This document shows positions 1-64,000 of a DNA stretch of 64,000 nt, piece after piece. How positions within the stretch are numbered: position 1 is the stretch's first letter; the number at the start of each line of letters is the position of its first letter. The stretch is from Lytechinus pictus (Eukaryota), in NCBI RefSeq assembly GCF_037042905.1, contig NC_087250.1:6076001-6140000 (forward strand), written 5' to 3'. Position numbers and translations under genes: made by a program. The notes beneath the pieces were generated by a model that was not told the origin of the DNA, made no database searches, and saw only the letters and a program-made list of their open reading frames with translations.

Positions 1-80
1 CAGTTCCAATCAACATTGCGACAAAATCGAGTGATGTTAGTGTGGCATCCTTTCGTGATGATGGAAATGAAAGCAGAAGA
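1..80 (+). CDS. Gene A exon (5'-truncated by window), UPA-like segment VPINIATKSSDVSVASFRDDGNESRR
   Basis: Open frame ending at donor AGA|gtaagt (phase 0); positional counterpart of exon 10296-10430. Confidence 0.65.
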
Positions 81-3000
81 GTAAGTTATTAAAAAGGATG
101 TTCTTTGTCGAAGTGTTAATAGGTTGGTGATACGCCGAAAGTGAAGTGAAGCCGGCTTATGCACTGCAAAAACCCCGGCGTTGATTTAACACCAGCCCGG
201 AATATATATATGTCTACACCGGAGAGGTATTGAAACAAGTCCAGTTTGGAATCAAACCGATGCTATTTTAATACTAATTGGTGTTGTTTAAACACCTATC
301 TGGTGTTAGACCAAAACGAAACTTGTGTTGTTTAACACTTCTCTGGTGTGGACATAATATAGATTCCGGACTGGTGCTAAATCAACACCAGAGTTTTGGC
401 AGTGTGAGGCGGCTCGACTTATGTGTATCACCTCCCTTTTTTGAAAGTCGGATCTTTGAATGAGGTTTAAGGCCGGCGTCATTACTGCAATTTGATGTCT
501 ATCACCCCAAGTGGACTCCGACCGGTTTGACCACTGAACTTATTTGTCCAATAATGTTAAATGTTGACATAAATATTTATGCGACTTGTATCACAGGAAT
601 AGTCGATGTGAAGCCGGTTTATGTCTACCAGGGAGATAATGATCTTCAGTTCACTTTTGGCGTATTTTTTATCACCATCCATCTATTAGGCGTGAAGACA
701 GCTTAAAAGCCTGTTTCGGATGCGGCTTCAAATTTGACGAATGTGTATCCGCATATATCGTTATTTGTAATACGATTCTTCGATTTTTAAGATAAGAGGA
801 TAAAGAAGTAACATTTGTTTTCCGTTCTTACTCTTTGAAATGTAGATGTTATAATCTTCATTATCATCGTTGTTATCTAATCGGTGCCAATTGGAAAATC
901 AGGGGTGTTACAAAGACACTACTTCTGAGAGAGCTTGCTTCCTTTGAGTTGCACTTTTGTATGTTTCATAGTGGAACTAGACGAGTAAAAATCGAGCAAA
1001 GAACCAAGTAACTTTAAGAAAAGGGTCGGAGGAACTATATACCAATCAAGACATTTCCAGCAAGAAGGTCATTGTACATATTCCTGTAAAAAGGTGCTTG
1101 CTTAATACTTTGATTGAATTAAGAATTTATTCTGATTACACACTGCAGGTTCTTCTCTTAAAAGACATTAAAAGCAAACTGAAACACCTGATCGTTCTAC
1201 CAATGAAATCACGTGATGAGGATCAATATTTCCCGGTTACTATCATGATAACGCAAAGTGGAAAAATCGATATTTCAATATCTCTTGCTTTTGTCATCAG
1301 ATGTTCAGGTAAAACACATACTGTCTGCTTTATGAAAATTGATTGTTTTCGATAAGAATTGTGTTTGTCATCTATGATGAAGACTAATAAAACCTGGAAA
1401 ACCACAGGTACGGTCAATAGTTCAGCCTTTAACATTAAATCTTAGAACATTGCTAAACTTTCAATAAAATAATGGCAATCTGATTATCTATGATGAAGAC
1501 TACATAAAATAAAACCTGGAAAACGTGAGGGTATGAAATCAAGCCACAGGTACGGTCAATAGTTCAGTCTTTGGCATTGAATCTTAGAACATTTCTAGAC
1601 TTTCAATCAAATAATGAGAATCTGAATAATCCGCAAATAGTTTTGTGTCGTGACGTCGTACACATCTATTACACACAATCAATATCATGTTTTAACAGAA
1701 ATATGACGCAATATACTGTTTTTATGTCTGTCCTTTACCACAATTAACTGTAAAATAAAATCAATTTCTGTTTGTTTATGTATTCAATATTTGAAATAGA
1801 TGAAAAAAGTAAAAAAACAAACAAAAAAAAACAAAAAAAAAAAACATGTAAATCAAGTTACCTAACCAACCTTATTAAAAAAATGAAATATCAAACTTCT
1901 GTCTGGTGCACTGTAAAAAATGAAGTGCTAATTTAGCACTTACGGTGCTTGTATAGTGACTGCACTACGAGTGCTGATTTTTTAATTTAAATTTGAGCTA
2001 CAAACTCAGCACTCGTAGTGCAGTCACTATACGAACACTTTCAGTGCTTAATTAGCACTTCCTTTTTACAGTGTGTTATCGTGCTGACGACGCAATACGC
2101 CAATAGTATATATTTTCAATCATCCTCCTAGTGACCAAGTTCTATAATATTTGAATTAATATTTCTTTTCGACAGGTGAACCTGGGACCGAGCATTCATT
2201 ACAACCTCCTTCATTCGCCCCGTAAGTTATACGTTTAACATTTGTTTTATATATATACTCCTTACTGCAAAACCTAAAAAATGGTGAACGTTAAATCATA
2301 GATTCGATATCTCTTTCATTGATGAACGAAGCCGGCTTAAAAATTGCTGTCGTATCCATATATTTATGACATATGAAATCCATGTATCTATAAAACTATA
2401 ATTTCTGCCTTGGCTCGCGGGGCTGACTATCATGAAAGTGCTGAAGATGCGACAACTTTAGATTACGCTAGACAATCATTTTAGAACTGATATAGATATG
2501 GCCAAGAGTGCAATTTTTTTATTCGATATATTGTACTTCTAGGGTAGCTGATGAAATATCAAGGAGTGACCTCCAGGATATTGATGTCCGGTCCATTGCT
2601 GACAAGATGACGGTAGATCAGTATTATGATTTAGGAGTCGCTCTTGGGTTCCGAGTTCAACAATTAGACGTCATGGAATACAACCGGTTCCGAGACAGGC
2701 ATCATGCTTTCTATGACATGCTAAAACAATGGCGACAAACGCAACCCTCTGGTCAAGAAGCAAAGGAAAACTTGCTCTCACTCATGAAATCCTTGGTGTC
2801 ATCTACCAAAGATCTAGAATTAGGTTTGCTCTTTGTTAACTTGGTAATCTGTTATTTTATTTTTGTTCAACAAATGTCTAATTAGTAAAAAAAAAAAAAA
2901 CAATCCAAAATATTAGCAGTACTCAAACATGAATATAATGAAAAGGTCAAATGTTGAATTTTAAATGAAAATATGAATGTCATTCGACATTCGTCATTGC

Positions 3001-6000
3001 TTATCACATTATGTTTATATTTTTCTACAGCGCCAAAAAATGTCCCTCTGATAAGCGGCTATATTACTTCAGAAAATAAAAATTATTCTTAATAAAATGT
3101 ATACATCTAGGAGGCTCATATCATGATCTAACTTATAAAAAAAAATAATTGGTTTCGCTTCAGTGGTTTTGAATACACAGTCTATTATGTAACTGTGGTG
3201 CTTTTCAGCCTATTCCAAGTTTGCAAGCATGCAGCACTGCTGTGTGTTCTGCACTTTCTAGTGTATCAACCCCCTTTGAACATTCTGACCAAGGAATCCC
3301 CTGATCTGAACAGGGAAATCTCCATGATCTAACCATGGAGCTATTAGGCTCATCAAATCACAACCTTGAGCATGTTCAGAAGGGCAAAAACAACATTTGC
3401 CAGTTCATTTCATGTTTGATAACAGGAGATGCACAATGATTAAGACAACGGGTCATGTCTGTTTCATGCCTAATTTATGCCTAATACAGCCTTTTTGTTT
3501 TCATTCCTCTTTTTAGTTCATAAGCTACTGTGGTCAAGTTAATTCAATGTAACCTTTTGAAAGAATAGTCAAAATTTTCTCTGGTAAAGTTCCTATTCGC
3601 AAAGAGTGGTTAACTTGTAAGTTCCCCTTTATTTTTCAGATTATTTTACTTATCCATCATTCACATTTTCTTTCCAGGTTGGTGCACTGATTCCGGCTCT
3701 TCAATCATAGGAAAACTCAATTTTTATTTTTTTGCCCTTCTGTACATGCCCAAATTTAGGATTTGATGAGCCTGGATATGATAAGGGAACTGTCCCTGCT
3801 CAGATCTTGGACATAAAAATGGGGTTAATATGCTATAGACAATGCAGAAATGCATCAGTGCTGCAAACTTGGAACGGGCTAAAAATGCACCACTGTTACC
3901 GCTGAAGCGCGACCAATGAATTTTTCATAGAAGTTAGATCATGAAATGAGTTTTCTCCTTATGAACATTTATTTGAGAATACTACCACATTTTAGAATTA
4001 ATTCAGCCCTATGTCAGAGGGACATTTTTAAGGGACGCGCTGTACATCTTGTTTCTTTATTATGATTATCATATTAATCTAAATCTTGGATTTTCAATCT
4101 TCGTTTCTTACTACTTTACAGATTGGATAACACACGCCAAGATCCCTGCCACGTATTCGTCTATAAGGCGCTGTTATATTTCAACACCTAAGCCGTAACA
4201 AAATCTGAATTGAAGTTGAATTTAGTATATGTAAAGTAAATGACTATTGTAGATGAATCGCCTTGCATAAAAAGGGAACAAGTGCTGTTATTGGACTTTG
4301 ATCTTGTTGATATGTGTAGCTTGGCGCCATTAACCATTCGTCTACAGCACCTGCATTTATGTCCAAATTCAATTTCAAAGACATATCAGGCACGTTGGAA
4401 CAAACGTTCTAATATTTTATCATACCATGCCTAGTAACGATAAATGAATGAAATCTGCAACCCTTTATATTTTTTTTTCCTTACATGAACCCTTCTTGTT
4501 CGGATTCATCTAAAAGATATCTCCACTGTTGGGTGAGTCAATGACTACTTGACTTAGTCTAGTTCACAACCATTTGATAATGTTGTTGCCATTCGATCGA
4601 TGGAGAGCGAATAAAAATATTAGGTAAATGTAGCGATCGATATACCTGTACAATCAAAGAAGAAAATTAATATTCCTTTTACAATGTAAACCAAGACACT
4701 TTGGATATTAAATTATGCCATAAATAAAGGGAGGAAAGACATATCATGAACATAAAAGCACATAATTATGGTATCTGATATATATTCATGTACATACAAC
4801 AATTACGTGTGCATAAAATGTTTATTCATATTTTTATAGATGTATTTTACTTGATTTTTTTTTTCCTTCACCAAACAGTGAAATCTCGGACAAGTTTCTT
4901 GTCGAATTCTCCCGGAAGATCAAAGGAAACAAGTTCTTCGTTATCGGAGAAATGCTTGGTCTAACCAAAAGAGAGCTTGAACACATTCAGCATAAGAGCT
5001 TGTTTAATAGGAGAGATGCTAACATTCAAATGCTTTCCAAGTGGAAAGCATCCCAAACTTTAGAATATGAAGCTGTGAAGACTTTGAAACGTGTTTGGGA
5101 ATCTGTCCAGTCTGCTAGAACTGTGAAGAATGAAGAAGGTATGAAGAACAAAGATTTGAAAGCTTAATGTTAAACAAAATAATGTCATAAAACATATTCT
5201 GAGACAATATTGGCACTAGAAAAAAAAACCCACTAGAATGCATATCAAAAAGAAAAACTCAGTAGAATCAACTCTAACAAGCTTATGTCCCCAATGGCTA
5301 TACAGGAATACCATTATTTAGCTTTTATTCACATTACTAGTGATCATGCATTTATATTCCTTTTCAGATGAAGATGTTTCACATCAACCAAAGCGAATTC
5401 ATGTGAAAAGGACGAGATCAGAGGAAACTCATAGCGAGCCTGAGATTTTCGAGTCGATTTTCAATATAGGTGTAGGTAAGAATAGGTTTATGATTGTAGC
5501 TATTAATACTGGTATCGCTGTAAGTATAACAATTATGATTAATTATTATCAATATCTTTTTAATTGTTTAAATATTGCGTTAGCAACCAAAAAATAAAAA
5601 TAATAAATTCAGAAACAAAATCATAATTAGAAATATACAAAACAAAATGACTTGAACAAAATATTTATTTTCTCCAAGCCTAACCTTACTATTAATGCAA
5701 AAAATTATATTGTTAGAATTCAACAGAATAATGGAAAAAATACACACAAAAGTTTTAGTGATGGTAACGAAAAGGAATTGAATTATTACAATTGGAAAAA
5801 AAAATATGACAAAAAGGATAATTTAAAAATAAAACCCTCACTTATCATAATAATAATAATATACAAAGTCATATTTTAGCATAACCAAGACAAAAAATAA
5901 AACATCTATAGTACATTAATTGTATAATAAAAAAAAAACAATCTTGCGGCCATTTGAAAGGGTTAAAAAATGACAATCCCCGTAAACGTCCTCGCTTTGA

Positions 6001-9000
6001 TTTTGAGCGTCACATGTAAGTCCCCGGTAAGAGGGTGAAAAGCGATTGCAAAAACATGTATGATTTCCATATTATTATTATTATTATTATTGTTAGTAGT
6101 AGTAGTAGTAATACATATTACTGTCATAAATATATTTACACTAACAATGACACACCATTATTGAATTCAATTCAAGTGAACTTTATTTTTTTTCCAATTA
6201 ACATTGCATTATTAGTTCATATAAAGTATTCAAATTCATGCAAATAGATCGTCTGCCATGTCTGAACATAGCCCAAAGATTAAACGATTTTAATAAAATA
6301 TCCTTGCCGGTGTACTTTCTGACAAAACTTTACGTGAATTGAAATTACATGCATAATCTTAGATGACAGTTCAAGTAGAAGATCAGAGACGCAAAACTCA
6401 GAGTATCTTAAGGACCTCCAGCCACATGGTGGGCAACCAGAAGAAGAAGAAATAAGGATCATCGCTCTTCAAGTTACAAGTCTACCGTTGGCACGTGATC
6501 TCGGAAAAGCCCTTCGTTTTGGGAATGATATCATTGTTGGATTCATTGATTTATCGAGCCCTACAGTGATTCGTGATGCGACATTGCAGGTCATCGATAG
6601 TTGGTTGGGAAATTTGAAAGAGGAAGAAAGGGAAGAAAAGCTCACTCGGCTTCTCTCAGAGTACAACATCTTAAATGCCAAAGCAGGTATGTTGAATTAT
6701 AAGAGTAGTTATATAACATTTAATTACAGTTGAAACAAAGTTGTCCCCACAGATGGAGTATAGTATACTTTGATTTAAAGCATCAAAGTACCGTAGTTCT
6801 TATTTACTTCCCGTCGTGGGATTTAATCTCGCCTCAAGCGTTAATATTCTTCTGCGATTTTTTTTTCACTCAACCAATTTTGGATAGATGAAAGCCTTAA
6901 GGACCTTAACGATTTATTCCTAAAATCCTTGAAAAATTGACAGCTATTCTACTGAAGCCAGTGTTATGTGCTATTGAAAAACGCTAACAGTCTTGGCTCC
7001 ATGTCAAAAGTCCATGCAGCGTTCTTTGTCGTTTTTACCGCATCTGGGTTTCAGCCTCAGCTTTCCCGCCTAGCGTTCCCTTGTCTTCAAGGGAACGGCC
7101 GCCATCAAAGGCCCATTGATACCACAGGTATTTTGTTCGGCTTTCCTGCCGATCTTGTCTTCTGTTGACAGACCGAAATATCTATTCTAAATAGCTCCCT
7201 ATACGACCAAAACAAAAGCGTATCATCATAATGAATACGCAGCACGACAAGTAATTTAATGTAATGATGACAAATATCAAAGTGATAATACTAAAAAAGC
7301 TACTTCTAAATATAAAGTAATACATTACGAGGATGTCTCTAAGGAATTTACAGACAGAGTATAGGCCTATGTGGATCCTCTTGCCCCAAGTAAAATGTAC
7401 ATACCTTTTCTACTCAATCGGGTATATTTCAACACGCATTTCCAATTTCAGTTGCTAGGCATGCTTCTTGACTACCACACCCTATCTGATATAATTTAAC
7501 ATTTTGTTGGATATTATCTACCAGGACCTTTTTTTATATGTATACACCATTTACAACGCTTCCATGTAAACACCATACATTTTCTCTCTTTTCGAGCAAT
7601 CGACCATTCAGTTATTTATTCCATCAATTAGATGGTAGATGAATTCACGCGCGTTCTAAATACACATACTCATCAAAGTCACGTAAAACAATTATAGATA
7701 TTTTGCTTAACAAAAAGCGCACTTTTTTACAGGTCGCGAGGAAATATCAAAAATCCCACAATCCACTGGAGAACTACTGCAGTTGTGCCAGCGCATAGAC
7801 ATAAAAGCCTCTTTTCTCCTGGAGATCATAAGTGGTGTGGTGACGTTTCCTGCTCACGTTATCCGCCGTATTGCCCTGAAGATGTTAATAGAATGGCTAG
7901 ACCAGGGCGGAACTAGAGAGAGACTCTTAAAAGTTGCTCAGGCTTTTCGTTTCAACGATGCCGCGGTCAAGATTGCAGAAGGTACATATTGTGAAAGTTA
8001 TTTGCAACATAATATCATTAAATAGATTTAAAGTGATATTGTCAGTGAAAAACAGAATGGGGCGACGAATAAAAGCTTTCCGAAAGATAAAACCAGTAGC
8101 AACACTATTCTGGTTTCAACGGCGTTTCTAAAGGCTACTGGAATAATTGGACACCTATTTCATTACTCTGCGGTGCATAGAAGAGACGTTTCAGTTAGCA
8201 AAGCTGTTTGGAGTTATATTGATCTTATCCTAGATAAATTTCAAGTCTTATCTAATATTACCACTTTTCAATTTTAGTCATTCGTATTTTGGCACATAGT
8301 TTATTGAACTTGGTTATTGTTTTGACCTGCATTTTCAAGTATACAGGACGAACATCATCTTGATATCCCAATTTCCTCAGGTCTGTCATTTTGTAAATCA
8401 TTGCACAAAATTAAGAAATCATTGCGAATCTAAAGTTGTAATCAGTTATGGTGAAGTTCACTTTTCGAAATAGGTCGAGTAAATCGAAATAAAGTAAATT
8501 TACGATCCATATTACACGTATTGCCAGCTTGGTAATGCAATATGTTAAGCCCTATTTTATATCTCATTTATAGCAATGGAATCTAGATTCCCTCCTTTCA
8601 TCTCTCATGGAATCATGGATCATAGGGGTGTGAAACTGTTCCTGGATAAACTTGGCATCACTGTAACTATCCCTGAAGGAGCCATACCGAAAGGGATGAG
8701 ATCCGTGGCAACACTTCAAGTTCGAACGCAGGAGAGTCCTAGAATACCTGTACAACAGGGTGAAGTCCTCATTTCTCCTGTCATCGAGACTTCTCTCACA
8801 CAAGAACTGATAAAGCCAGCCACGGTGGTAGTACGGACTTGCATCAATCCCAACGTTCGTAGAGATGACTCTCCCGCTATCCTCTACACCAAAACAGGAC
8901 CAGGTAACTACCAATGCTTATTCGCAGAGGTGAAAAGCGTTAATGATTAAAAAAAACATCGTACGCCTAAAACATACAGATGTCTCAATGGTTCTATTAC

Positions 9001-12000
9001 GCCTGGATTAACTTTGGCTACGCCTAATATTAAGTGGATTTTGTGCTTACCAAATTACAACCACCTTTACTTAGGACCTCTACTGGCAGCTCTCAATGTC
9101 ATAAACAATTATCATAACAAATAAATAAATCATATAACTAGTAATATGTTTTTTCTGACACTTGGGATAATTTGAGGAAATAGAAGCTTAAGTACTAAAC
9201 GACAATTCAAGTAAATTTCTCCAAAGCAATGGTAAGTGCTTCTTGGAAAGGAAAGCACGCTTTGGAATTTTGAAATAAATTGACGGGGCCTTTAACTATT
9301 ATCAGGGCCGCTTTCAAATCGAAATTAAGAACTTACTGGAAAAATTTTTACTTTTGACATCCTATTGAGTAATTTAGAATTTTTTTCCTTTGCAATTCGA
9401 AGGTTTCTTCGGTTTTAGAAGCCTGGCAATCCCCACATCCAAAATCTCAAGAAATGAGATCACTTTCAAAACGCGGCATCTACAAGTGTTTGCGCTGTCA
9501 TCAAACAATCTCCAGGGACTCCAGCTGAGATGTGCAATTTTTCAGCCAGTAATCATGGATCCTACACAGAATCCAACACTTCGCATTTACATACTGCATC
9601 CTTGTATGAACTATGTACAGGTATATAACATATTAATTACAAGTGAGTCTGTTGCGGAAATATTAAAAGATATTCTTGAAAGCTTATAAAGAAGGTGACC
9701 TTTATTTTTGGAACGCAAAGACCGAGCCAAAGCGCGGACTCTAGCAAAATCGAATCATTTGTCTTTTTCATCCATTTTTGAAATGATAATGTTGCATCTT
9801 TGCAGTATTTTGTTCGATTTCTGATTTCCTCGTCTCTATACTTGTTTTTTTTTTTAATATTTTTTCTTTATTTTTATATTGTGTATTTTTTTATCTTCTT
9901 GCTTTTTTTCCCTCTTTCTCTTATTGTCATTTCTTTCTTTATGTCTTTCTGTTTTTATTTATTCTCATTTATTAATGAACTAATTTTCTCTCGGTTTCGT
10001 GCCCGCATTTTATTGCACGTATTAGGCCTTGTCCTTAAGCCTTCGATCATATCAATGATCTGTAAAAATGCAAGGTTTATCCAATAAAGCAGATTTTTAT
10101 TTTATATCCTCCAAATATATCTGTTCCATGGCATTCACATTCCTTTGATGTATGATTAATTGAAAAGTGCTATATATATTTTATTATTATCTTTTTTTTT
10201 TTTTTTTTTTTTTTTTTTTGGGGGGGGGGGGCATTCCAAAAACTGTAAATAGACTTACAGGAAACACCTTGCACATGATTTGATTTTTTTTTCAGGATAT
10301 AGTGAGATCACAGAAATGTTCGCCTGTCGCCTACTGTCAAGTCATGGAAGACTTAAAGTTCTCTATAGATTCATCAACAAGAGACCTAAGAATCGTTTGC
10401 CGCATCGGAACTGCAACGTTCAAAAGAATGGTGATAGTTTTGTCAAATTTTATTATCATAATAATATGCGTTGTAAGATGTCTAACAATAATAAATGTAT
10501 ATTACATTGAACATTGCACCTTATTCTACTAGAAGAACTGATGGAAATGGAAAAATTAAATCATTTAAAAGTAAATTTAACCGAAGATAGACGATGAGGT
10601 CTCTAGCTAAACACGTTGGCTATGTTATTCCATAACGCACTTTTCGTAGGTTAGCGAGAGCAAGGTTTCAGTATAGTCTAAATTGGTTAAATGATTATTG
10701 AGTGTTTTTTTTTACAATTACACAATATACATGTAGTTAATGCAAATGCAATTGGCTATCAGTTAGAGATACTGTAAACAAACATGTCGGGGTCCAAAGT
10801 TAGAAATAAAGAATACATTTCTTTTCATGTATCTTTTGACCTCTACTCCAAATCATTTTATCCGGACCGCTATCATTATCACTATAATCATCACCATTAT
10901 TCTCATCTTAATCATCTTCATCATCGTCATTGTCGTCATCACCATCATCATCAATACCATCATCACTATCCTAATTACCATCATCATCATTCATCATCCA
11001 AACATCATGATATTCACCATTACAAAGATCATTATTGGAATAATTACCATTATCTTAAGTTTTGGCATCTTGAATAAATTCTGTTCTGTCTTCCTTCTTG
11101 ATATTGCATTGCTTTTTTTCATAATAACTATTTTTTTAATTCATAACTCATTTATAACATCTTAATACTCACCTTTAAAGATACTGATTAAAGGTATTCT
11201 ATGCGGAAAGGTCAGCCATGTAGACTTTGAGCTTCAGTTTACTCCCAAGGAGAAAGGAAAGAAGAAAGTCGAGATGACCATTCGGGAAAGGTCAATAATT
11301 TGATGGGCTTTTTCATTGTTTATACATCCTTCATCACTATCCGCACCATTACTATCACGATGTCATAATCACCATCGCCATCATTATCACCAAAATCCAC
11401 ACCATCACCATAATCCTACCATAACCACCACCACCATCATCATTATAATCATCATTATTATCACCACCACCATTACACAACAGTCAATCATAATTATCAT
11501 CATCATCAACATCATCACCATCTTCATCATCGCACACATCATCGTCATCACCACAATCATCATGATCATCATCATTATCATCATCACCATCAATATTATC
11601 AATATTATTATCATCACCATCATTTATGAATATCAGTTTCATCATCACCACCGTTAATTATTGTCACCATCATTGTCATCATTATCAATATCATCCATTA
11701 TTACCACTATAATCATCAATTATCATTATTGGTATTATTATCATCATCCTATTTTTTTTTTATCTTAATGAAGTTCTGTTCTGTCTTTCTTCCTAATACT
11801 GCATTTTCTTTTCGTAATAGCCACTTCTACTAATTTATAACTCGTGTTTAAAATTCTACGACTCACCTTCCTTTTCCACTAACCAAGATACCCATTGAGG
11901 GGGTATTAAGCGGAAGGATAAGCCATGTAGACTTCGAGCTTCAGTTCACTCCCAAGGAGAAAGGAAAGAAGAAAGTCGAGATGACCATTCAGGAAGGGTC

Positions 12001-15000
12001 AATACAGTATGCAGAAAGCAAGTTCGAGACGGCAATAGAAGGTAAACACATGAAATGAAACAAAATCAGCATAATTTACACAGCATAATTAATTCCTTTG
12101 TGCAGATTAATAAAAAAGGAGATTTTTTAGTAATCAAATTCAGTAAGTCGACACCACCTTAATCCTAACAAGCAACAACACCTCTAAAGATGAATTGTAA
12201 GCGCTATACATTATTGGTAATATCATATTTGTCACCCCTACCCTTTTCCCCTCTGAAAAAACAACAACTATCAAATATGTATTGTATTCTGTTTTCCTCA
12301 TATTCAAATACGATTGATGACTAAGTTGTTACGTGAAAATAAATATAATATTATGGAATAAGGTGGCTGATTTTTTTTATTCAGCGTCAGTTTTCCTTAT
12401 GCTTTTTAAGGGCAAAACATTTTCATATTTTTTCACTTCTTGTAATCATGTCTTTGCTCTAGGCCCATACATTTACTGACAAAAAATATGTATTGTGTTT
12501 GTATTACAGAAAGAAATACGAAATGATTTAAAACTAAATATTGGGTAGCTCGATGATTATCTCTGCAATGTTTATGTCTGAAATATGTAAAACAATTAAA
12601 AGCTCTATATTTTATTTTTCTCTTCTGTCTGATACAGATGAACCAGATTATACGCGAGATCAAAAGGACTCGTAAGTATAGAACTGTTACGGTAACCATT
12701 AAACAGCTTTCATTATTTCAATCAGTGATAGACCCAAAAATTTTCTTCTCGAGAAAAAAGAAGAAAATCCGCTTCAAGGCTTCGCATATTTTCCGTTACG
12801 CTGTTCCGGTCGCAATTTTGGTGAAAAGCGGCCGCAGCTCGCTGTCCGACCATCGCCTCTGCGCTAGCGCGCCCGACAGTCGTGCCGCCGGGCTAGCTGC
12901 AAGTACGTTCCAGAGGGATGCATACGCACTCGCACGCAGGCGACCCGTTCCAAGGACCCCCGTTTTCACAAACATTTGTAGTTCCGAAGCCCGTTCCGAG
13001 GACCCTGCTTTTTACAATGAGCCCGCTCCAAGGCCCCCGTTTTTTGTCTCGCCCGCGGCACACCCCTAACACTTTTTTGGTCGAGTGCCCCCCCCCCGGG
13101 GGTCATATGCATACTAAATTTTCAAGCAAACTGCCTGAAGCACAAGCAATAACTAGCCCAAAAGATCATGCATTAGCCACTGCTTTATTTCGTATGTATA
13201 TCCCATTGATTGTGTTTGAACCCATTTCTTGCCCTCAGACAGCAAGTGCTAGCGGTTTGAACAATAGCGACGTCACGCTTGTGCGAACACAATTTGTATC
13301 AACTCCAGTGCATGTGGCAATGCAAAGTATAGCTTCTCTCCTACAAAATCTTTTCCTTAGACGTGGTCTCAAACTAATTTTGTATTTGTTTCTAAGATAT
13401 ACTGAAGCTGGCATTCAGTTTGGGCGTACTAGGAATAAAACATGTTAGACGGGTCAATGTATGGTTTGACCCGGAACAAATTGCAACAAATGATTTTTCA
13501 ACTGTTTCTGGCAGTATTTGACCTCAGAAATAACATATTAGAAATGTACCAAAATCCGCATCCGGGAAAGTGGTTATTTTCAAGATGGCGTCCAAGATGG
13601 CTTCCATTTACTAAAAATTGATGTAACTCACTCATTATCTACCCTAGAATCCTATTTGGGTTCATATTCCATGGTCCAATGGGTAAACGAATTTATTTAT
13701 ACAAGTTAGAGTTAATATTAGCACTCTAGGATACCAGGAAAATCCAAGATGGCGCCAAAAATGACTGCCGTAGGCTACAAAATCCACAATTTATCTAGTA
13801 CTTGAGTGGCTTTAATTGGTTTCCATTCGATTGTTTTAATGGTGAAGTAGTACATCGGGACAAGTTACAAGGACAACCAGTGGTCTGGTGGTTCCAAAAA
13901 TCCAAGATGGCTTCCAAAAATTGAGTTTAAAATGGCTGTTTATACTTAAAATGGACATAGCTTATATCACATCCACCCGAGAGATATTATTCTGGCGTCT
14001 AGACCATGGTTTCAATGGTCAAATAATACATTTGGGACAAGTAACAAGGACGGTCAGTTGTCCGGTATGTAAAAAAATCCTAGATGGCTTCCAAAAATGG
14101 AGTAAAAAAATGGTGTTGCTACTTAAAAAAAAAACCAAACATAGTTTGTTCAATATCCGGGAATATGATTTTTGTGCCTACCCAAATTTGCTCAAAAAAC
14201 GTGATTTAAAAATTCACAAATGTATCATTATTATTTTTCTTTGACTAATTTAAGGCCTCCTAACCATGTTGTACATAATTTCCATCGAAAAAAAGTCGAA
14301 AACATGTTTATATCACCATGATCTTAAAAAAAATGTGTCTAGGTCAAGATTTAGTACTTTTGAATATTTATTTGAATATCAACAGCTGAGCGTATGCATT
14401 AATTATCATTAGGTCATATTATTCAAAATGAATTTCGAGGAGTTAAAAAAGGGATTTAAGAGAAACATTGTACCATTGCTTCGGTACTGCAATAATTAAT
14501 TGGAGGGAATCGGTAAAATTCAGTAATGCTTCTACCACACAATTATGTCCTACCTATCGAAAGTAAAGATCAAGTTCACTTAATGTTACTAAAATAAGGG
14601 TAATGTTTTGTTGTACATACTATTTTATTTACTTGTAGACACGGTCATTTGCAGTACGTGTCCGACGGCATTCTAAAGATCTTGGCAGAAGAAATCCGAT
14701 CACCGAAAGAATTAAAGTCCCTTGGCTACCAGCTTGGATTCTCTCCATCAGCTACCAAGAAATACCTCATCCGACCGGAGTTATCCATGGAGGTGCTTCG
14801 TGATTGGAGGCGCCGGGTCCGACCAAGTCAACAGATTGACGAGCTTCATGCAGCCTTGAAAAATGCTGGACTAGGACAGTCAGCAGAAATCTTGTTACCT
14901 GAACGTAAGTAGGCCATTTTGAGTTATAAATTCGTAGCACATGGTCAACAATTTATATCAATAACATGCTACATTAATCTCATTTTTATTTTAACATATT

Positions 15001-15068
15001 CCACCCCTATGTCTATCACAGTCTATTTAGAATCCAAGGATGATTCGCATAAAGCAGTAAAGTTGTAA
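1..15068 (+). CDS. Gene A (5'-partial, 16 exons): multi-death-domain / ZU5-UPA adaptor-like protein, about 900 aa in window; architecture (UPA)-DD-DD-linker-DD-DD-ZU5-UPA-DD
   Basis: Exons 1-80, 1149-1308, 2176-2221, 2543-2823, 4122-4152, 4879-5138, 5368-5475, 6363-6686, 7733-7981, 8574-8903, 9403-9620, 10296-10430, 11888-12041, 12638-12671, 14639-14904, 15022-15068. All introns are GT..AG and the phases chain without a frameshift (0,1,2,1,2,1,1,1,1,1,0,0,1,2,1) to TAA at 15066-15068. Domains were assigned by motif recognition. Confidence 0.85.
162..404. mobile_element. Non-autonomous foldback DNA element (MITE) with CACTG termini
   Basis: CACTGCAAAA...TTTTGGCAGTG, about 45-bp imperfect TIRs, TG dinucleotide on both sides. 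Confidence 0.8.
1149..1308 (+). CDS. Gene A exon, C-terminal UPA-like segment (VLLLKDIKSKLKH...AFVIRCS)
   Basis: ctgcag| acceptor, TCAG|gtaaaa donor, phase 0 to 1; similar size and same phase as exon 11888-12041. Confidence 0.7.
1371..1630 (+). repeat. Two-copy tandem duplication (~120-140 bp) in intron
   Basis: tctatgatgaagacta...ccacaggtacggtcaatagttcag...aatcttagaacatt occurs at about 1371 and about 1487. Confidence 0.85.
1909..2073. mobile_element. Palindromic CACTG-terminated MITE; related copies near 54195-54358 and 62533-62652
   Basis: CACTGTAAAAA...TTTTTACAGTG with internal inverted gtatagtgactgcactacgagtgctga; TG flanks. Confidence 0.85.
2176..2221 (+). CDS. Gene A 46-nt linker mini-exon (GEPGTEHSLQPPSFAP)
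   Basis: ttttcgacag| acceptor, |gtaagt donor, phase 1 to 2 as needed to join its neighbours. Confidence 0.75.
2543..2823 (+). CDS. Gene A exon, death domain 1
   Basis: IADKMTVDQYYDLGVALGFRVQQLDVMEY...AFYDMLKQWRQ fits the death-fold pattern (LG.LG...L..I; ML..W); tctag| acceptor, G|gtttgc donor. Confidence 0.9.
3028..4042. mobile_element. ~1-kb non-autonomous foldback element, Tc1/mariner-like (TA flanks, CAG termini)
   Basis: TA|CAGCGC..AAAAATGTCCCTCTG ... CAGAGGGACATTTTT..GCGCTG|TA, plus long internal inverted blocks (tcatgatctaactt / aagttagatcatga; ttccaagtttgca / tgcaaacttggaa). Confidence 0.75.
4122..4152 (+). CDS. Gene A 31-nt mini-exon (DWITHAKIPAT)
   Basis: Polypyrimidine tract then tttacag|; AC|gtattc donor; phase 1 to 2 bridges the DD1 and DD2 exons; the paralog has a mini-exon at the same position (53383-53398). 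Confidence 0.6.
4879..5138 (+). CDS. Gene A exon, death domain 2
   Basis: EISDKFLVEFSRKIKGNKFFVIGEMLGLTKRELEHIQH...ANIQMLSKWK; aacag| acceptor, G|gtatga donor. Confidence 0.9.
5368..5475 (+). CDS. Gene A linker exon (DEDVSHQPKRIHVKRTRSEE...)
   Basis: ttttcag| acceptor, G|gtaaga donor, 108 nt, phase 1 to 1. Confidence 0.75.
6363..6686 (+). CDS. Gene A exon, death-fold domain 3
   Basis: EIRIIALQVTSLPLARDLGKALRF...ATLQVIDSWL; cttag| acceptor, G|gtatgt donor, 324 nt. Confidence 0.85.
7733..7981 (+). CDS. Gene A exon, divergent death-fold domain 4
   Basis: IRRIALKMLIEWLDQGGTRERLLKVAQAFRFNDAAVKI is a typical DD C-terminal half; tttacag| acceptor, G|gtacat donor. Confidence 0.85.
8574..8903 (+). 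CDS. Gene A exon, ZU5 domain
   Basis: GIMDHRGVKLFLDKLGITVTIPEGAIPKG...GEVLISPVIE...LIKPATVVVRTC matches ZU5 hallmarks (G..D..G..L, G..V.IP.GA, SPV); tatag| acceptor, G|gtaact donor. Confidence 0.9.
9403..9620 (+). CDS. Gene A exon, end of ZU5 and start of UPA-like domain
   Basis: ITFKTRHLQVFAL...LRCAIFQP...TLRIYILHP; CAG|gtatat donor, phase 1 to 0. Confidence 0.85.
10296..10430 (+). CDS. Gene A exon, UPA-like domain (DIVRSQKCSPVAYCQVMEDLKFSIDSS...)
   Basis: ttttcag| acceptor, ATG|gtgata donor, 135 nt; clear homolog at 55848-55985. Confidence 0.8.
10870..11055. repeat. Imperfect (CAT/ATT)n trinucleotide tract
   Basis: Runs of catcat/attatt/caccat. Confidence 0.9.
11181..11303 (+). pseudogene. 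Duplicated, truncated copy of the exon at 11888 (pseudo-exon or alternative terminal exon), ends in TGA
   Basis: ILIKGILCGKVSHVDFELQFTPKEKGKKKVEMTIRERSII* versus IPIEGVLSGRISHVDFELQFTPKEKGKKKVEMTIQEGSIQY; the upstream intron sequence is duplicated too. Confidence 0.8.
11325..11750. repeat. Imperfect (CAT/CAC)n trinucleotide tract
   Basis: Long catcatcac-type run preceding the second copy of the duplicated exon. Confidence 0.9.
11888..12041 (+). CDS. Gene A exon, C-terminal UPA-like segment
   Basis: ccaag| acceptor, GAAG|gtaaac donor; the homolog at 56489-56633 has the same donor context. Confidence 0.8.
12638..12671 (+). CDS. Gene A 34-nt mini-exon (DEPDYTRDQKDS)
   Basis: atacag| acceptor, TC|gtaagt donor, phase 1 to 2; homolog VEPNYEQTHR at 57372-57399. 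Confidence 0.8.
12687..13102. mobile_element. GC-rich non-autonomous DNA element fragment ending GAGTGCCCCCCCCCCGGG
   Basis: GC-rich island in an AT-rich intron with repeated ccaagg(a)ccccgtttt motifs and a C-run/GGG terminus; only one end recognised. Confidence 0.5.
13386..14345. mobile_element. Probable non-autonomous DNA transposon with repeated CAAGATGGC motifs
   Basis: About five caagatggc-like motifs and an internal duplication (ggacaagt.acaaggac...aaaaatcc.agatggcttccaaaaa); ends approximate. Confidence 0.45.
14639..14904 (+). CDS. Gene A exon, C-terminal death domain
   Basis: VSDGILKILAEEI...LKSLGYQLGFS...VLRDWRRRV...LHAALKNAGLGQSAEIL; ttgtag| acceptor, C|gtaagt donor (read-through would stop at 14912). 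Confidence 0.9.
15022..15068 (+). CDS. Gene A probable terminal coding exon (LYLESKDDSHKAVKL*)
   Basis: tcacag| acceptor, phase 1, in-frame TAA at 15066-15068. Confidence 0.55.
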
Positions 15069-16605
15069 ACCTTTCAGTTGACACGAAATTTGCTCATGTT
15101 ACAATTGTTCTGGGATTAATTTTACAGGGCTAAGGTAGTAGGGTTGTAATAGGGTTTTATGTAAGTTTAGAGTTAAGGTAGGGTAAAGTGTTGAACACAA
15201 GGTTTAAGTTGGTCATTCGATTAGTGTGTAGAATGTAGAGCGGAGGAATATCATTGTCGCCAGAGCAAATGCCAAGGACCAAATTTGAACCATGAATTAT
15301 TTTTTTATCGCACACAAGGACACTTTTACCACTTACATTTTCATTGCCGTGTGGTTTATATAAGAGTGACACCCCCCCCCCAAAAAAAAAAAAAAAAAAA
15401 AACCTCAAGTATTTTTCATTTTCTCTTTTTGTTTGTTCCCAACAACAATGTTGTTATAGTGATCACGACGTCGAAGGCGCACTTTTCACATACCCGAAAA
15501 TTATGGGAGTCAAAGAATTAACAGATTTCCCCCACGAATTTGATATAGAGAGCTCAACGAGATTGATGAAGAAAGCTGAGGTACTGACAACTGTAGGATG
15601 GAACGCCTACGGAGTTCTTCGTGTCTTCAACTTGAAACATTCACAAAATAACCTCTTACATTATATACGATTTTTTTTCAAATTCGTAGTACAGCGGTGA
15701 TATTTACAGGCATGTATTAGTTAAAAATAGTGTATAATAAATAATATTACACAGAACATGAATATATCACAATTTCAATTAGATGATATAAATAGGGGTT
15801 TCTGATTGATCAAATAATCTCAGCGGTCTGCAATTCGTTGTATGCTTACTACCCTTGGATAGACGAATACAATGATGTATTGCTTTTTCTTCCAACCAAC
15901 CATGTTTTTTCTAGTCATATACCACATATGCCATTATGCTACATGCATTTTCACGTTATATTGATATTGTCGTACAACCTGATTAAAGTATTATTTTGTT
16001 TATCTGGCAACATGATAGCCGGTATTTCTCTTTGTTTATCTGGCAATATCATAGCCGGTATTTCGCTTTCTTCCGTAGGTCGATCCTAAATCGTTTTTAT
16101 TGTGTGCGTTGTTTGTTTTATATCTTATTTCTGTATTGAAATAATCATTACATAATATTTGTTTTGTATGATTCAATTTTGATAATACATGTATATTATC
16201 ACCAACATTTAAGACACTAAATATGGTTATGGAAAGCCTGTCCCTTTTGCATTTTATAGAAAGCCTCAAAGTTATCTAGTAATATGTACTATTCTCTCTT
16301 TGCAGTAAGCCTATTGATACTGCGATACAGTTATATACCATGATATAAATTATAACATTTACACAGATTAGACCTATTTGCATTTTTGTACTTTATACCC
16401 TCACCTCCCTCTTGTTGTGTACATTCGAATCCATATGTCATGTATGTACAACTTTTTTAGTCTACAGTGTACTTATTGTCTATAGTAATTTTATATTACA
16501 GTCTTTGCCATCTTGCTTTCCATTGTACAATGATACATATTATGAAGGCCGATATGATTATTTTATTCATGATCTTTTTATTTACACTGAGCCTAGATTT
16601 ATTTC

Positions 16606-16741
16606 CAGGGGCCCGTACCACAAAGCTTAGTAATGATTGTAGAAACACTTTTCTTCGTTTGATTCCATTGACTACGCTACAAAACCAATCGTGAAAATCA
16701 AGCTTACGATTAATCGCTAACCTTTGTGTTACGGGACCCTG
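16606..16741. mobile_element. Short MITE with GGG(G/T)CCCGTA TIRs (PIF/Harbinger-like)
   Basis: caggggcccgtaccacaaagcttag ... ctaacctttgtgttacgggaccctg. Confidence 0.7.
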
Positions 16742-16989
16742 ATCTTTCGCAGTTGTTTTGTTGGAGTCCGTATGTACAGCCTTATTGCAGTCAACAGTTG
16801 CTTTGTTGAATTCATATAACTCATTTTGTGTTATAATAAACACATTTTTGTAGGAAGATATGATTGTTTTATTATTTATGACTTTTTTTACAATCGGCCT
16901 TAATAAGCTGTTTTTCCTGATCTAACCTTGGTTTAGCCAAGAATAGTAATTATAGTAATGTAAAATTGCAAAATTGTATATACAAGCAA

Positions 16990-18125
16990 ATGTTTGCAAA
17001 GTTTAGTTAAGATTAATTTGTAGATTTTTTTTATAAATTATCTGCGTTGTTATACACGCGAATCTTTGCAAGGTGAGCTCCATGATGATCTATGGAAGTA
17101 TTTTTTTAGAAGTATAACTGTGCACCATTGCTAATATCCCTAAAGCGCGATATTAAGTTTGTTTCCAGACTTCATAATGATCTAGCTTATAATAAGAACT
17201 AAATATAGTTTACTTCTTTCATTTTAAGAATTTGTAATGAATCTTTATTAGGCGAGCACCATTAGAGTCTCTTATATACAGATACACGCCAATGTTGATA
17301 TCATCAAAGTGTGATATTAAATTAGCCATATAATCATTGCAACTTAAGTGTAATGTACTTTAAATTTGTAGAGTTTCTTTATACCTCTATTTTGTATATA
17401 AATGCAAATGAATCTTTACTTGGCGAGCACCATGAGAGTCTTCGGATCTTATATATAGTTACACACAAATGATATCATCATTAAGGCGCGATATTCAATC
17501 TGTTTCCCGATTTCATTATGATTTAGCTATGTCAGCTATAAGTATTGCAATTAAGGTGTAGTTTACTTTAATTTGAAGATTTTATTTATACCTCTATCTT
17601 GTATATATTCAAATGAATCTTTACTAGCCAAGCACCATTAGACATGTTAGAGTTAAGGATCTTATATATAGATACACACCAATGTTGTCACTTAAGCGCG
17701 ATATTAAGTTTGTTTCAAGATTTCATCATGACTTCGCCATGTTAGCTATAAGAATTGCAACTAAAGTGTAGTTTACTTTAATCTGTAGATTATGTTTATA
17801 TCTCTATCGTGTATATATAAAAATGAATCTTTACTAGACAAGCACTATTAGAGTTTAAGGATCTTATTTATAGACACACACAATCGTAATTATCATCAAA
17901 GCGCGATATTCAGTTTGTTTCCCGATTTCATTGTGATCTAGCCATGTTAGCTTTGAGAATGGCAACTTAAGTATAGCTTACTTTAATTTGTAGATTTTTT
18001 TATAACTGCAATGTGTTTATATATGTGATTGATTGAATATTTACTAGCCGAGCTCCATGAGAGTACTATATAAATACACACCATTGCTACTATCATTAAA
18101 GCGCGATATTATTTTTTATTTATTT
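16990..18125 (+). repeat. Old degenerate tandem repeat, about 165-210 bp unit, about 6 copies
   Basis: Recurrent gcgcgatatt (about 17146, 17486, 17696, 17901, 18101), gaatctttact..agcaccat and agtttacttt motifs. Confidence 0.8.
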
Positions 18126-18949
18126 ACACTTATATGCAAATGCGTACGCAGTACATACATGTACTTGATGTATATTCACACCCATGCTAAATACAAAAGG
18201 TTAATACGTAACAACGACAAAGAGTTGTTTAAAAATGCCTTTTTAATGATTATTGTATTGCTGATCATAATTTTCCACAAGTTGGCATTAATTGAAATAT
18301 TGAGTGGATGATGATTTACTATCACTTTAAACAAGATTTTGCCTCCCTGGCACAGGTGACACCAAACTAATAATAATAATAATAATGATAATAATGATTT
18401 TGAAATTAATAATAATAATAATATTATTATTATCATTATTGTCATTGGCAACCAACCAACTGTGCCCTTTCGCTCCCCTATGTAATATAGGCCAACACGG
18501 AAGCAATGCAAGGAGTAGTGCAAAATTGCCGAATTTAATATAAGCCTACTCCCAAATGTTAAAAACTTAAGCATGATTAGCATAGATTAACTTAAGATTG
18601 ATTTGTAGATTTTGTTGATATCTGCTGCGCGTTTGTATACATGAAAATATTTACTAGGATAGCACCATGTGCACTTTTTGATCAGTATACAGGTATAGGT
18701 CATATGTATATATATATATATACCCCTTTTTAAATCATTATTATAAAGCACCCTGTATAGCTCAAAGGAAACGCTAATTGTAAATACACTGTACATATCT
18801 AATGTGTCTTCATAAACTTTAAGTTAGTTGTCAACGACATATTTTTTTAAGCACCGTTTATAGTCTTATTACTTATCAAATTAAGCATATTGGCACCTAT
18901 TGATTGAAATAGTACATGATGATTCATTTTCATGTCAATTAAGATTATT

Positions 18950-21900
18950 AAACCAGTCTCCTTTGTTTTTCACTGTAATATATAGGCCAATCTCAAGTTT
19001 GCGTTACTATCTTTGCGTTATATATCATGTTATCATGATTGTAATATATACAATGTAGGGAGATATAATTGTGTTATTCATGACTGTTTACATATACCCC
19101 AACTAAAGCTTTCATTTCATTGGACTAATTGGAAACCAGCCTCCGTTTTTATTATATACAGGCCGATCTCAAGTTTGCGTTACTGTCTTTGCGTTATATA
19201 GCATGCTATCATGATTGTAATATATACAATGTAGGGAGATATAATTGTATTATTCACGACTGTTTACATATATCCCAACTAAAGCTTTCATTTCATTGGA
19301 ATAATTTGAAACCAGCCTCCTTTGTTTTTACTATATATAGGCCAATCTCAAGTTTGCGTTTCTATCTTTGATTTATATATCATGTTATCATGATTGTAAT
19401 ATACATAATGTACAGTGTAGGGAGATATAATTGTGTTATTCACGACTGTTTACATATATTCCAACTAAAGCTTTCATTTTATTGGAATAATTGAAAACCA
19501 GCCTCCTTTGTTTTGACTATATATAGGCCAATCTCAAGTTTGCGTTAGTCTCTTTGCGTTATATAGCATGCTATCATGATTGCAATATATATAATGTAGG
19601 TAGATATAATTGTGTTATTCATGACTGTTTACATATATCCCAACTAAAGCTTTCATTTCATTGGAATAATTTGAAACCAGCCTCCTTTGTTTTTATTATA
19701 TACAGGCCGATCTCAAGTTTGCGTTACTGTCTTTGCGGTATATAGCATGTTATCATGATTGTAATATATACAATGTAGGGAGATATAATTGTGTTATTCA
19801 CGACTGTTTACATATATCCCAACTAAAGCTTTCATTTCATTGGAATAATTTGAAACCAGCCTCCTTTGTTTTTACTATATATAGGCCAATCTCAAGTTTG
19901 CGTTTCTATCTTTGCGTTATATATCATGTTATCATGATTGTAATATACATAATGAACAGTGTAGGTAGATATAATTGTGTTATTCATGACTGTTTACATA
20001 TATCCCAACTAAAGCTTTCATTTCATTGGAATAATTTGAAACCAGCCTCCTTTGTTTTTATTATATACAGGCCGATCTCAAGTTTGCGTTACTGTCTTTG
20101 CGTTATATAGCATGTTATCATGATTGTAATATATACAATGTAGGGAGATATAATTGTGTTATTCACGACTGTTTACATATATCCCAACTAAAGCTTTCAT
20201 TTCATTGGAATAATTTGAAACCAGCCTCCTTTGTTTTTACTATATATAGGCCAATCTCAAGTTTGCGTTTCTATCTTTGCGTTATATATCATGTTATCAT
20301 GATTGTAATATACATAATGAACAGTGTAGGTAGATATAATTGTGTTATTCATGACTGTTTACTTATATCAACTCAAGCTTTCATTTCATTGGAATAATTG
20401 AAAACCAGCCTCCTTTGTTTTTACTATATATAGGCCAATCTCAAGTTTGCGTTACTGTCTTTGCGTTATATAGCATGCTATCATGATTGTAATATATATA
20501 TAATGTAGGCAGATATAATTGTGTTATTCATGACTGTTTACATATATCAACTAAAGCTTTCATTTCATTGGAATAATTGGAAATCAGCCTCCTTTGTTTT
20601 TACTATATATAGGCCAATCTCAAGTTTGCGTTAGTCTCTTTGCGTTATATAGCATGCTATCATGATTGTAATATATATAATGTAGGCAGATATAGTTGTG
20701 TTATTCACGACTGTTTACATATATCCCAACTAAAGCTTTCATTTCATTGGAATAATTGAAAACCAGCCTCCTTTGTTTTGACTATATATAGGCCAATCTC
20801 AAGTTTGCGTTAGTCTCTTTGCGTTATATAGCATGCTATCATGATTGTAATATATATATAATGTAGGCAGATATAATTGTTTTATTCATGACTGTTTACA
20901 TATATCAACTAAAGCTTTCATTTCATTGGAATAATTGAAAACAAGCCTCCTTTGTTTTTACTATATATAGGCCAATCTCAAGTTTGCGTTACTGTCTTTG
21001 CGTTATATAGCATGTTATCATGATTGTAATGAATATAATGTAAGGAGATATAATTGTGATATTCACGACTGTTTACATATATCCCAACTAAAGCTTTCAT
21101 TTCATTGGAATAATTGGAAACCGGCCTCCTTTGTTTTTACTATATATAGGCCAATCTCAAGTTTGCGTTACTGTCTTTGCGTGATATAGCATGTTATCAT
21201 GATTGTAATATATATAATGTAGGGAGATGTAATTGTGTTATTCACGACTGTTTACATATATCCCAACTAAAGCTTTCATTTCATTGGAATAATTGGAAAC
21301 CAGCCTCCTTTGTTTTTACTATATATAGGCCAATCTCAAGTTTGCGTTACTGTCTTTGCGTTATATAGCATGCTATCATGATTGTAATATATATAATGCA
21401 GGGAGATATAATTGTGTTATTCACGACTGTTTACATATATCCCAACTAAAGCTTTCATTTCATTGGAATAATTGGAAACCAGCCTCCTTTGTTTTTACTA
21501 TATATAGGCCAATCTCAAATTTGCGTTACTGTCTTTGCGTTATATATCATGTTATCATGATTGTAATATACATAATGTACAGTGTAGGGAGATATAGTTG
21601 TGTTATTCACGACTGTTTACATATATGTACTAAAGCTTTCATTTTATTGGAATAATTGAAAACCAGCCTCCTTTGTTTTGACTATATATAGGCCAATCTC
21701 AAGTTTGCGTTAGTCTCTTTGCGTTATATAGCATGCTATCATGATTGTAATATATATATAATGTAGGCAGATATAATTGTGTTATTCATGACTGTTTACA
21801 TATATCAACTAAAGCTTTCATTTCATTGGAATAATTGAAAACCAGCCTGCTTTGTTTTTACTATATATAGGCCAATCTCAAGTTTGCGTTACTGTCTTTG

Positions 21901-24900
21901 CGTTATATAGCATGTTATCATGATTGTAATGAATATAATGTAAGGAGATATAATTGTGTTATTCATGACTGTTTACATATACCCCAACTAAAGCTTTCAT
22001 TTCATTGGAATAATTGGAAACCAGCCTCCTTTGTTTTTACTACATATAGGCCAATCTCAAGTTTGCGTTACTGTCTTTGCGTGATATAGCATGTTATCAT
22101 GATTGTAATATATATAATGTAGGGAGATGTAATTGTGTTATTCACGACTGTTTACATATATCCCAACTAAAGCTTTCATTTCATTGGAATAATTGGAAAC
22201 CAGCCTCCTTTGTTTTTACTATATGTAGGCCAATCTCAAGTTTGCGTTAGTCTCTTTGCGTTATATAGCATGCTATCATGATTGTAATATACATAATGTA
22301 GGCAGATATAATTGTGTTATTCACGACTGTTTACATATATGAACTAAAGCTTTCATTTCATTGGAATAATTGGAAACCAGCCTCCTTTGTTTTTACTACA
22401 TATAGGCCAATCTCAAGTTTGCGTTACTGTCTTTGCGTGATATAGCATGTTATCATGATTGTAATATATATAATGTAGGGAGATGTAATTGTGTTATTCA
22501 CGACTGTTTACATATATCCCAACTAAAGCTTTCATTTCATTGGAATAATTGGAAACCAGCCTCCTTTGTTTTTACTATATGTAGGCCAATCTCAAGTTTG
22601 CGTTAGTCTCTTTGCGTTATATAGCATGTTATCATGATTGTAATATATATAATGTAGGCAGATATAGTTGTGTTATTCACGACTGTTTACATATATGAAC
22701 TAAAGCTTTCATTTCATTGGAATAATTGAAAACCAGCCTCCTTTGTTTTGACTATATATAGGCCAATCTCAAGTTTGCGTTATTCTCTTTGCGTTATATA
22801 GCATGCTATTATGATTGTAATATATATAATGTAGGCAGATATAGTTGTGTTATTCACGACTGTTTACATATATGAACTAAAGCTTTCATTTCATTGGAAT
22901 AATTGAAAACCAGCCTCCTTTGTTTTGACTATATATAGGCCAGTCTCAAGTTTGCGTTACTGTCTTTGCGTGATATAGCATGTTATCATGATTGTAATAT
23001 ATATAATGTAGGGAGATGTAATTGTGTTATTCACGACTGTTTACATATATCCCAACTAAAGCTATCATTTCATTGGAATAATTGGAAACCAGCCTCCTTT
23101 GTTTTTACTATATATAGGCCAATCTCAAGTTTGCGTTACTGTATTTGCGTTATATAGCATGCTATCATGATTGTAATATATATAATGTAGGGAGATATAA
23201 TTGTGTTATTCACGACTGTTTACATATATCCCAACTAAAGCTTTCATTTCATTGGAATAATTGGAAACCAGCCTCCTTTGTTTTTACTATATATAGGCCA
23301 ATCTCAAATTTGCGTTACTGTCTTTGCGTTATATATCATGTTATCATGATTGTAATATACATAATGTACAGTGTAGGGAGATATAGTTGTGTTATTCACG
23401 ACTGTTTACATATATGAACTAAAGCTTTCATTTTATTGGAATAATTGAAAACCAGCCTCCTTTGTTTTTACTACATATAGGCCAATCTCAAGTTTGCGTT
23501 ACTGTCTTTGCGTGATATAGCATGTTATCATGATTGTAATATATATAATGTAGGGAGATGTAATTGTGTTATTCACGACTGTTTACATATATCCCAACTA
23601 AAGCTTTCATTTCATTGGAATAATTGGAAACCAGCCTCCTTTGTTTTTACTATATGTAGGCCAATCTCAAGTTTGCGTTAGTCTCTTTGCGTTATATAGC
23701 ATGCTATCATGATTGTAATATATATATAATGTAGGCAGATATAATTGTGTTATTCATGACTGTTTACATATATCAACTAAAGCTTTCATTTCATTGGAAT
23801 AATTCGAAACCAGCCTCCTTTGTTTTGACTATATATAGGCCAATCTCAAGTTTGCGTTAGTCTCTTTGCGTTATATAGCATGCTATCATGATTGTAATAT
23901 ATATAATGTAGGCAGATATAGTTGTGTTATTCACGACTGTTTACATACATGAACTAAAGCTTTCATTTTATTGGAATAATTGAAAACCAGCCTCCTTTGT
24001 TTTGACTATATATAGGCCAATCTCAAGTTTGCGTTAGTCTCTTTGCGTTATATAGCATGCTATCATGATTGTAATATATATATAATGTAGGCAGATATAA
24101 TTGTGTTATTCATGACTGTTTACATATATCAACTAAAGCTTTCATTTCATTGGAATAATTCGAAACCAGCCTCCTTTGTTTTGACTATATATAGGCCAAT
24201 CTCAAGTTTGCGTTAGTCTCTTTGCGTTATATAGCATGCTATCATGATTGTAATATATATAATGTAGGCAGATATAGTTGTGTTATTCACGACTGTTTAC
24301 ATATATGAACTAAAGCTTTCATTTCATTGGAATAATTGAAAACCAGCCTCCTTTGTTTTGACTATATATAGGCCAATCTCAAGTTTGCGTTAGTCTCTTT
24401 GCGTTATATAGCATGCTATCATGATTGTAATATATATATAATGTAGGCAGATATAATTGTGTTATTCATGACTGTTTACATATATCAACTAAAGCTTTCA
24501 TTTCATTGGAATAATTGAAAACAAGCCTCCTTTGTTTTTACTATATATAGGCCAATCTCAAGTTTGCGTTACTGTCTTTGCGTTATATAGCATGTTATCA
24601 TGATTGTAATGAATATAATGTAAGGAGATATAATTGTGATATTCACGACTGTTTACATATATCCCAACTAAAACTTTCATTTCATTGGAATAATTGGAAA
24701 TCAGCCTCCTTTGTTTTTACTATATATAGGCCAATCTCAAGTTTGCGTTAGTCTCTTTGCGTTATATAGCATGCTATCATGATTGTAATATATATAATGT
24801 AGGGAGATATAATTGTGTTATTCACGACTGTTTACATATATCCCAACTAAAGCTTTCATTTCATTGGAATAATTGGAAACCAGCCTCCTTTGTTTTTACT

Positions 24901-27900
24901 ATATATAGGCCAATCTCAAATTTGCGTTACTGTCTTTGCGTTATATATCATGTTATCATGATTGTAATATACATAATGTACAGTGTAGGGAGATATAGTT
25001 GTGTTATTCACGACTGTTTACATATATGAACTAAAGCTTTCATTTTATTGGAATAATTGAAAACCAGCCTCCTTTGTTTTTACTACATATAGGCCAATCT
25101 CAAGTTTGCGTTACTGTCTTTGCGTGATATAGCATGTTATCATGATTGTAATATATATAATGTAGGGAGATGTAATTGTGTTATTCACGACTGTTTACAT
25201 ATATCCCAACTAAAGCTTTCATTTCATTGGAATAATTGGAAACCAGCCTCCTTTGTTTTTACTATATGTAGGCCAATCTCAAGTTTGCGTTAGTCTCTTT
25301 GCGTTATATAGCATGCTATCATGATTGTAATATATATATAATGTAGGCAGATATAATTGTGTTATTCATGACTGTTTACATATATCAACTAAAGCTTTCA
25401 TTTCATTGGAATAATTCGAAACCAGCCTCCTTTGTTTTGACTATATATAGGCCAATCTCAAGTTTGCGTTAGTCTCTTTGCGTTATATAGCATGCTATCA
25501 TGATTGTAATATATATAATGTAGGCAGATATAGTTGTGTTATTCACGACTGTTTACATATATGAACTAAAGCTTTCATTTTATTGGAATAATTGAAAACC
25601 AGCCTCCTTTGTTTTGACTATATATAGGCCAATCTCAAGTTTGCGTTAGTCTCTTTGCGTTATATAGCATGCTATCATGATTGTAATATATATATAATGT
25701 AGGCAGATATAATTGTGTTATTCATGACTGTTTACATATATCAACTAAAGCTTTCATTTCATTGGAATAATTCGAAACCAGCCTCCTTTGTTTTGACTAT
25801 ATATAGGCCAATCTCAAGTTTGCGTTAGTCTCTTTGCGTTATATAGCATGCTATCATGATTGTAATATATATAATGTAGGCAGATATAGTTGTGTTATTC
25901 ACGACTGTTTACATATATGAACTAAAGCTTTCATTTCATTGGAATAATTGAAAACCAGCCTCCTTTGTTTTGACTATATATAGGCCAATCTCAAGTTTGC
26001 GTTAGTCTCTTTGCGTTATATAGCATGCTATCATGATTGTAATATATATATAATGTAGGCAGATATAATTGTGTTATTCATGACTGTTTACATATATCAA
26101 CTAAAGCTTTCATTTCATTGGAATAATTGAAAACAAGCCTCCTTTGTTTTTACTATATATAGGCCAATCTCAAGTTTGCGTTACTGTCTTTGCGTTATAT
26201 AGCATGTTATCATGATTGTAATGAATATAATGTAAGGAGATATAATTGTGATATTCACGACTGTTTACATATATCCCAACTAAAACTTTCATTTCATTGG
26301 AATAATTGGAAACCAGCCTCCTTTGTTTTTACTATATATAGGCCAATCTCAAGTTTGCGTTACTGTCTTTGCGTGATATAGCATGTTATCATGATTGTAA
26401 TATATATAATGTAGGGAGATGTAATTGTGTTATTCACGACTGTTTACATATATCCCAACTAAAGCTTTCATTTCATTGGAATAATTGGAAACCAGCCTCC
26501 TTTGTTTTTACTATATATAGGCCAATCTCAAGTTTGCGTTACTGTATTTGCGTTATATAGCATGCTATCATGATTGTAATATATATAATGTAGGGAGATA
26601 TAATTGTGTTATTCACGACTGTTTACATATATCCCAACTAAGGCTTTCATTTCGTTGGAATAATTGGAAACCAGCCTCCTTTGTTTTTACTATATATAGG
26701 CCAATCTCAAATTTGCGTTACTGTCTTTGCGTTATATATCATGTTATCATGATTGTAATATACATAATGTACAGTGTAGGGAGATATAGTTGTGTTATTC
26801 ACGACTGTTTACATATATGAACTAAAGCTTTCATTTTATTGGAATAATTGAAAACCAGCCTCCTTTGTTTTGACTATATATAGGCCAATCTCAAGTTTGC
26901 GTTAGTCTCTTTGCGTTATATAGCATGCTATCATGATTGTAATATATATATAATGTAGGCAGATATAATTGTGTTATTCATGACTGTTTACATATATCAA
27001 CTAAAGCTTTCATTTCATTGGAATAATTGGAAACCAGCCTCCTTTGTTTTTACTATATGTAGGCCAATCTCAAGTTTGCGTTAGTCTCTTTGCGTTATAT
27101 AGCATGCTATCATGATTGTAATATACATAATGTAGGCAGATATAGTTGTGTTATTCACGACTGTTTACATATATGAACTAAAGCTTTCATTTCATTGGAA
27201 TAATTGAAAACCAGCCTCCTTTGTTTTGACTATATATAGGCCAATCTCAAGTTTGCGTTATTCTCTTTGCGTTATATAGCATGCTATTATGATTGTAATA
27301 TATATAATGTAGGCAGATATAGTTGTGTTATTCACGACTGTTTACATATATGAACTAAAGCTTTCATTTCATTGGAATAATTGAAAACCAGCCTCCTTTG
27401 TTTTGACTATATATAGGCCAATCTCAAGTTTGCGTTACTGTCTTTGCGTGATATAGCATGTTATCATGATTGTAATATATATAATGTAGGGAGATGTAAT
27501 TGTGTTATTCACGACTGTTTACATATATCCCAACTAAAGCTATCATTTCATTGGAATAATTGGAAACCAGCCTCCTTTGTTTTTACTATATATAGGCCAA
27601 TCTCAAGTTTGCTTTACTGTATTTGCGTTATATAGCATGCTATCATGATTGTAATATATATAATGTAGGGAGATATAATTGTGTTATTCACGACTGTTTA
27701 CATATATCCCAACTAAAGCTTTCATTTCATTGGAATAATTGGAAACCAGCCTCCTTTGTTTTTACTATATATAGGCCAATCTCAAATTTCCGTTACTGTC
27801 TTTGCGTTATATATCATGTTATCATGATTGTAATATACATAATGTACAGTGTAGGGAGATATAGTTGTGTTATTCACGACTGTTTACATATATGAACTAA

Positions 27901-30900
27901 AGCTTTCATTTTATTGGAATAATTGAAAACCAGCCTCCTTTGTTTTTACTACATATAGGCCAATCTCAAGTTTGCGTTACTGTCTTTGCGTGATATAGCA
28001 TGTTATCATGATTGTAATATATATAATGTAGGGAGATGTAATTGTGTTATTCACGACTGTTTACATATATCCCAACTAAAGCTTTCATTTCATTGGAATA
28101 ATTGGAAACCAGCCTCCTTTGTTTTTACTATATGTAGGCCAATCTCAAGTTTGCGTTAGTCTCTTTGCGTTATATAGCATGCTATCATGATTGTAATATA
28201 TATATAATGTAGGCAGATATAATTGTGTTATTCATGACTGTTTACATATATCAACTAAAGCTTTCATTTCATTGGAATAATTCGAAACCAGCCTCCTTTG
28301 TTTTGACTATATATAGGCCAATCTCAAGTTTGCGTTAGTCTCTTTGCGTTATATAGCATGCTATCATGATTGTAATATATATAATGTAGGCAGATATAGT
28401 TGTGTTATTCACGACTGTTTACATATATGAACTAAAGCTTTCATTTTATTGGAATAATTGAAAACCAGCCTCCTTTGTTTTGACTATATATAGGCCAATC
28501 TCAAGTTTGCGTTAGTCTCTTTGCGTTATATAGCATGCTATCATGATTGTAATATATATATAATGTAGGCAGATATAATTGTGTTATTCATGACTGTTTA
28601 CATATATCAACTAAAGCTTTCATTTCATTGGAATAATTCGAAACCAGCCTCCTTTGTTTTGACTATATATAGGCCAATCTCAAGTTTGCGTTAGTCTCTT
28701 TGCGTTATATAGCATGCTATCATGATTGTAATATATATAATGTAGGCAGATATAGTTGTGTTATTCACGACTGTTTACATATATGAACTAAAGCTTTCAT
28801 TTCATTGGAATAATTGAAAACCAGCCTCCTTTGTTTTGACTATATATAGGCCAATCTCAAGTTTGCGTTAGTCTCTTTGCGTTATATAGCATGCTATCAT
28901 GATTGTAATATATATATAATGTAGGCAGATATAATTGTGTTATTCATGACTGTTTACATATATCAACTAAAGCTTTCATTTCATTGGAATAATTGAAAAC
29001 AAGCCTCCTTTGTTTTTACTATATATAGGCCAATCTCAAGTTTGCGTTACTGTCTTTGCGTTATATAGCATGTTATCATGATTGTAATGAATATAATGTA
29101 AGGAGATATAATTGTGATATTCACGACTGTTTACATATATCCCAACTAAAACTTTCATTTCATTGGAATAATTGGAAACCAGCCTCCTTTGTTTTTACTA
29201 TATATAGGCCAATCTCAAGTTTGCGTTACTGTCTTTGCGTGATATAGCATGTTATCATGATTGTAATATATATAATGTAGGGAGATGTAATTGTGTTATT
29301 CACGACTGTTTACATATATCCCAACTAAAGCTTTCATTTCATTGGAATAATTGGAAACCAGCCTCCTTTGTTTTTACTATATATAGGCCAATCTCAAGTT
29401 TGCGTTACTGTATTTGCGTTATATAGCATGCTATCATGATTGTAATATATATAATGTAGGGAGATATAATTGTGTTATTCACGACTGTTTACATATATCC
29501 CAACTAAGGCTTTCATTTCGTTGGAATAATTGGAAACCAGCCTCCTTTGTTTTTACTATATATAGGCCAATCTCAAATTTGCGTTACTGTCTTTGCGTTA
29601 TATATCATGTTATCATGATTGTAATATACATAATGTACAGTGTAGGGAGATATAGTTGTGTTATTCACGACTGTTTACATATATGAACTAAAGCTTTCAT
29701 TTTATTGGAATAATTGAAAACCAGCCTCCTTTGTTTTGACTATATATAGGCCAATCTCAAGTTTGCGTTAGTCTCTTTGCGTTATATAGCATGCTATCAT
29801 GATTGTAATATATATATAATGTAGGCAGATATAATTGTGTTATTCATGACTGTTTACATATATCAACTAAAGCTTTCATTTCATTGGAATAATTGGAAAC
29901 CAGCCTCCTTTGTTTTTACTATATGTAGGCCAATCTCAAGTTTGCGTTAGTCTCTTTGCGTTATATAGCATGCTATCATGATTGTAATATACATAATGTA
30001 GGCAGATATAGTTGTGTTATTCACGACTGTTTACATATATGAACTAAAGCTTTCATTTCATTGGAATAATTGAAAACCAGCCTCCTTTGTTTTGACTATA
30101 TATAGGCCAATCTCAAGTTTGCGTTATTCTCTTTGCGTTATATAGCATGCTATTATGATTGTAATATATATAATGTAGGCAGATATAGTTGTGTTATTCA
30201 CGACTGTTTACATATATGAACTAAAGCTTTCATTTCATTGGAATAATTGAAAACCAGCCTCCTTTGTTTTGACTATATATAGGCCAATCTCAAGTTTGCG
30301 TTACTGTCTTTGCGTGATATAGCATGTTATCATGATTGTAATATATATAATGTAGGGAGATGTAATTGTGTTATTCACGACTGTTTACATATATCCCAAC
30401 TAAAGCTATCATTTCATTGGAATAATTGGAAACCAGCCTCCTTTGTTTTTACTATATATAGGCCAATCTCAAGTTTGCTTTACTGTATTTGCGTTATATA
30501 GCATGCTATCATGATTGTAATATATATAATGTAGGGAGATATAATTGTGTTATTCACGACTGTTTACATATATCCCAACTAAAGCTTTCATTTCATTGGA
30601 ATAATTGGAAACCAGCCTCCTTTGTTTTTACTATATATAGGCCAATCTCAAATTTCCGTTACTGTCTTTGCGTTATATATCATGTTATCATGATTGTAAT
30701 ATACATAATGTACAGTGTAGGGAGATATAGTTGTGTTATTCACGACTGTTTACATATATGAACTAAAGCTTTCATTTTATTGGAATAATTGAAAACCAGC
30801 CTCCTTTGTTTTTACTACATATAGGCCAATCTCAAGTTTGCGTTACTGTCTTTGCGTGATATAGCATGTTATCATGATTGTAATATATATAATGTAGGGA

Positions 30901-33280
30901 GATGTAATTGTGTTATTCACGACTGTTTACATATATCCCAACTAAAGCTTTCATTTCATTGGAATAATTGGAAACCAGCCTCCTTTGTTTTTACTATATG
31001 TAGGCCAATCTCAAGTTTGCGTTAGTCTCTTTGCGTTATATAGCATGCTATCATGATTGTAATATATATATAATGTAGGCAGATATAATTGTGTTATTCA
31101 TGACTGTTTACATATATCAACTAAAGCTTTCATTTCATTGGAATAATTCGAAACCAGCCTCCTTTGTTTTGACTATATATAGGCCAATCTCAAGTTTGCG
31201 TTAGTCTCTTTGCGTTATATAGCATGCTATCATGATTGTAATATATATAATGTAGGCAGATATAGTTGTGTTATTCACGACTGTTTACATATATGAACTA
31301 AAGCTTTCATTTTATTGGAATAATTGAAAACCAGCCTCCTTTGTTTTGACTATATATAGGCCAATCTCAAGTTTGCGTTAGTCTCTTTGCGTTATATAGC
31401 ATGCTATCATGATTGTAATATATATATAATGTAGGCAGATATAATTGTGTTATTCATGACTGTTTACATATATCAACTAAAGCTTTCATTTCATTGGAAT
31501 AATTCGAAACCAGCCTCCTTTGTTTTGACTATATATAGGCCAATCTCAAGTTTGCGTTAGTCTCTTTGCGTTATATAGCATGCTATCATGATTGTAATAT
31601 ATATAATGTAGGCAGATATAGTTGTGTTATTCACGACTGTTTACATATATGAACTAAAGCTTTCATTTCATTGGAATAATTGAAAACCAGCCTCCTTTGT
31701 TTTGACTATATATAGGCCAATCTCAAGTTTGCGTTAGTCTCTTTGCGTTATATAGCATGCTATCATGATTGTAATATATATATAATGTAGGCAGATATAA
31801 TTGTGTTATTCATGACTGTTTACATATATCAACTAAAGCTTTCATTTCATTGGAATAATTGAAAACAAGCCTCCTTTGTTTTTACTATATATAGGCCAAT
31901 CTCAAGTTTGCGTTACTGTCTTTGCGTTATATAGCATGTTATCATGATTGTAATGAATATAATGTAAGGAGATATAATTGTGATATTCACGACTGTTTAC
32001 ATATATCCCAACTAAAACTTTCATTTCATTGGAATAATTGGAAACCAGCCTCCTTTGTTTTTACTATATATAGGCCAATCTCAAGTTTGCGTTACTGTCT
32101 TTGCGTGATATAGCATGTTATCATGATTGTAATATATATAATGTAGGGAGATGTAATTGTGTTATTCACGACTGTTTACATATATCCCAACTAAAGCTTT
32201 CATTTCATTGGAATAATTGGAAACCAGCCTCCTTTGTTTTTACTATATATAGGCCAATCTCAAGTTTGCGTTACTGTATTTGCGTTATATAGCATGCTAT
32301 CATGATTATAATATATATAATGTAGGGAGATATAATTGTGTTATTCACGACTGTTTACATATATCCCAACTAAAGCTTTCATTTCGTTGGAATAATTGGA
32401 AACCAGCCTCCTTTGTTTTTACTATATATAGGCCAATCTCAAATTTGCGTTACTGTCTTTGCGTTATATATCATGTTATCATGATTGTAATATACATAAT
32501 GTACAGTGTAGGGAGATATAGTTGTGTTATTCACGACTGTTTACATATATGAACTAAAGCTTTCATTTCATTGGAATAATTGAAAACCAGCCTCCTTTGT
32601 TTTGACTATATATAGGCCAATCTCAAGTTTGCGTTAGTCTCTTTGCGTTATATAGCATGCTATCATGATTGTAATATATATATAATGTAGGCAGATATAA
32701 TTGTGTTATTCATGACTGTTTACATATATCAACTAAAGCTTTCATTTCATTGGAATAATTCGAAACCAGCCTCCTTTGTTTTTACTATATATAGGCCAAT
32801 CTCAAGTTTGCGTTAGTCTCTTTGCGTTATATAGCATGCTATCATGATTGTAATATATATAATGTAGGCAGATATAGTTGTGTTATTCACGACTGTTTAC
32901 ATATATGAACTAAAGCTTTCATTTCATTGGAATAATTGAAAACCAGCCTCCTTTGTTTTGACTATATATGGGCCAATCTCAAGTTTGCGTTAGTCTCTTT
33001 GCGTTATATAGCATGCTATCATGATTGTAATATATATATAATGTAGGCAGATATAATTGTGTTATTCATGACTGTTTACATATATCAACTAAAGCTTTCA
33101 TTTCATTGGAATAATTGAAAACAAGCCTCCTTTGTTTTTACTATATATAGGCCAATCTCAAGTTTGCGTTACTGTCTTTGCGTTATATAGCATGCTATCA
33201 TGATTGTAATATATATATAATGTAGGCAGATATAATTGTGTTATCCATGACTGCTTACAAAATAATGAACTAAAGCTTGA
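18950..33280 (+). repeat. 179-bp satellite DNA array (about 80 monomers, 14.3 kb) with higher-order repeat structure
   Basis: Monomer aaaccagcctcctttgtttttactatatataggccaatctcaagtttgcg...aactaaagctttcatttcattggaataattg repeats head-to-tail every 177-186 bp; identical spurious ORFs recur at 179-bp and 2866-bp intervals. Confidence 0.98.
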
Positions 33281-34224
33281 AAAGTTTGCCTGTCTGTTCG
33301 ATATGTTGTAGCTAGGGATTCTCAGAGGTCATGCTAACTTGTTACATTGTGTATATTAGCAAATAGTCGCATTGCATAATTTAGGCTAGGTTTGATATTT
33401 ACATTTCTTTTCTATTTGTCATTTGTTTACACGCATGAGAAACGTCACTGGATTAGCTCCGTAGTGTTTGGAGGCTATGTACGTATATCCACATCATTGT
33501 TAAAGCGCGATATACATTATTCAGTGTGCACAGAAATAATTTCCTAATTTATACTCCGCAATTGATATATTAAAACATCGAAAGAAACTAATTTAAAGAA
33601 AATGCTGTAAATAGTTGTGTTAAACTTTTAAAACAACATGTTAACGGTTATTGCCCTTTGTTTAATATGATGATTCCAGATTTAAATAAGACTTATTCAC
33701 TTATAAAGTCAATGTCAGCAAGCACTTTTACATTTAGCAATATCGACAAAGAAGATGCAGAATCATAAACACTTTTGTAGTGTCCCTTTACCGTTATGAC
33801 CACAGAACATAGATGGCAGCAAAACACGGTAGTGCTGCTGCCCCCTACGTCCGTTGGTTGTACCTTTCGAGAGGAAATAACCCATCCATTTTGGTGGCGG
33901 TACCTGAATTTCAAAACAGAAAACCACATCAAGGAGATACCCGCTTAGTACAGAGTGATCTTTTATGTATGAATGATCGTAAAAAAATGTATCCGACCTT
34001 GTTTCTAAAATTGTTGTTTCACATAATAAAAATTTAAAGAGATATCTCATCACAATTTTAACAAACATAAACATATATACATGTTAACATTTATTGCGTT
34101 GTTCTGTTTATATAAAGGCACTTCGCAGTGACAAGTGTTACATTTTTACACCGAGATGCCTTTATGGACTGTGGTTAAAATACTCATGCATCGGTATTGT
34201 TATTTTTCATCTTAAGATAATAAA

Positions 34225-34440
34225 TCATACATTGATAAACCAGAATCAATTTCATGTTTAAATCGCTTATTATACACGATCGAATTGATTATCACATTCT
34301 TTTATCGATATATGGGTTATAATCAAATGATTGCATTTGTATCAATTCTGTTGTTTTTCATATTAAGAGAATTAATCATGCATTTATAAACCAGAATCAA
34401 TTTAATATTTTAATTGCTTATTATACACTATCGAATGGAT
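34225..34440 (+). repeat. Two-copy ~65-bp direct repeat with about 150-bp period
   Basis: ataaaccagaatcaattt...gcttattatacac.atcgaat at about 34235 and about 34386. Confidence 0.7.
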
Positions 34441-35133
34441 GGTTCCCGTGTTATGCGCCACGGTGATAGGCCTCATGCTTCAATAAATTGCATAGACCTG
34501 TTCAGAATGAACCCTCCAGTATAAAACAGGTGTTCACCGGTTATCATGATTATACTACTACTACATGTATAAAAATGTATGATAACACTTTTTTTGTAAA
34601 TCATATATCATACAGAATGAATCTAATTGTGCCATGCTCGTCATGCATATATAATTCAATTTTCATATTTAAGCACCTATTAGATCAATGCTCTTTATGG
34701 GTTTAGTCATGGACCTACTACCCTAACGTAGGTCCTTGGTTTAATGATTTTTTTTTTTACTACTCCAATATTTTTGTTTTGTCTGTTTGCTTCTAATTTT
34801 GGGGGCTATGATAATACACTAATAAGTACGATGTTGAAAATAAACTGTACACTACTAGTACTTAGTAAAATAGCCTATGAACCAAAACACGTATTTTTTA
34901 ATATGTTGCTGTGTGTGTGTGCGTTTATATTTTACATTATAAAAAAAACATGCACATGGATTGGTATTCGGGAGTTGTGGTAGCAAGTTCGTGCCTCGCG
35001 TATTAAATGACGTCGGCTGTGAATTACCTGCGTGACATCAAATATACTTTGGTATTGATACAGTTATGCTGTGAATCAGAATGTTATCATTGAGCCACTG
35101 CACCTTGCAAATCTAAATTAATGTACTCCATTA

Positions 35134-35388
35134 CACTGTAAATAATATTGGGTAAAATCTTTACTACCACGAGGGTAATTATGTGTACAGCCAATTTTGG
35201 GCAGCATTTTACCCAATGCGGGGCGCATATTGTCCAGTAAAGTAAAAAAAAAAAAAAAAACAGCAATGTATTTAGAATGGGCAAAATTTTCATCGCACTG
35301 GATAAAAAATATGCCCCCAAAAGAAATACCCAATGTTGGTTGGACACATAATTACCCCCATAAAGCACTTTTACCAAATATTTTGGTA
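35134..35388. mobile_element. CACTG-type MITE (same family as 56992-57240), right TIR eroded where the Crypton-like element begins
   Basis: cactgtaaataatattgggtaaaa ... ttttaccaaatatttt; interior (ggtaattatgtg, ccaatgttggttggacacataattacc) shared in inverted orientation with 56992-57240. Confidence 0.75.
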
Positions 35389-35665
35389 TATATTAAATAT
35401 TATACAGATATTGCCTATCTAGAGTTTGAATATAACATTTCCTCTCCCAGACGGAGTTATATTTTTCCCAAGAGATAATATTTTGCCCGAAGCGCGCAGC
35501 GCTGAGGGAAAATATTATCCCGAGGGAAAAATATAGCTTCGGAGGGGAGTTGAAATGTTATTTATTAAAACGATAGACCAGGCAATAGAGAATAATGACG
35601 GCGATATGGCCATTCTAAAGGTTCACTCAAGCGTGACGCGCGCACAAAAGAATATGACGTAATAC

Positions 35666-36020
35666 ATTAGCATAACAATGAAGGGTTGAATAGGGGAAAT
35701 TAGCATAACAATGGAAGAGTTGAATAGGGATAATTAGCATAACAATGGATGAATAGTCGGGAAAGATGGCCATTGAATAGGGCGTTGATTAGCATAACAA
35801 TGGAAGAGTAGTCTGGAAGGATGGCCATTGAATAGGGATCATTAGCATAACAATAGCGAGTGCGGAAAGATCGGATGGCCATTGAATAGGGGTTGATTAG
35901 CATAACAATAGCGAGTGCGGAAAGATCGGATGGCCATTGAATAGGGGTTGATTAGCATAACAATGCCGAGTGCGGAAAGATCGGATGGCCATTGAATAGG
36001 GGATCATTTAAATAACAATA
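35666..36020 (-). promoter_or_regulatory. Subterminal minisatellite (33-55 bp units) carrying 7 Sox-Oct composite-like motifs (C/T)ATTGTTATGCTAAT, left end
   Basis: ATTAGCATAACAAT at 35666, 35699, 35733, 35788, 35841, 35896, 35951. Confidence 0.65.
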
Positions 36021-36250
36021 ATCGCAGTGACGTAGTAATGTTATGTATCTGTTAGAAGGGACGCGTAGTCTCCTTGGCAACGAATGAACAACCATAAAGT
36101 TGAATGGAAGGATTAAAAGAGTGTTATTGTTAGAGTAGATTTTGGGTAATATAATAGCACTGGGAAAAAAGGGCAGGAGTGTCAAAGTTTGACTTACCCT
36201 TTTAATATTTCCATTCGAGCGTCGATCGTCCAAAATATTGTCCATATTAA

Positions 36251-39200
36251 CCCTTTGCGTGCGACGGGCTTCCACAGAAGCCCAGCGAGTCGTTCACTTA
36301 GCTACGACGGGCTTCTACAGAAGCCGAGATTTGTTTGGTTTAATTCGATGAAGTTTTTCAGCTTTTTCGTAATTGTTATGTACTAAAACTTTTCCCACCA
36401 TTTCCTTTATAAACCTATTTCAATAATCAAATGAAAAAAATATACAGCTACGTGGAGAAAAATCCCCAAAATAGGAAATCATTTCAACTTTACCCGAATT
36501 TTTCGTTGGAGTCAAACGGGAAGGATAAATTTTGTGACGTGCACGTACGCGCGCGCACACTAGGCCTGATCACGTGATTTATTTTGATCACGTGATTTGA
36601 TCCATATCGTTGTTCTGAAAGATAAGCTGAAATCTTTTCTGGAAGATCGTCGCGTAATAACCTACGCGTTTATTCACCATTTTCGTCTTATTTGTTTCAT
36701 CAAGAAGATATTACTCTAGATAGAATGATATCTCCTTGGTTTCATCGATCGATTGTATTTTCAGAAAAACAAAAAGCTTGTAATGTATTTTTAGAACTTT
36801 GAGCTGATCGCGGTGCGCTTATGAACTTTTTCCCTCCCCATCATCCCTCTTCTCATTATTTTTCTCTACTATTCTAAAAAAAAGAAGAGAAAAGAAAGCA
36901 GTTTAGCACACCATTTATCTTATGCTCTTTTCAAAAGGGAAACGTCCATGTAGTTCATGATATCGGCACTACCCAAAACAAAAGAATGTCTGGGCGGCAA
37001 CTCAAACGAATTCCTTCCGAAAAGAGCAGGATACAGATGGTCAACGCCCCGAACAAAAGGAAGATTAGCGTTTATCGGCAAGATTACCTATTGAATGCTC
37101 TTCGTACTTAGCAATACAAAAAGTTTTTATGAATACTTTTTTCCGACCAACATACCTTATCTAAAAAAAAGAAAAAAAATGTCTCAATTACCAACAAAAC
37201 AGGTGCTTATGACATCGGTCAGTGATTCATTTTGCATAAAAGCGCTTCCCTGGGTGATGATGCATATGAGGATGAAAGAAGAATCATTTAGGGAAATTAT
37301 AGATTATAGAAAAAAAATGTTCAGATGTCACGGAGAACGAGAGAAAATTAGAGAGGGAGAGATAAAAGGGGGAATAGACAAGTGCTCTTTTGCTAACATT
37401 CCATAATATCTACTTAAACGAATAATAACATGACTTTCTTTTTTTTTTGTTATATTACTTTAAAAAAAGTCCCAAAACGTTTGTTTGTCGCAACTCGGTC
37501 CTCAGACCCTTGTCAAACTGATGACTTTGTATTATTATTCTTGTTTGACCTAGCCCCCCTTCCCGATGGAAATGTTCTGACCTACACTGTCATATTGCTC
37601 GTTTGTCTCCTCTCTCCTATGTTCTGTTTTAATTGCTATAGTAACACGGTGGAAAATATAATAATAAAGACCGTCCTGTCCAGTTTTTTCCCCCGTTACG
37701 ACCAAAAGAAAATAATTTTAAAAAATCGCATTGGGGCGCTTCCCATTGTTAGCATCCAAACCAAAATATTTGGAAAAAGATTTATGCTATTCAGGGACAG
37801 CAATGTATTTGTTTATGGTCCAGGGTTTGTGCTGTGGGCCGGGGGTGAATCGGCTAAAAAAATCAAATTGTTTTAATTCATGTCATTTTACAGAATGAAT
37901 TTATTATAGGATAGGTTTTAGATGCTCTTTATCTTATTTTTATTTTTTCTCTCCCAGATAATTATTTTTTGCATTGAAAAGTTGACGGAAACATAATCAA
38001 TTAAAATGATAAAACCAATAATGAACTAGAAGTTTTCTCGTCTGAAATGGAGGAAATATATATGATGAGAAATTACGTTAAGGCTCCCACTATAAAGAAA
38101 ACACTGGCGTGTCTGGGGTGTCACCCGACAGAACTCTCTCAATCCTACAAACTTTTATTCACGTGCGACCTACACTCCCCCCAAGGGTTGATACCGACCC
38201 CAATTGTATTGATTTTCCTACTTTTTCGCGAATTTCTATTTTTTTACCGGCGAATAGCGTGGTAGAAAAGATTCATATAGAAAAAAAAATATGTTTCCGT
38301 TACTGCAAACATTTTGGGCACTAATCCTGGTTAGCTTCAAAACCAAAATATCTGATTTTTAAAATAAAAAACAGGGGCCGCTGAGCGTTTTGATAATGGA
38401 GGGGTTGAGCTGAATGTGGGAGGGAGTGGACTGGCCAAAAAATCACAAATTTATACAGTCTTCGGATTTGTTGTATGTTTGCTGAAAGGGGTGAGGACTG
38501 AAACTTCCTACCAACTCCGCAGCCTTTGGACTATTAGATAGAACAATTAAAACGATAAAGACAAAAATGAATTCTAACTATTAGGAATGTTTTTTTTTTA
38601 TAATTTATTTATTACTTTGTTTTCGGTTGTAAAATCAAGGAGACAAATTAAAAATAGAACAAAACGAAAGAACAAATAAAAAAAAATGCTTTAGATTGCG
38701 GATGTTATAATCAATTCAAGAAAAAATAAAATGTAAAAAAAATGTAAAATGACAGGTACTGAGAAGAAAAATTAGAGAGACAGGATTGAGGGTGGTGGGG
38801 GCGGGTATATACCTCGTAATCCAGATCGGGGAGAAGGAAGACGATACAGATATAATTTAAATGATAAGAACTCAGAGAAAAAAGGATGTTGAACGGAGGG
38901 GATATATAAAGACGATAGATATAAGACAAGGGAATGAAAGCGGTAAAAAATACATAGTTACAGGTGAGAAACCAAAGAAAGGGAAAACGAAGAAATCCCT
39001 AATTGGTACCGTTTTATAATTAGATTGACAAACGTGCAATAATTTTAAAAAAATACCATCAGCCAATCAAATAGAAGGATTTCAGTAGCTTTTTAAAATG
39101 GGCCCCTTGTACACTTTTGAACCCCTCCCCCCCCCCGCTTTCTCTCGCTCTCTTATTGCTCTTTTTTTCTTCTATTTCAAAGGAAATAAACAGAAAATAA

Positions 39201-40575
39201 AGCAATTTAGAACGCCGTTTATCCTCTGCTCTTTTGAAAGTGAAAACGTCCACGCAGTTCTTGATCTCGGCACTCCCCAAACAAAAGAAAATCATGGCGG
39301 ACGCTCAAACGAATTCCTTATAAAAAAAGCAGGAGACAAATAGCAAACGCCCTGAATAAAAGGAAGATTAGTGTATTTCGTCAAGATGACATACTGAATG
39401 TTTTTCATATTTAGCAATACAAAAAGCTCTTAGGAATACTGCTTTTCATATTACGACAGTAAAATTAAAAAAGTAAATGTTTACTCACAAAATATTGCCA
39501 AAACATGCAGGCGCTTAAGACATGGTAAGAACATTTTCTTCTTGAGCACGACAATGCTTTCTTCATTAACAAAAACCCAGAACGGTTAAAAAATGAATAA
39601 AATGAAAGAGCAAAATAACGCACTTTTAATTTAGATGCTACAATTTCAATAGATATATAGAATAAATATAGAAATAATTTACTTTCTCTCATTGTGACGA
39701 ACAGTAATCGGTAGCATGGTTATTTTTGGAGGGAAAAAGGAGATAGAAAAAATGAAACGTAGAACGAGACGAGGAGAGCGTTGGGGGTATGATTTCAGAT
39801 CCACTATTCGAGTCACATTTATCCCCTTCACTCTTTGAGATTGCAACAGGAAATCAGATCGAATACTGGTATGCAATCTTCAGGAACAAAATTATTTTTA
39901 TTACAAGCAATAATTCATGAATAGAAGAAACCAAAGGCGATTTTTAGTGAAACATTGAGGCCACCGTCTTGAAGCCCAGAAGTCTCAAATTAGTTTCGGA
40001 CTTTCGTTGCGCAGCATCATCATTGTACTTGCAAAGGAACATTTACCATTTTTTATTCATTCTGGAAAATAAAGGTATTTGGTATGCTGTGATTTCACAA
40101 AAAAAGGATTATCGTCGTAATTATACACTTTGCAAATGATCTCTCTACAAGGAGGTAAAGAGATCATTCATGAGTAGCGTGACAATATAATAGGCAATGA
40201 AAAAAGCACTAGAGCAGACAACAAAGCGGTATCGATCGAACCCGACCTGTCCGCGTGTGCTGATTGCCCTTACGCATTTTTGTACACAGTGCCTATTGAC
40301 TTGGGGAAAAGCGAAGATTTTACAAAATAACACGACTTTTTCCTCGTAAATTTCTCAACTATTCTGTTGATTTGAGAAGCAAAACCTTTATTTCTAGAAA
40401 GAAAAATGTCTGATCTTTCATCTTTGCATTTACTAAAAATCCTGAAAATACATCAGTTTGGCGCAATTAGCAATTGATTCGGAAAACACCGCCACAGATC
40501 CAAATACCAGCAATGTACCAAAACGGCTCCGCCGCAGGGAGAGGTATCGGGATTCGCGGGCCCGCACGCAAAGGG
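36251..40575. mobile_element. Non-autonomous piggyBac-type element (4325 bp)
   Basis: TTAA|CCCTTTGCGTGCG ... CGCACGCAAAGGG|TTAA; the mirror arm holds the empty site (gacaatgTTAAtatggac, 45105-45108); no transposase ORF visible. Confidence 0.92.
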
Positions 40576-40696
40576 TTAACATTGTCATAATATTCAAAAC
40601 CTAGTTTCCCATGTCCATATATTACAGTGAAACATATTTACAATGAAGATTAAGTGATGCCATTATACATATATACAACTCATATTCTATGGAAAA

Positions 40697-41140
40697 TTAA
40701 TCGATTTCATCTATAGGTAAGATCCCGTTTATGGTTCCTTTGTATAGAATTTTCGACGCTGTGTATCCTTTTTTGAACCAGCATGGATGTTTGTAGAATG
40801 AGAAGGAGGCTGCTGGAATCTTCGTGCTTGCAATGTGATTGAGATAGACATCGATGAATAATTTATTATTACAAAATCGTTGAAGAATTCGTCTCTTCCA
40901 CCCTTTAGACCAATCTTCTTTCAACTCGTGAGGCATGCCGTGCCTGTGTAAGAGTTCGAATTTCTCTTGGTCTGAAATAGTTTCGTAGTGATTGGAGATG
41001 AGACACCCTGGTATCGCTACGCAACGATTTTCTATCGACGCCATCCCTGGAACACAATCCTTCTCAAACCTGTCCAGCGTGTCTTTGTGATCTCCCCAAA
41101 TTAATTCCTTTGCAACTCCTTGATTTTCCATCGCTTCCAT
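40697..41140 (-). CDS. 147-aa hypothetical protein of the Polinton-like element (left-arm copy)
   Basis: ATG-initiated intronless ORF with upstream TATA-like and two CCAAT motifs; differs from the right copy by one residue (H/Q). Confidence 0.6.
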   Translation of the reverse strand: MEAMENQGVAKELIWGDHKDTLDRFEKDCVPGMASIENRCVAIPGCLISNHYETISDQEKFELLHRHGMPHELKEDWSKGWKRRILQRFCNNKLFIDVYLNHIASTKIPAASFSFYKHPCWFKKGYTASKILYKGTINGILPIDEID

Positions 41141-41998
41141 CGATTTTTCCTCTTAATTTTGGATCTTCCCCCATACTCTTCTCCCTCTATCATCTATATT
41201 ATAATAGATGAAAGAAAACGAACCATTCAAGATGTCATGGTCGAAAACAACCTTTGATTTTCTAACAAAGCGAGGAATGCATGAACTAATCTTTGTATCT
41301 TCACTCCAATCGGTTATTTTGGTAAACGGTAGAAAGCAAACTACTTAACGATGTCTTGGTCGAAAAAACTTTTGATTTTTCGAACAAAGCGAGGAATGTT
41401 AGAAACTAATCTTTGCATCTCCGCTCCAATCAGTTCTTTCATACTTCCATAGTTTTCATTTTGACCCACATACACGTCTCTCTTTATTGGCTTTCTGACT
41501 CACACAAATTGTATTACATAGATGGCACTAGCTTCAGGTCAACTCCATTCACGCACATGGTGATAACATAGAACACTGTACAATTATATGTTATTATTAT
41601 TCATTTTTATTCCATTTTAAGTCCAGACATATACACAAAGAAGATTTTGATACAAAGGTAAAAGTAATCGAAGTACGTATTGTGTAGACAAAATAATTGT
41701 TAACTGTTATATCTTCGCTGTAACACAATCCATGTATAGGCCTATGGCTGGTATGAATATTGACGATAGAAATAATAGAGTTCAATCTGTCATTTTTGTT
41801 GACGGCGTTTTCAAGTTCTTTGATTATTTTTGTTGACAAGGTGGTGTTGTGCCTTTAGTTGTAGACTCCATCCTCACTCTCTGTTTCTTCATCATCGTCG
41901 TCATCGTCACCTCCATCTTGGAACTGGAATAAACCATCAAATTGTGGACCATGCCTGGCTAAGACTCTTTGTACGGCTTTCTGGAATTCCATGCCATT

Positions 41999-42532
41999 TT
42001 ATAGTCTTTCCTTGAGATCAGAAACGATCTCGTGATTGACGTCAGCTTCTCCTAGGCTAATGTTTTGCTGCAAGAACTTGGAGTAAAGATCGAAAAAGAT
42101 GCGTTTGACGGCCCACAGTAATTTCACGTGCGCTTTTTCTTTAGCGTCTTCTTCTTCCATTCCCTCTGAAATATATTTCTGATATTTTTCGTCTCTCAGG
42201 TCCTTGGTGGCTGTCATGGCCTGCTCCAACCATACTTGGTAAGCAAGGTTGTCTTCAATTTCATCCATGTTATCTGTCTCTGACATTGACGATTCATCCT
42301 CTCCATCGTTTTCTGAATCACTAGATTCTTCAACTCCCTCCGTTTGAGAGGGTGGTTCGGAGTAATCATCCTCACTTGTACCTACTTCAGCGTCGGAAGA
42401 TTCAATTTTGCCTTCATCTTCTGTATCAGGGTGAGCTTTTTGTTCATGCCTCTGCATATCAAACTTCCGACTATAGGTCCTATTGCATTGGGAACATGCG
42501 TAACGCCGGTTGGACATATCAAGAGCGTTCAT
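41999..42532 (-). CDS. C2H2 zinc-finger, acidic protein (left-arm copy); frame continues past TAA to 41855
   Basis: YACSQCNRTYSRKFDMQRHEQKAH is a canonical C2H2 finger, followed by a D/E/S-rich tract and a helical region. Confidence 0.75.
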   Translation of the reverse strand: MNALDMSNRRYACSQCNRTYSRKFDMQRHEQKAHPDTEDEGKIESSDAEVGTSEDDYSEPPSQTEGVEESSDSENDGEDESSMSETDNMDEIEDNLAYQVWLEQAMTATKDLRDEKYQKYISEGMEEEDAKEKAHVKLLWAVKRIFFDLYSKFLQQNISLGEADVNHEIVSDLKERL

Positions 42533-42609
42533 GTTGACTCGATGCTGTTTAGGTCAGAATTGAAGCAAAGTGTTATCAATCGTATCTTTATACATGATGT
42601 CAACATCCA

Positions 42610-43075
42610 TAAACGAATCCGTAGATCCGTAATGGAATCCGTATATCCGCTAAACGAATCCGTAATTCCGTTCAACGATTCCGTATAAATCCGCTAAACG
42701 AATCCGTAGATCCGTAAACGAATCCGTAAATTCACTAAACGAATCCCAAGATCCGTAAAAGGATTCGAACTTCTTTGAATCATATTGATAGAATTGACAA
42801 AGTTTAATCTGTTTTAAATCAAGGAACAACCAATGACTTTGATATTGGAGTACATATTTTATTACTACCAATGGTTTAAAGAGTTATACAGACCTCATGG
42901 AGGAATTTATGACAATACTGATGATTCGCAATATTTGGGATTCGTTTAGTGGATTTACGGATTCGTTTACGGATCTACGGATTCGTTTAGCGGATTTATA
43001 CGGAATCGTTGAACGGAATTACGGATTCGTTTAACGGATCTACGGATTCCATTACGGATCTACGGATTCGTTTAT
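42610..43075. repeat. Central (G)AATCCGT/GATCCGT short-repeat blocks in inverted orientation around the unique spacer 42750-42934
   Basis: More than 12 copies of atccg/ttccg-type units per side. Confidence 0.85.
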
Positions 43076-43151
43076 GGATGTTGACATCATGTATAAAGAT
43101 ACGATTGATAACACTTTGCTTCAATTCTGACCTAAACAGCATCGAGTCAAC

Positions 43152-43685
43152 ATGAACGCTCTTGATATGTCCAACCGGCGTTACGCATGTTCCCAATGCA
43201 ATAGGACCTATAGTCGGAAGTTTGATATGCAGAGGCATGAACAAAAAGCTCACCCTGATACAGAAGATGAAGGCAAAATTGAATCTTCCGACGCTGAAGT
43301 AGGTACAAGTGAGGATGATTACTCCGAACCACCCTCTCAAACGGAGGGAGTTGAAGAATCTAGTGATTCAGAAAACGATGGAGAGGATGAATCGTCAATG
43401 TCAGAGACAGATAACATGGATGAAATTGAAGACAACCTTGCTTACCAAGTATGGTTGGAGCAGGCCATGACAGCCACCAAGGACCTGAGAGACGAAAAAT
43501 ATCAGAAATATATTTCAGAGGGAATGGAAGAAGAAGACGCTAAAGAAAAAGCGCACGTGAAATTACTGTGGGCCGTCAAACGCATCTTTTTCGATCTTTA
43601 CTCCAAGTTCTTGCAGCAAAACATTAGCCTAGGAGAAGCTGACGTCAATCACGAGATCGTTTCTGATCTCAAGGAAAGACTATAA
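43152..43685 (+). CDS. C2H2 zinc-finger, acidic protein (right-arm copy); frame continues past TAA to 43829 (225 codons)
   Basis: Same translation as the left copy; TATAAA at about 43092; AATAAA at about 44073. Confidence 0.75.
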   Translation: MNALDMSNRRYACSQCNRTYSRKFDMQRHEQKAHPDTEDEGKIESSDAEVGTSEDDYSEPPSQTEGVEESSDSENDGEDESSMSETDNMDEIEDNLAYQVWLEQAMTATKDLRDEKYQKYISEGMEEEDAKEKAHVKLLWAVKRIFFDLYSKFLQQNISLGEADVNHEIVSDLKERL

Positions 43686-44249
43686 AATGGCATGGAATTC
43701 CAGAAAGCCGTACAAAGAGTCTTAGCCAGGCATGGTCCACAATTTGATGGTTTATTCCAGTTCCAAGATGGAGGTGACGATGACGACGATGATGAAGAAA
43801 CAGAGAGTGAGGATGGAGTCTACAACTAAAGGCACAACACCACCTTGTCAACAAAAATAATCAAAGAACTTGAAAACGCCGTCAACAAAAATGACAGATT
43901 GAACTCTATTATTTCTATCGTCAATATTCATACCAGCCATAGGCCTATACATGGATTGTGTTACAGCGAAGATATAACAGTTAACAATTATTTTGTCTAC
44001 ACAATACGTACTTCGATTACTTTTACCTTTGTATCAAAATCTTCTTTGTGTATATGTCTGGACTTAAAATGGAATAAAAATGAATAATAATAACATATAA
44101 TTGTACAGTGTTCTATGTTATCACCATGTGCGTGAATGGAGTTGACCTGAAGCTAGTGCCATCTATGTAATACAATTTGTGTGAGTCAGAAAGCCAATAA
44201 AGAGAGACGTGTATGTGGGTCAAAATGAAAACTATGGAAGTATGAAAGA

Positions 44250-44460
44250 ACTGATTGGAGCGGAGATGCAAAGATTAGTTTCTAACATTCCTCGCTTTGT
44301 TCGAAAAATCAAAAGTTTTTTCGACCAAGACATCGTTAAGTAGTTTGCTTTCTACCGTTTACCAAAATAACCGATTGGAGTGAAGATACAAAGATTAGTT
44401 CATGCATTCCTCGCTTTGTTAGAAAATCAAAGGTTGTTTTCGACCATGACATCTTGAATG
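44250..44460 (+). promoter_or_regulatory. Duplicated 120-bp unit with ATTGG (CCAAT) boxes upstream of the 147-aa ORF (mirror at 41224-41434)
   Basis: gattggag..agat.caaagattagtt...cattcctcgctttgtt...ttttcgacca.gacatc at 44253 and 44373; tattataata at about 44478. Confidence 0.5.
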
Positions 44461-44543
44461 GTTCGTTTTCTTTCATCTATTATAATATAGATGATAGAGG
44501 GAGAAGAGTATGGGGGAAGATCCAAAATTAAGAGGAAAAATCG

Positions 44544-44987
44544 ATGGAAGCGATGGAAAATCAAGGAGTTGCAAAGGAATTAATTTGGGGAGATCACAAA
44601 GACACGCTGGACAGGTTTGAGAAGGATTGTGTTCCAGGGATGGCGTCGATAGAAAATCGTTGCGTAGCGATACCAGGGTGTCTCATCTCCAATCACTACG
44701 AAACTATTTCAGACCAAGAGAAATTCGAACTCTTACACAGGCACGGCATGCCTCACGAGTTGAAAGAAGATTGGTCTAAAGGGTGGAAGAGACGAATTCT
44801 TCAACGATTTTGTAATAATAAATTATTCATCGATGTCTATCTCAATCACATTGCAAGCACGAAGATTCCAGCAGCCTCCTTCTCATTCTACAAACAGCCA
44901 TGCTGGTTCAAAAAAGGATACACAGCGTCGAAAATTCTATACAAAGGAACCATAAACGGGATCTTACCTATAGATGAAATCGATTAA
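44544..44987 (+). CDS. 147-aa hypothetical protein of the Polinton-like element (right-arm copy)
   Basis: Intronless ORF MEAMENQG...ILPIDEID*. Confidence 0.6.
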   Translation: MEAMENQGVAKELIWGDHKDTLDRFEKDCVPGMASIENRCVAIPGCLISNHYETISDQEKFELLHRHGMPHELKEDWSKGWKRRILQRFCNNKLFIDVYLNHIASTKIPAASFSFYKQPCWFKKGYTASKILYKGTINGILPIDEID

Positions 44988-45334
44988 TTTTCCATAGAAT
45001 ATGAGTTGTATATATGTATAATTGCATCACTTAATCTTCATTGTAAATATGTTTCACTGTAATATATGGACATGGGAAACTAGGTTTTGAATATTATGAC
45101 AATGTTAATATGGACAATATTTTGGACGATCGACGCTCGAATGGAAATATTAAAAGGGTAAGTCAAACTTTGACACTCCTGCCCTTTTTTCCCAGTGCTA
45201 TTATATTACCCAAAATCTACTCTAACAATAACACTCTTTTAATCCTTCCATTCAACTTTATGGTTGTTCATTCGTTGCCAAGGAGACTACGCGTCCCTTC
45301 TAACAGATACATAACATTACTACGTCACTGCGAT

Positions 45335-45689
45335 TATTGTTATTTAAATGATCCCCTATTCAATGGCCATCCGATCTTTCCGCACTCGGTATTGTTATGC
45401 TAATCAACCCCTATTCAATGGCCATCCGATCTTTCCGCACTCGCTATTGTTATGCTAATCAACCCCTATTCAATGGCCATCCGATCTTTCCGCACTCGCT
45501 ATTGTTATGCTAATGATCCCTATTCAATGGCCATCCTTCCAGACTACTCTTCCATTGTTATGCTAATCAACGCCCTATTCAATGGCCATCTTTCCCGACT
45601 ATTCATCCATTGTTATGCTAATTATCCCTATTCAACTCTTCCATTGTTATGCTAATTTCCCCTATTCAACCCTTCATTGTTATGCTAAT
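45335..45689 (+). promoter_or_regulatory. Subterminal minisatellite with 7 Sox-Oct composite-like motifs, right end
   Basis: (C/T)ATTGTTATGCTAAT seven times, interleaved with CCCTATTCAA(TGG). Confidence 0.65.
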
Positions 45690-46373
45690 GTATTACGTCA
45701 TATTCTTTTGTGCGCGCGTCACGCTTGAGTGAACCTTTAGAATGGCCATATCGCCGTCATTATTCTCTGGCAATATCTGTTATATTATATAGTCTATTTT
45801 GATTCGCCATCATAAATTGCATTCATCATCTGGCTCAAACCCGAAATTCTTGCTACAGCTCTGATCCATCTACGTCATAATATATGTTTTTTTAATACAT
45901 CAAGCGCGTTCTTCATGCAATCGACGCGTTAACATTAGCGCGTACATTAAATAAACTACCTTGTTACGCAACTTGTATGCAGCGAGTGACGTCACCTTAG
46001 TGAATATAACGCCGCAATTGAAAATACAACGCAGTATAGGCCCTGAGGTGACGTCAAAACCTAGAATATAACAAATGCGATCCTCGCAGCTATGGTCACG
46101 TGATGGCGTATTGACCTATCACTGATTCGAATCTACATAACCTATGTAATATATTAGAATATTAGAATATAATATAGAATAGGCTTAGGAACATAATTAG
46201 GTAATCAAATAATTGAATGTGAAGTTCCTGGTTTCCCCAATGCTTAAAAAACGACACGATCAAAGCCGACTCAAGACCGAACAAAGGAATGAATGATTAC
46301 ATAAATGACATATTTTGTCATTGTGCAAGAAATTATAATTATGTTACCACCCATACATGCTTTAAAATCGATT

Positions 46374-46653
46374 CTGGGCCCCGTCTAACAAAGAGCTACG
46401 ATTGACCCGATCAATCGCAACTATGGACGGCCAGCAACGTTAACATCTATATATGCATGTTTGTTCAAAATATTTTTTAGCTATGATGTATATTCATGCA
46501 TTCATTGTTTTCTTGAAAAATTACCGCGCTTCTCTTTGCATATAAAGGTCACTGTGCATCATGATTCGTAGAAGAAAATTATGACACTGATGGATTTCCA
46601 TAGAGTTACAATTGATCGGATCAATCGTAAATCTTTGTAAGATGGGGCCCTGG
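46374..46653. mobile_element. MITE with GGGCCCC TIRs (PIF/Harbinger-like)
   Basis: gggccccgtctaacaaagagctacgattgacccgatcaat ... attgatcggatcaatcgtaaatctttgtaagatggggccc. Confidence 0.8.
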
Positions 46654-46789
46654 TGTAGTATTGCTTCTGATTGTGTTATTCACTAGAAGAGAAATACTTT
46701 ATCATTATTACTTTTTTTAATTTAAGGTAATATGATGCTACCATACATGATATTACGTCCAGATTTATATAAAGATGGACTTCCGTGTG

Positions 46790-47188
46790 TCAACTTAATA
46801 ATAATAATGATGATAATAATAATGATAATAATAATCATAATAGTAAAAATAATAGTAATATATAGTTTTTATATATTGTTTTTCCCATATACGGATCAAA
46901 GCGCTTCCCGGCATATTACCCTGGTCATTAGTTTTAATTCGATCCCGCACGACAGTGCACAATTTTCACTCCCTGGGGAAGAGCATTCCCTGCATTCACC
47001 GCAGGGTCATAATTGCGAGGCTGGCAAATTCAAACATACAATAACCTTTGCACCCTACCGGGTACCTAGTGGTGAGTGGCAAAATGCAGAGCAACGCCTT
47101 GCCAAAGGACGCTAGCGCCGGGTGAGATTCGAAAACACGACCTTCTGATTGAATGGGGAGAGTCAGAACCGCTAAGCCACAACACCTC
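46790..47188 (-). mobile_element. tRNA-derived SINE
   Basis: Minus strand begins ggtgttgtggcttagcggtt (A box) ... ttcgaatc (B box), then body and (ATT)n-rich tail. Confidence 0.75.
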
Positions 47189-47431
47189 TACTAAGAACTA
47201 AAATATGTATTCAAGACAATACCTATACTTGTCCCTTCCAGTTCAAAATTTTAGCCGAACAAAATGTACCCCATAAAAGTTGTTCATTACAAATAAAAGT
47301 CCAAAATAAACCCATATAGTTGTTAAAATTCCCAATATCATAATTAACCGAAATGTACCAGATGCACGTTGTTTATTATATATACATACATACATGACAT
47401 TTACATACTTACATTCAGTGTCATGAAGAAC

Positions 47432-47815
47432 AATTATTGTTATTATTATTATTGTTTGGCGTCACTTGTGCCTGGTAGGCGAAAAGTGAACTGAATCACT
47501 GTGACCCGCAGGTCAAACCTGTCAATAACTGATTAGGGAAGTGCGGGTGGACACCTACACCAGGGTTTCCCCCTACTCTTATACGAATAGTGCAGTGGGT
47601 TCTTAAAGTACAAAGGTGGTAGCTTTCCTTTACATGGGGTCTCCATTTAACGTCCTATCCGAGGGACGAAGTGTTTTCCGCTGTAGCATAGCCTTTACAT
47701 CTCTGGAACAGGGGAGAGACATTTCCACATAACGCACTGGCTTCAGTCATCCACCTGGGGTAGACTCGATCCCACGATCTTTGGTTCGACAGGCAGACGT
47801 TTTACCGACTGAGCA
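47432..47815 (-). mobile_element. tRNA-derived SINE with Deu/Nin-like central domain
   Basis: Minus strand gctcagtcggtaa (A box), ggatcgagtc (B box); core tcggataggacgttaaatggagaccc...gaacccactgcactattcg..aagagtagggg resembles the DeuSINE core; (AAT)n tail. Confidence 0.75.
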
Positions 47816-48377
47816 AAGAACAATAGATTCTCTATGTTCCAGGAAGCGTTCTGCGAATGGCCCTGGGAAGTGGGGTACTGAAGTACCTCCAGGTTTTACG
47901 GGGGGGGGGGGGGGCTGTTGCGTGTTTTATTATCCATATAGGAGTCAACCACTGGAAATTTGGTAGGTATGATCAGTAGCAGAAATGTAACGAAAATTAC
48001 CATACATTTTGTATATAAACGCTTTTTTTTCTACTGGTCAAATTTCTCATGACCAAAATGACCTTCATTTTGTAGTGAGTTTTCTTTGTAAATGTCTTGT
48101 GAACAAAATACCCTTCATTTTGTATTGACAATCTTTTATATTTTTTTTTTGCTTGTCAAATTTAACCCATCTCCCCTGTTGAAAAAAAAAAATCCCAGGA
48201 CCCTGGTTTTGCGTTGCAACAACTTCCTAATGCGAGCACGGAGGCGAGCGTAATTTCCCTTTTTTATGTCAAAGTGACCTGAACGTTTGTGATTTGCTAG
48301 TTCTCATCCTCCCCTTTATTTGTAAAGAAATTCTTCCCATTTCAATCCTCCTTTTTCTTATTTTTCTTTATAGTAGA

Positions 48378-48439
48378 TACCAACGAAAATAGAGGGCAGC
48401 AACACACGACAGTGTTGCTGCCCTCTACGTCCGTTGGTA
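48378..48439. repeat. 62-bp palindromic mini-element; second copy at about 33809-33858
   Basis: taccaacg..tagagggcagcaacac-acgaca-gtgttgctgccctcta..cgttggta. Confidence 0.75.
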
Positions 48440-49503
48440 AACACCAATATATTTTTCTAAGGTAACATACATAGATGAAAATAAATGTGAGAATACAAGC
48501 AACTCATATCGCTGTACTTAGATTTTTCGTTCCGCTTCACATGGAGTATTGAGCAAAATATGAGGTAATAAGATATTTGAAAGAAAATAATGCGATAGCA
48601 AAGAAAACAGAAAAACCGGTTATTTTATTATTTATTTCCGTTCACCTTTGTTTTCTTCATCACTGTAATTCCTTTCATTTCCTCTTTGAATTTACTTGCA
48701 CAACCATATCCATAACCTTACATATACATTTTATTCTTTCTACGACTACGAATATGTTAACAGGGATGAAAAACACCTTCGCTGATGTAATATTTTTTTA
48801 TAAACAAACAAAATGAATTAACAAATAAAAATAAGAAATAGATACATTTTGAGAACAAGAAGGAGGGATTATCTGATTTAAAGACTGTAGGATCCACTTT
48901 TTTGATATATTATTACTAGATTGTTCACACAATGACTCATAGTTGGCTTAGACCAATAAAATATGAGGATATTCACCGCCCAAAGTCAATCGTTTATTGC
49001 CAATCTCAAACAAGATACATATTTGAACGCGCTGATAAAGCTTATTTATTGCTGAAAACCTGTCATAAAAGACAAATATTTAAAGCCACGTGTCTTATTT
49101 ATGCAGTGCAATAAATTTCATATTTGGACTTGCTGACAAGGTAATATTTTAAATAGGGCATCGTCCTTAAGTGTTAGAACATACGTCAGCTTCAACAAGA
49201 CAAGAAGACTAGATACTCTTTCGCTGAACAAACATTATTTTCATCCTGCCGAAGAACGACCTAATTCCGAAATGCCTTAAATCTGTTCCCTTATATTTCC
49301 TGGTTAAAAACAGATGAACGGTTTACTTTTTTAAAAAGTTTAAATTAACGCCAATAATTAGAAGCATTCGGTGACAAAGACTTCCATGGTGACACTCAGG
49401 GAGAGTAGGTACATGAAATATAATATGATATATTCAATAAATTATTAATTCTTTTTCAGCTTTCATCTCGCGCCATTCTGGTATATAAAAAACAGCACCA
49501 AAT

Positions 49504-50311
49504 GAAGAGCTCACTTGCAAAAGGGGTTAGGTCCATTTTTCATCAAATTTGATTTTTATGTCTTAATGTATAGATTTTTAGTAGCTCTATAAGATATCAA
49601 AGAAAAGTTGAAATTCCTATCAAAAAGTGAACTAAAATGGCAAAGAAAATCACTTTTTTTTCAAAAGGGGTTAGGTCCATTTCAGTTTAGTTGCAAAAGG
49701 GGTTAGGTCCACACATAATTTTTTTTGGAAAAGAATATCTTAAAAAATATGAAGACTGGAAGATTTCTCTAATACACAATTTTATGTTCTCATGGTAGGG
49801 TATCATTAAAATTCAATTTCGCATACGAATATTGAAATATGGGAGAATTAAGAAAATTATTTATTTGGAGTGGACCTAACCCCTTTTGCAACTAGACTCT
49901 TCTGAAGAACTCATTTGTGAAAAGGGGTTAGGTCCATTTTAATTGTTTTTTGTTTCTTAACCTCTAAATTTTTAGTCACTCTGATGATACCAAAGACAAT
50001 TTGAGATTCAAGTGAAAACGTGAATGAAAGTGGCAAAGAAAAATCACTTTTTTAATCAAAAGAGATTGGATTCATTTCAGTTTACCTGCAAAAGGGGTTA
50101 GGTCCACAATGATAATTTTTCAAAAAATATATAGAAAAAAAATTAAGACAGGTAGATTTCTTTTATACCCGATTTTATGTTCACATGATAGGGTAGTACA
50201 TCAAGACAATTTAGTTTCTCATAAGAATATTGCAATAAGTGAGAATGAAAAACATGGTTTTTCTCGGAATGGTCCAAAGTGGACCTGACCCCTTTTGCAA
50301 CTTAACTCTTC
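49504..50311. mobile_element. Two tandem ~400-bp MITE copies with GAAGAG..TTGCAAAAGGGGTTAGGTCCA TIRs (49504-49902, 49904-50311)
   Basis: Each unit has the aaaaggggttaggtcca motif repeated and ends tggacct.accccttttgcaact..actcttc. Confidence 0.8.
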
Positions 50312-50866
50312 AAATAAAGCTATTAGAGAGGCACTATGAAATACCAATTCCATGCTCGGCGATTTTTTTACGTGAACTTCGGTCATGGCAATATACCAGT
50401 TCGTAGTTACTTCATGGACAATTTTGGTCAAATTACCTTTTATTTCTTTCGTTATGATACGCAGATTTCGAAGCCAGATATTACGTAAGCATGCCTTACA
50501 TAGCAGTATGAGGAAAATGAATAGACCAGTGGTGACCGCACAGAAGCGTTGTTAGCGTAACAGAACGCTAACATTAGGGCCAGTCACACCTTTGACGGGT
50601 GACCACCGCCTTGACGCATTGTTTTCACTAAGAGAGCATTAACAGCAGGCATCTCGGTATCGATAATCTCACACAAGCTTAGCCGAATTCCTAATAATCT
50701 AACAATAAAAAGCTTAGCAGAAGCTAACAGTGGCGCTAATGTGAATACAAATCACTAACAGTGCCAAGGGCACCAATAGTGACGATGTTAGTGAATAATT
50801 TCTCTCTTTAAAACTTGTCTCCCTTTCTTATACCAAATGAATTAAAATATACCTCGACCGAATTAA

Positions 50867-51402
50867 AGGGGTATTCTGGGCCCACACAACAATATATTAA
50901 TAAATTGAGTTAAATTAGATGAGCAAATTGCTGAAAATTTCATCAAAATCTGAAGAAAAAAAAAAAATTATTGAATATTAAAAATTATACACTGTATTTT
51001 GCAAATGATATTACTGAGCAGCATATGGCCATGAATATGCAATAAATGGAACGATAATGCCATATCCTCTATAGCTCTTTCCACTTTTCCTGATTTTATT
51101 GAAATGAACTCGTAATTGTCTCAAATGTGTGTATGTCGCCCGAGTAACAAAATCTTGATCTTTGAAGCAATATTCTGGGTGGACAAAAATTAAATAAACC
51201 TAATTTTGTATGATACAACAGACCCTCATTGCATATTCCTGAAGACATGAAAACAAATTTCACCGAAATAGAGCCTAATGCAAAATTTCAAGATACCATA
51301 ATTTGTTGTATTCATTTCCAATTTTTTATCATTTTGTCAGTGTTTTGTTTGTCTCACTTTACTGTTCAAACCGTATTATTTTCTTCAGCCTGGAGTACCC
51401 CT
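50867..51402. mobile_element. Kolobok-like MITE
   Basis: TTAA|AGGGGTATTCTGGGC ... GCCTGGAGTACCCCT|TTAT. Confidence 0.65.
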
Positions 51403-52199
51403 TTATGAATAGGTATATAGCGGGGGATGTTGATTAGTGCCAAGATATGATCATTTTCAATGATTTTTTCTTTCTTCAAAGATATATCATTTATTTGACG
51501 GTGTTTGAAGACATTTTATGAATAGACCATTCATTAGAAAGAAGAACAATAGCTGATGAAATTTATCGCGTGCTAACCATCATTGGCAAATACTCTATCA
51601 TGAGTATGATGAGTGAAGTCTGTGAAGAGCATTTTCAAACAAAAGAAACTGATGAAAAGTGGGATTGCATTTTTTTGGGTACAGAATCTCCATCGTAATA
51701 TCATGATAGGCTAATTTTTCTTATCTTTTTGAAGCTTATTCGATATCTTTTAAATTAAATTATAAAATATATATATATTACCTGCTGCCATTTCATGTTT
51801 AAAATGTAATAATAATTCAATTTTGTAGGCCTATATGATAATGAATTACATTCCTTTACCCTTTACTGGACAAGATTTTAAACTGGTAGGATGTGCAAAT
51901 AATCATAAGTAAGTCTAAGTTAAATCTAGATCACTACGCACAAATTATAGATTTTGCCTAACTCTTATCCCCTAACAACAGCTTTATGTGCCTTTTGTGC
52001 GGTAATTCTACCCATGTTGTTAGGAGCTGAATTGTTAATGGATAATTCTATACAGATTGTGATGGCAAGCGTTGATCTCAGATGTAAATAATGCATTGAT
52101 GTTTTTACAATAGCCCAATCAATGGATGTAAATCAGTTCTATGATTTGGGCATAGCTCTTGGTTTCACCATACCTGAGTTGGATCGCATAGAGTACAAA

Positions 52200-52866
52200 G
52201 TACACAGCTCCTCGTCATAATATTTAAGGTTACCAACAATTTTCTGTAGAATCTGATTTTTTTTGTGCTATTTCTCCTATTTTTAGGGTGCTGAACATGA
52301 ATCTGCTTGTTGTCAAATTTATAAATGCCGTTTTCGACCGTTGCCATGTATTTCTCGTCTTTTTTTTACCATGTTATTTCTTTTTTTACCAAATTAGGTA
52401 TTATTTGGTTGCCATGGCAATGGACTGAGAGTGTATTTATACATTTAGCAAAAACCACTCCTATGTTTAACACCCTAAACACAGGGAAAATGAAAAAAAA
52501 AACAGATTCAACAACTTTAAATAAAAATGTTTACTTTTCTGGAGGAAAAATGACCCGTTACCATGGCAACGGGCCAATTGGAACTAATTTGATGATCTTA
52601 AATATTTTTGAATTTCATTTGTTTTTAATTGGAACCTTGAAATCAATATATTGGCTAATTTATATCGTGTTTATCTACCATTTACAGGGGAATACATGCT
52701 ATTTTTTGAGAAATTAATCCGTTTTCATGGCATTGGTCGAAGACGGCATTTATAAATTTGGCAACAAGCAGATTCGTATTCAGCACCCTAAAAATAGGGT
52801 GATGAGCACAAAAAATCAGATTCTACATAATTTTTTTTGAATTCTTACTACTTGCCGTCTACTAAG
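52200..52866. mobile_element. 667-bp foldback DNA-transposon-like insertion inside the DD1 exon of gene B
   Basis: About 105-bp subterminal inverted arms (tgtagaatctgattttt..tttagggtgctgaa..aaatttataaatgccg..cga at about 52245-52348; reverse at about 52726-52827); absent from the homologous exon of gene A. Confidence 0.85.
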
Positions 52867-55110
52867 AGATTCAGAGATGGAAAACAAGCTACCTTTGACA
52901 TGCTGGTGACATGGAGTGGGAGACAAGAATCTATCCTAGCAGCAAAGAACACACTCAGGGGGTATTTCCAATCATCAGCAACTGATACAACTCTCTCAGG
53001 TTTGTGTTTAGCTCTATTCGTATTTATCATGTTTTAATTTCAATAATATGGTGCCTTAATAGTTCCCAAAGTGACCAAAAATAAAGAACTCAAAGTATGC
53101 TTATTTGAGAATAAAAAAAATGTCAGACCTATGGTATAATTCCACCCTCGAATAATTTTGAATTCTAATTCAGAAAGGAAACTAGAGAAATTGACACATC
53201 TTTATAATTTTGTCCAAGTCTTCTAAATTTGCAATGTATATATTATCACGTAGTTCTTTTCATAGTTTAAAGAAGAAAAGAAAATGCTTAGTATTGTCTT
53301 TATACTATACACGTGTGGCTTAATATATTTTGTCTTATCTTTATCGTTTTCTTTAATCTTGCACTTGACTGCGTTCATCCAGACATTGGACCGAATGAGT
53401 AAGTTTGCATTTTATGTTAAATAAATGATTATTATATGAGAAATAGCAGCCGAAACTTTATATTTATTTTGCTCTTTACGATTTCAAGAATGTTTCGACC
53501 AATTGTATGTATATGAATAATTAAACATATTTTCCGTCAATATGTCTTCTTCCGTCAAATTAAATGCACGTTTTTTTATTCATCTTTCCCTCTCTGTTCG
53601 TATCATACTCTGTCAGAAATGCTCTCAACCAACCTATGGACTAGCTTTGCATTCAAGTTTGTTTTTACCAACATTTCGATAAGTTCATGTTAACCAACCT
53701 AATTGATTCTTCGTGAAACTACTATTGAACTGAAATAAGCCGGAAGTAATAAAAATAATTGAATAAGCATTTAAATTGGCATGGGTTCATTATTTTAATT
53801 TACCTATATTGATCTTATATCCAACCTTACAGATATATTCCTGACAACAGGCTGTTACAAATTGCCCGTTACATCAGCAAAGAAAAGTTCTATGAGATTG
53901 GCAGTCAACTGGGATTTGACGGGACAGAATTACAACACATCAAGCATCGATCGTTCTACAATAGAAAGGATGCTGATATCCAAATGATCTCGATTTGGAA
54001 AGCATCCAAAACATCAATGGATAAAGGAGAGGAGAAGCTGCGGAGATTTTTTATTTCATTTTTTTAGAAAATGCACTTATAATCAAATACTTTTATTTCA
54101 TTTGTCCTACTAATGGCCTAATGATTCGAATTTCGTCCATTTTTTTACTCGAATGATCCAACTGAAAAAAAACTGAAAAAAAACTCAAAAAACTACACTT
54201 TATAACTAATTTAGCTCTTAAAGAGCGTGTATAGTGACTGCACTTCGAAGTGCTGATTTGTCTAGTTCAAATTTGAACGAGAAAATTCCGCACTCCGAAG
54301 GAATGCTGAATTTAAGAGCTAAATTAGCTCTTCGTATTTTTTCGTTTTTAAAAGTGTAGTTTTGAGAGTGGAAATGATTTTGATCTGTAATAGCATTTCC
54401 TCTTTAGCATTTCCGGTGACGTATATTATGTTGTTGTATCTAATGTATTATGTTGATTACTTTAAGATAAAACCAATAAACGCAAATTAAAAAAAAACAT
54501 TACATGTATCTGAATACTGAAGAAAAACAATACATTGTGTGTAGACATTATCTAGAATCCATTCCTTTATTAAATCATTGCCCTTTGTTTATATAAAAAA
54601 AAAGGGTTAGTAAATAGATGTATTGTCATGAACAACTTTCATAATCCCTCTAGAATTGATATTAAAAAGCAGGGATTGACGGCTTTAACTACATGTATAC
54701 AAATGATGAAAACCTCGAATATTAATTCTTTACCTATAAATAGTCAATTGTATATAATTATAAGTAATTCATTTTCCAGTATCACAATGAATATTAGCTG
54801 TAATAAAAAGGAGAATTAGAGCCTGTTGAAAGCAGGTTAGCTTGTATGAAATTGTAAAACCCACGAATTAAAGACTAATGAAAGTTTGTCATCTATTATG
54901 CAAGTACCAGAACAGTTTAAAGCATGTCGAAATTCGAATATTGAATTATTCGAATGTGGAGAACACAAAGGCTATATATACACCCATTGGCGATGCGACC
55001 AAATTTAGCAAAGCGTACATATGAACATGATAATGAAAATACATCCTCTGTCTTTGATCTATTTTTGTGTGTGAATCCTCTACGACATGTCATCCTTTGA
55101 AAAAAAACAC

Positions 55111-55360
55111 CAGGGCCCCCTTTCACAAAGAGATATGATTGATCCGATCAATCTTAATTTACTGAAAGTCCATCAATGTCATTTTTAAAGGAACTGTGCA
55201 GTGTCATTTGTAAACGGAGAGAAGCATACTGAATCGGTGAAGACAGCAATGACCATATGGACATAGATCTTATATCTAAGAAAACATTGTGATCAAACGT
55301 TCTTTTATATGTTGGTTGTCCATAGTTGTGGTTGATTGGATCAATCTTTACTCTGTAAGA
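55111..55360. mobile_element. Degraded copy of the GGGCCCC MITE family
   Basis: cagggccccctttcacaaagagatatgattgatccgatcaatc ... gattggatcaatc. Confidence 0.65.
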
Positions 55361-56991
55361 TATTAAGGTGTTAAATTTAAAAGGTGGCAGCTTAAGTAAA
55401 ACATATGCAGAAGCAATCGGATGCTCTACATTATTGGATGACATTAGTCGCACATCTTGTTCGCCTTGCCAATGAGAGGATGTACAAAGTAAAAACGCTG
55501 TTTAGGATTTTATACAACGTTGTTTACTAAATGAACCTCACAGTATTTGTTTAACCGTTAAACAATCATGTTTAATTTATTGAAGATTAGATATTGAACA
55601 TTAAACTTTGTTGCTTAAACTTTAAACACTTGTTTAAACAATTACTGTAAGGTTCATAAAGTAAACAGCATTGTATATTTTTTTAATGTGTACATATATG
55701 ATTGGTGGTCTCATCATTCGAGTGCCCATATTTTGTACTATCTATTCACCTTTTCTCAAATTGTCATCAACGTTTGTCTCCTTTTTTTTATAACATGTAA
55801 CTTTCTCCATGAGCTTCCTGCTCATTTAACAATTATTTTGCCTTCAGGAGTTTCGGCAAAGAAATGACAGCCGATCGCAAGAAATCTTCTACCAAGTTAC
55901 GAATGTTATCAAATTCACTCTGGATTCAGCAGAAGACGATATAATGCTATCGTGTGTTTCTGACTCAAAGAAGACACAGGAAACCGTAAGCATCTTTAAA
56001 CTTTGTTGGTCGTATGTACATGTAATTTCTCTCCTGTAACACCTACCTCCTTCGGTTTCAAGTCACAATTCTAGATTTTATTTGAATATAGTATGAAAGA
56101 TATTAATTTTTTAAAGGGCTATGTTCATGATCAACTAGGACATGAAGGACACAAATAATTGAAGTGTACAACATGTTGTCATGAATGATAAGATGAATAA
56201 TAAATGACAATTGCCAGTTTTAAGATATACTTAGCCCGACGGACGATATGTTACATTTTTTTGCCAATCTACCAACAAGACCTTGTACACATTAATGTTT
56301 TATATGATATGAGAGGTGACAATACCAGCCATCTGTATCTAAATTCTTTTTGAGGATGAGCATAATATCGTAACCACATCACACCACGCACTTTTTTTCT
56401 CTCTCTCGGTTTTGTGTGTGTTCTCTGGATTTCTTTTTGGACATCTTTCGTTTTTAAATGTCCATCTTTCATTTTGTTTCTTCTCAAGGTTCACGTTGGT
56501 TCCCTACTCTCAGGCGGATGCATTATAGCACACTTCAATCTACCGCCCTCTAGCGGCCAGAAAAGTGTCAGTGTCTGCATTGAGCAGGGTTCATCCACAC
56601 TGGCAGAACAAGAAATACACCTTGCTAGTGAAGGTAAACAAAACTCATATGGAGAAAGAATCCTCAAGTTTCGAAAGAGACGGGAGGTTTTGTAGATAAT
56701 ATTGATACCCTTCAAACGTTTTACTTTTTTTTCATCTTGCAAAGTACTAGAAAGTTTCCTTTCGAGTAAAGGTCGCAGTTCATAAAAAAATCATGACTCA
56801 ACAGTTTTGCGCCCCACGTACCGACCCTATGCATTTAAGAAATCGGGTTAGTCTTCGTAGTATATATGCTTCCATTACATTTACATCTGTTGAAAAATCT
56901 TGTTTAAACCTGCCTTAATCATATTTGGAGTTACTGGACACTACAAGTGGATAATAATATTTTTTTTATTGTTTCCGGTACTGTGAGGGTG

Positions 56992-57240
56992 CACTCTAAA
57001 AAATATTGGGTAAAAATGATCAATGATGGTAATTATGTGTCCAACCAACATTCGACATTTCTTTTGGGTATTTTTATGTATCCAGTGTGATGAAACTTTT
57101 GTCCATCCTAAAGTAATTGCTGTTTATTTTCTAACCTTACTGGACAATATGCTTTCCAAATTGGGTAAAATACTTTCGAAAATATTTTAGAAATATAACC
57201 CTCGTTGTGATAAAAAATTTACCCAATATGTTTTACAGTG
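56992..57240. mobile_element. CACT(C/G)-type MITE
   Basis: cactctaaaaaatattgggtaaaa ... tttacccaatatgttttacagtg. Confidence 0.8.
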
Positions 57241-58131
57241 TAGTAAAAAAAGGGAGTATATCCATATTGATGATATTATTATTGTAATGTTGATAGAAGC
57301 AGTAAATTCACTGTAAGGCGTCTTCAGAAAAGACAATGAGTATTGCACATTTTTTTTATTCTTCTAAACAGTGGAACCTAACTACGAACAGACTCACAGG
57401 TAAGAGTTTTAACAATTTTTTTAAACAACTTAGGTTAATTCACAGAGATAATGGTAACGATGTTTGAAGAAGGGTGCTCGTTTTGAAAAAAAATATGATA
57501 AAAAAGTTGTCGTTCGAAAATGAAGGTGACTTTGGTAAGAATATGACAAGCAAACTTATGGGTGAAGCCTTAAAAATGAAGATGATTTTATCAAATTTCT
57601 ACATATTAGCGTATTAACCTGATTGTCAGGGTTAAATATCATGGGGTTCTTTAGCATCCCTCCTTAATTCCCAGTGTCATTTAAAATTTTCATCAAGGTA
57701 TCGTGACATATTATTCAGTATTAAGTTGAATCGTTAGCAATAACTAATCAAATACTTTTTTGAGGACTGAATAAACAATTATAATGATAATGGGTTGTGA
57801 ACTTATTTTGCAATAAAGCATTGAAACTAAAATATTTTAAACAAATATATCTTGTAAACAGATGACATGCTGTTGGATACCTAATAGTTATTGACGTCCT
57901 GCTACCTTCATGCCTTTATCATTTATTTTCAAATGTGAAAATTTGAATGGATAAATAGTTATCAGTAGCTATATTTTAAGTAAGCTATAAAATGCTTTTA
58001 ACTTTTAACAGTGCGTCTTGCCATGAATATGACAAAATGAACATGACGAATGTCTATGTCTAATAGTTTGGCTTAAGTCTTTGGAAAGTATGATCTATAG
58101 CAATTCACTTTCAATGCTGTTGATTTTGCAG

Positions 58132-58429
58132 AAGAGGAAGAATACGGTTCGCTTCGAACCACATGCTGCATATGCTTTCTGGTTTAGTATGTGAAATAAA
58201 GGGGGCCTGCGAGCTTGGCTACAAACTCGGCCTATCCTACTCAACGGTGGAGAAATACCTCGTCAGAGCAGACTCTTCGGCCAGGAGTGTCTCGGGATCA
58301 GGTCTTAAAGAGATGCTTCAGGACTGGAGAAGGCGTGTTCGACCTAGTGAGCAGGTTAACAAACTTCGCCTTGCTTTAGAAGCCGCGGGATTGAGACGTG
58401 AATCGGAAGTTATCTTTCAAGAAAATTGA
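58132..58429 (+). CDS. Intact terminal death-domain exon of gene B
   Basis: ELGYKLGLSYSTVEKYL...EMLQDWRRRVRPSEQVNKLRLALEAAGL aligns with 14639-14904 (shared DWRRRVRPS); ttgcag| acceptor, TGA at 58427-58429. Confidence 0.7.
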
Positions 58430-60526
58430 AAGGAAGTCGGTCGCCATTTGACAAACTGAGCATCTTAGAGCATTTCGTACATTCGGAAATACACACTTGA
58501 AGAATTGTGTACAATGATTTTTTCTTCTACGACTTCTTTTTCGCACATGAACATATAACTATTCATCTGGAAATTAAAAAAGAAATGTCACATCTATTCA
58601 TGGTTTTTAGATGCAGGCGGTCTCAAAGGTACCAAAGCATGGTGGCTTAGTTAGAGCGCTACATTCTTGAGTCAACGGGCCAAGTTATACACCAACTATT
58701 TTAATAAAGATATAGGGACTTCTACCTTGTTGTCAGGAACATGGATGGAGTTTTACAATGGAGAAGGAAAATAATAACTTTTAACATTTACAAAAAATGT
58801 TGATAAAATATACTGTCCGCTGGAATATCAGCTTAATTACAGTGTTTACATTGTCGTAGATAAATGAGACTTATGCATATTATCATTCTCGTTCTCATTG
58901 TCACAAAGCCTATTTTTAAAATCATGTTCAAAAGTCTTTATTAAGACGGTGTACATAAAATAAGTTTAATTATCTAGGACACGAACTTATTGATGTTATA
59001 ATCTAGTTATTAAAGTGATAAAGAGAGTGATAATAATTAAAAAATCCCAACGTTTTATTGCAGTGTTGCATTTTGAACATCATGATCATGTACACTGCGA
59101 GATCAGTGTTTGACAGTGCTTGCCTTATTTCTTTATTTTATTTTATTAATGTTATTATTTGTTTTTGCTTTCAAGCTCTTGTAAGCCTATAGCAGCACCT
59201 TTGTTACTGAAAACGTGTGTAAAAGATAATAAAAATATCTCATAGACATTGACATTTCTATAGCAAATATTGAAAAGTTCTACGCTGCAGTTCATTCAAA
59301 ACCCATGTAATATTAACCAAATTTTGCAAAGTCGTTTGGCAGGTAAACGAGAGAGGTGCAGTCATTAAACAAAAAATATGGTTCATTTGCATGTTAAGAA
59401 CCTGTCAAGTTTTGAAGGAACAAAAATGTTAAAAACACCAGAAACGATCAAAACAAATGAAAAATCCATGTTATCCTGAATGTTGGATGGAACTTCTTGA
59501 TCTCCTCCTAATTGCAGGATAATTAGAGATTGCTATGTGCATTGAATGTTTCATGAATCATTAAGGGTTTATATAGTGTCTTTCAAGGTCTTGAAACATT
59601 TTACGACACTCTAAATATCAGCTAGGTTTTATGGTTAAACTAAAGCCGTATTAGGCCGTATTTACGTTATGCAATGTTCCGTTTAAACATAGCTGAATAT
59701 TTGACGGTTTCTTCTAAAAGTTATGAAATATATATATACATATACATATACATATGGTTGATAACAAGGATGTCCATTTAGACAATGGCTAACTTGGCAT
59801 TGAGTATAATAGTTAGCCGTAGACTTTTCCTTACTCTCTCCGCGAGTAAAATTGTATATATATTTGATTATATATAGGCCTATATATGATTTTGTACAAC
59901 AGGTTGTGAAACATTTTGCCTAGTCATGACCGAAAACAGTTGGGATGAGGCACGGGCCGGTTGCTTCTCCCCCGAATTGTGAAAACCCACATTTTTATAC
60001 TGAAAAGTGTGCACGAAGTTCTTATATTTTACATTTTGCATGTATACAAAACGCCGCAACGGCAAGCTCGGTCGTTTCGTTCCCTCTCTTCTTTAGTTTC
60101 TTCTTGAATTTCTACAGCCATGTATGGTATTGTAAATAGATATAATGCAGTAATTGTAATGGATCACAATAGTACACAATCTATTAATTTAAAGGAGGTC
60201 GTGTAACAGTTCAATTGGTGCAAATAATCTGTAAAAATAATAATTCATAAAGATGTAATAGTAAAGTTTACCTTTCATCTAAGGATTATAGGATTATAGG
60301 CAGATGCTGTGTTATCAGGATATGGAATATCTGAGGGAAGAGCCCGAGGTAATGGGGTTTTAAGAAAATAACTGTTAATGAATTCAATTCGGCTAGGTGT
60401 CATTAACTATTTTTTTTCTGTATTGGAAAATCTCCTTTTTATGTTCTGTTCAGGTTATTTGACACTCGGAAAGAGGAGTACGTGCAGTTAATAAATAGTT
60501 TTCACTTAATGTAAATACATTTCTAC

Positions 60527-60654
60527 CACTAGCGTACCGACGCGGGGGGGGGGGGGGCAGAGGGGCAGTCTGCCCCCCCCCCCTGACGAGCTTGAAAGAC
60601 CTTTTTGCCCCCCCCCCCTGATGAAAATCCTGAAAAATCCTAGGTACGCCACTG
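60527..60654. mobile_element. Short hAT-like MITE with G/C runs
   Basis: cactagcgtacc ... ggtacgccactg; near-perfect 8-bp flanking duplication atttctac / attactac. Confidence 0.7.
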
Positions 60655-61829
60655 ATTACTACCATCAATATCATTTATAAGTATGTATTGGAAGAAAGTG
60701 TAAAATAGAGTTTCAGTGATATACTCAATGACATGACATTGGGTTAATAATACATTATAAAAGCATTTGTAAAAAAGAAACAAGTAGCAAGTTTAAAATG
60801 ATATACCATGTTAGTGCTTCCAAAAAAGAAAAGAACATAAAATATATAGTGTTTAAGATGTGCATTGGCTATGTATCTACCAATTTGCAAAGAGGTGATA
60901 TTCTATTTGCTAGTGGCATTTCATTTCGTTCATTTCAAGAATTTAAGTTATTACCAAATGAACACCATTAGATACAAAATAAATAGATAAATAAATGAAT
61001 GAATAAAATAATAATAATATTGACATGTAAAAGTTGCAAACGACCCAATCTGACTCGACTGTATTAAAAGGACTATTGTCATAATTTTTCCTTCAGGAAA
61101 TTTGCATAATTTTCTTTGTAAACAAATAGGAAACACGCCGAATTGTCAAGACACAAATGAATGAATAAGTATACATCATTTATTGAACTTCATGACTATT
61201 CATCAAATTCCAATATTATGACTAGGGACCCTCGTAATCATTTTTTTTCTCTACCAGAGTTTACATTGATATAGGTGATTGCCAGTAAATGAATGCAAAT
61301 TGTTAGCAATTGTATATTAATTGATTAATAAATTATTGGATTAATCAATTACTTTTAAATAGTTATTATGTTCCAATCTTGTGATTATTCAGCCTCATAA
61401 TCCTTTTACACCATCAGCGTTTATATGATTGCAGTAATTAAATGTACATAATTACTAGATAATGATGTAACAAGAGAATTGCCAATATTTACAATAAATA
61501 TAAAGAAATATAGACTGGGTGAATGATATTAAATTTTCAAGAAATGTGCATGGAGAAATAGAGATTAAAAAGATATATAAAGAGTTCTTATCTGACCCTT
61601 TTTGTTATCAGGGATCATTTATATATGACCTTAACAAAATGAATTATCAAATGTATTCAACAGTATGTTTACAAAGAATGTCAACATCCATTATTACTCT
61701 TCAAGTATGACGATACTATTTATGAAAAAAAATAATATCTTCTGGTACCTAACTTTGGAATGCTCTTTCAAGCTTTACGAAATAAACTCTGTTTCAATAG
61801 AGCATTCAAAAATGATTTCTATCTCTAGA

Positions 61830-62205
61830 TTTTTATTTTATTTTATTTTAGTTTAGTTTAAATCATTTCATTTTATTTCACTCCATTTTATTCATTTACC
61901 TTTATTGTTTAATTTCAGTTTATTTCATTTCATTTAAGTTTATATAATTTTACTTCATTTCATTTTATTCTACTTTCAAATCTAGTTTGATTTGATTTAA
62001 TTTTATTAATTTATATTGTTTTACTTTATTTAATTTTATTCTATTTTGTTTCATTTTTTCTTTTTTATTGCATTTCATTTGATTTTACTTAACATGTATT
62101 TTCCTTTTATTCAATTCAATCTAATTTAATTTTATTTTATCTATTTAGTTTGTTTTATTTTATTCTATTTTTGGTTTTATCTTATTTCATTTTGTTTTCT
62201 TTATC
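61830..62205. repeat. Degenerate (TTTTA/TTTCA)n pentanucleotide low-complexity tract
   Basis: Visible 5-nt periodicity. Confidence 0.85.
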
Positions 62206-62931
62206 TTATATGGTCGTAATAAATACATATAATAAGCAACTGATATAATTATCAACAAAATGAATGTGAATATAACACTCCTGTAATTTAGACTACTGGA
62301 GATCTTCCATTCCTTCATATTCAAACCACCTCCCCCCTCCCCCTATATCCCTCTCAATCTCTTCATTTCGCTTCTTTTACTGCCTCTGACCATGCCAAAT
62401 TGGCCTATACTTTCCCTTCTATCTACTCTTCCCGCTTTGTTTTCTTGATAATTTTTTTGACTGTTTGTCCGTTTTTTTAATAACTTTGCAATGCCCTTTT
62501 CCGTTTCTGTATTACTTTTGCCATGTCTCGTTCACTCTAAAAAAAACGAGTGCTGATTTAGTCATTAGAATTTGATTTAGAAAATCAGTACTCGAACTGC
62601 AGTCACTATACAATGACATTAAATGCTAAATTAGCACATCATTTTTTAGAGTCTTCTTTTCATTTTTTATTCATTGTTTTTGTAACGTTCCGTTATGTTC
62701 CGTTTTGTTTCGTGTCTCCTTTTCACTTGTTTGTCATATCTTGTTATTATCCAGTCTCCTTTGTCTTTTATTTGGCAGAATATGAGAAAAGGCTTTATCA
62801 AGGCATTTCGAAGACATTTGTATGATTCTACAAATAACCAAGATGTGATGATTCGTATAATACATATTTACACACACCCACACACATACACACATCCTCC
62901 CTCTCACAAACACACATTTATATACGATTTG

Positions 62932-62964
<33 letters not shown>

Positions 62965-62965
<1 letters not shown>

Positions 62966-63543
62966 AAGAGTTTAGTTGCAGAAGGGGTTAGGTCCACTTT
63001 TTACCATTCCGAGAAAAACCATGTTTTTTATTCTCACTTACTGCAATACCCTTATGAGACACTAAATTGTCATAATGTACTACCCTATCGTGTGAACATA
63101 AAATTGGGTATAAAAGCAATCTACATGTCTTCAATTTTTTTTATATATATTCTTTTAAAAAATTATCATCGTGGACCTAACCCCTTTTGCAACTAAACTA
63201 ATTAATTCAATCTATTTTTATTTCAAAAGTCATTTTTCTTTGCCACATTTAATTCACGTTTTCATGTGAATGTCAAATTTTCGTTGTTTTCATCAGAATG
63301 GCTAACAATTTAGAGGTTTTGAGACAGAAAACATTAAAAAAATTATGAACAATGAACCTAACCCCTTTTGACAAATTAGCTTTTCAATATATTTTTTTTT
63401 CGAAAGGGGTAAGGTCCACTCCAAAAAAAATATAAATTTTTTGTTCTCCCATATTGCAATATTCTTATGCGAAACGAAATTTTCATGATTATCTACCATG
63501 AGAACATAAAATTGGGTATAAAAATAAATCTACCTGTCTTCAT
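62965..63543. mobile_element. Rearranged copy of the AAGGGGTTAGGTCCA MITE family, preceded by (TA)n and interrupted by the LINE
   Basis: gaagagtttagttgcagaaggggttaggtccac ... gtggacctaaccccttttgcaact. Confidence 0.7.
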
Positions 63544-63544
63544 A

Positions 63545-64000
63545 TGCTCTGCTGACCATGGTCGTGAACGGACGTGTCTGATTTAGAATTTGCTTGTAAT
63601 TTTGATTGTGACATTAGTGTCATGGGTGATATTAACTGCGATATTACGAAAAAAACATTTTATGGAAACACCAAGATCTTTGACCAAATTAATACTGTAT
63701 ACTCGCTAAAATTTATAAATGACTCTTCATGTACCAGAATGACAGATTCGTCTTCTACGCTTGTTGACCACATGTTAACTAATAACATGGATAAAGTGAA
63801 AGCTCACGGTGTGTTATGTAATGGGATAAGTGATCATTACATTAGTTATTTTATATGGAAATCCCAACAAAAATTCTCGTCTGGTGAAACTTATATAAGG
63901 TATAGAAAATCCAGAAATGTTGATTTGGAGTCTTTCAAAAATGACCTTCGTAATCAAAACTGGAGGATAATAAAAGATTTTGATGATATTAATGACGCTG
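63545..64000 (+). mobile_element. 5'-truncated CR1/L2-clade-like LINE ORF2 fragment (AP-endonuclease C-terminal part), continues beyond window
   Basis: Frame from 63580 reads ...VMGDINCD...CTRMTDSSSTLVDHMLTN...GISDHY...FKNDLRNQNW; GDxN, TR..S.T.DH and SDH are APE motifs. Confidence 0.9.

What the first reader, a model, noticed from the sequence alone, without database searches (positions are those of the whole stretch)
35581..45774. Giant palindromic (snap-back) Polinton/Maverick derivative integrated with a clean 6-bp TSD
Seen: after removing the piggyBac insert, the element is about 5.86 kb. One 2.84-kb arm is mirrored around a 185-bp spacer (mirror coordinate sums 85684 inner, 81355 outer). 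Ends are AGAGA...TCTCT and GGCAAT is duplicated. Each arm holds two outward-pointing accessory genes and no pPolB, integrase, ATPase, protease or capsid gene. Known: Polintons have AG..CT ends, long TIRs, 6-bp TSDs and protein-primed replication. Inference: this is one genome end copied back on itself, like a copy-back defective viral genome. The TSD suggests it was integrated as a unit by a helper's integrase, so it may be a satellite/defective-interfering class of Polinton.
Basis: partly seen in the sequence, partly recalled or inferred. Interest (0 to 1): 0.9.

Follow-up and report, generated by a model that had tools for sequence, protein, structure and literature searches.

The report
Recurrent palindromic Maverick-like elements, sea urchin
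A mobile DNA element in a sea-urchin genome has replaced one half of itself with a mirror copy of the other half; relatives at other loci did this independently several times, and their ends look like those of virus-like Maverick/Polinton elements, although no helper element was found.

Summary
Window 35587-45768 is a 5.85-kb palindrome: two 2,834-nt arms with 6 mismatches and no indels, around a 185-nt centre. A 4,325-bp piggyBac-like insert interrupts it, and a 6-bp duplication (GGCAAT) flanks it. The host is the sea urchin Lytechinus pictus.

Seven further loci show a young, multi-copy family (inner arms of the near-identical copies 0-0.8% apart) of short non-autonomous elements. They carry a conserved C2H2 zinc-finger gene (dN/dS about 0.2) and an orphan ORF. 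Six complete elements all have perfect, different 6-bp duplications. Their ends read AGAGAA... or AGTAGT..., resembling or matching the two end motifs published for vertebrate Mavericks. I found no polymerase, integrase or capsid gene, and the host genome could not be searched for a helper.

The parent of the window copy is not a 15-20-kb Polinton. It is a ~4.8-kb element with 0.58-kb inverted ends. Its left part was replaced by an inverted copy of its right part, joined at an 8-nt microhomology.

Five of the six complete elements are palindromes, each with a different junction. Palindromes therefore arise repeatedly rather than spread as a class. Two mechanisms fit: copy-back on a linear replicating copy, and in-place repair anchored on the inverted ends (as in Galileo).

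The parts
35581..35586 (.). Left copy of the 6-bp target-site duplication GGCAAT
35587..36250 (-). Left arm, outer part (terminus AGAGAATAATGACGG...). 35587-36162 corresponds to the family's ordinary 0.58-kb terminal inverted repeat.
35666..36020 (.). Subterminal tandem repeats (34-bp and 55-bp units) in the left arm; the mirror array is at 45335-45689
36251..40575 (.). Nested non-autonomous piggyBac-like insert in the left arm only: 13-bp inverted ends CCCTTTGCGTGCG, TTAA at 36247-36250 and 40576-40579, no recognisable transposase
40580..42749 (-). Left arm, inner part, mirror of 42935-45104
40697..41140 (-). Orphan 147-aa ORF, left-arm copy, intact; no homologue found anywhere
41858..42532 (-). 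C2H2 zinc-finger / acidic / helical-domain gene, left-arm copy. It aligns to the 225-aa relatives and is broken by one premature stop, the same one as in the right arm.
42610..42766 (.). Array of 21-bp tandem repeats upstream of the zinc-finger gene; the mirror array is at 42938-43079
42750..42934 (.). Asymmetric centre ('spacer'). It is not new sequence: it is collinear with the left arm and equals L003:9591-9784 of the non-palindromic parent structure.
42935..42942 (.). Junction microhomology TTGGGATT, shared by the two parental sequences where the inverted copy joins
42935..45768 (+). Right arm (2,834 nt), ending ...CCGTCATTATTCTCT. 45193-45768 corresponds to the family's ordinary terminal inverted repeat.
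43152..43826 (+). Zinc-finger gene, right-arm copy, broken by one premature stop
44544..44987 (+). Orphan 147-aa ORF, right-arm copy, intact; one amino-acid difference from the left copy
45769..45774 (.). Right copy of the 6-bp target-site duplication GGCAAT

Best explanation
Shown. The feature is a palindromic derivative of a young, multi-copy, non-autonomous element family of Lytechinus pictus. The ordinary member is about 4.8 kb. It consists of a 0.58-kb terminal inverted repeat, a 1.2-kb non-coding region U, a 0.19-kb stretch, then a 2.2-kb part carrying a conserved zinc-finger gene and an orphan ORF, then the other terminal repeat. In the window copy, the left repeat and U have been replaced by an inverted copy of the whole right part, joined at an 8-nt microhomology. 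The 0.19-kb stretch is left as the asymmetric centre. A piggyBac-like element later landed in one arm.

Inferred, family (about 0.7). The family is moved by a Maverick/Polinton-type integrase supplied in trans. All six complete elements have exact 6-bp duplications and ends AGAGAA... or AGTAGT....

Inferred, mechanism (about 0.45). The palindrome formed on a linear copy that was replicating from its end. An incomplete strand carrying only the gene-bearing end folded back on a short inverted microhomology and primed its own completion. This gave a hairpin whose replication yields a two-ended palindrome, the only way a one-ended fragment regains two usable ends. That molecule was then integrated, creating GGCAAT.

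Each palindrome in the family has its own junction, so the process recurs and the palindromes do not spread as a lineage.
For: Structure and duplication.

Host and gene family: (99% match to L. pictus XP_063968459.1).

Parent structure: L001, L003 and L005 carry repeat-U-spacer-arm. L001 is complete, with its own duplication GTAGTA.

Independent palindromes with different junctions and microhomology: window 8 nt; L004 6 nt; L006 with no clear microhomology in the printed sequences (the two BLAST alignments overlap by 6 nt); L108 about 5 nt.

Six perfect 6-bp duplications, all different: GGCAAT, GTAGTA, TATACT, GACCTA, AGCATT, AAAGCA.

Ends: AGAGAA in four elements and AGTAGT in two. Vertebrate Mavericks are reported with (AG)3//(CT)3 or (AGT)2//(ACT)2 ends and 6-bp duplications (PMC8097293).

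Recent activity: inner arms of the near-identical copies differ by 0-0.8%.

Zinc-finger gene under purifying selection: dN/dS 0.20 against the 72% relative, with family members down to 23% identity.

In favour of copy-back to the very tip: the window and L108 arms are collinear through the variable 55-bp repeat array, whereas the two ends of the ordinary copy L001 differ by about 140 nt of repeat array.
Against: No pPolB, integrase, capsid, ATPase or protease gene was seen in the window or in any of the eight loci. The L. pictus genome could not be searched for an autonomous element with these ends.

AGAGAA matches (AG)3 at only 5 of 6 positions.

In L004 and L006 the two arms differ by one and by about four 55-bp repeat units, and carry more mismatches, in the terminal repeat than in the inner arm. 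That is what in-place repair retaining the original left end would give.

No palindrome junction was seen twice, so nothing shows a palindrome was ever integrated as such.

Extension of inverted ends by recruiting internal sequence is documented for the cut-and-paste element Galileo (PMC3573991).

An unrelated long-armed element with TA..TA ends lies in L108, so long inverted arms are not special to this family in this genome.

The loci were found through the zinc-finger gene, which biases the sample.
Confidence: 0.5

Rival explanations
1. Same family and same parent, but the palindrome formed in place after an ordinary insertion. A break in the left part (U) was repaired using the element's own right arm as template. 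The homologous terminal repeat anchored the repair, and the tract ran inward until it rejoined at an 8-nt microhomology. This is extension of the inverted ends by recruiting internal sequence, as described for Galileo. Only host repair is needed, with no special replication mode.
For: In L004 and L006 the arms differ in repeat number and have more mismatches in the terminal repeat than in the inner arm, as expected if the original left end was kept. Every junction is unique. The TIR1-F1-F1-TIR2 structures of Galileo are attributed to conversion between inverted ends, and that paper states that expansion was also reported for Polinton repeats (PMC3573991). Microhomology junctions are typical of host break repair (PMC7467729, PMC10622511; abstracts only, as listed).
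Against: The window and L108 arms are collinear to the tips through a highly variable repeat array. Five of six complete elements are palindromic, including both end types and a 72% relative. That is a very high rate for accidental repair in copies less than 1% diverged. For L108 no non-palindromic parent with AGTAGT ends was seen.
Confidence: 0.35
2. The family is not Maverick/Polinton-related. It is a non-autonomous foldback-type cut-and-paste transposon of another superfamily that happens to make 6-bp duplications (for example IS3EU/GingerRoot-like or an undescribed group). The palindromes are ordinary repeat dynamics.
For: No Polinton gene was found anywhere. The long, internally repetitive ends resemble foldback elements. 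IS3EU/GingerRoot also make 6-bp duplications (PMC10045372), and an element with that hallmark lies in L108.
Against: IS3EU/GingerRoot ends are TA..TA, whereas here they are AGAGAA and AGTAGT. The latter is the exact published Maverick motif, and it occurs on two different relatives (PMC8097293). Galileo makes 7-bp duplications, and FB, from memory, 9-bp ones, not 6.
Confidence: 0.25
3. The palindrome is an assembly artefact, such as a chimeric foldback read or a collapsed or mis-joined repeat.
For: Arms at 99.8% identity are hard to assemble, and I had no read data.
Against: There are six arm differences. The 4.3-kb insert is present in one arm only. The 6-bp duplication is intact. The asymmetric centre is collinear with the parent sequence. 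Comparable structures occur at four other loci on other chromosomes with different junctions.
Confidence: 0.03

Closest known systems
Non-autonomous Polinton/Maverick elements
   Same: Exact 6-bp target-site duplications in six of six complete elements. AG...CT ends, including the published (AGT)2//(ACT)2 motif and a 5/6 match to (AG)3. Terminal inverted repeats of several hundred bp. All as reported for vertebrate Mavericks (PMC8097293).
   Different: Only 4.8-6 kb, with no pPolB, integrase, ATPase, protease or capsid gene. Carries its own conserved zinc-finger gene of unknown function. No autonomous partner identified.
Copy-back / snap-back defective genomes of linear, end-primed replicons (adenovirus defective genomes and hairpin derivatives of yeast linear plasmids; recalled from memory, not checked here)
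   Same: One genome end is duplicated in inverted orientation. The centre is short and asymmetric. The junction lies at a short inverted microhomology. The arms are identical to the very tip in the window and L108 copies. The structures arise repeatedly and independently.
   Different: These are integrated in chromosomes with target-site duplications. No extrachromosomal form, terminal protein or polymerase is known for them. Interference with a helper is untested.
Galileo and other foldback-like transposons with dynamic long inverted ends (PMC3573991, PMC4168063)
   Same: Long inverted ends built partly of tandem repeats. Extension of the inverted ends by recruiting internal sequence (TIR1-F1-F1-TIR2). 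Chimeric copies between subfamilies, comparable to the L108 mosaic of 98.6% and 78% segments.
   Different: Galileo belongs to the P superfamily and makes 7-bp duplications. Here the duplications are 6 bp, the ends are Maverick-like, and the extension swallows the whole element.
IS3EU/GingerRoot transposons (PMC10045372)
   Same: 6-bp target-site duplications.
   Different: Their ends are TA..TA (occasionally TG..CA); here they are AGAGAA / AGTAGT.
Mu killer of maize, an inverted duplication of a transposon that silences its family (recalled from memory)
   Same: An inverted duplication of part of a mobile element, which if transcribed through would give a long hairpin RNA.
   Different: No expression or small-RNA evidence here. 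The genes in the window palindrome point outward from the centre.

Membership tests
Polinton/Maverick (as a non-autonomous derivative) | 6-bp target-site duplication | tested here: met
   GGCAAT (window), GTAGTA (L001), TATACT (L004), GACCTA (L006), AGCATT (L108), AAAGCA (L002)
Polinton/Maverick (as a non-autonomous derivative) | Reiterated AG-type end motif, (AG)3//(CT)3 or (AGT)2//(ACT)2 (PMC8097293) | tested here: met
   AGTAGT...ACTACT exact in L108 and L002; AGAGAA...TTCTCT (5 of 6) in the window, L001, L004 and L006
Polinton/Maverick (as a non-autonomous derivative) | Terminal inverted repeats of tens to more than 1000 bp | tested here: met
   About 0.58 kb in the ordinary copies
Polinton/Maverick (as a non-autonomous derivative) | Encodes protein-primed DNA polymerase B, rve integrase, and capsid/ATPase/protease genes | tested here: not met
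   No such Pfam family in any ORF of the element or of the related loci. The only other ORFs of 150 aa or more in the window are the two zinc-finger copies and one untested 176-aa ORF at 12918-13448.
Polinton/Maverick (as a non-autonomous derivative) | Shares its termini with an autonomous Polinton in the same genome | not testable with these tools
   No tool searches the L. pictus assembly by DNA. 17-mer scans of the viral and metagenome collections gave only chance hits.
Copy-back / snap-back defective genome | One end duplicated in inverted orientation in place of the other end, relative to a known parent | tested here: met
   Window versus L003/L005/L001
Copy-back / snap-back defective genome | Junction at a short inverted microhomology with an asymmetric loop | tested here: met
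   8-nt TTGGGATT with a 185-nt centre. Other copies: 6 nt / 57 nt, about 5 nt / 22-36 nt, and in L006 no clear microhomology / about 700 nt
Copy-back / snap-back defective genome | Arms identical to the very tip | tested here: inconclusive
   True for the window and L108. L004 and L006 differ by 1 and about 4 repeat units in the terminal repeat.
Copy-back / snap-back defective genome | Formed on a replicating extrachromosomal genome; depends on and interferes with a helper | not testable with these tools
   No read, expression or helper data
   Five palindromic elements, five different junctions. The sample is small and biased.
Foldback / Galileo-like cut-and-paste elements | Long internally repetitive inverted ends, extended by recruiting internal sequence | tested here: met
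   PMC3573991
Foldback / Galileo-like cut-and-paste elements | 7-bp (Galileo, P superfamily) or 9-bp (FB, from memory) duplication | tested here: not met
   6 bp in all six elements
IS3EU/GingerRoot | TA..TA termini with 6-bp duplication | tested here: not met
   The duplication length fits, but the termini are AGAGAA / AGTAGT (PMC10045372)
piggyBac (the nested insert only) | TTAA duplication and short CCC...GGG inverted ends | tested here: met
   no transposase remnant, so non-autonomous

The most novel reading that the evidence does not exclude
The palindromes are chromosomal fossils of copy-back defective genomes of a Maverick-type, end-primed linear replicon. They would be the first sequence-level trace of that replication mode in an animal. 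The 4.8-kb zinc-finger-bearing element would be a satellite that keeps its own conserved DNA-binding protein while borrowing polymerase and integrase from a helper Maverick. The same gene module has been passed between replicons with three different Maverick-type ends.
Probability: 0.3. Interest if true: 0.8.

Novelty: new variant of a known kind. Interest (0 to 1): 0.55.

Why it matters
Mavericks/Polintons are thought to replicate as linear, protein-primed genomes, but this has been inferred from their genes, not observed.

This family is short and recently active. It has Maverick-type ends and throws off one-end-copied-back palindromes again and again, each with a readable microhomology junction. 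That gives a natural series of rearrangement products from which the replication or repair mode can be read by sequence comparison alone.

It also shows a non-autonomous element that keeps a gene of its own under purifying selection, which is satellite-like behaviour rather than simple decay.

Long perfect palindromes are fragile sites and possible sources of hairpin RNA. They may therefore matter for genome stability and for silencing of the family in a sea-urchin model species.

Tried and rejected
1. Exact look-ups of the two window ORFs in the gene-position index found nothing. The window copy is not annotated.

2. Four look-ups of related proteins on ENA contigs returned no DNA and no informative neighbours.

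3. The 147-aa ORF has no relative in the 5.8-billion word-indexed set. In 1.84 billion representatives the single hit is a plant-type repeat protein, which is spurious.

4. The zinc-finger protein model has a confident C-terminal helical domain (pLDDT above 90) but no fold match in PDB or BFVD. A profile search against PDB sequences matched only the C2H2 finger.

5. Scans of the viral and metagenome collections with the 17-nt terminus gave only chance matches, with none extending beyond 21 nt.

6. The inverted repeats flanking the older partial copy in L001 (14719-15350 / 20037-20673) are another repeat, not this family's ends.

7. Kapitonov and Jurka 2006 could not be read. Its statements are cited only through PMC8097293.

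8. A literature search found no report of palindromic Polinton derivatives.

9. Cluster look-ups gave no organism names for distant relatives of the zinc-finger protein.

10. Rejected: the idea that the 185-nt centre is new 'spacer' sequence. It is parental sequence.

11. Rejected: the idea that a 15-20-kb element is the direct parent.

An early notebook entry records the zinc-finger ORF as called by the ORF listing, and the tblastn table printed shows segment bounds. Both coincide with breaks in element genes. I noticed this later, have deleted nothing, and do not repeat those places here.


Full report
1. THE OBSERVATION

The repeat finder reports two inverted pairs: 40576-42749 / 42935-45108 (2,174 nt) and 35587-36251 / 45104-45768 (665 nt). 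An exact count gives two arms of 2,834 nt, 35587-36250 plus 40580-42749 against 42935-45768. They have 6 mismatches and no indel, and lie around a 185-nt centre at 42750-42934.

The ends read AGAGAATAATGACGG... and ...CCGTCATTATTCTCT. GGCAAT flanks both. The 28-nt terminus occurs only at these two places in the window, with 0 expected by chance.

The left arm is interrupted at a TTAA by a 4,325-bp insert (36251-40575). The insert has 13-bp inverted ends CCCTTTGCGTGCG and no recognisable transposase, so it is a non-autonomous piggyBac-like element.

2. HOST AND GENES

Each arm has two outward-pointing frames.

Zinc-finger gene. The first frame is 99% identical to a 225-aa 'uncharacterized protein' of Lytechinus pictus, so the window is sea-urchin DNA.
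- The protein has one genuine C2H2 finger (profile E = 2e-11 against PDB zinc fingers).
- It also has an acidic linker and a roughly 110-aa helical C-terminal domain. That domain is predicted with pLDDT above 90 and matches no solved or viral predicted fold.
- The family has at least 64 members down to 23% identity, several in multi-copy clusters.
- Against a 72%-identical relative its dN/dS is 0.20, so the protein is maintained by selection.
- In the window the gene carries one premature stop, the same in both arms.

Orphan ORF. The second frame (147 aa) is intact in both arms. It has no relative in any database searched and is absent from the 72% relative. It may not be a gene.

3. RELATED COPIES

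Exact look-ups of the 225-aa protein cluster fetched seven other L. pictus loci.

Ordinary form.
- L001 holds a complete, non-palindromic element (3884-12561) with the same AGAGAA ends and its own duplication GTAGTA.
- L003 and L005 share the same layout but have lost or interrupted right ends.
- The layout is a 0.58-kb terminal repeat, a 1.2-kb non-coding region U, then a 0.19-kb stretch identical to the window's 'spacer', then the gene-bearing 2.2 kb, then the other repeat. This form is about 4.8 kb.
- LINE fragments are nested in L001, L003 and L005.

The window palindrome. It equals the right part of the ordinary form, plus its inverted copy in place of the left repeat and U. The inverted copy runs 0.19 kb further than the direct one, which is why the centre is asymmetric. 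The join lies in an 8-nt microhomology, TTGGGATT.

4. THE PALINDROME IS NOT A ONE-OFF

- L004 (5276-12684, duplication TATACT) is a palindrome of the same end, with a different junction: a 6-nt microhomology and a 57-nt centre.
- L006 (6929-12995, GACCTA) is another palindrome of the same end. Its centre is about 700 nt and it has an extra internal deletion.
- L108 (8487-14526, AGCATT) is a palindrome of the other side. Its 3.0-kb arms run from a different terminus, AGTAGTATATATAGG..., through U and the zinc-finger gene, and meet inside the orphan ORF across 22-36 nt at a CCWGG microhomology.
  - Its inner 2.6 kb is 98.6% identical to the ordinary form.
  - Its terminal 370 bp is only about 78% similar to part of U, so it is a mosaic.
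- L002, the 72% relative (6638-12779, AAAGCA), has ends AGTAGTTATGGG... and is a complex palindrome.

Five of six complete elements are therefore palindromic, and no two share a junction. The inner arms of the near-identical copies differ by only 0-0.8%, so this happened recently and repeatedly.

5. WHICH SUPERFAMILY

Six of six complete elements have exact 6-bp duplications, all different in sequence. Their ends are AGAGAA (four elements) or AGTAGT (two elements).

Vertebrate Mavericks are reported to have 6-bp duplications and the end motifs (AG)3//(CT)3 or (AGT)2//(ACT)2 (PMC8097293). A 6-bp duplication is listed as characteristic of Polinton (PMC10045372). IS3EU/GingerRoot also give 6 bp but have TA..TA ends.

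The hallmarks therefore fit Maverick/Polinton. No polymerase, integrase or capsid gene was seen anywhere, and the host genome could not be searched by DNA. The assignment is an inference, which I put at about 0.7, not a demonstrated membership.

6. HOW THE PALINDROME FORMED

Two routes fit the sequence.

(a) Copy-back on a linear copy replicating from its end. An incomplete strand with one good end folds back on a short inverted microhomology and primes itself. Replication of the resulting hairpin gives a two-ended palindrome that can be integrated.
- This predicts arms identical to the tip, as seen in the window and L108 through the very variable 55-bp repeat array.
- It also explains the high rate, because a one-ended fragment can regain two ends only in this way.

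(b) Repair in place. A break in U is repaired from the element's own other arm, anchored by the terminal repeat. This is the route proposed for extension of Galileo's inverted ends (TIR1-F1-F1-TIR2; PMC3573991).
- This predicts that the original left end is kept. In L004 and L006 the arms do differ by one and about four repeat units there.
- Unique junctions fit both routes.

I favour (a) for the window copy at about 0.45, against 0.35 for (b).

7. VERDICT

- The parent is a short non-autonomous element rather than a full Polinton.
- The palindromes are recurrent products, not a spreading class.
- Integration 'as a unit' is unproven.

Extension of inverted ends is known in Galileo and, by citation, in Polintons. 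This is therefore a new variant of a known kind. It is interesting mainly as a natural series of junctions that bears on how Mavericks replicate, and as a non-autonomous element with its own conserved gene.

8. SLIP

An early note and a script table contain bounds that coincide with breaks in element genes.

Noticed in passing
window 36251-40575: Non-autonomous piggyBac-like element: 4,325 bp, 13-bp inverted ends CCCTTTGCGTGCG, TTAA duplication, no transposase remnant. It is present in the left arm only, so it inserted after the palindrome formed. No other copy in the window or the fetched loci.
   Followed up: yes
L108:15196-18810: A separate long-armed inverted-repeat element: 1.4-kb arms at 96% identity, about 770-nt centre, ends TACGAAGCCCC...GGGGCTTCGTA, 6-bp duplication CCATCG. 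TA..TA ends plus 6 bp is the hallmark reported for IS3EU/GingerRoot.
   Followed up: partly
window 46397-46652: About 630 bp to the right of the element lies a 250-bp stretch 76% similar to part of region U of the ordinary family members (L003:8978-9228, L001:9002-9242). It is probably an older repeat that U also contains.
   Followed up: no
window 35432-35561: A 56-nt imperfect inverted repeat (80% complementary, 18-nt loop) ends 20 bp to the left of the insertion site.
   Followed up: no
L001:4560-8790; L003:11829 onward; L005:12391 onward: LINE (reverse transcriptase / endonuclease) sequences are nested in three of the family copies, although the copies differ by less than 1%. L004 has an unexplained 1-kb insert (5457-6484) in its left terminal repeat, containing a 318-aa ORF with no Pfam match.
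   Followed up: partly
L001:17510-20039: An older partial copy of the same family, about 6% diverged, with its zinc-finger gene degraded, lying 5 kb from the complete L001 copy.
   Followed up: partly
window 42610-42766 and 43003-43079: Arrays of about 21-bp repeats (TAAACGAATCCGTAGATCCG-like) lie just upstream of the zinc-finger gene, and two of the four palindrome junctions fall in or beside them. They may be a promoter or binding array, or a fragile spot.
   Followed up: no
L108:8487-8860 versus L003:8577-8860: Region U of the AGAGAA-ended ordinary element is homologous (about 78%) to the terminal part of the AGTAGT-ended element, from exactly where that terminus aligns. The ordinary element therefore looks like one arm of an AGTAGT-type element enclosed between AGAGAA repeats.
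   Followed up: partly

What the first reader, a model, noticed from the sequence alone, without database searches (positions are those of the whole stretch)
35666..35965. Seven tandem Sox-Oct composite motifs at each end of the Polinton-like element
Seen: the subterminal minisatellite varies in unit length (33-55 bp) but always keeps (C/T)ATTGTTATGCTAAT. There are 7 copies per end (mirror about 45390-45689), interleaved with CCATTGAATAG (HMG-box-like) and next to TGACG CRE half-sites. Known: C(A/T)TTGTNATGCAAAT with no spacer is the canonical Sox2-POU composite element, ATGCTAAT is an octamer variant, and adenovirus ITRs use host Oct-1 to stimulate protein-primed replication. Inference: the ends recruit host SoxB and POU factors, tying replication or transcription to oocyte, early-embryo or stem cells. 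They could also spread such enhancers through the genome.
Basis: partly seen in the sequence, partly recalled or inferred. Interest (0 to 1): 0.82.

Follow-up and report, generated by a model that had tools for sequence, protein, structure and literature searches.

The report
Sox/Oct site arrays in transposon ends
Both ends of a 10-kb mobile element in a sea-urchin genome carry seven perfect copies of the textbook Sox/POU composite binding site, so the element probably uses the host's egg and early-embryo transcription factors, but binding is untested and the element has no Polinton genes of its own.

Summary
The string YATTGTTATGCTAAT occurs seven times at 35666-35965 and seven times mirrored at 45390-45689, against 1.3 expected by chance. 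Units are 33-55 bp long. The 15-mer is letter for letter the zero-spacer canonical Sox/Oct element used in PMC5314778.

The arrays lie in the 665-bp terminal inverted repeats of an element at 35587-45768. It has a 6-bp target duplication (GGCAAT) and AGAGAA//TTCTCT ends, which are Maverick/Polinton hallmarks. It has no polymerase, integrase or capsid gene. It is a non-autonomous, almost perfectly palindromic element with two copies of a small C2H2-finger gene, and a piggyBac-like element is nested in its left arm.

A 96-99% identical copy in Lytechinus pictus keeps the five outer 15-mers per end. There, inner units that have lost the octamer half have multiplied. More distant relatives with the same gene have different end arrays (ETS-like, CRE and direct TGACC repeats), or keep only the Sox-like half.

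Within units, all variation falls outside two protected blocks: the 14-mer, and CCCTATTCAATGGCCATC. A diverged copy of the second block also sits near the terminus.

Best reading: each unit pairs an element-specific site with a host Sox/POU site.

The parts
35587..45768 (.). Whole mobile element, 10,182 bp including a nested insertion. Non-autonomous, Maverick/Polinton-type by its ends, and almost perfectly palindromic.
   Evidence: Inverted repeats. Ends AGAGAA//TTCTCT. A 96-99% identical copy with its own target duplication in L. pictus. No core genes.
35581..35586 (.). Left copy of the 6-bp target-site duplication GGCAAT.
   Evidence: Read. The same six bases follow the right end.
45769..45774 (.). 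Right copy of the 6-bp target-site duplication GGCAAT.
   Evidence: Read.
35587..36251 (+). Left terminal inverted repeat, 665 bp.
   Evidence: It has 1 mismatch to the right arm.
45104..45768 (-). Right terminal inverted repeat, 665 bp.
35587..35665 (+). Terminal 79 bp without any 15-mer. It holds three TGACG, one ATGGCCAT, and a diverged copy (13 of 17 bases) of the second unit block. Mirror at 45690-45768.
   Evidence: Identical in all four arms of the window and L005 copies.
35666..36020 (-). Left subterminal array. Seven units carry the exact Sox/Oct 15-mer (35666-35965), and one inner variant unit (36006-36020) has lost the octamer half.
45335..45689 (+). Right subterminal array, the mirror of the left one. 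One variant unit (45335-45349) and seven exact 15-mers (45390-45689).
36251..40575 (.). Nested piggyBac-like non-coding element. Its ends are CCCTTTGCG...CGCAAAGGG, flanked by TTAA at 36247-36250 and 40576-40579. It interrupts the left arm of the palindrome.
   Evidence: The uninterrupted site is seen in L005 near 11950.
40576..42749 (-). Left inner palindrome arm, 2,174 bp.
   Evidence: It has 5 mismatches to the right arm.
42750..42934 (.). Unique 185-bp centre of the palindrome.
42935..45108 (+). Right inner palindrome arm, 2,174 bp. It abuts the right terminal repeat.
   Evidence: It is 98-99% identical to L005 9603-12428.
42610..43079 (.). Two mirrored arrays of ATCCGTA-containing repeats of about 21 bp, upstream of the two gene copies. 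There are 15 copies in the element and 1 elsewhere in the window.
   Evidence: The same motif forms 10-bp arrays in L002 and arrays in L005.
43152..43829 (+). Gene for a small protein with one C2H2 finger, an acidic disordered stretch and a six-helix C-terminal domain. It is broken by one in-frame stop, with no frameshift.
   Evidence: The intact 225-aa homologue P0151 of L. pictus is 99% identical over the aligned part.
41855..42532 (-). Mirror copy of the same gene, with the same single in-frame stop.
44544..44987 (+). Open reading frame of 147 codons, coding status doubtful. Mirror at 40697-41140 on the minus strand.
   Evidence: No homologue. No family match. Intact in L005, but with many amino-acid changes in the 93% copy.

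Best explanation
**What it is (shown).** The arrays are the subterminal part of the terminal inverted repeats of a non-autonomous, palindromic Maverick/Polinton-type element of a Lytechinus sea urchin.

**How each unit is built.** Each unit is bipartite:
- One block is CCCTATTCAA, extended to CCCTATTCAATGGCCATC in the long units. A diverged copy of it sits about 20 bp from the very end. I infer that this is the element-specific site, read by proteins of a helper element or of the element itself.
- The other block is a perfect zero-spacer Sox/POU composite site. It occurs only in the subterminal array. I infer that host SoxB-type and POU (Oct1/2-type) factors read it, helped by neighbouring TGACG (bZIP-type) sites.

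**How it most likely works (inferred).** Seven such sites per end form a homotypic cluster. It would act as an enhancer or chromatin opener where these factors are abundant, that is in the egg and early embryo. This would drive the element's outward-facing C2H2 gene and keep the ends accessible when a new insertion can reach the germ line.

**Shown versus inferred.** The motif identity, the array anatomy, the element's ends, the pattern of variation and the relatives are shown. Factor binding, timing and effect are inferred.
For: - **Motif identity.** The 15-mer equals the canonical forward-forward zero-spacer Sox/Oct element printed in PMC5314778.
- **Enrichment.** There are 14 hits of that paper's search string in the repeats and 1 elsewhere, against 2.9 expected. 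In the fetched loci the string occurs only in the repeats of the sister copy L005.
- **Protected blocks.** Among the three long unit types, 19 of 56 columns vary. All lie outside two invariant runs of 18 and 14 bases. None of 200,000 random placements gives two such runs. The 2-5 nt linker between the blocks differs in almost every unit, and even between the two copies.
- **Position.** The 15-mer is absent from the terminal 79 bp, whereas the ATGGCCAT-containing block recurs there. This fits different readers for the two blocks.
- **TGACG.** It is about eight-fold enriched in the repeat. SoxB1, bZIP and Oct factors together activate nodal early in sea-urchin embryos (PMC6160229).
- **Relatives.** The L002 element has the same gene but fills its end repeats with other recognisable motifs: CCGGAAGT (4 against 0.35 expected), TGACGTCA (8 against 0.3) and TGACCTTTGACC (17 against 0). 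The ETS and CRE identities are from PMC3464117. This suggests that the ends of this group are built from factor sites.
- **Precedents.** ERV long terminal repeats carry pluripotency-factor sites (PMC5379053). Adenoviral terminal repeats embed host NF-I and NF-III/Oct-1 sites (PMC6410123).
Against: - There are no binding, accessibility or expression data.
- The octamer half is dispensable for array growth. Units in which it is changed number 5 of 10 in the left arm and 2 of 7 in the right arm of L005, and 1 of 8 per arm here.
- A relative at 63% protein identity (L006) keeps only CCTATTCA plus a Sox-like TGTTATG, joined to a CRE. L002 has no Sox/Oct site at all.
- The second block is at least as conserved and has no known reader.
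- Only two close copies could be compared. They are too similar (96-99%) for a between-copy conservation test.
- Invariance inside an array can also come from recent duplication and conversion.
- The copy in the window has a broken gene, so its own arrays may no longer matter.
Confidence: 0.45

Rival explanations
1. Both conserved blocks, the 15-mer included, are recognition sites for element-encoded proteins: the integrase or replication proteins of an unseen autonomous partner, or the element's own C2H2 protein. This would be like the subterminal repeats of many DNA transposons. The likeness to a Sox/Oct site would be incidental.
For: - Subterminal repeats in terminal inverted repeats are classic transposase-binding arrays (own knowledge).
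- Two blocks are protected, not just one.
- CCTATTCA plus TGTTATG persist in the distant relative L006, while the octamer tail does not.
- The element encodes a conserved finger protein of unknown function.
Against: - An exact 15-of-15 match to an optimal composite site is very unlikely by accident. A 14-mer is expected about once in 2.7e8 positions.
- The 15-mer is missing from the terminal 79 bp, where an end-recognition protein should bind.
- One C2H2 finger reads only about 3 bp (own knowledge).
- L002 elements with an 82% identical gene have quite different arrays.
Confidence: 0.22
2. Host Sox and POU factors do bind, but their role is that of auxiliary origin factors for protein-primed replication from the ends, as NF-I and NF-III/Oct-1 act in adenoviral terminal repeats. 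Their role would not be transcriptional.
For: - The ends are Maverick-type, and that group is thought to replicate by protein priming.
- The adenoviral precedent (PMC6410123).
- The sites are close to the termini, starting at base 80.
- The palindromic build resembles snap-back defective genomes that keep only origins (own knowledge).
Against: - No polymerase or terminal protein gene is present here or in any relative seen.
- Protein-primed replication has not been demonstrated for these elements.
- The precedent has one site per factor, not seven.
- The arrays lie downstream of an outward-facing gene, which suits an enhancer.
Confidence: 0.15
3. The array is a neutral minisatellite inside the repeat. 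The invariance reflects recent unit duplication and arm-to-arm conversion, and the motif has no function.
For: - Unit number changes freely: 8 and 8 here, 10 and 7 in L005.
- A variant lacking the octamer has multiplied.
- The arms are nearly identical (1 and 5 mismatches), which shows homogenisation or youth.
- Distant relatives lack the motif.
Against: - Variation among unit types is strongly clustered outside two blocks. Simple duplication does not predict this.
- The linker between the blocks is hypervariable, while the 14 and 18 bases on either side never change.
- The block equals an optimal known composite site.
Confidence: 0.12

Closest known systems
Canonical Sox2/Oct4 (Sox/POU) composite enhancer element of vertebrates
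   Same: The half-sites, order, orientation and zero spacing are identical. The window's 15-mer is the very string used as the ideal forward-forward element in PMC5314778.
   Different: Here it sits in an echinoderm, in 7+7 tandem copies inside transposon terminal repeats, and is paired with a second conserved block. Cooperative binding by echinoid factors is untested.
Maverick/Polinton virus-like elements
   Same: A 6-bp target duplication in three independent insertions. Long terminal inverted repeats. End motifs AGAGAA//TTCTCT, and exact (AGT)2//(ACT)2 in the relative L002, as described in PMC8097293.
   Different: No protein-primed polymerase, integrase, capsid, ATPase or protease gene. 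The element is about 5.9 kb without the nested insertion, instead of 15-20 kb. It is palindromic and carries only a small C2H2 gene.
Adenoviral inverted terminal repeats with host NF-I and NF-III/Oct-1 sites
   Same: Host transcription-factor sites, including an octamer-binding POU factor site, are embedded in terminal repeats next to a terminal core (PMC6410123).
   Different: The adenoviral repeats have single sites within about 50 bp of the end and a demonstrated role in replication. Here there are arrays of composite Sox/POU sites from base 80 to about 430, with no replication genes and no data.
Endogenous-retrovirus long terminal repeats that carry pluripotency-factor sites (for example mouse RLTR9 subfamilies)
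   Same: Mobile-element terminal repeats bring clusters of Sox2, Oct4 and partner sites that work as modules in early embryonic cells (PMC5379053).
   Different: Those are retroelements of mammals with one module per repeat. This is a DNA element of Maverick type in a sea urchin with a homotypic tandem array.
Subterminal repeat arrays of cut-and-paste DNA transposons and Foldback-type elements (own knowledge)
   Same: Terminal inverted repeats are made largely of short tandem units of variable length. The overall build is palindromic.
   Different: Those arrays repeat the transposase-binding motif that also sits at the tip, and their target duplications have other lengths. Here the 15-mer is absent from the tip and the duplication is 6 bp.

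Membership tests
Canonical Sox/Oct composite element | Sox half-site of CATTGT(C/T) type | tested here: met
   All 14 copies read C/T-ATTGTT. They fit HWTTGW of PMC5314778.
Canonical Sox/Oct composite element | Octamer ATGCTAAT directly abutting the Sox half-site, same orientation, zero spacer | tested here: met
   Exact in all 14 copies. It is the string given as FF0 in PMC5314778.
Canonical Sox/Oct composite element | Cooperative binding of a Sox and a POU protein, and occupancy in cells | not testable with these tools
   No binding or occupancy data can be reached here.
Maverick/Polinton | 6-bp target-site duplication | tested here: met
   GGCAAT in the window, GTAGTA in L005, AAAGCA in L002. 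The criterion is from PMC8097293.
Maverick/Polinton | Terminal inverted repeats of hundreds of bp with AG-type end motifs | tested here: met
   665-bp repeats. The ends AGAGAA//TTCTCT match 5 of 6 bases of (AG)3. L002 has exact (AGT)2//(ACT)2.
Maverick/Polinton | Protein-primed family-B DNA polymerase gene | tested here: not met
   No open reading frame above 177 codons in the element. Pfam finds only a C2H2 finger. None in the related loci.
Maverick/Polinton | Retroviral-type integrase, capsid proteins, packaging ATPase and protease genes | tested here: not met
   Same searches. The element can be at most a non-autonomous derivative.
Maverick/Polinton | An autonomous partner sharing the same ends | not testable with these tools
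   The host genome cannot be searched by DNA here. Scans of viral and metagenome collections found nothing.
piggyBac (nested insertion 36251-40575) | TTAA target duplication and CCC...GGG termini | tested here: met
   The empty site is seen in L005.
piggyBac (nested insertion 36251-40575) | Transposase gene | tested here: not met
   No long open reading frame. Two of its longer frames gave no Pfam match.

The most novel reading that the evidence does not exclude
The window holds a member of an undescribed group of palindromic, snap-back-like satellites of Maverick/Polinton elements in echinoids. They keep only the helper's end signals, a conserved gene for a C2H2-acidic-helical protein behind an ATCCGTA-repeat promoter, and end arrays. 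The end arrays are interchangeable cassettes of host transcription-factor sites: Sox/POU plus bZIP in one lineage, and ETS, CRE and direct TGACC repeats in another. Swapping cassettes would retune the developmental window in which the element is active.
Probability: 0.25. Interest if true: 0.75.

Novelty: new variant of a known kind. Interest (0 to 1): 0.55.

Why it matters
Mobile elements that carry ready-made binding sites for early-embryo factors are well known for mammalian retroelements. They are hardly documented for DNA elements of the Maverick/Polinton type or for echinoderms.

If the arrays are bound by SoxB1 and Oct1/2, three things would follow:
- A virus-like DNA element ties itself to the egg and cleavage-stage regulatory state, the stage that gives access to the germ line.
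- The Sox/POU partnership on the zero-spacer element is used outside vertebrates.
- There is a natural source of strong, portable Sox/POU enhancer clusters in a classic developmental model.

The palindromic, gene-poor build also bears on how non-autonomous derivatives of such elements arise.

Tried and rejected
**Searches that found nothing**
- Exact look-ups of ten open reading frames of the element in the protein collection.
- A homology search with the 147-codon frame.
- A homology search with a frame lying inside the array, meant to fish out other arrays.
- Two viral-contig scans, one for a motif pair and one for the C2H2 protein.
- One metagenome scan for motif plus second block, which gave a single chance hit in a bacterial-looking contig, L007.

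**Relatives that could not be read**
- Four contigs carrying relatives of the gene could be listed but not read, because the sample files are too large.
- One relative (P0003) was not on record.

**The C2H2 protein**
- It matched nothing beyond its finger in solved structures.
- It gave only one weak match, below significance, in phage families.
- Its confident six-helix domain had no significant fold match in the PDB or BFVD libraries.

**Ideas rejected**
- That the internal 4.3 kb holds decayed Polinton genes: it is a nested piggyBac-like element.
- That the 5 kb inside the L005 copy holds helper genes: it is a non-LTR retrotransposon fragment.
- That the perfect palindrome is an assembly artefact: relatives from other assemblies are palindromic too.
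- That CCATTGAATAG is a second HMG site: the invariant core lacks the CATTGA part in the short units.

Full report
**1. The observation**

The region 35666-35965 holds seven exact copies of C/T-ATTGTTATGCTAAT on the minus strand. The mirror region 45390-45689 holds seven on the plus strand. There is no other exact copy in the 64 kb. With two mismatches allowed, 15 matches are found against 1.28 expected, and no shuffle reaches 15.

Start-to-start spacings are 33, 34, 55, 53, 55 and 55 bp. CCATTGAATAG is present five times per end, and the two short outer units lack its first bases. TGACG occurs four times per repeat arm, about eight times the density of the rest of the window. An eighth, inner unit per arm has the octamer half changed.

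**2. What the 15-mer is**

The exact string occurs in one paper of the library, the Coop-seq study of Sox/POU pairing. There it is the idealised forward-forward zero-spacer ('canonical') Sox/Oct element used for modelling. The same paper gives CATTGTC/ATGCTAAT as the canonical composite.

That paper's own search string for canonical sites hits the window 15 times. Fourteen hits are these copies, and 2.9 hits are expected. In about 50 kb of related loci the string hits only the end repeats of the sister element. A chance match of an array core to an optimal 14-15-base composite site is very unlikely.

**3. What carries it**

- **Inverted repeats.** The arrays lie in 665-bp terminal inverted repeats, 35587-36251 and 45104-45768, with one mismatch between them.
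- **Ends.** The element is flanked by GGCAAT on both sides and ends in AGAGAA//TTCTCT.
- **Inner palindrome.** Inside is a second, 2,174-bp inverted repeat, 40576-42749 and 42935-45108, with five mismatches, around a 185-bp centre.
- **Nested insertion.** The 4.3 kb between the left terminal repeat and the left inner arm has CCC...GGG ends and TTAA on both sides. It is a piggyBac-type insertion. The uninterrupted site is seen in a sister copy. The host element is therefore an almost perfect palindrome of about 5.9 kb.
- **Genes.** It has no long reading frame. Pfam finds only one C2H2 finger.

**4. The gene**

Each arm carries, facing outward, a gene (43152-43829 and 41855-42532) for a protein family of about 210-250 residues. 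The family has 54 clusters below 1e-10. Its members have one C2H2 finger, an acidic disordered stretch and a conserved C-terminal domain.

The intact Lytechinus pictus protein LOC135157287 (P0151) is 99% identical to the window's copy over the aligned part. Each of the two window copies has one in-frame stop and no frameshift.

An AlphaFold model puts six confident helices at residues 96-202. Neither sequence nor fold matches anything known beyond the finger.

Upstream of each copy lie arrays of ATCCGTA-containing repeats: 15 in the element and one elsewhere in the window.

**5. Host and relatives**

The accession GCA_037042905.1 is Lytechinus pictus (PMC11082199; names).

- **L005.** On CM073242.1 this locus holds an element (3884-12561) that is 96-99% identical to the window's end repeats and gene arm. 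It has its own 6-bp duplication, GTAGTA. The window is thus from L. pictus or a very close relative. L005 also holds a third, 93% identical copy with a broken gene, whose end repeat is cut by another insertion.
- **L002.** On CM073244.1 this locus holds a more distant element. Only the gene (82% DNA identity) and the central repeats are shared. It has the duplication AAAGCA, ends AGTAGT//ACTACT, a palindromic build and quite different end arrays.
- **L006.** This metagenome contig carries a protein 63% identical. It is palindromic at its centre, ends in ACTACT and has three degenerate units that join CCTATTCA to a Sox-like TGTTATG and a CRE.

PMC8097293 describes a 6-bp duplication with (AG)3//(CT)3 or (AGT)2//(ACT)2 ends as the signature of Mavericks. 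The ends therefore fit that group, and the gene content does not. No polymerase, integrase or capsid gene is seen in the window or in any relative. I file it as a non-autonomous element of Maverick/Polinton type, not as a Polinton.

**6. Is the 15-mer conserved more than its surroundings?**

Across the four arms of the two close copies there are 33 units, of 14 distinct sequences.

- **What never changes.** TGTTAT and AAT inside the 15-mer, and the ten bases CCCTATTCAA.
- **What changes inside the 15-mer.** Positions 10-12 have two states. One gives the octamer and the other destroys it.

| Arm | Canonical units | Variant units (octamer lost) |
|---|---|---|
| Window, left | 7 | 1 |
| Window, right | 7 | 1 |
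| L005, left | 5 | 5 |
| L005, right | 5 | 2 |

- **Outer part.** The five outer units and the terminal 79 bp are the same in all four arms.
- **Clustering of variation.** Among the three long unit types of the window, 19 of 56 columns vary. All lie outside two invariant runs of 18 and 14 bases, and random placement never reproduces this. The 2-5 nt linker between the runs differs in nearly every unit.

So the motif is protected, but so is a second block, and the octamer half can be lost without stopping unit amplification. The two copies are too alike for a between-copy test. In the more distant relatives the full motif is not conserved.

**7. Mechanism**

A diverged copy of the second block (ATGGCCATT..., 13 of 17 bases) lies about 20 bp from the tip, whereas the 15-mer never occurs in the terminal 79 bp. 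I therefore read each unit as bipartite: an element-specific site plus a host Sox/POU site.

Three further points bear on this:
- The TGACG sites next to the arrays recall the early sea-urchin nodal enhancer, which uses SoxB1, bZIP and Oct factors (PMC6160229).
- The L002 relative fills its ends with CCGGAAGT, TGACGTCA and TGACCTTTGACC, all far above chance. The ETS and CRE identities are from PMC3464117. The nuclear-receptor reading of the TGACC repeats rests on my own knowledge and is only a lead.
- Both kinds of precedent exist. ERV repeats carry pluripotency-factor modules (PMC5379053), and adenoviral terminal repeats carry host NF-I and NF-III/Oct-1 sites (PMC6410123).

I consider an enhancer or chromatin-opening role in egg and early embryo most likely (0.45). 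The rivals are:
- sites for element-encoded proteins (0.22);
- auxiliary replication-origin sites (0.15);
- a neutral minisatellite (0.12).

Nothing beyond sequence supports binding.

**8. Verdict**

The finding is a new variant of a known kind: a mobile element carrying host-factor sites. It also carries a possibly undescribed element family. Interest is 0.55.

**9. Slip**

My early tool calls and notes 1 and 2 give the bounds of the reading frame that ends at the premature stop of the C2H2 gene, and so reveal its place indirectly. I have deleted nothing, and this report does not repeat it.

Noticed in passing
window 36251-40575: A nested, non-coding piggyBac-type element of 4.3 kb. It has TTAA on both sides and CCCTTTGCG...CGCAAAGGG ends, and sits inside the left arm of the palindromic element. 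The empty site is visible in the sister copy, L005 near 11950.
   Followed up: yes
window 42610-43079; L002 9275-9912; L005 9786-9928; L006 390-488: Arrays of short repeats sit just upstream of the C2H2 gene in every relative. They contain ATCCGTA/TTACGGAT here and in both L. pictus loci, and ACGGCGT in L006. Unlike the end arrays they are conserved across lineages. They are candidate promoter or autoregulatory sites.
   Followed up: partly
window 40576-45108; L002 7200-11778; L006 1-410: Three of the four lineages seen are palindromes around a short unique centre. This looks like an inverted duplication of one end of a longer parent, reminiscent of snap-back defective genomes. The arms here differ at only 5 of 2,174 bases and share the same gene break.
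   Followed up: partly
L002 6638-7200 and 12430-12779: The end repeats of the distant relative are packed with TGACCTTTGACC, CCGGAAGT, TGACGTCA and a unit of about 32 bp containing GCCATCTTAATTGGATAATGA. Two extra internal copies of the end module also occur, at 8930-9275 and 11771-12104.
   Followed up: partly
window 18950-33278: A 14.3-kb satellite of about 80 copies of a 179-bp unit, 93% alike, lies 2.3 kb to the left of the element.
   Followed up: no
window 2508-2885 and 8576-8950: Open reading frames with a Death domain (E 1.4e-05) and a ZU5 domain (E 7.5e-12). They are probably exons of host immune-type genes.
   Followed up: partly
L005 4592-8708: A fragment of a non-LTR retrotransposon (endonuclease and reverse transcriptase) lies inside the sister copy. 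It is bounded by a 61-bp direct repeat of inner end-repeat sequence.
   Followed up: partly
protein P0171: An L. pictus gene model named 'replication factor C subunit 3-like' contains a 96% identical piece of the C2H2 protein. This suggests that a family copy has been drawn into a host gene model.
   Followed up: no
window 44544-44987 and 40697-41140: A 147-codon frame is kept open in the window and in L005. It has no homologue anywhere and many amino-acid changes in the 93% copy, so its coding status is unclear.
   Followed up: partly
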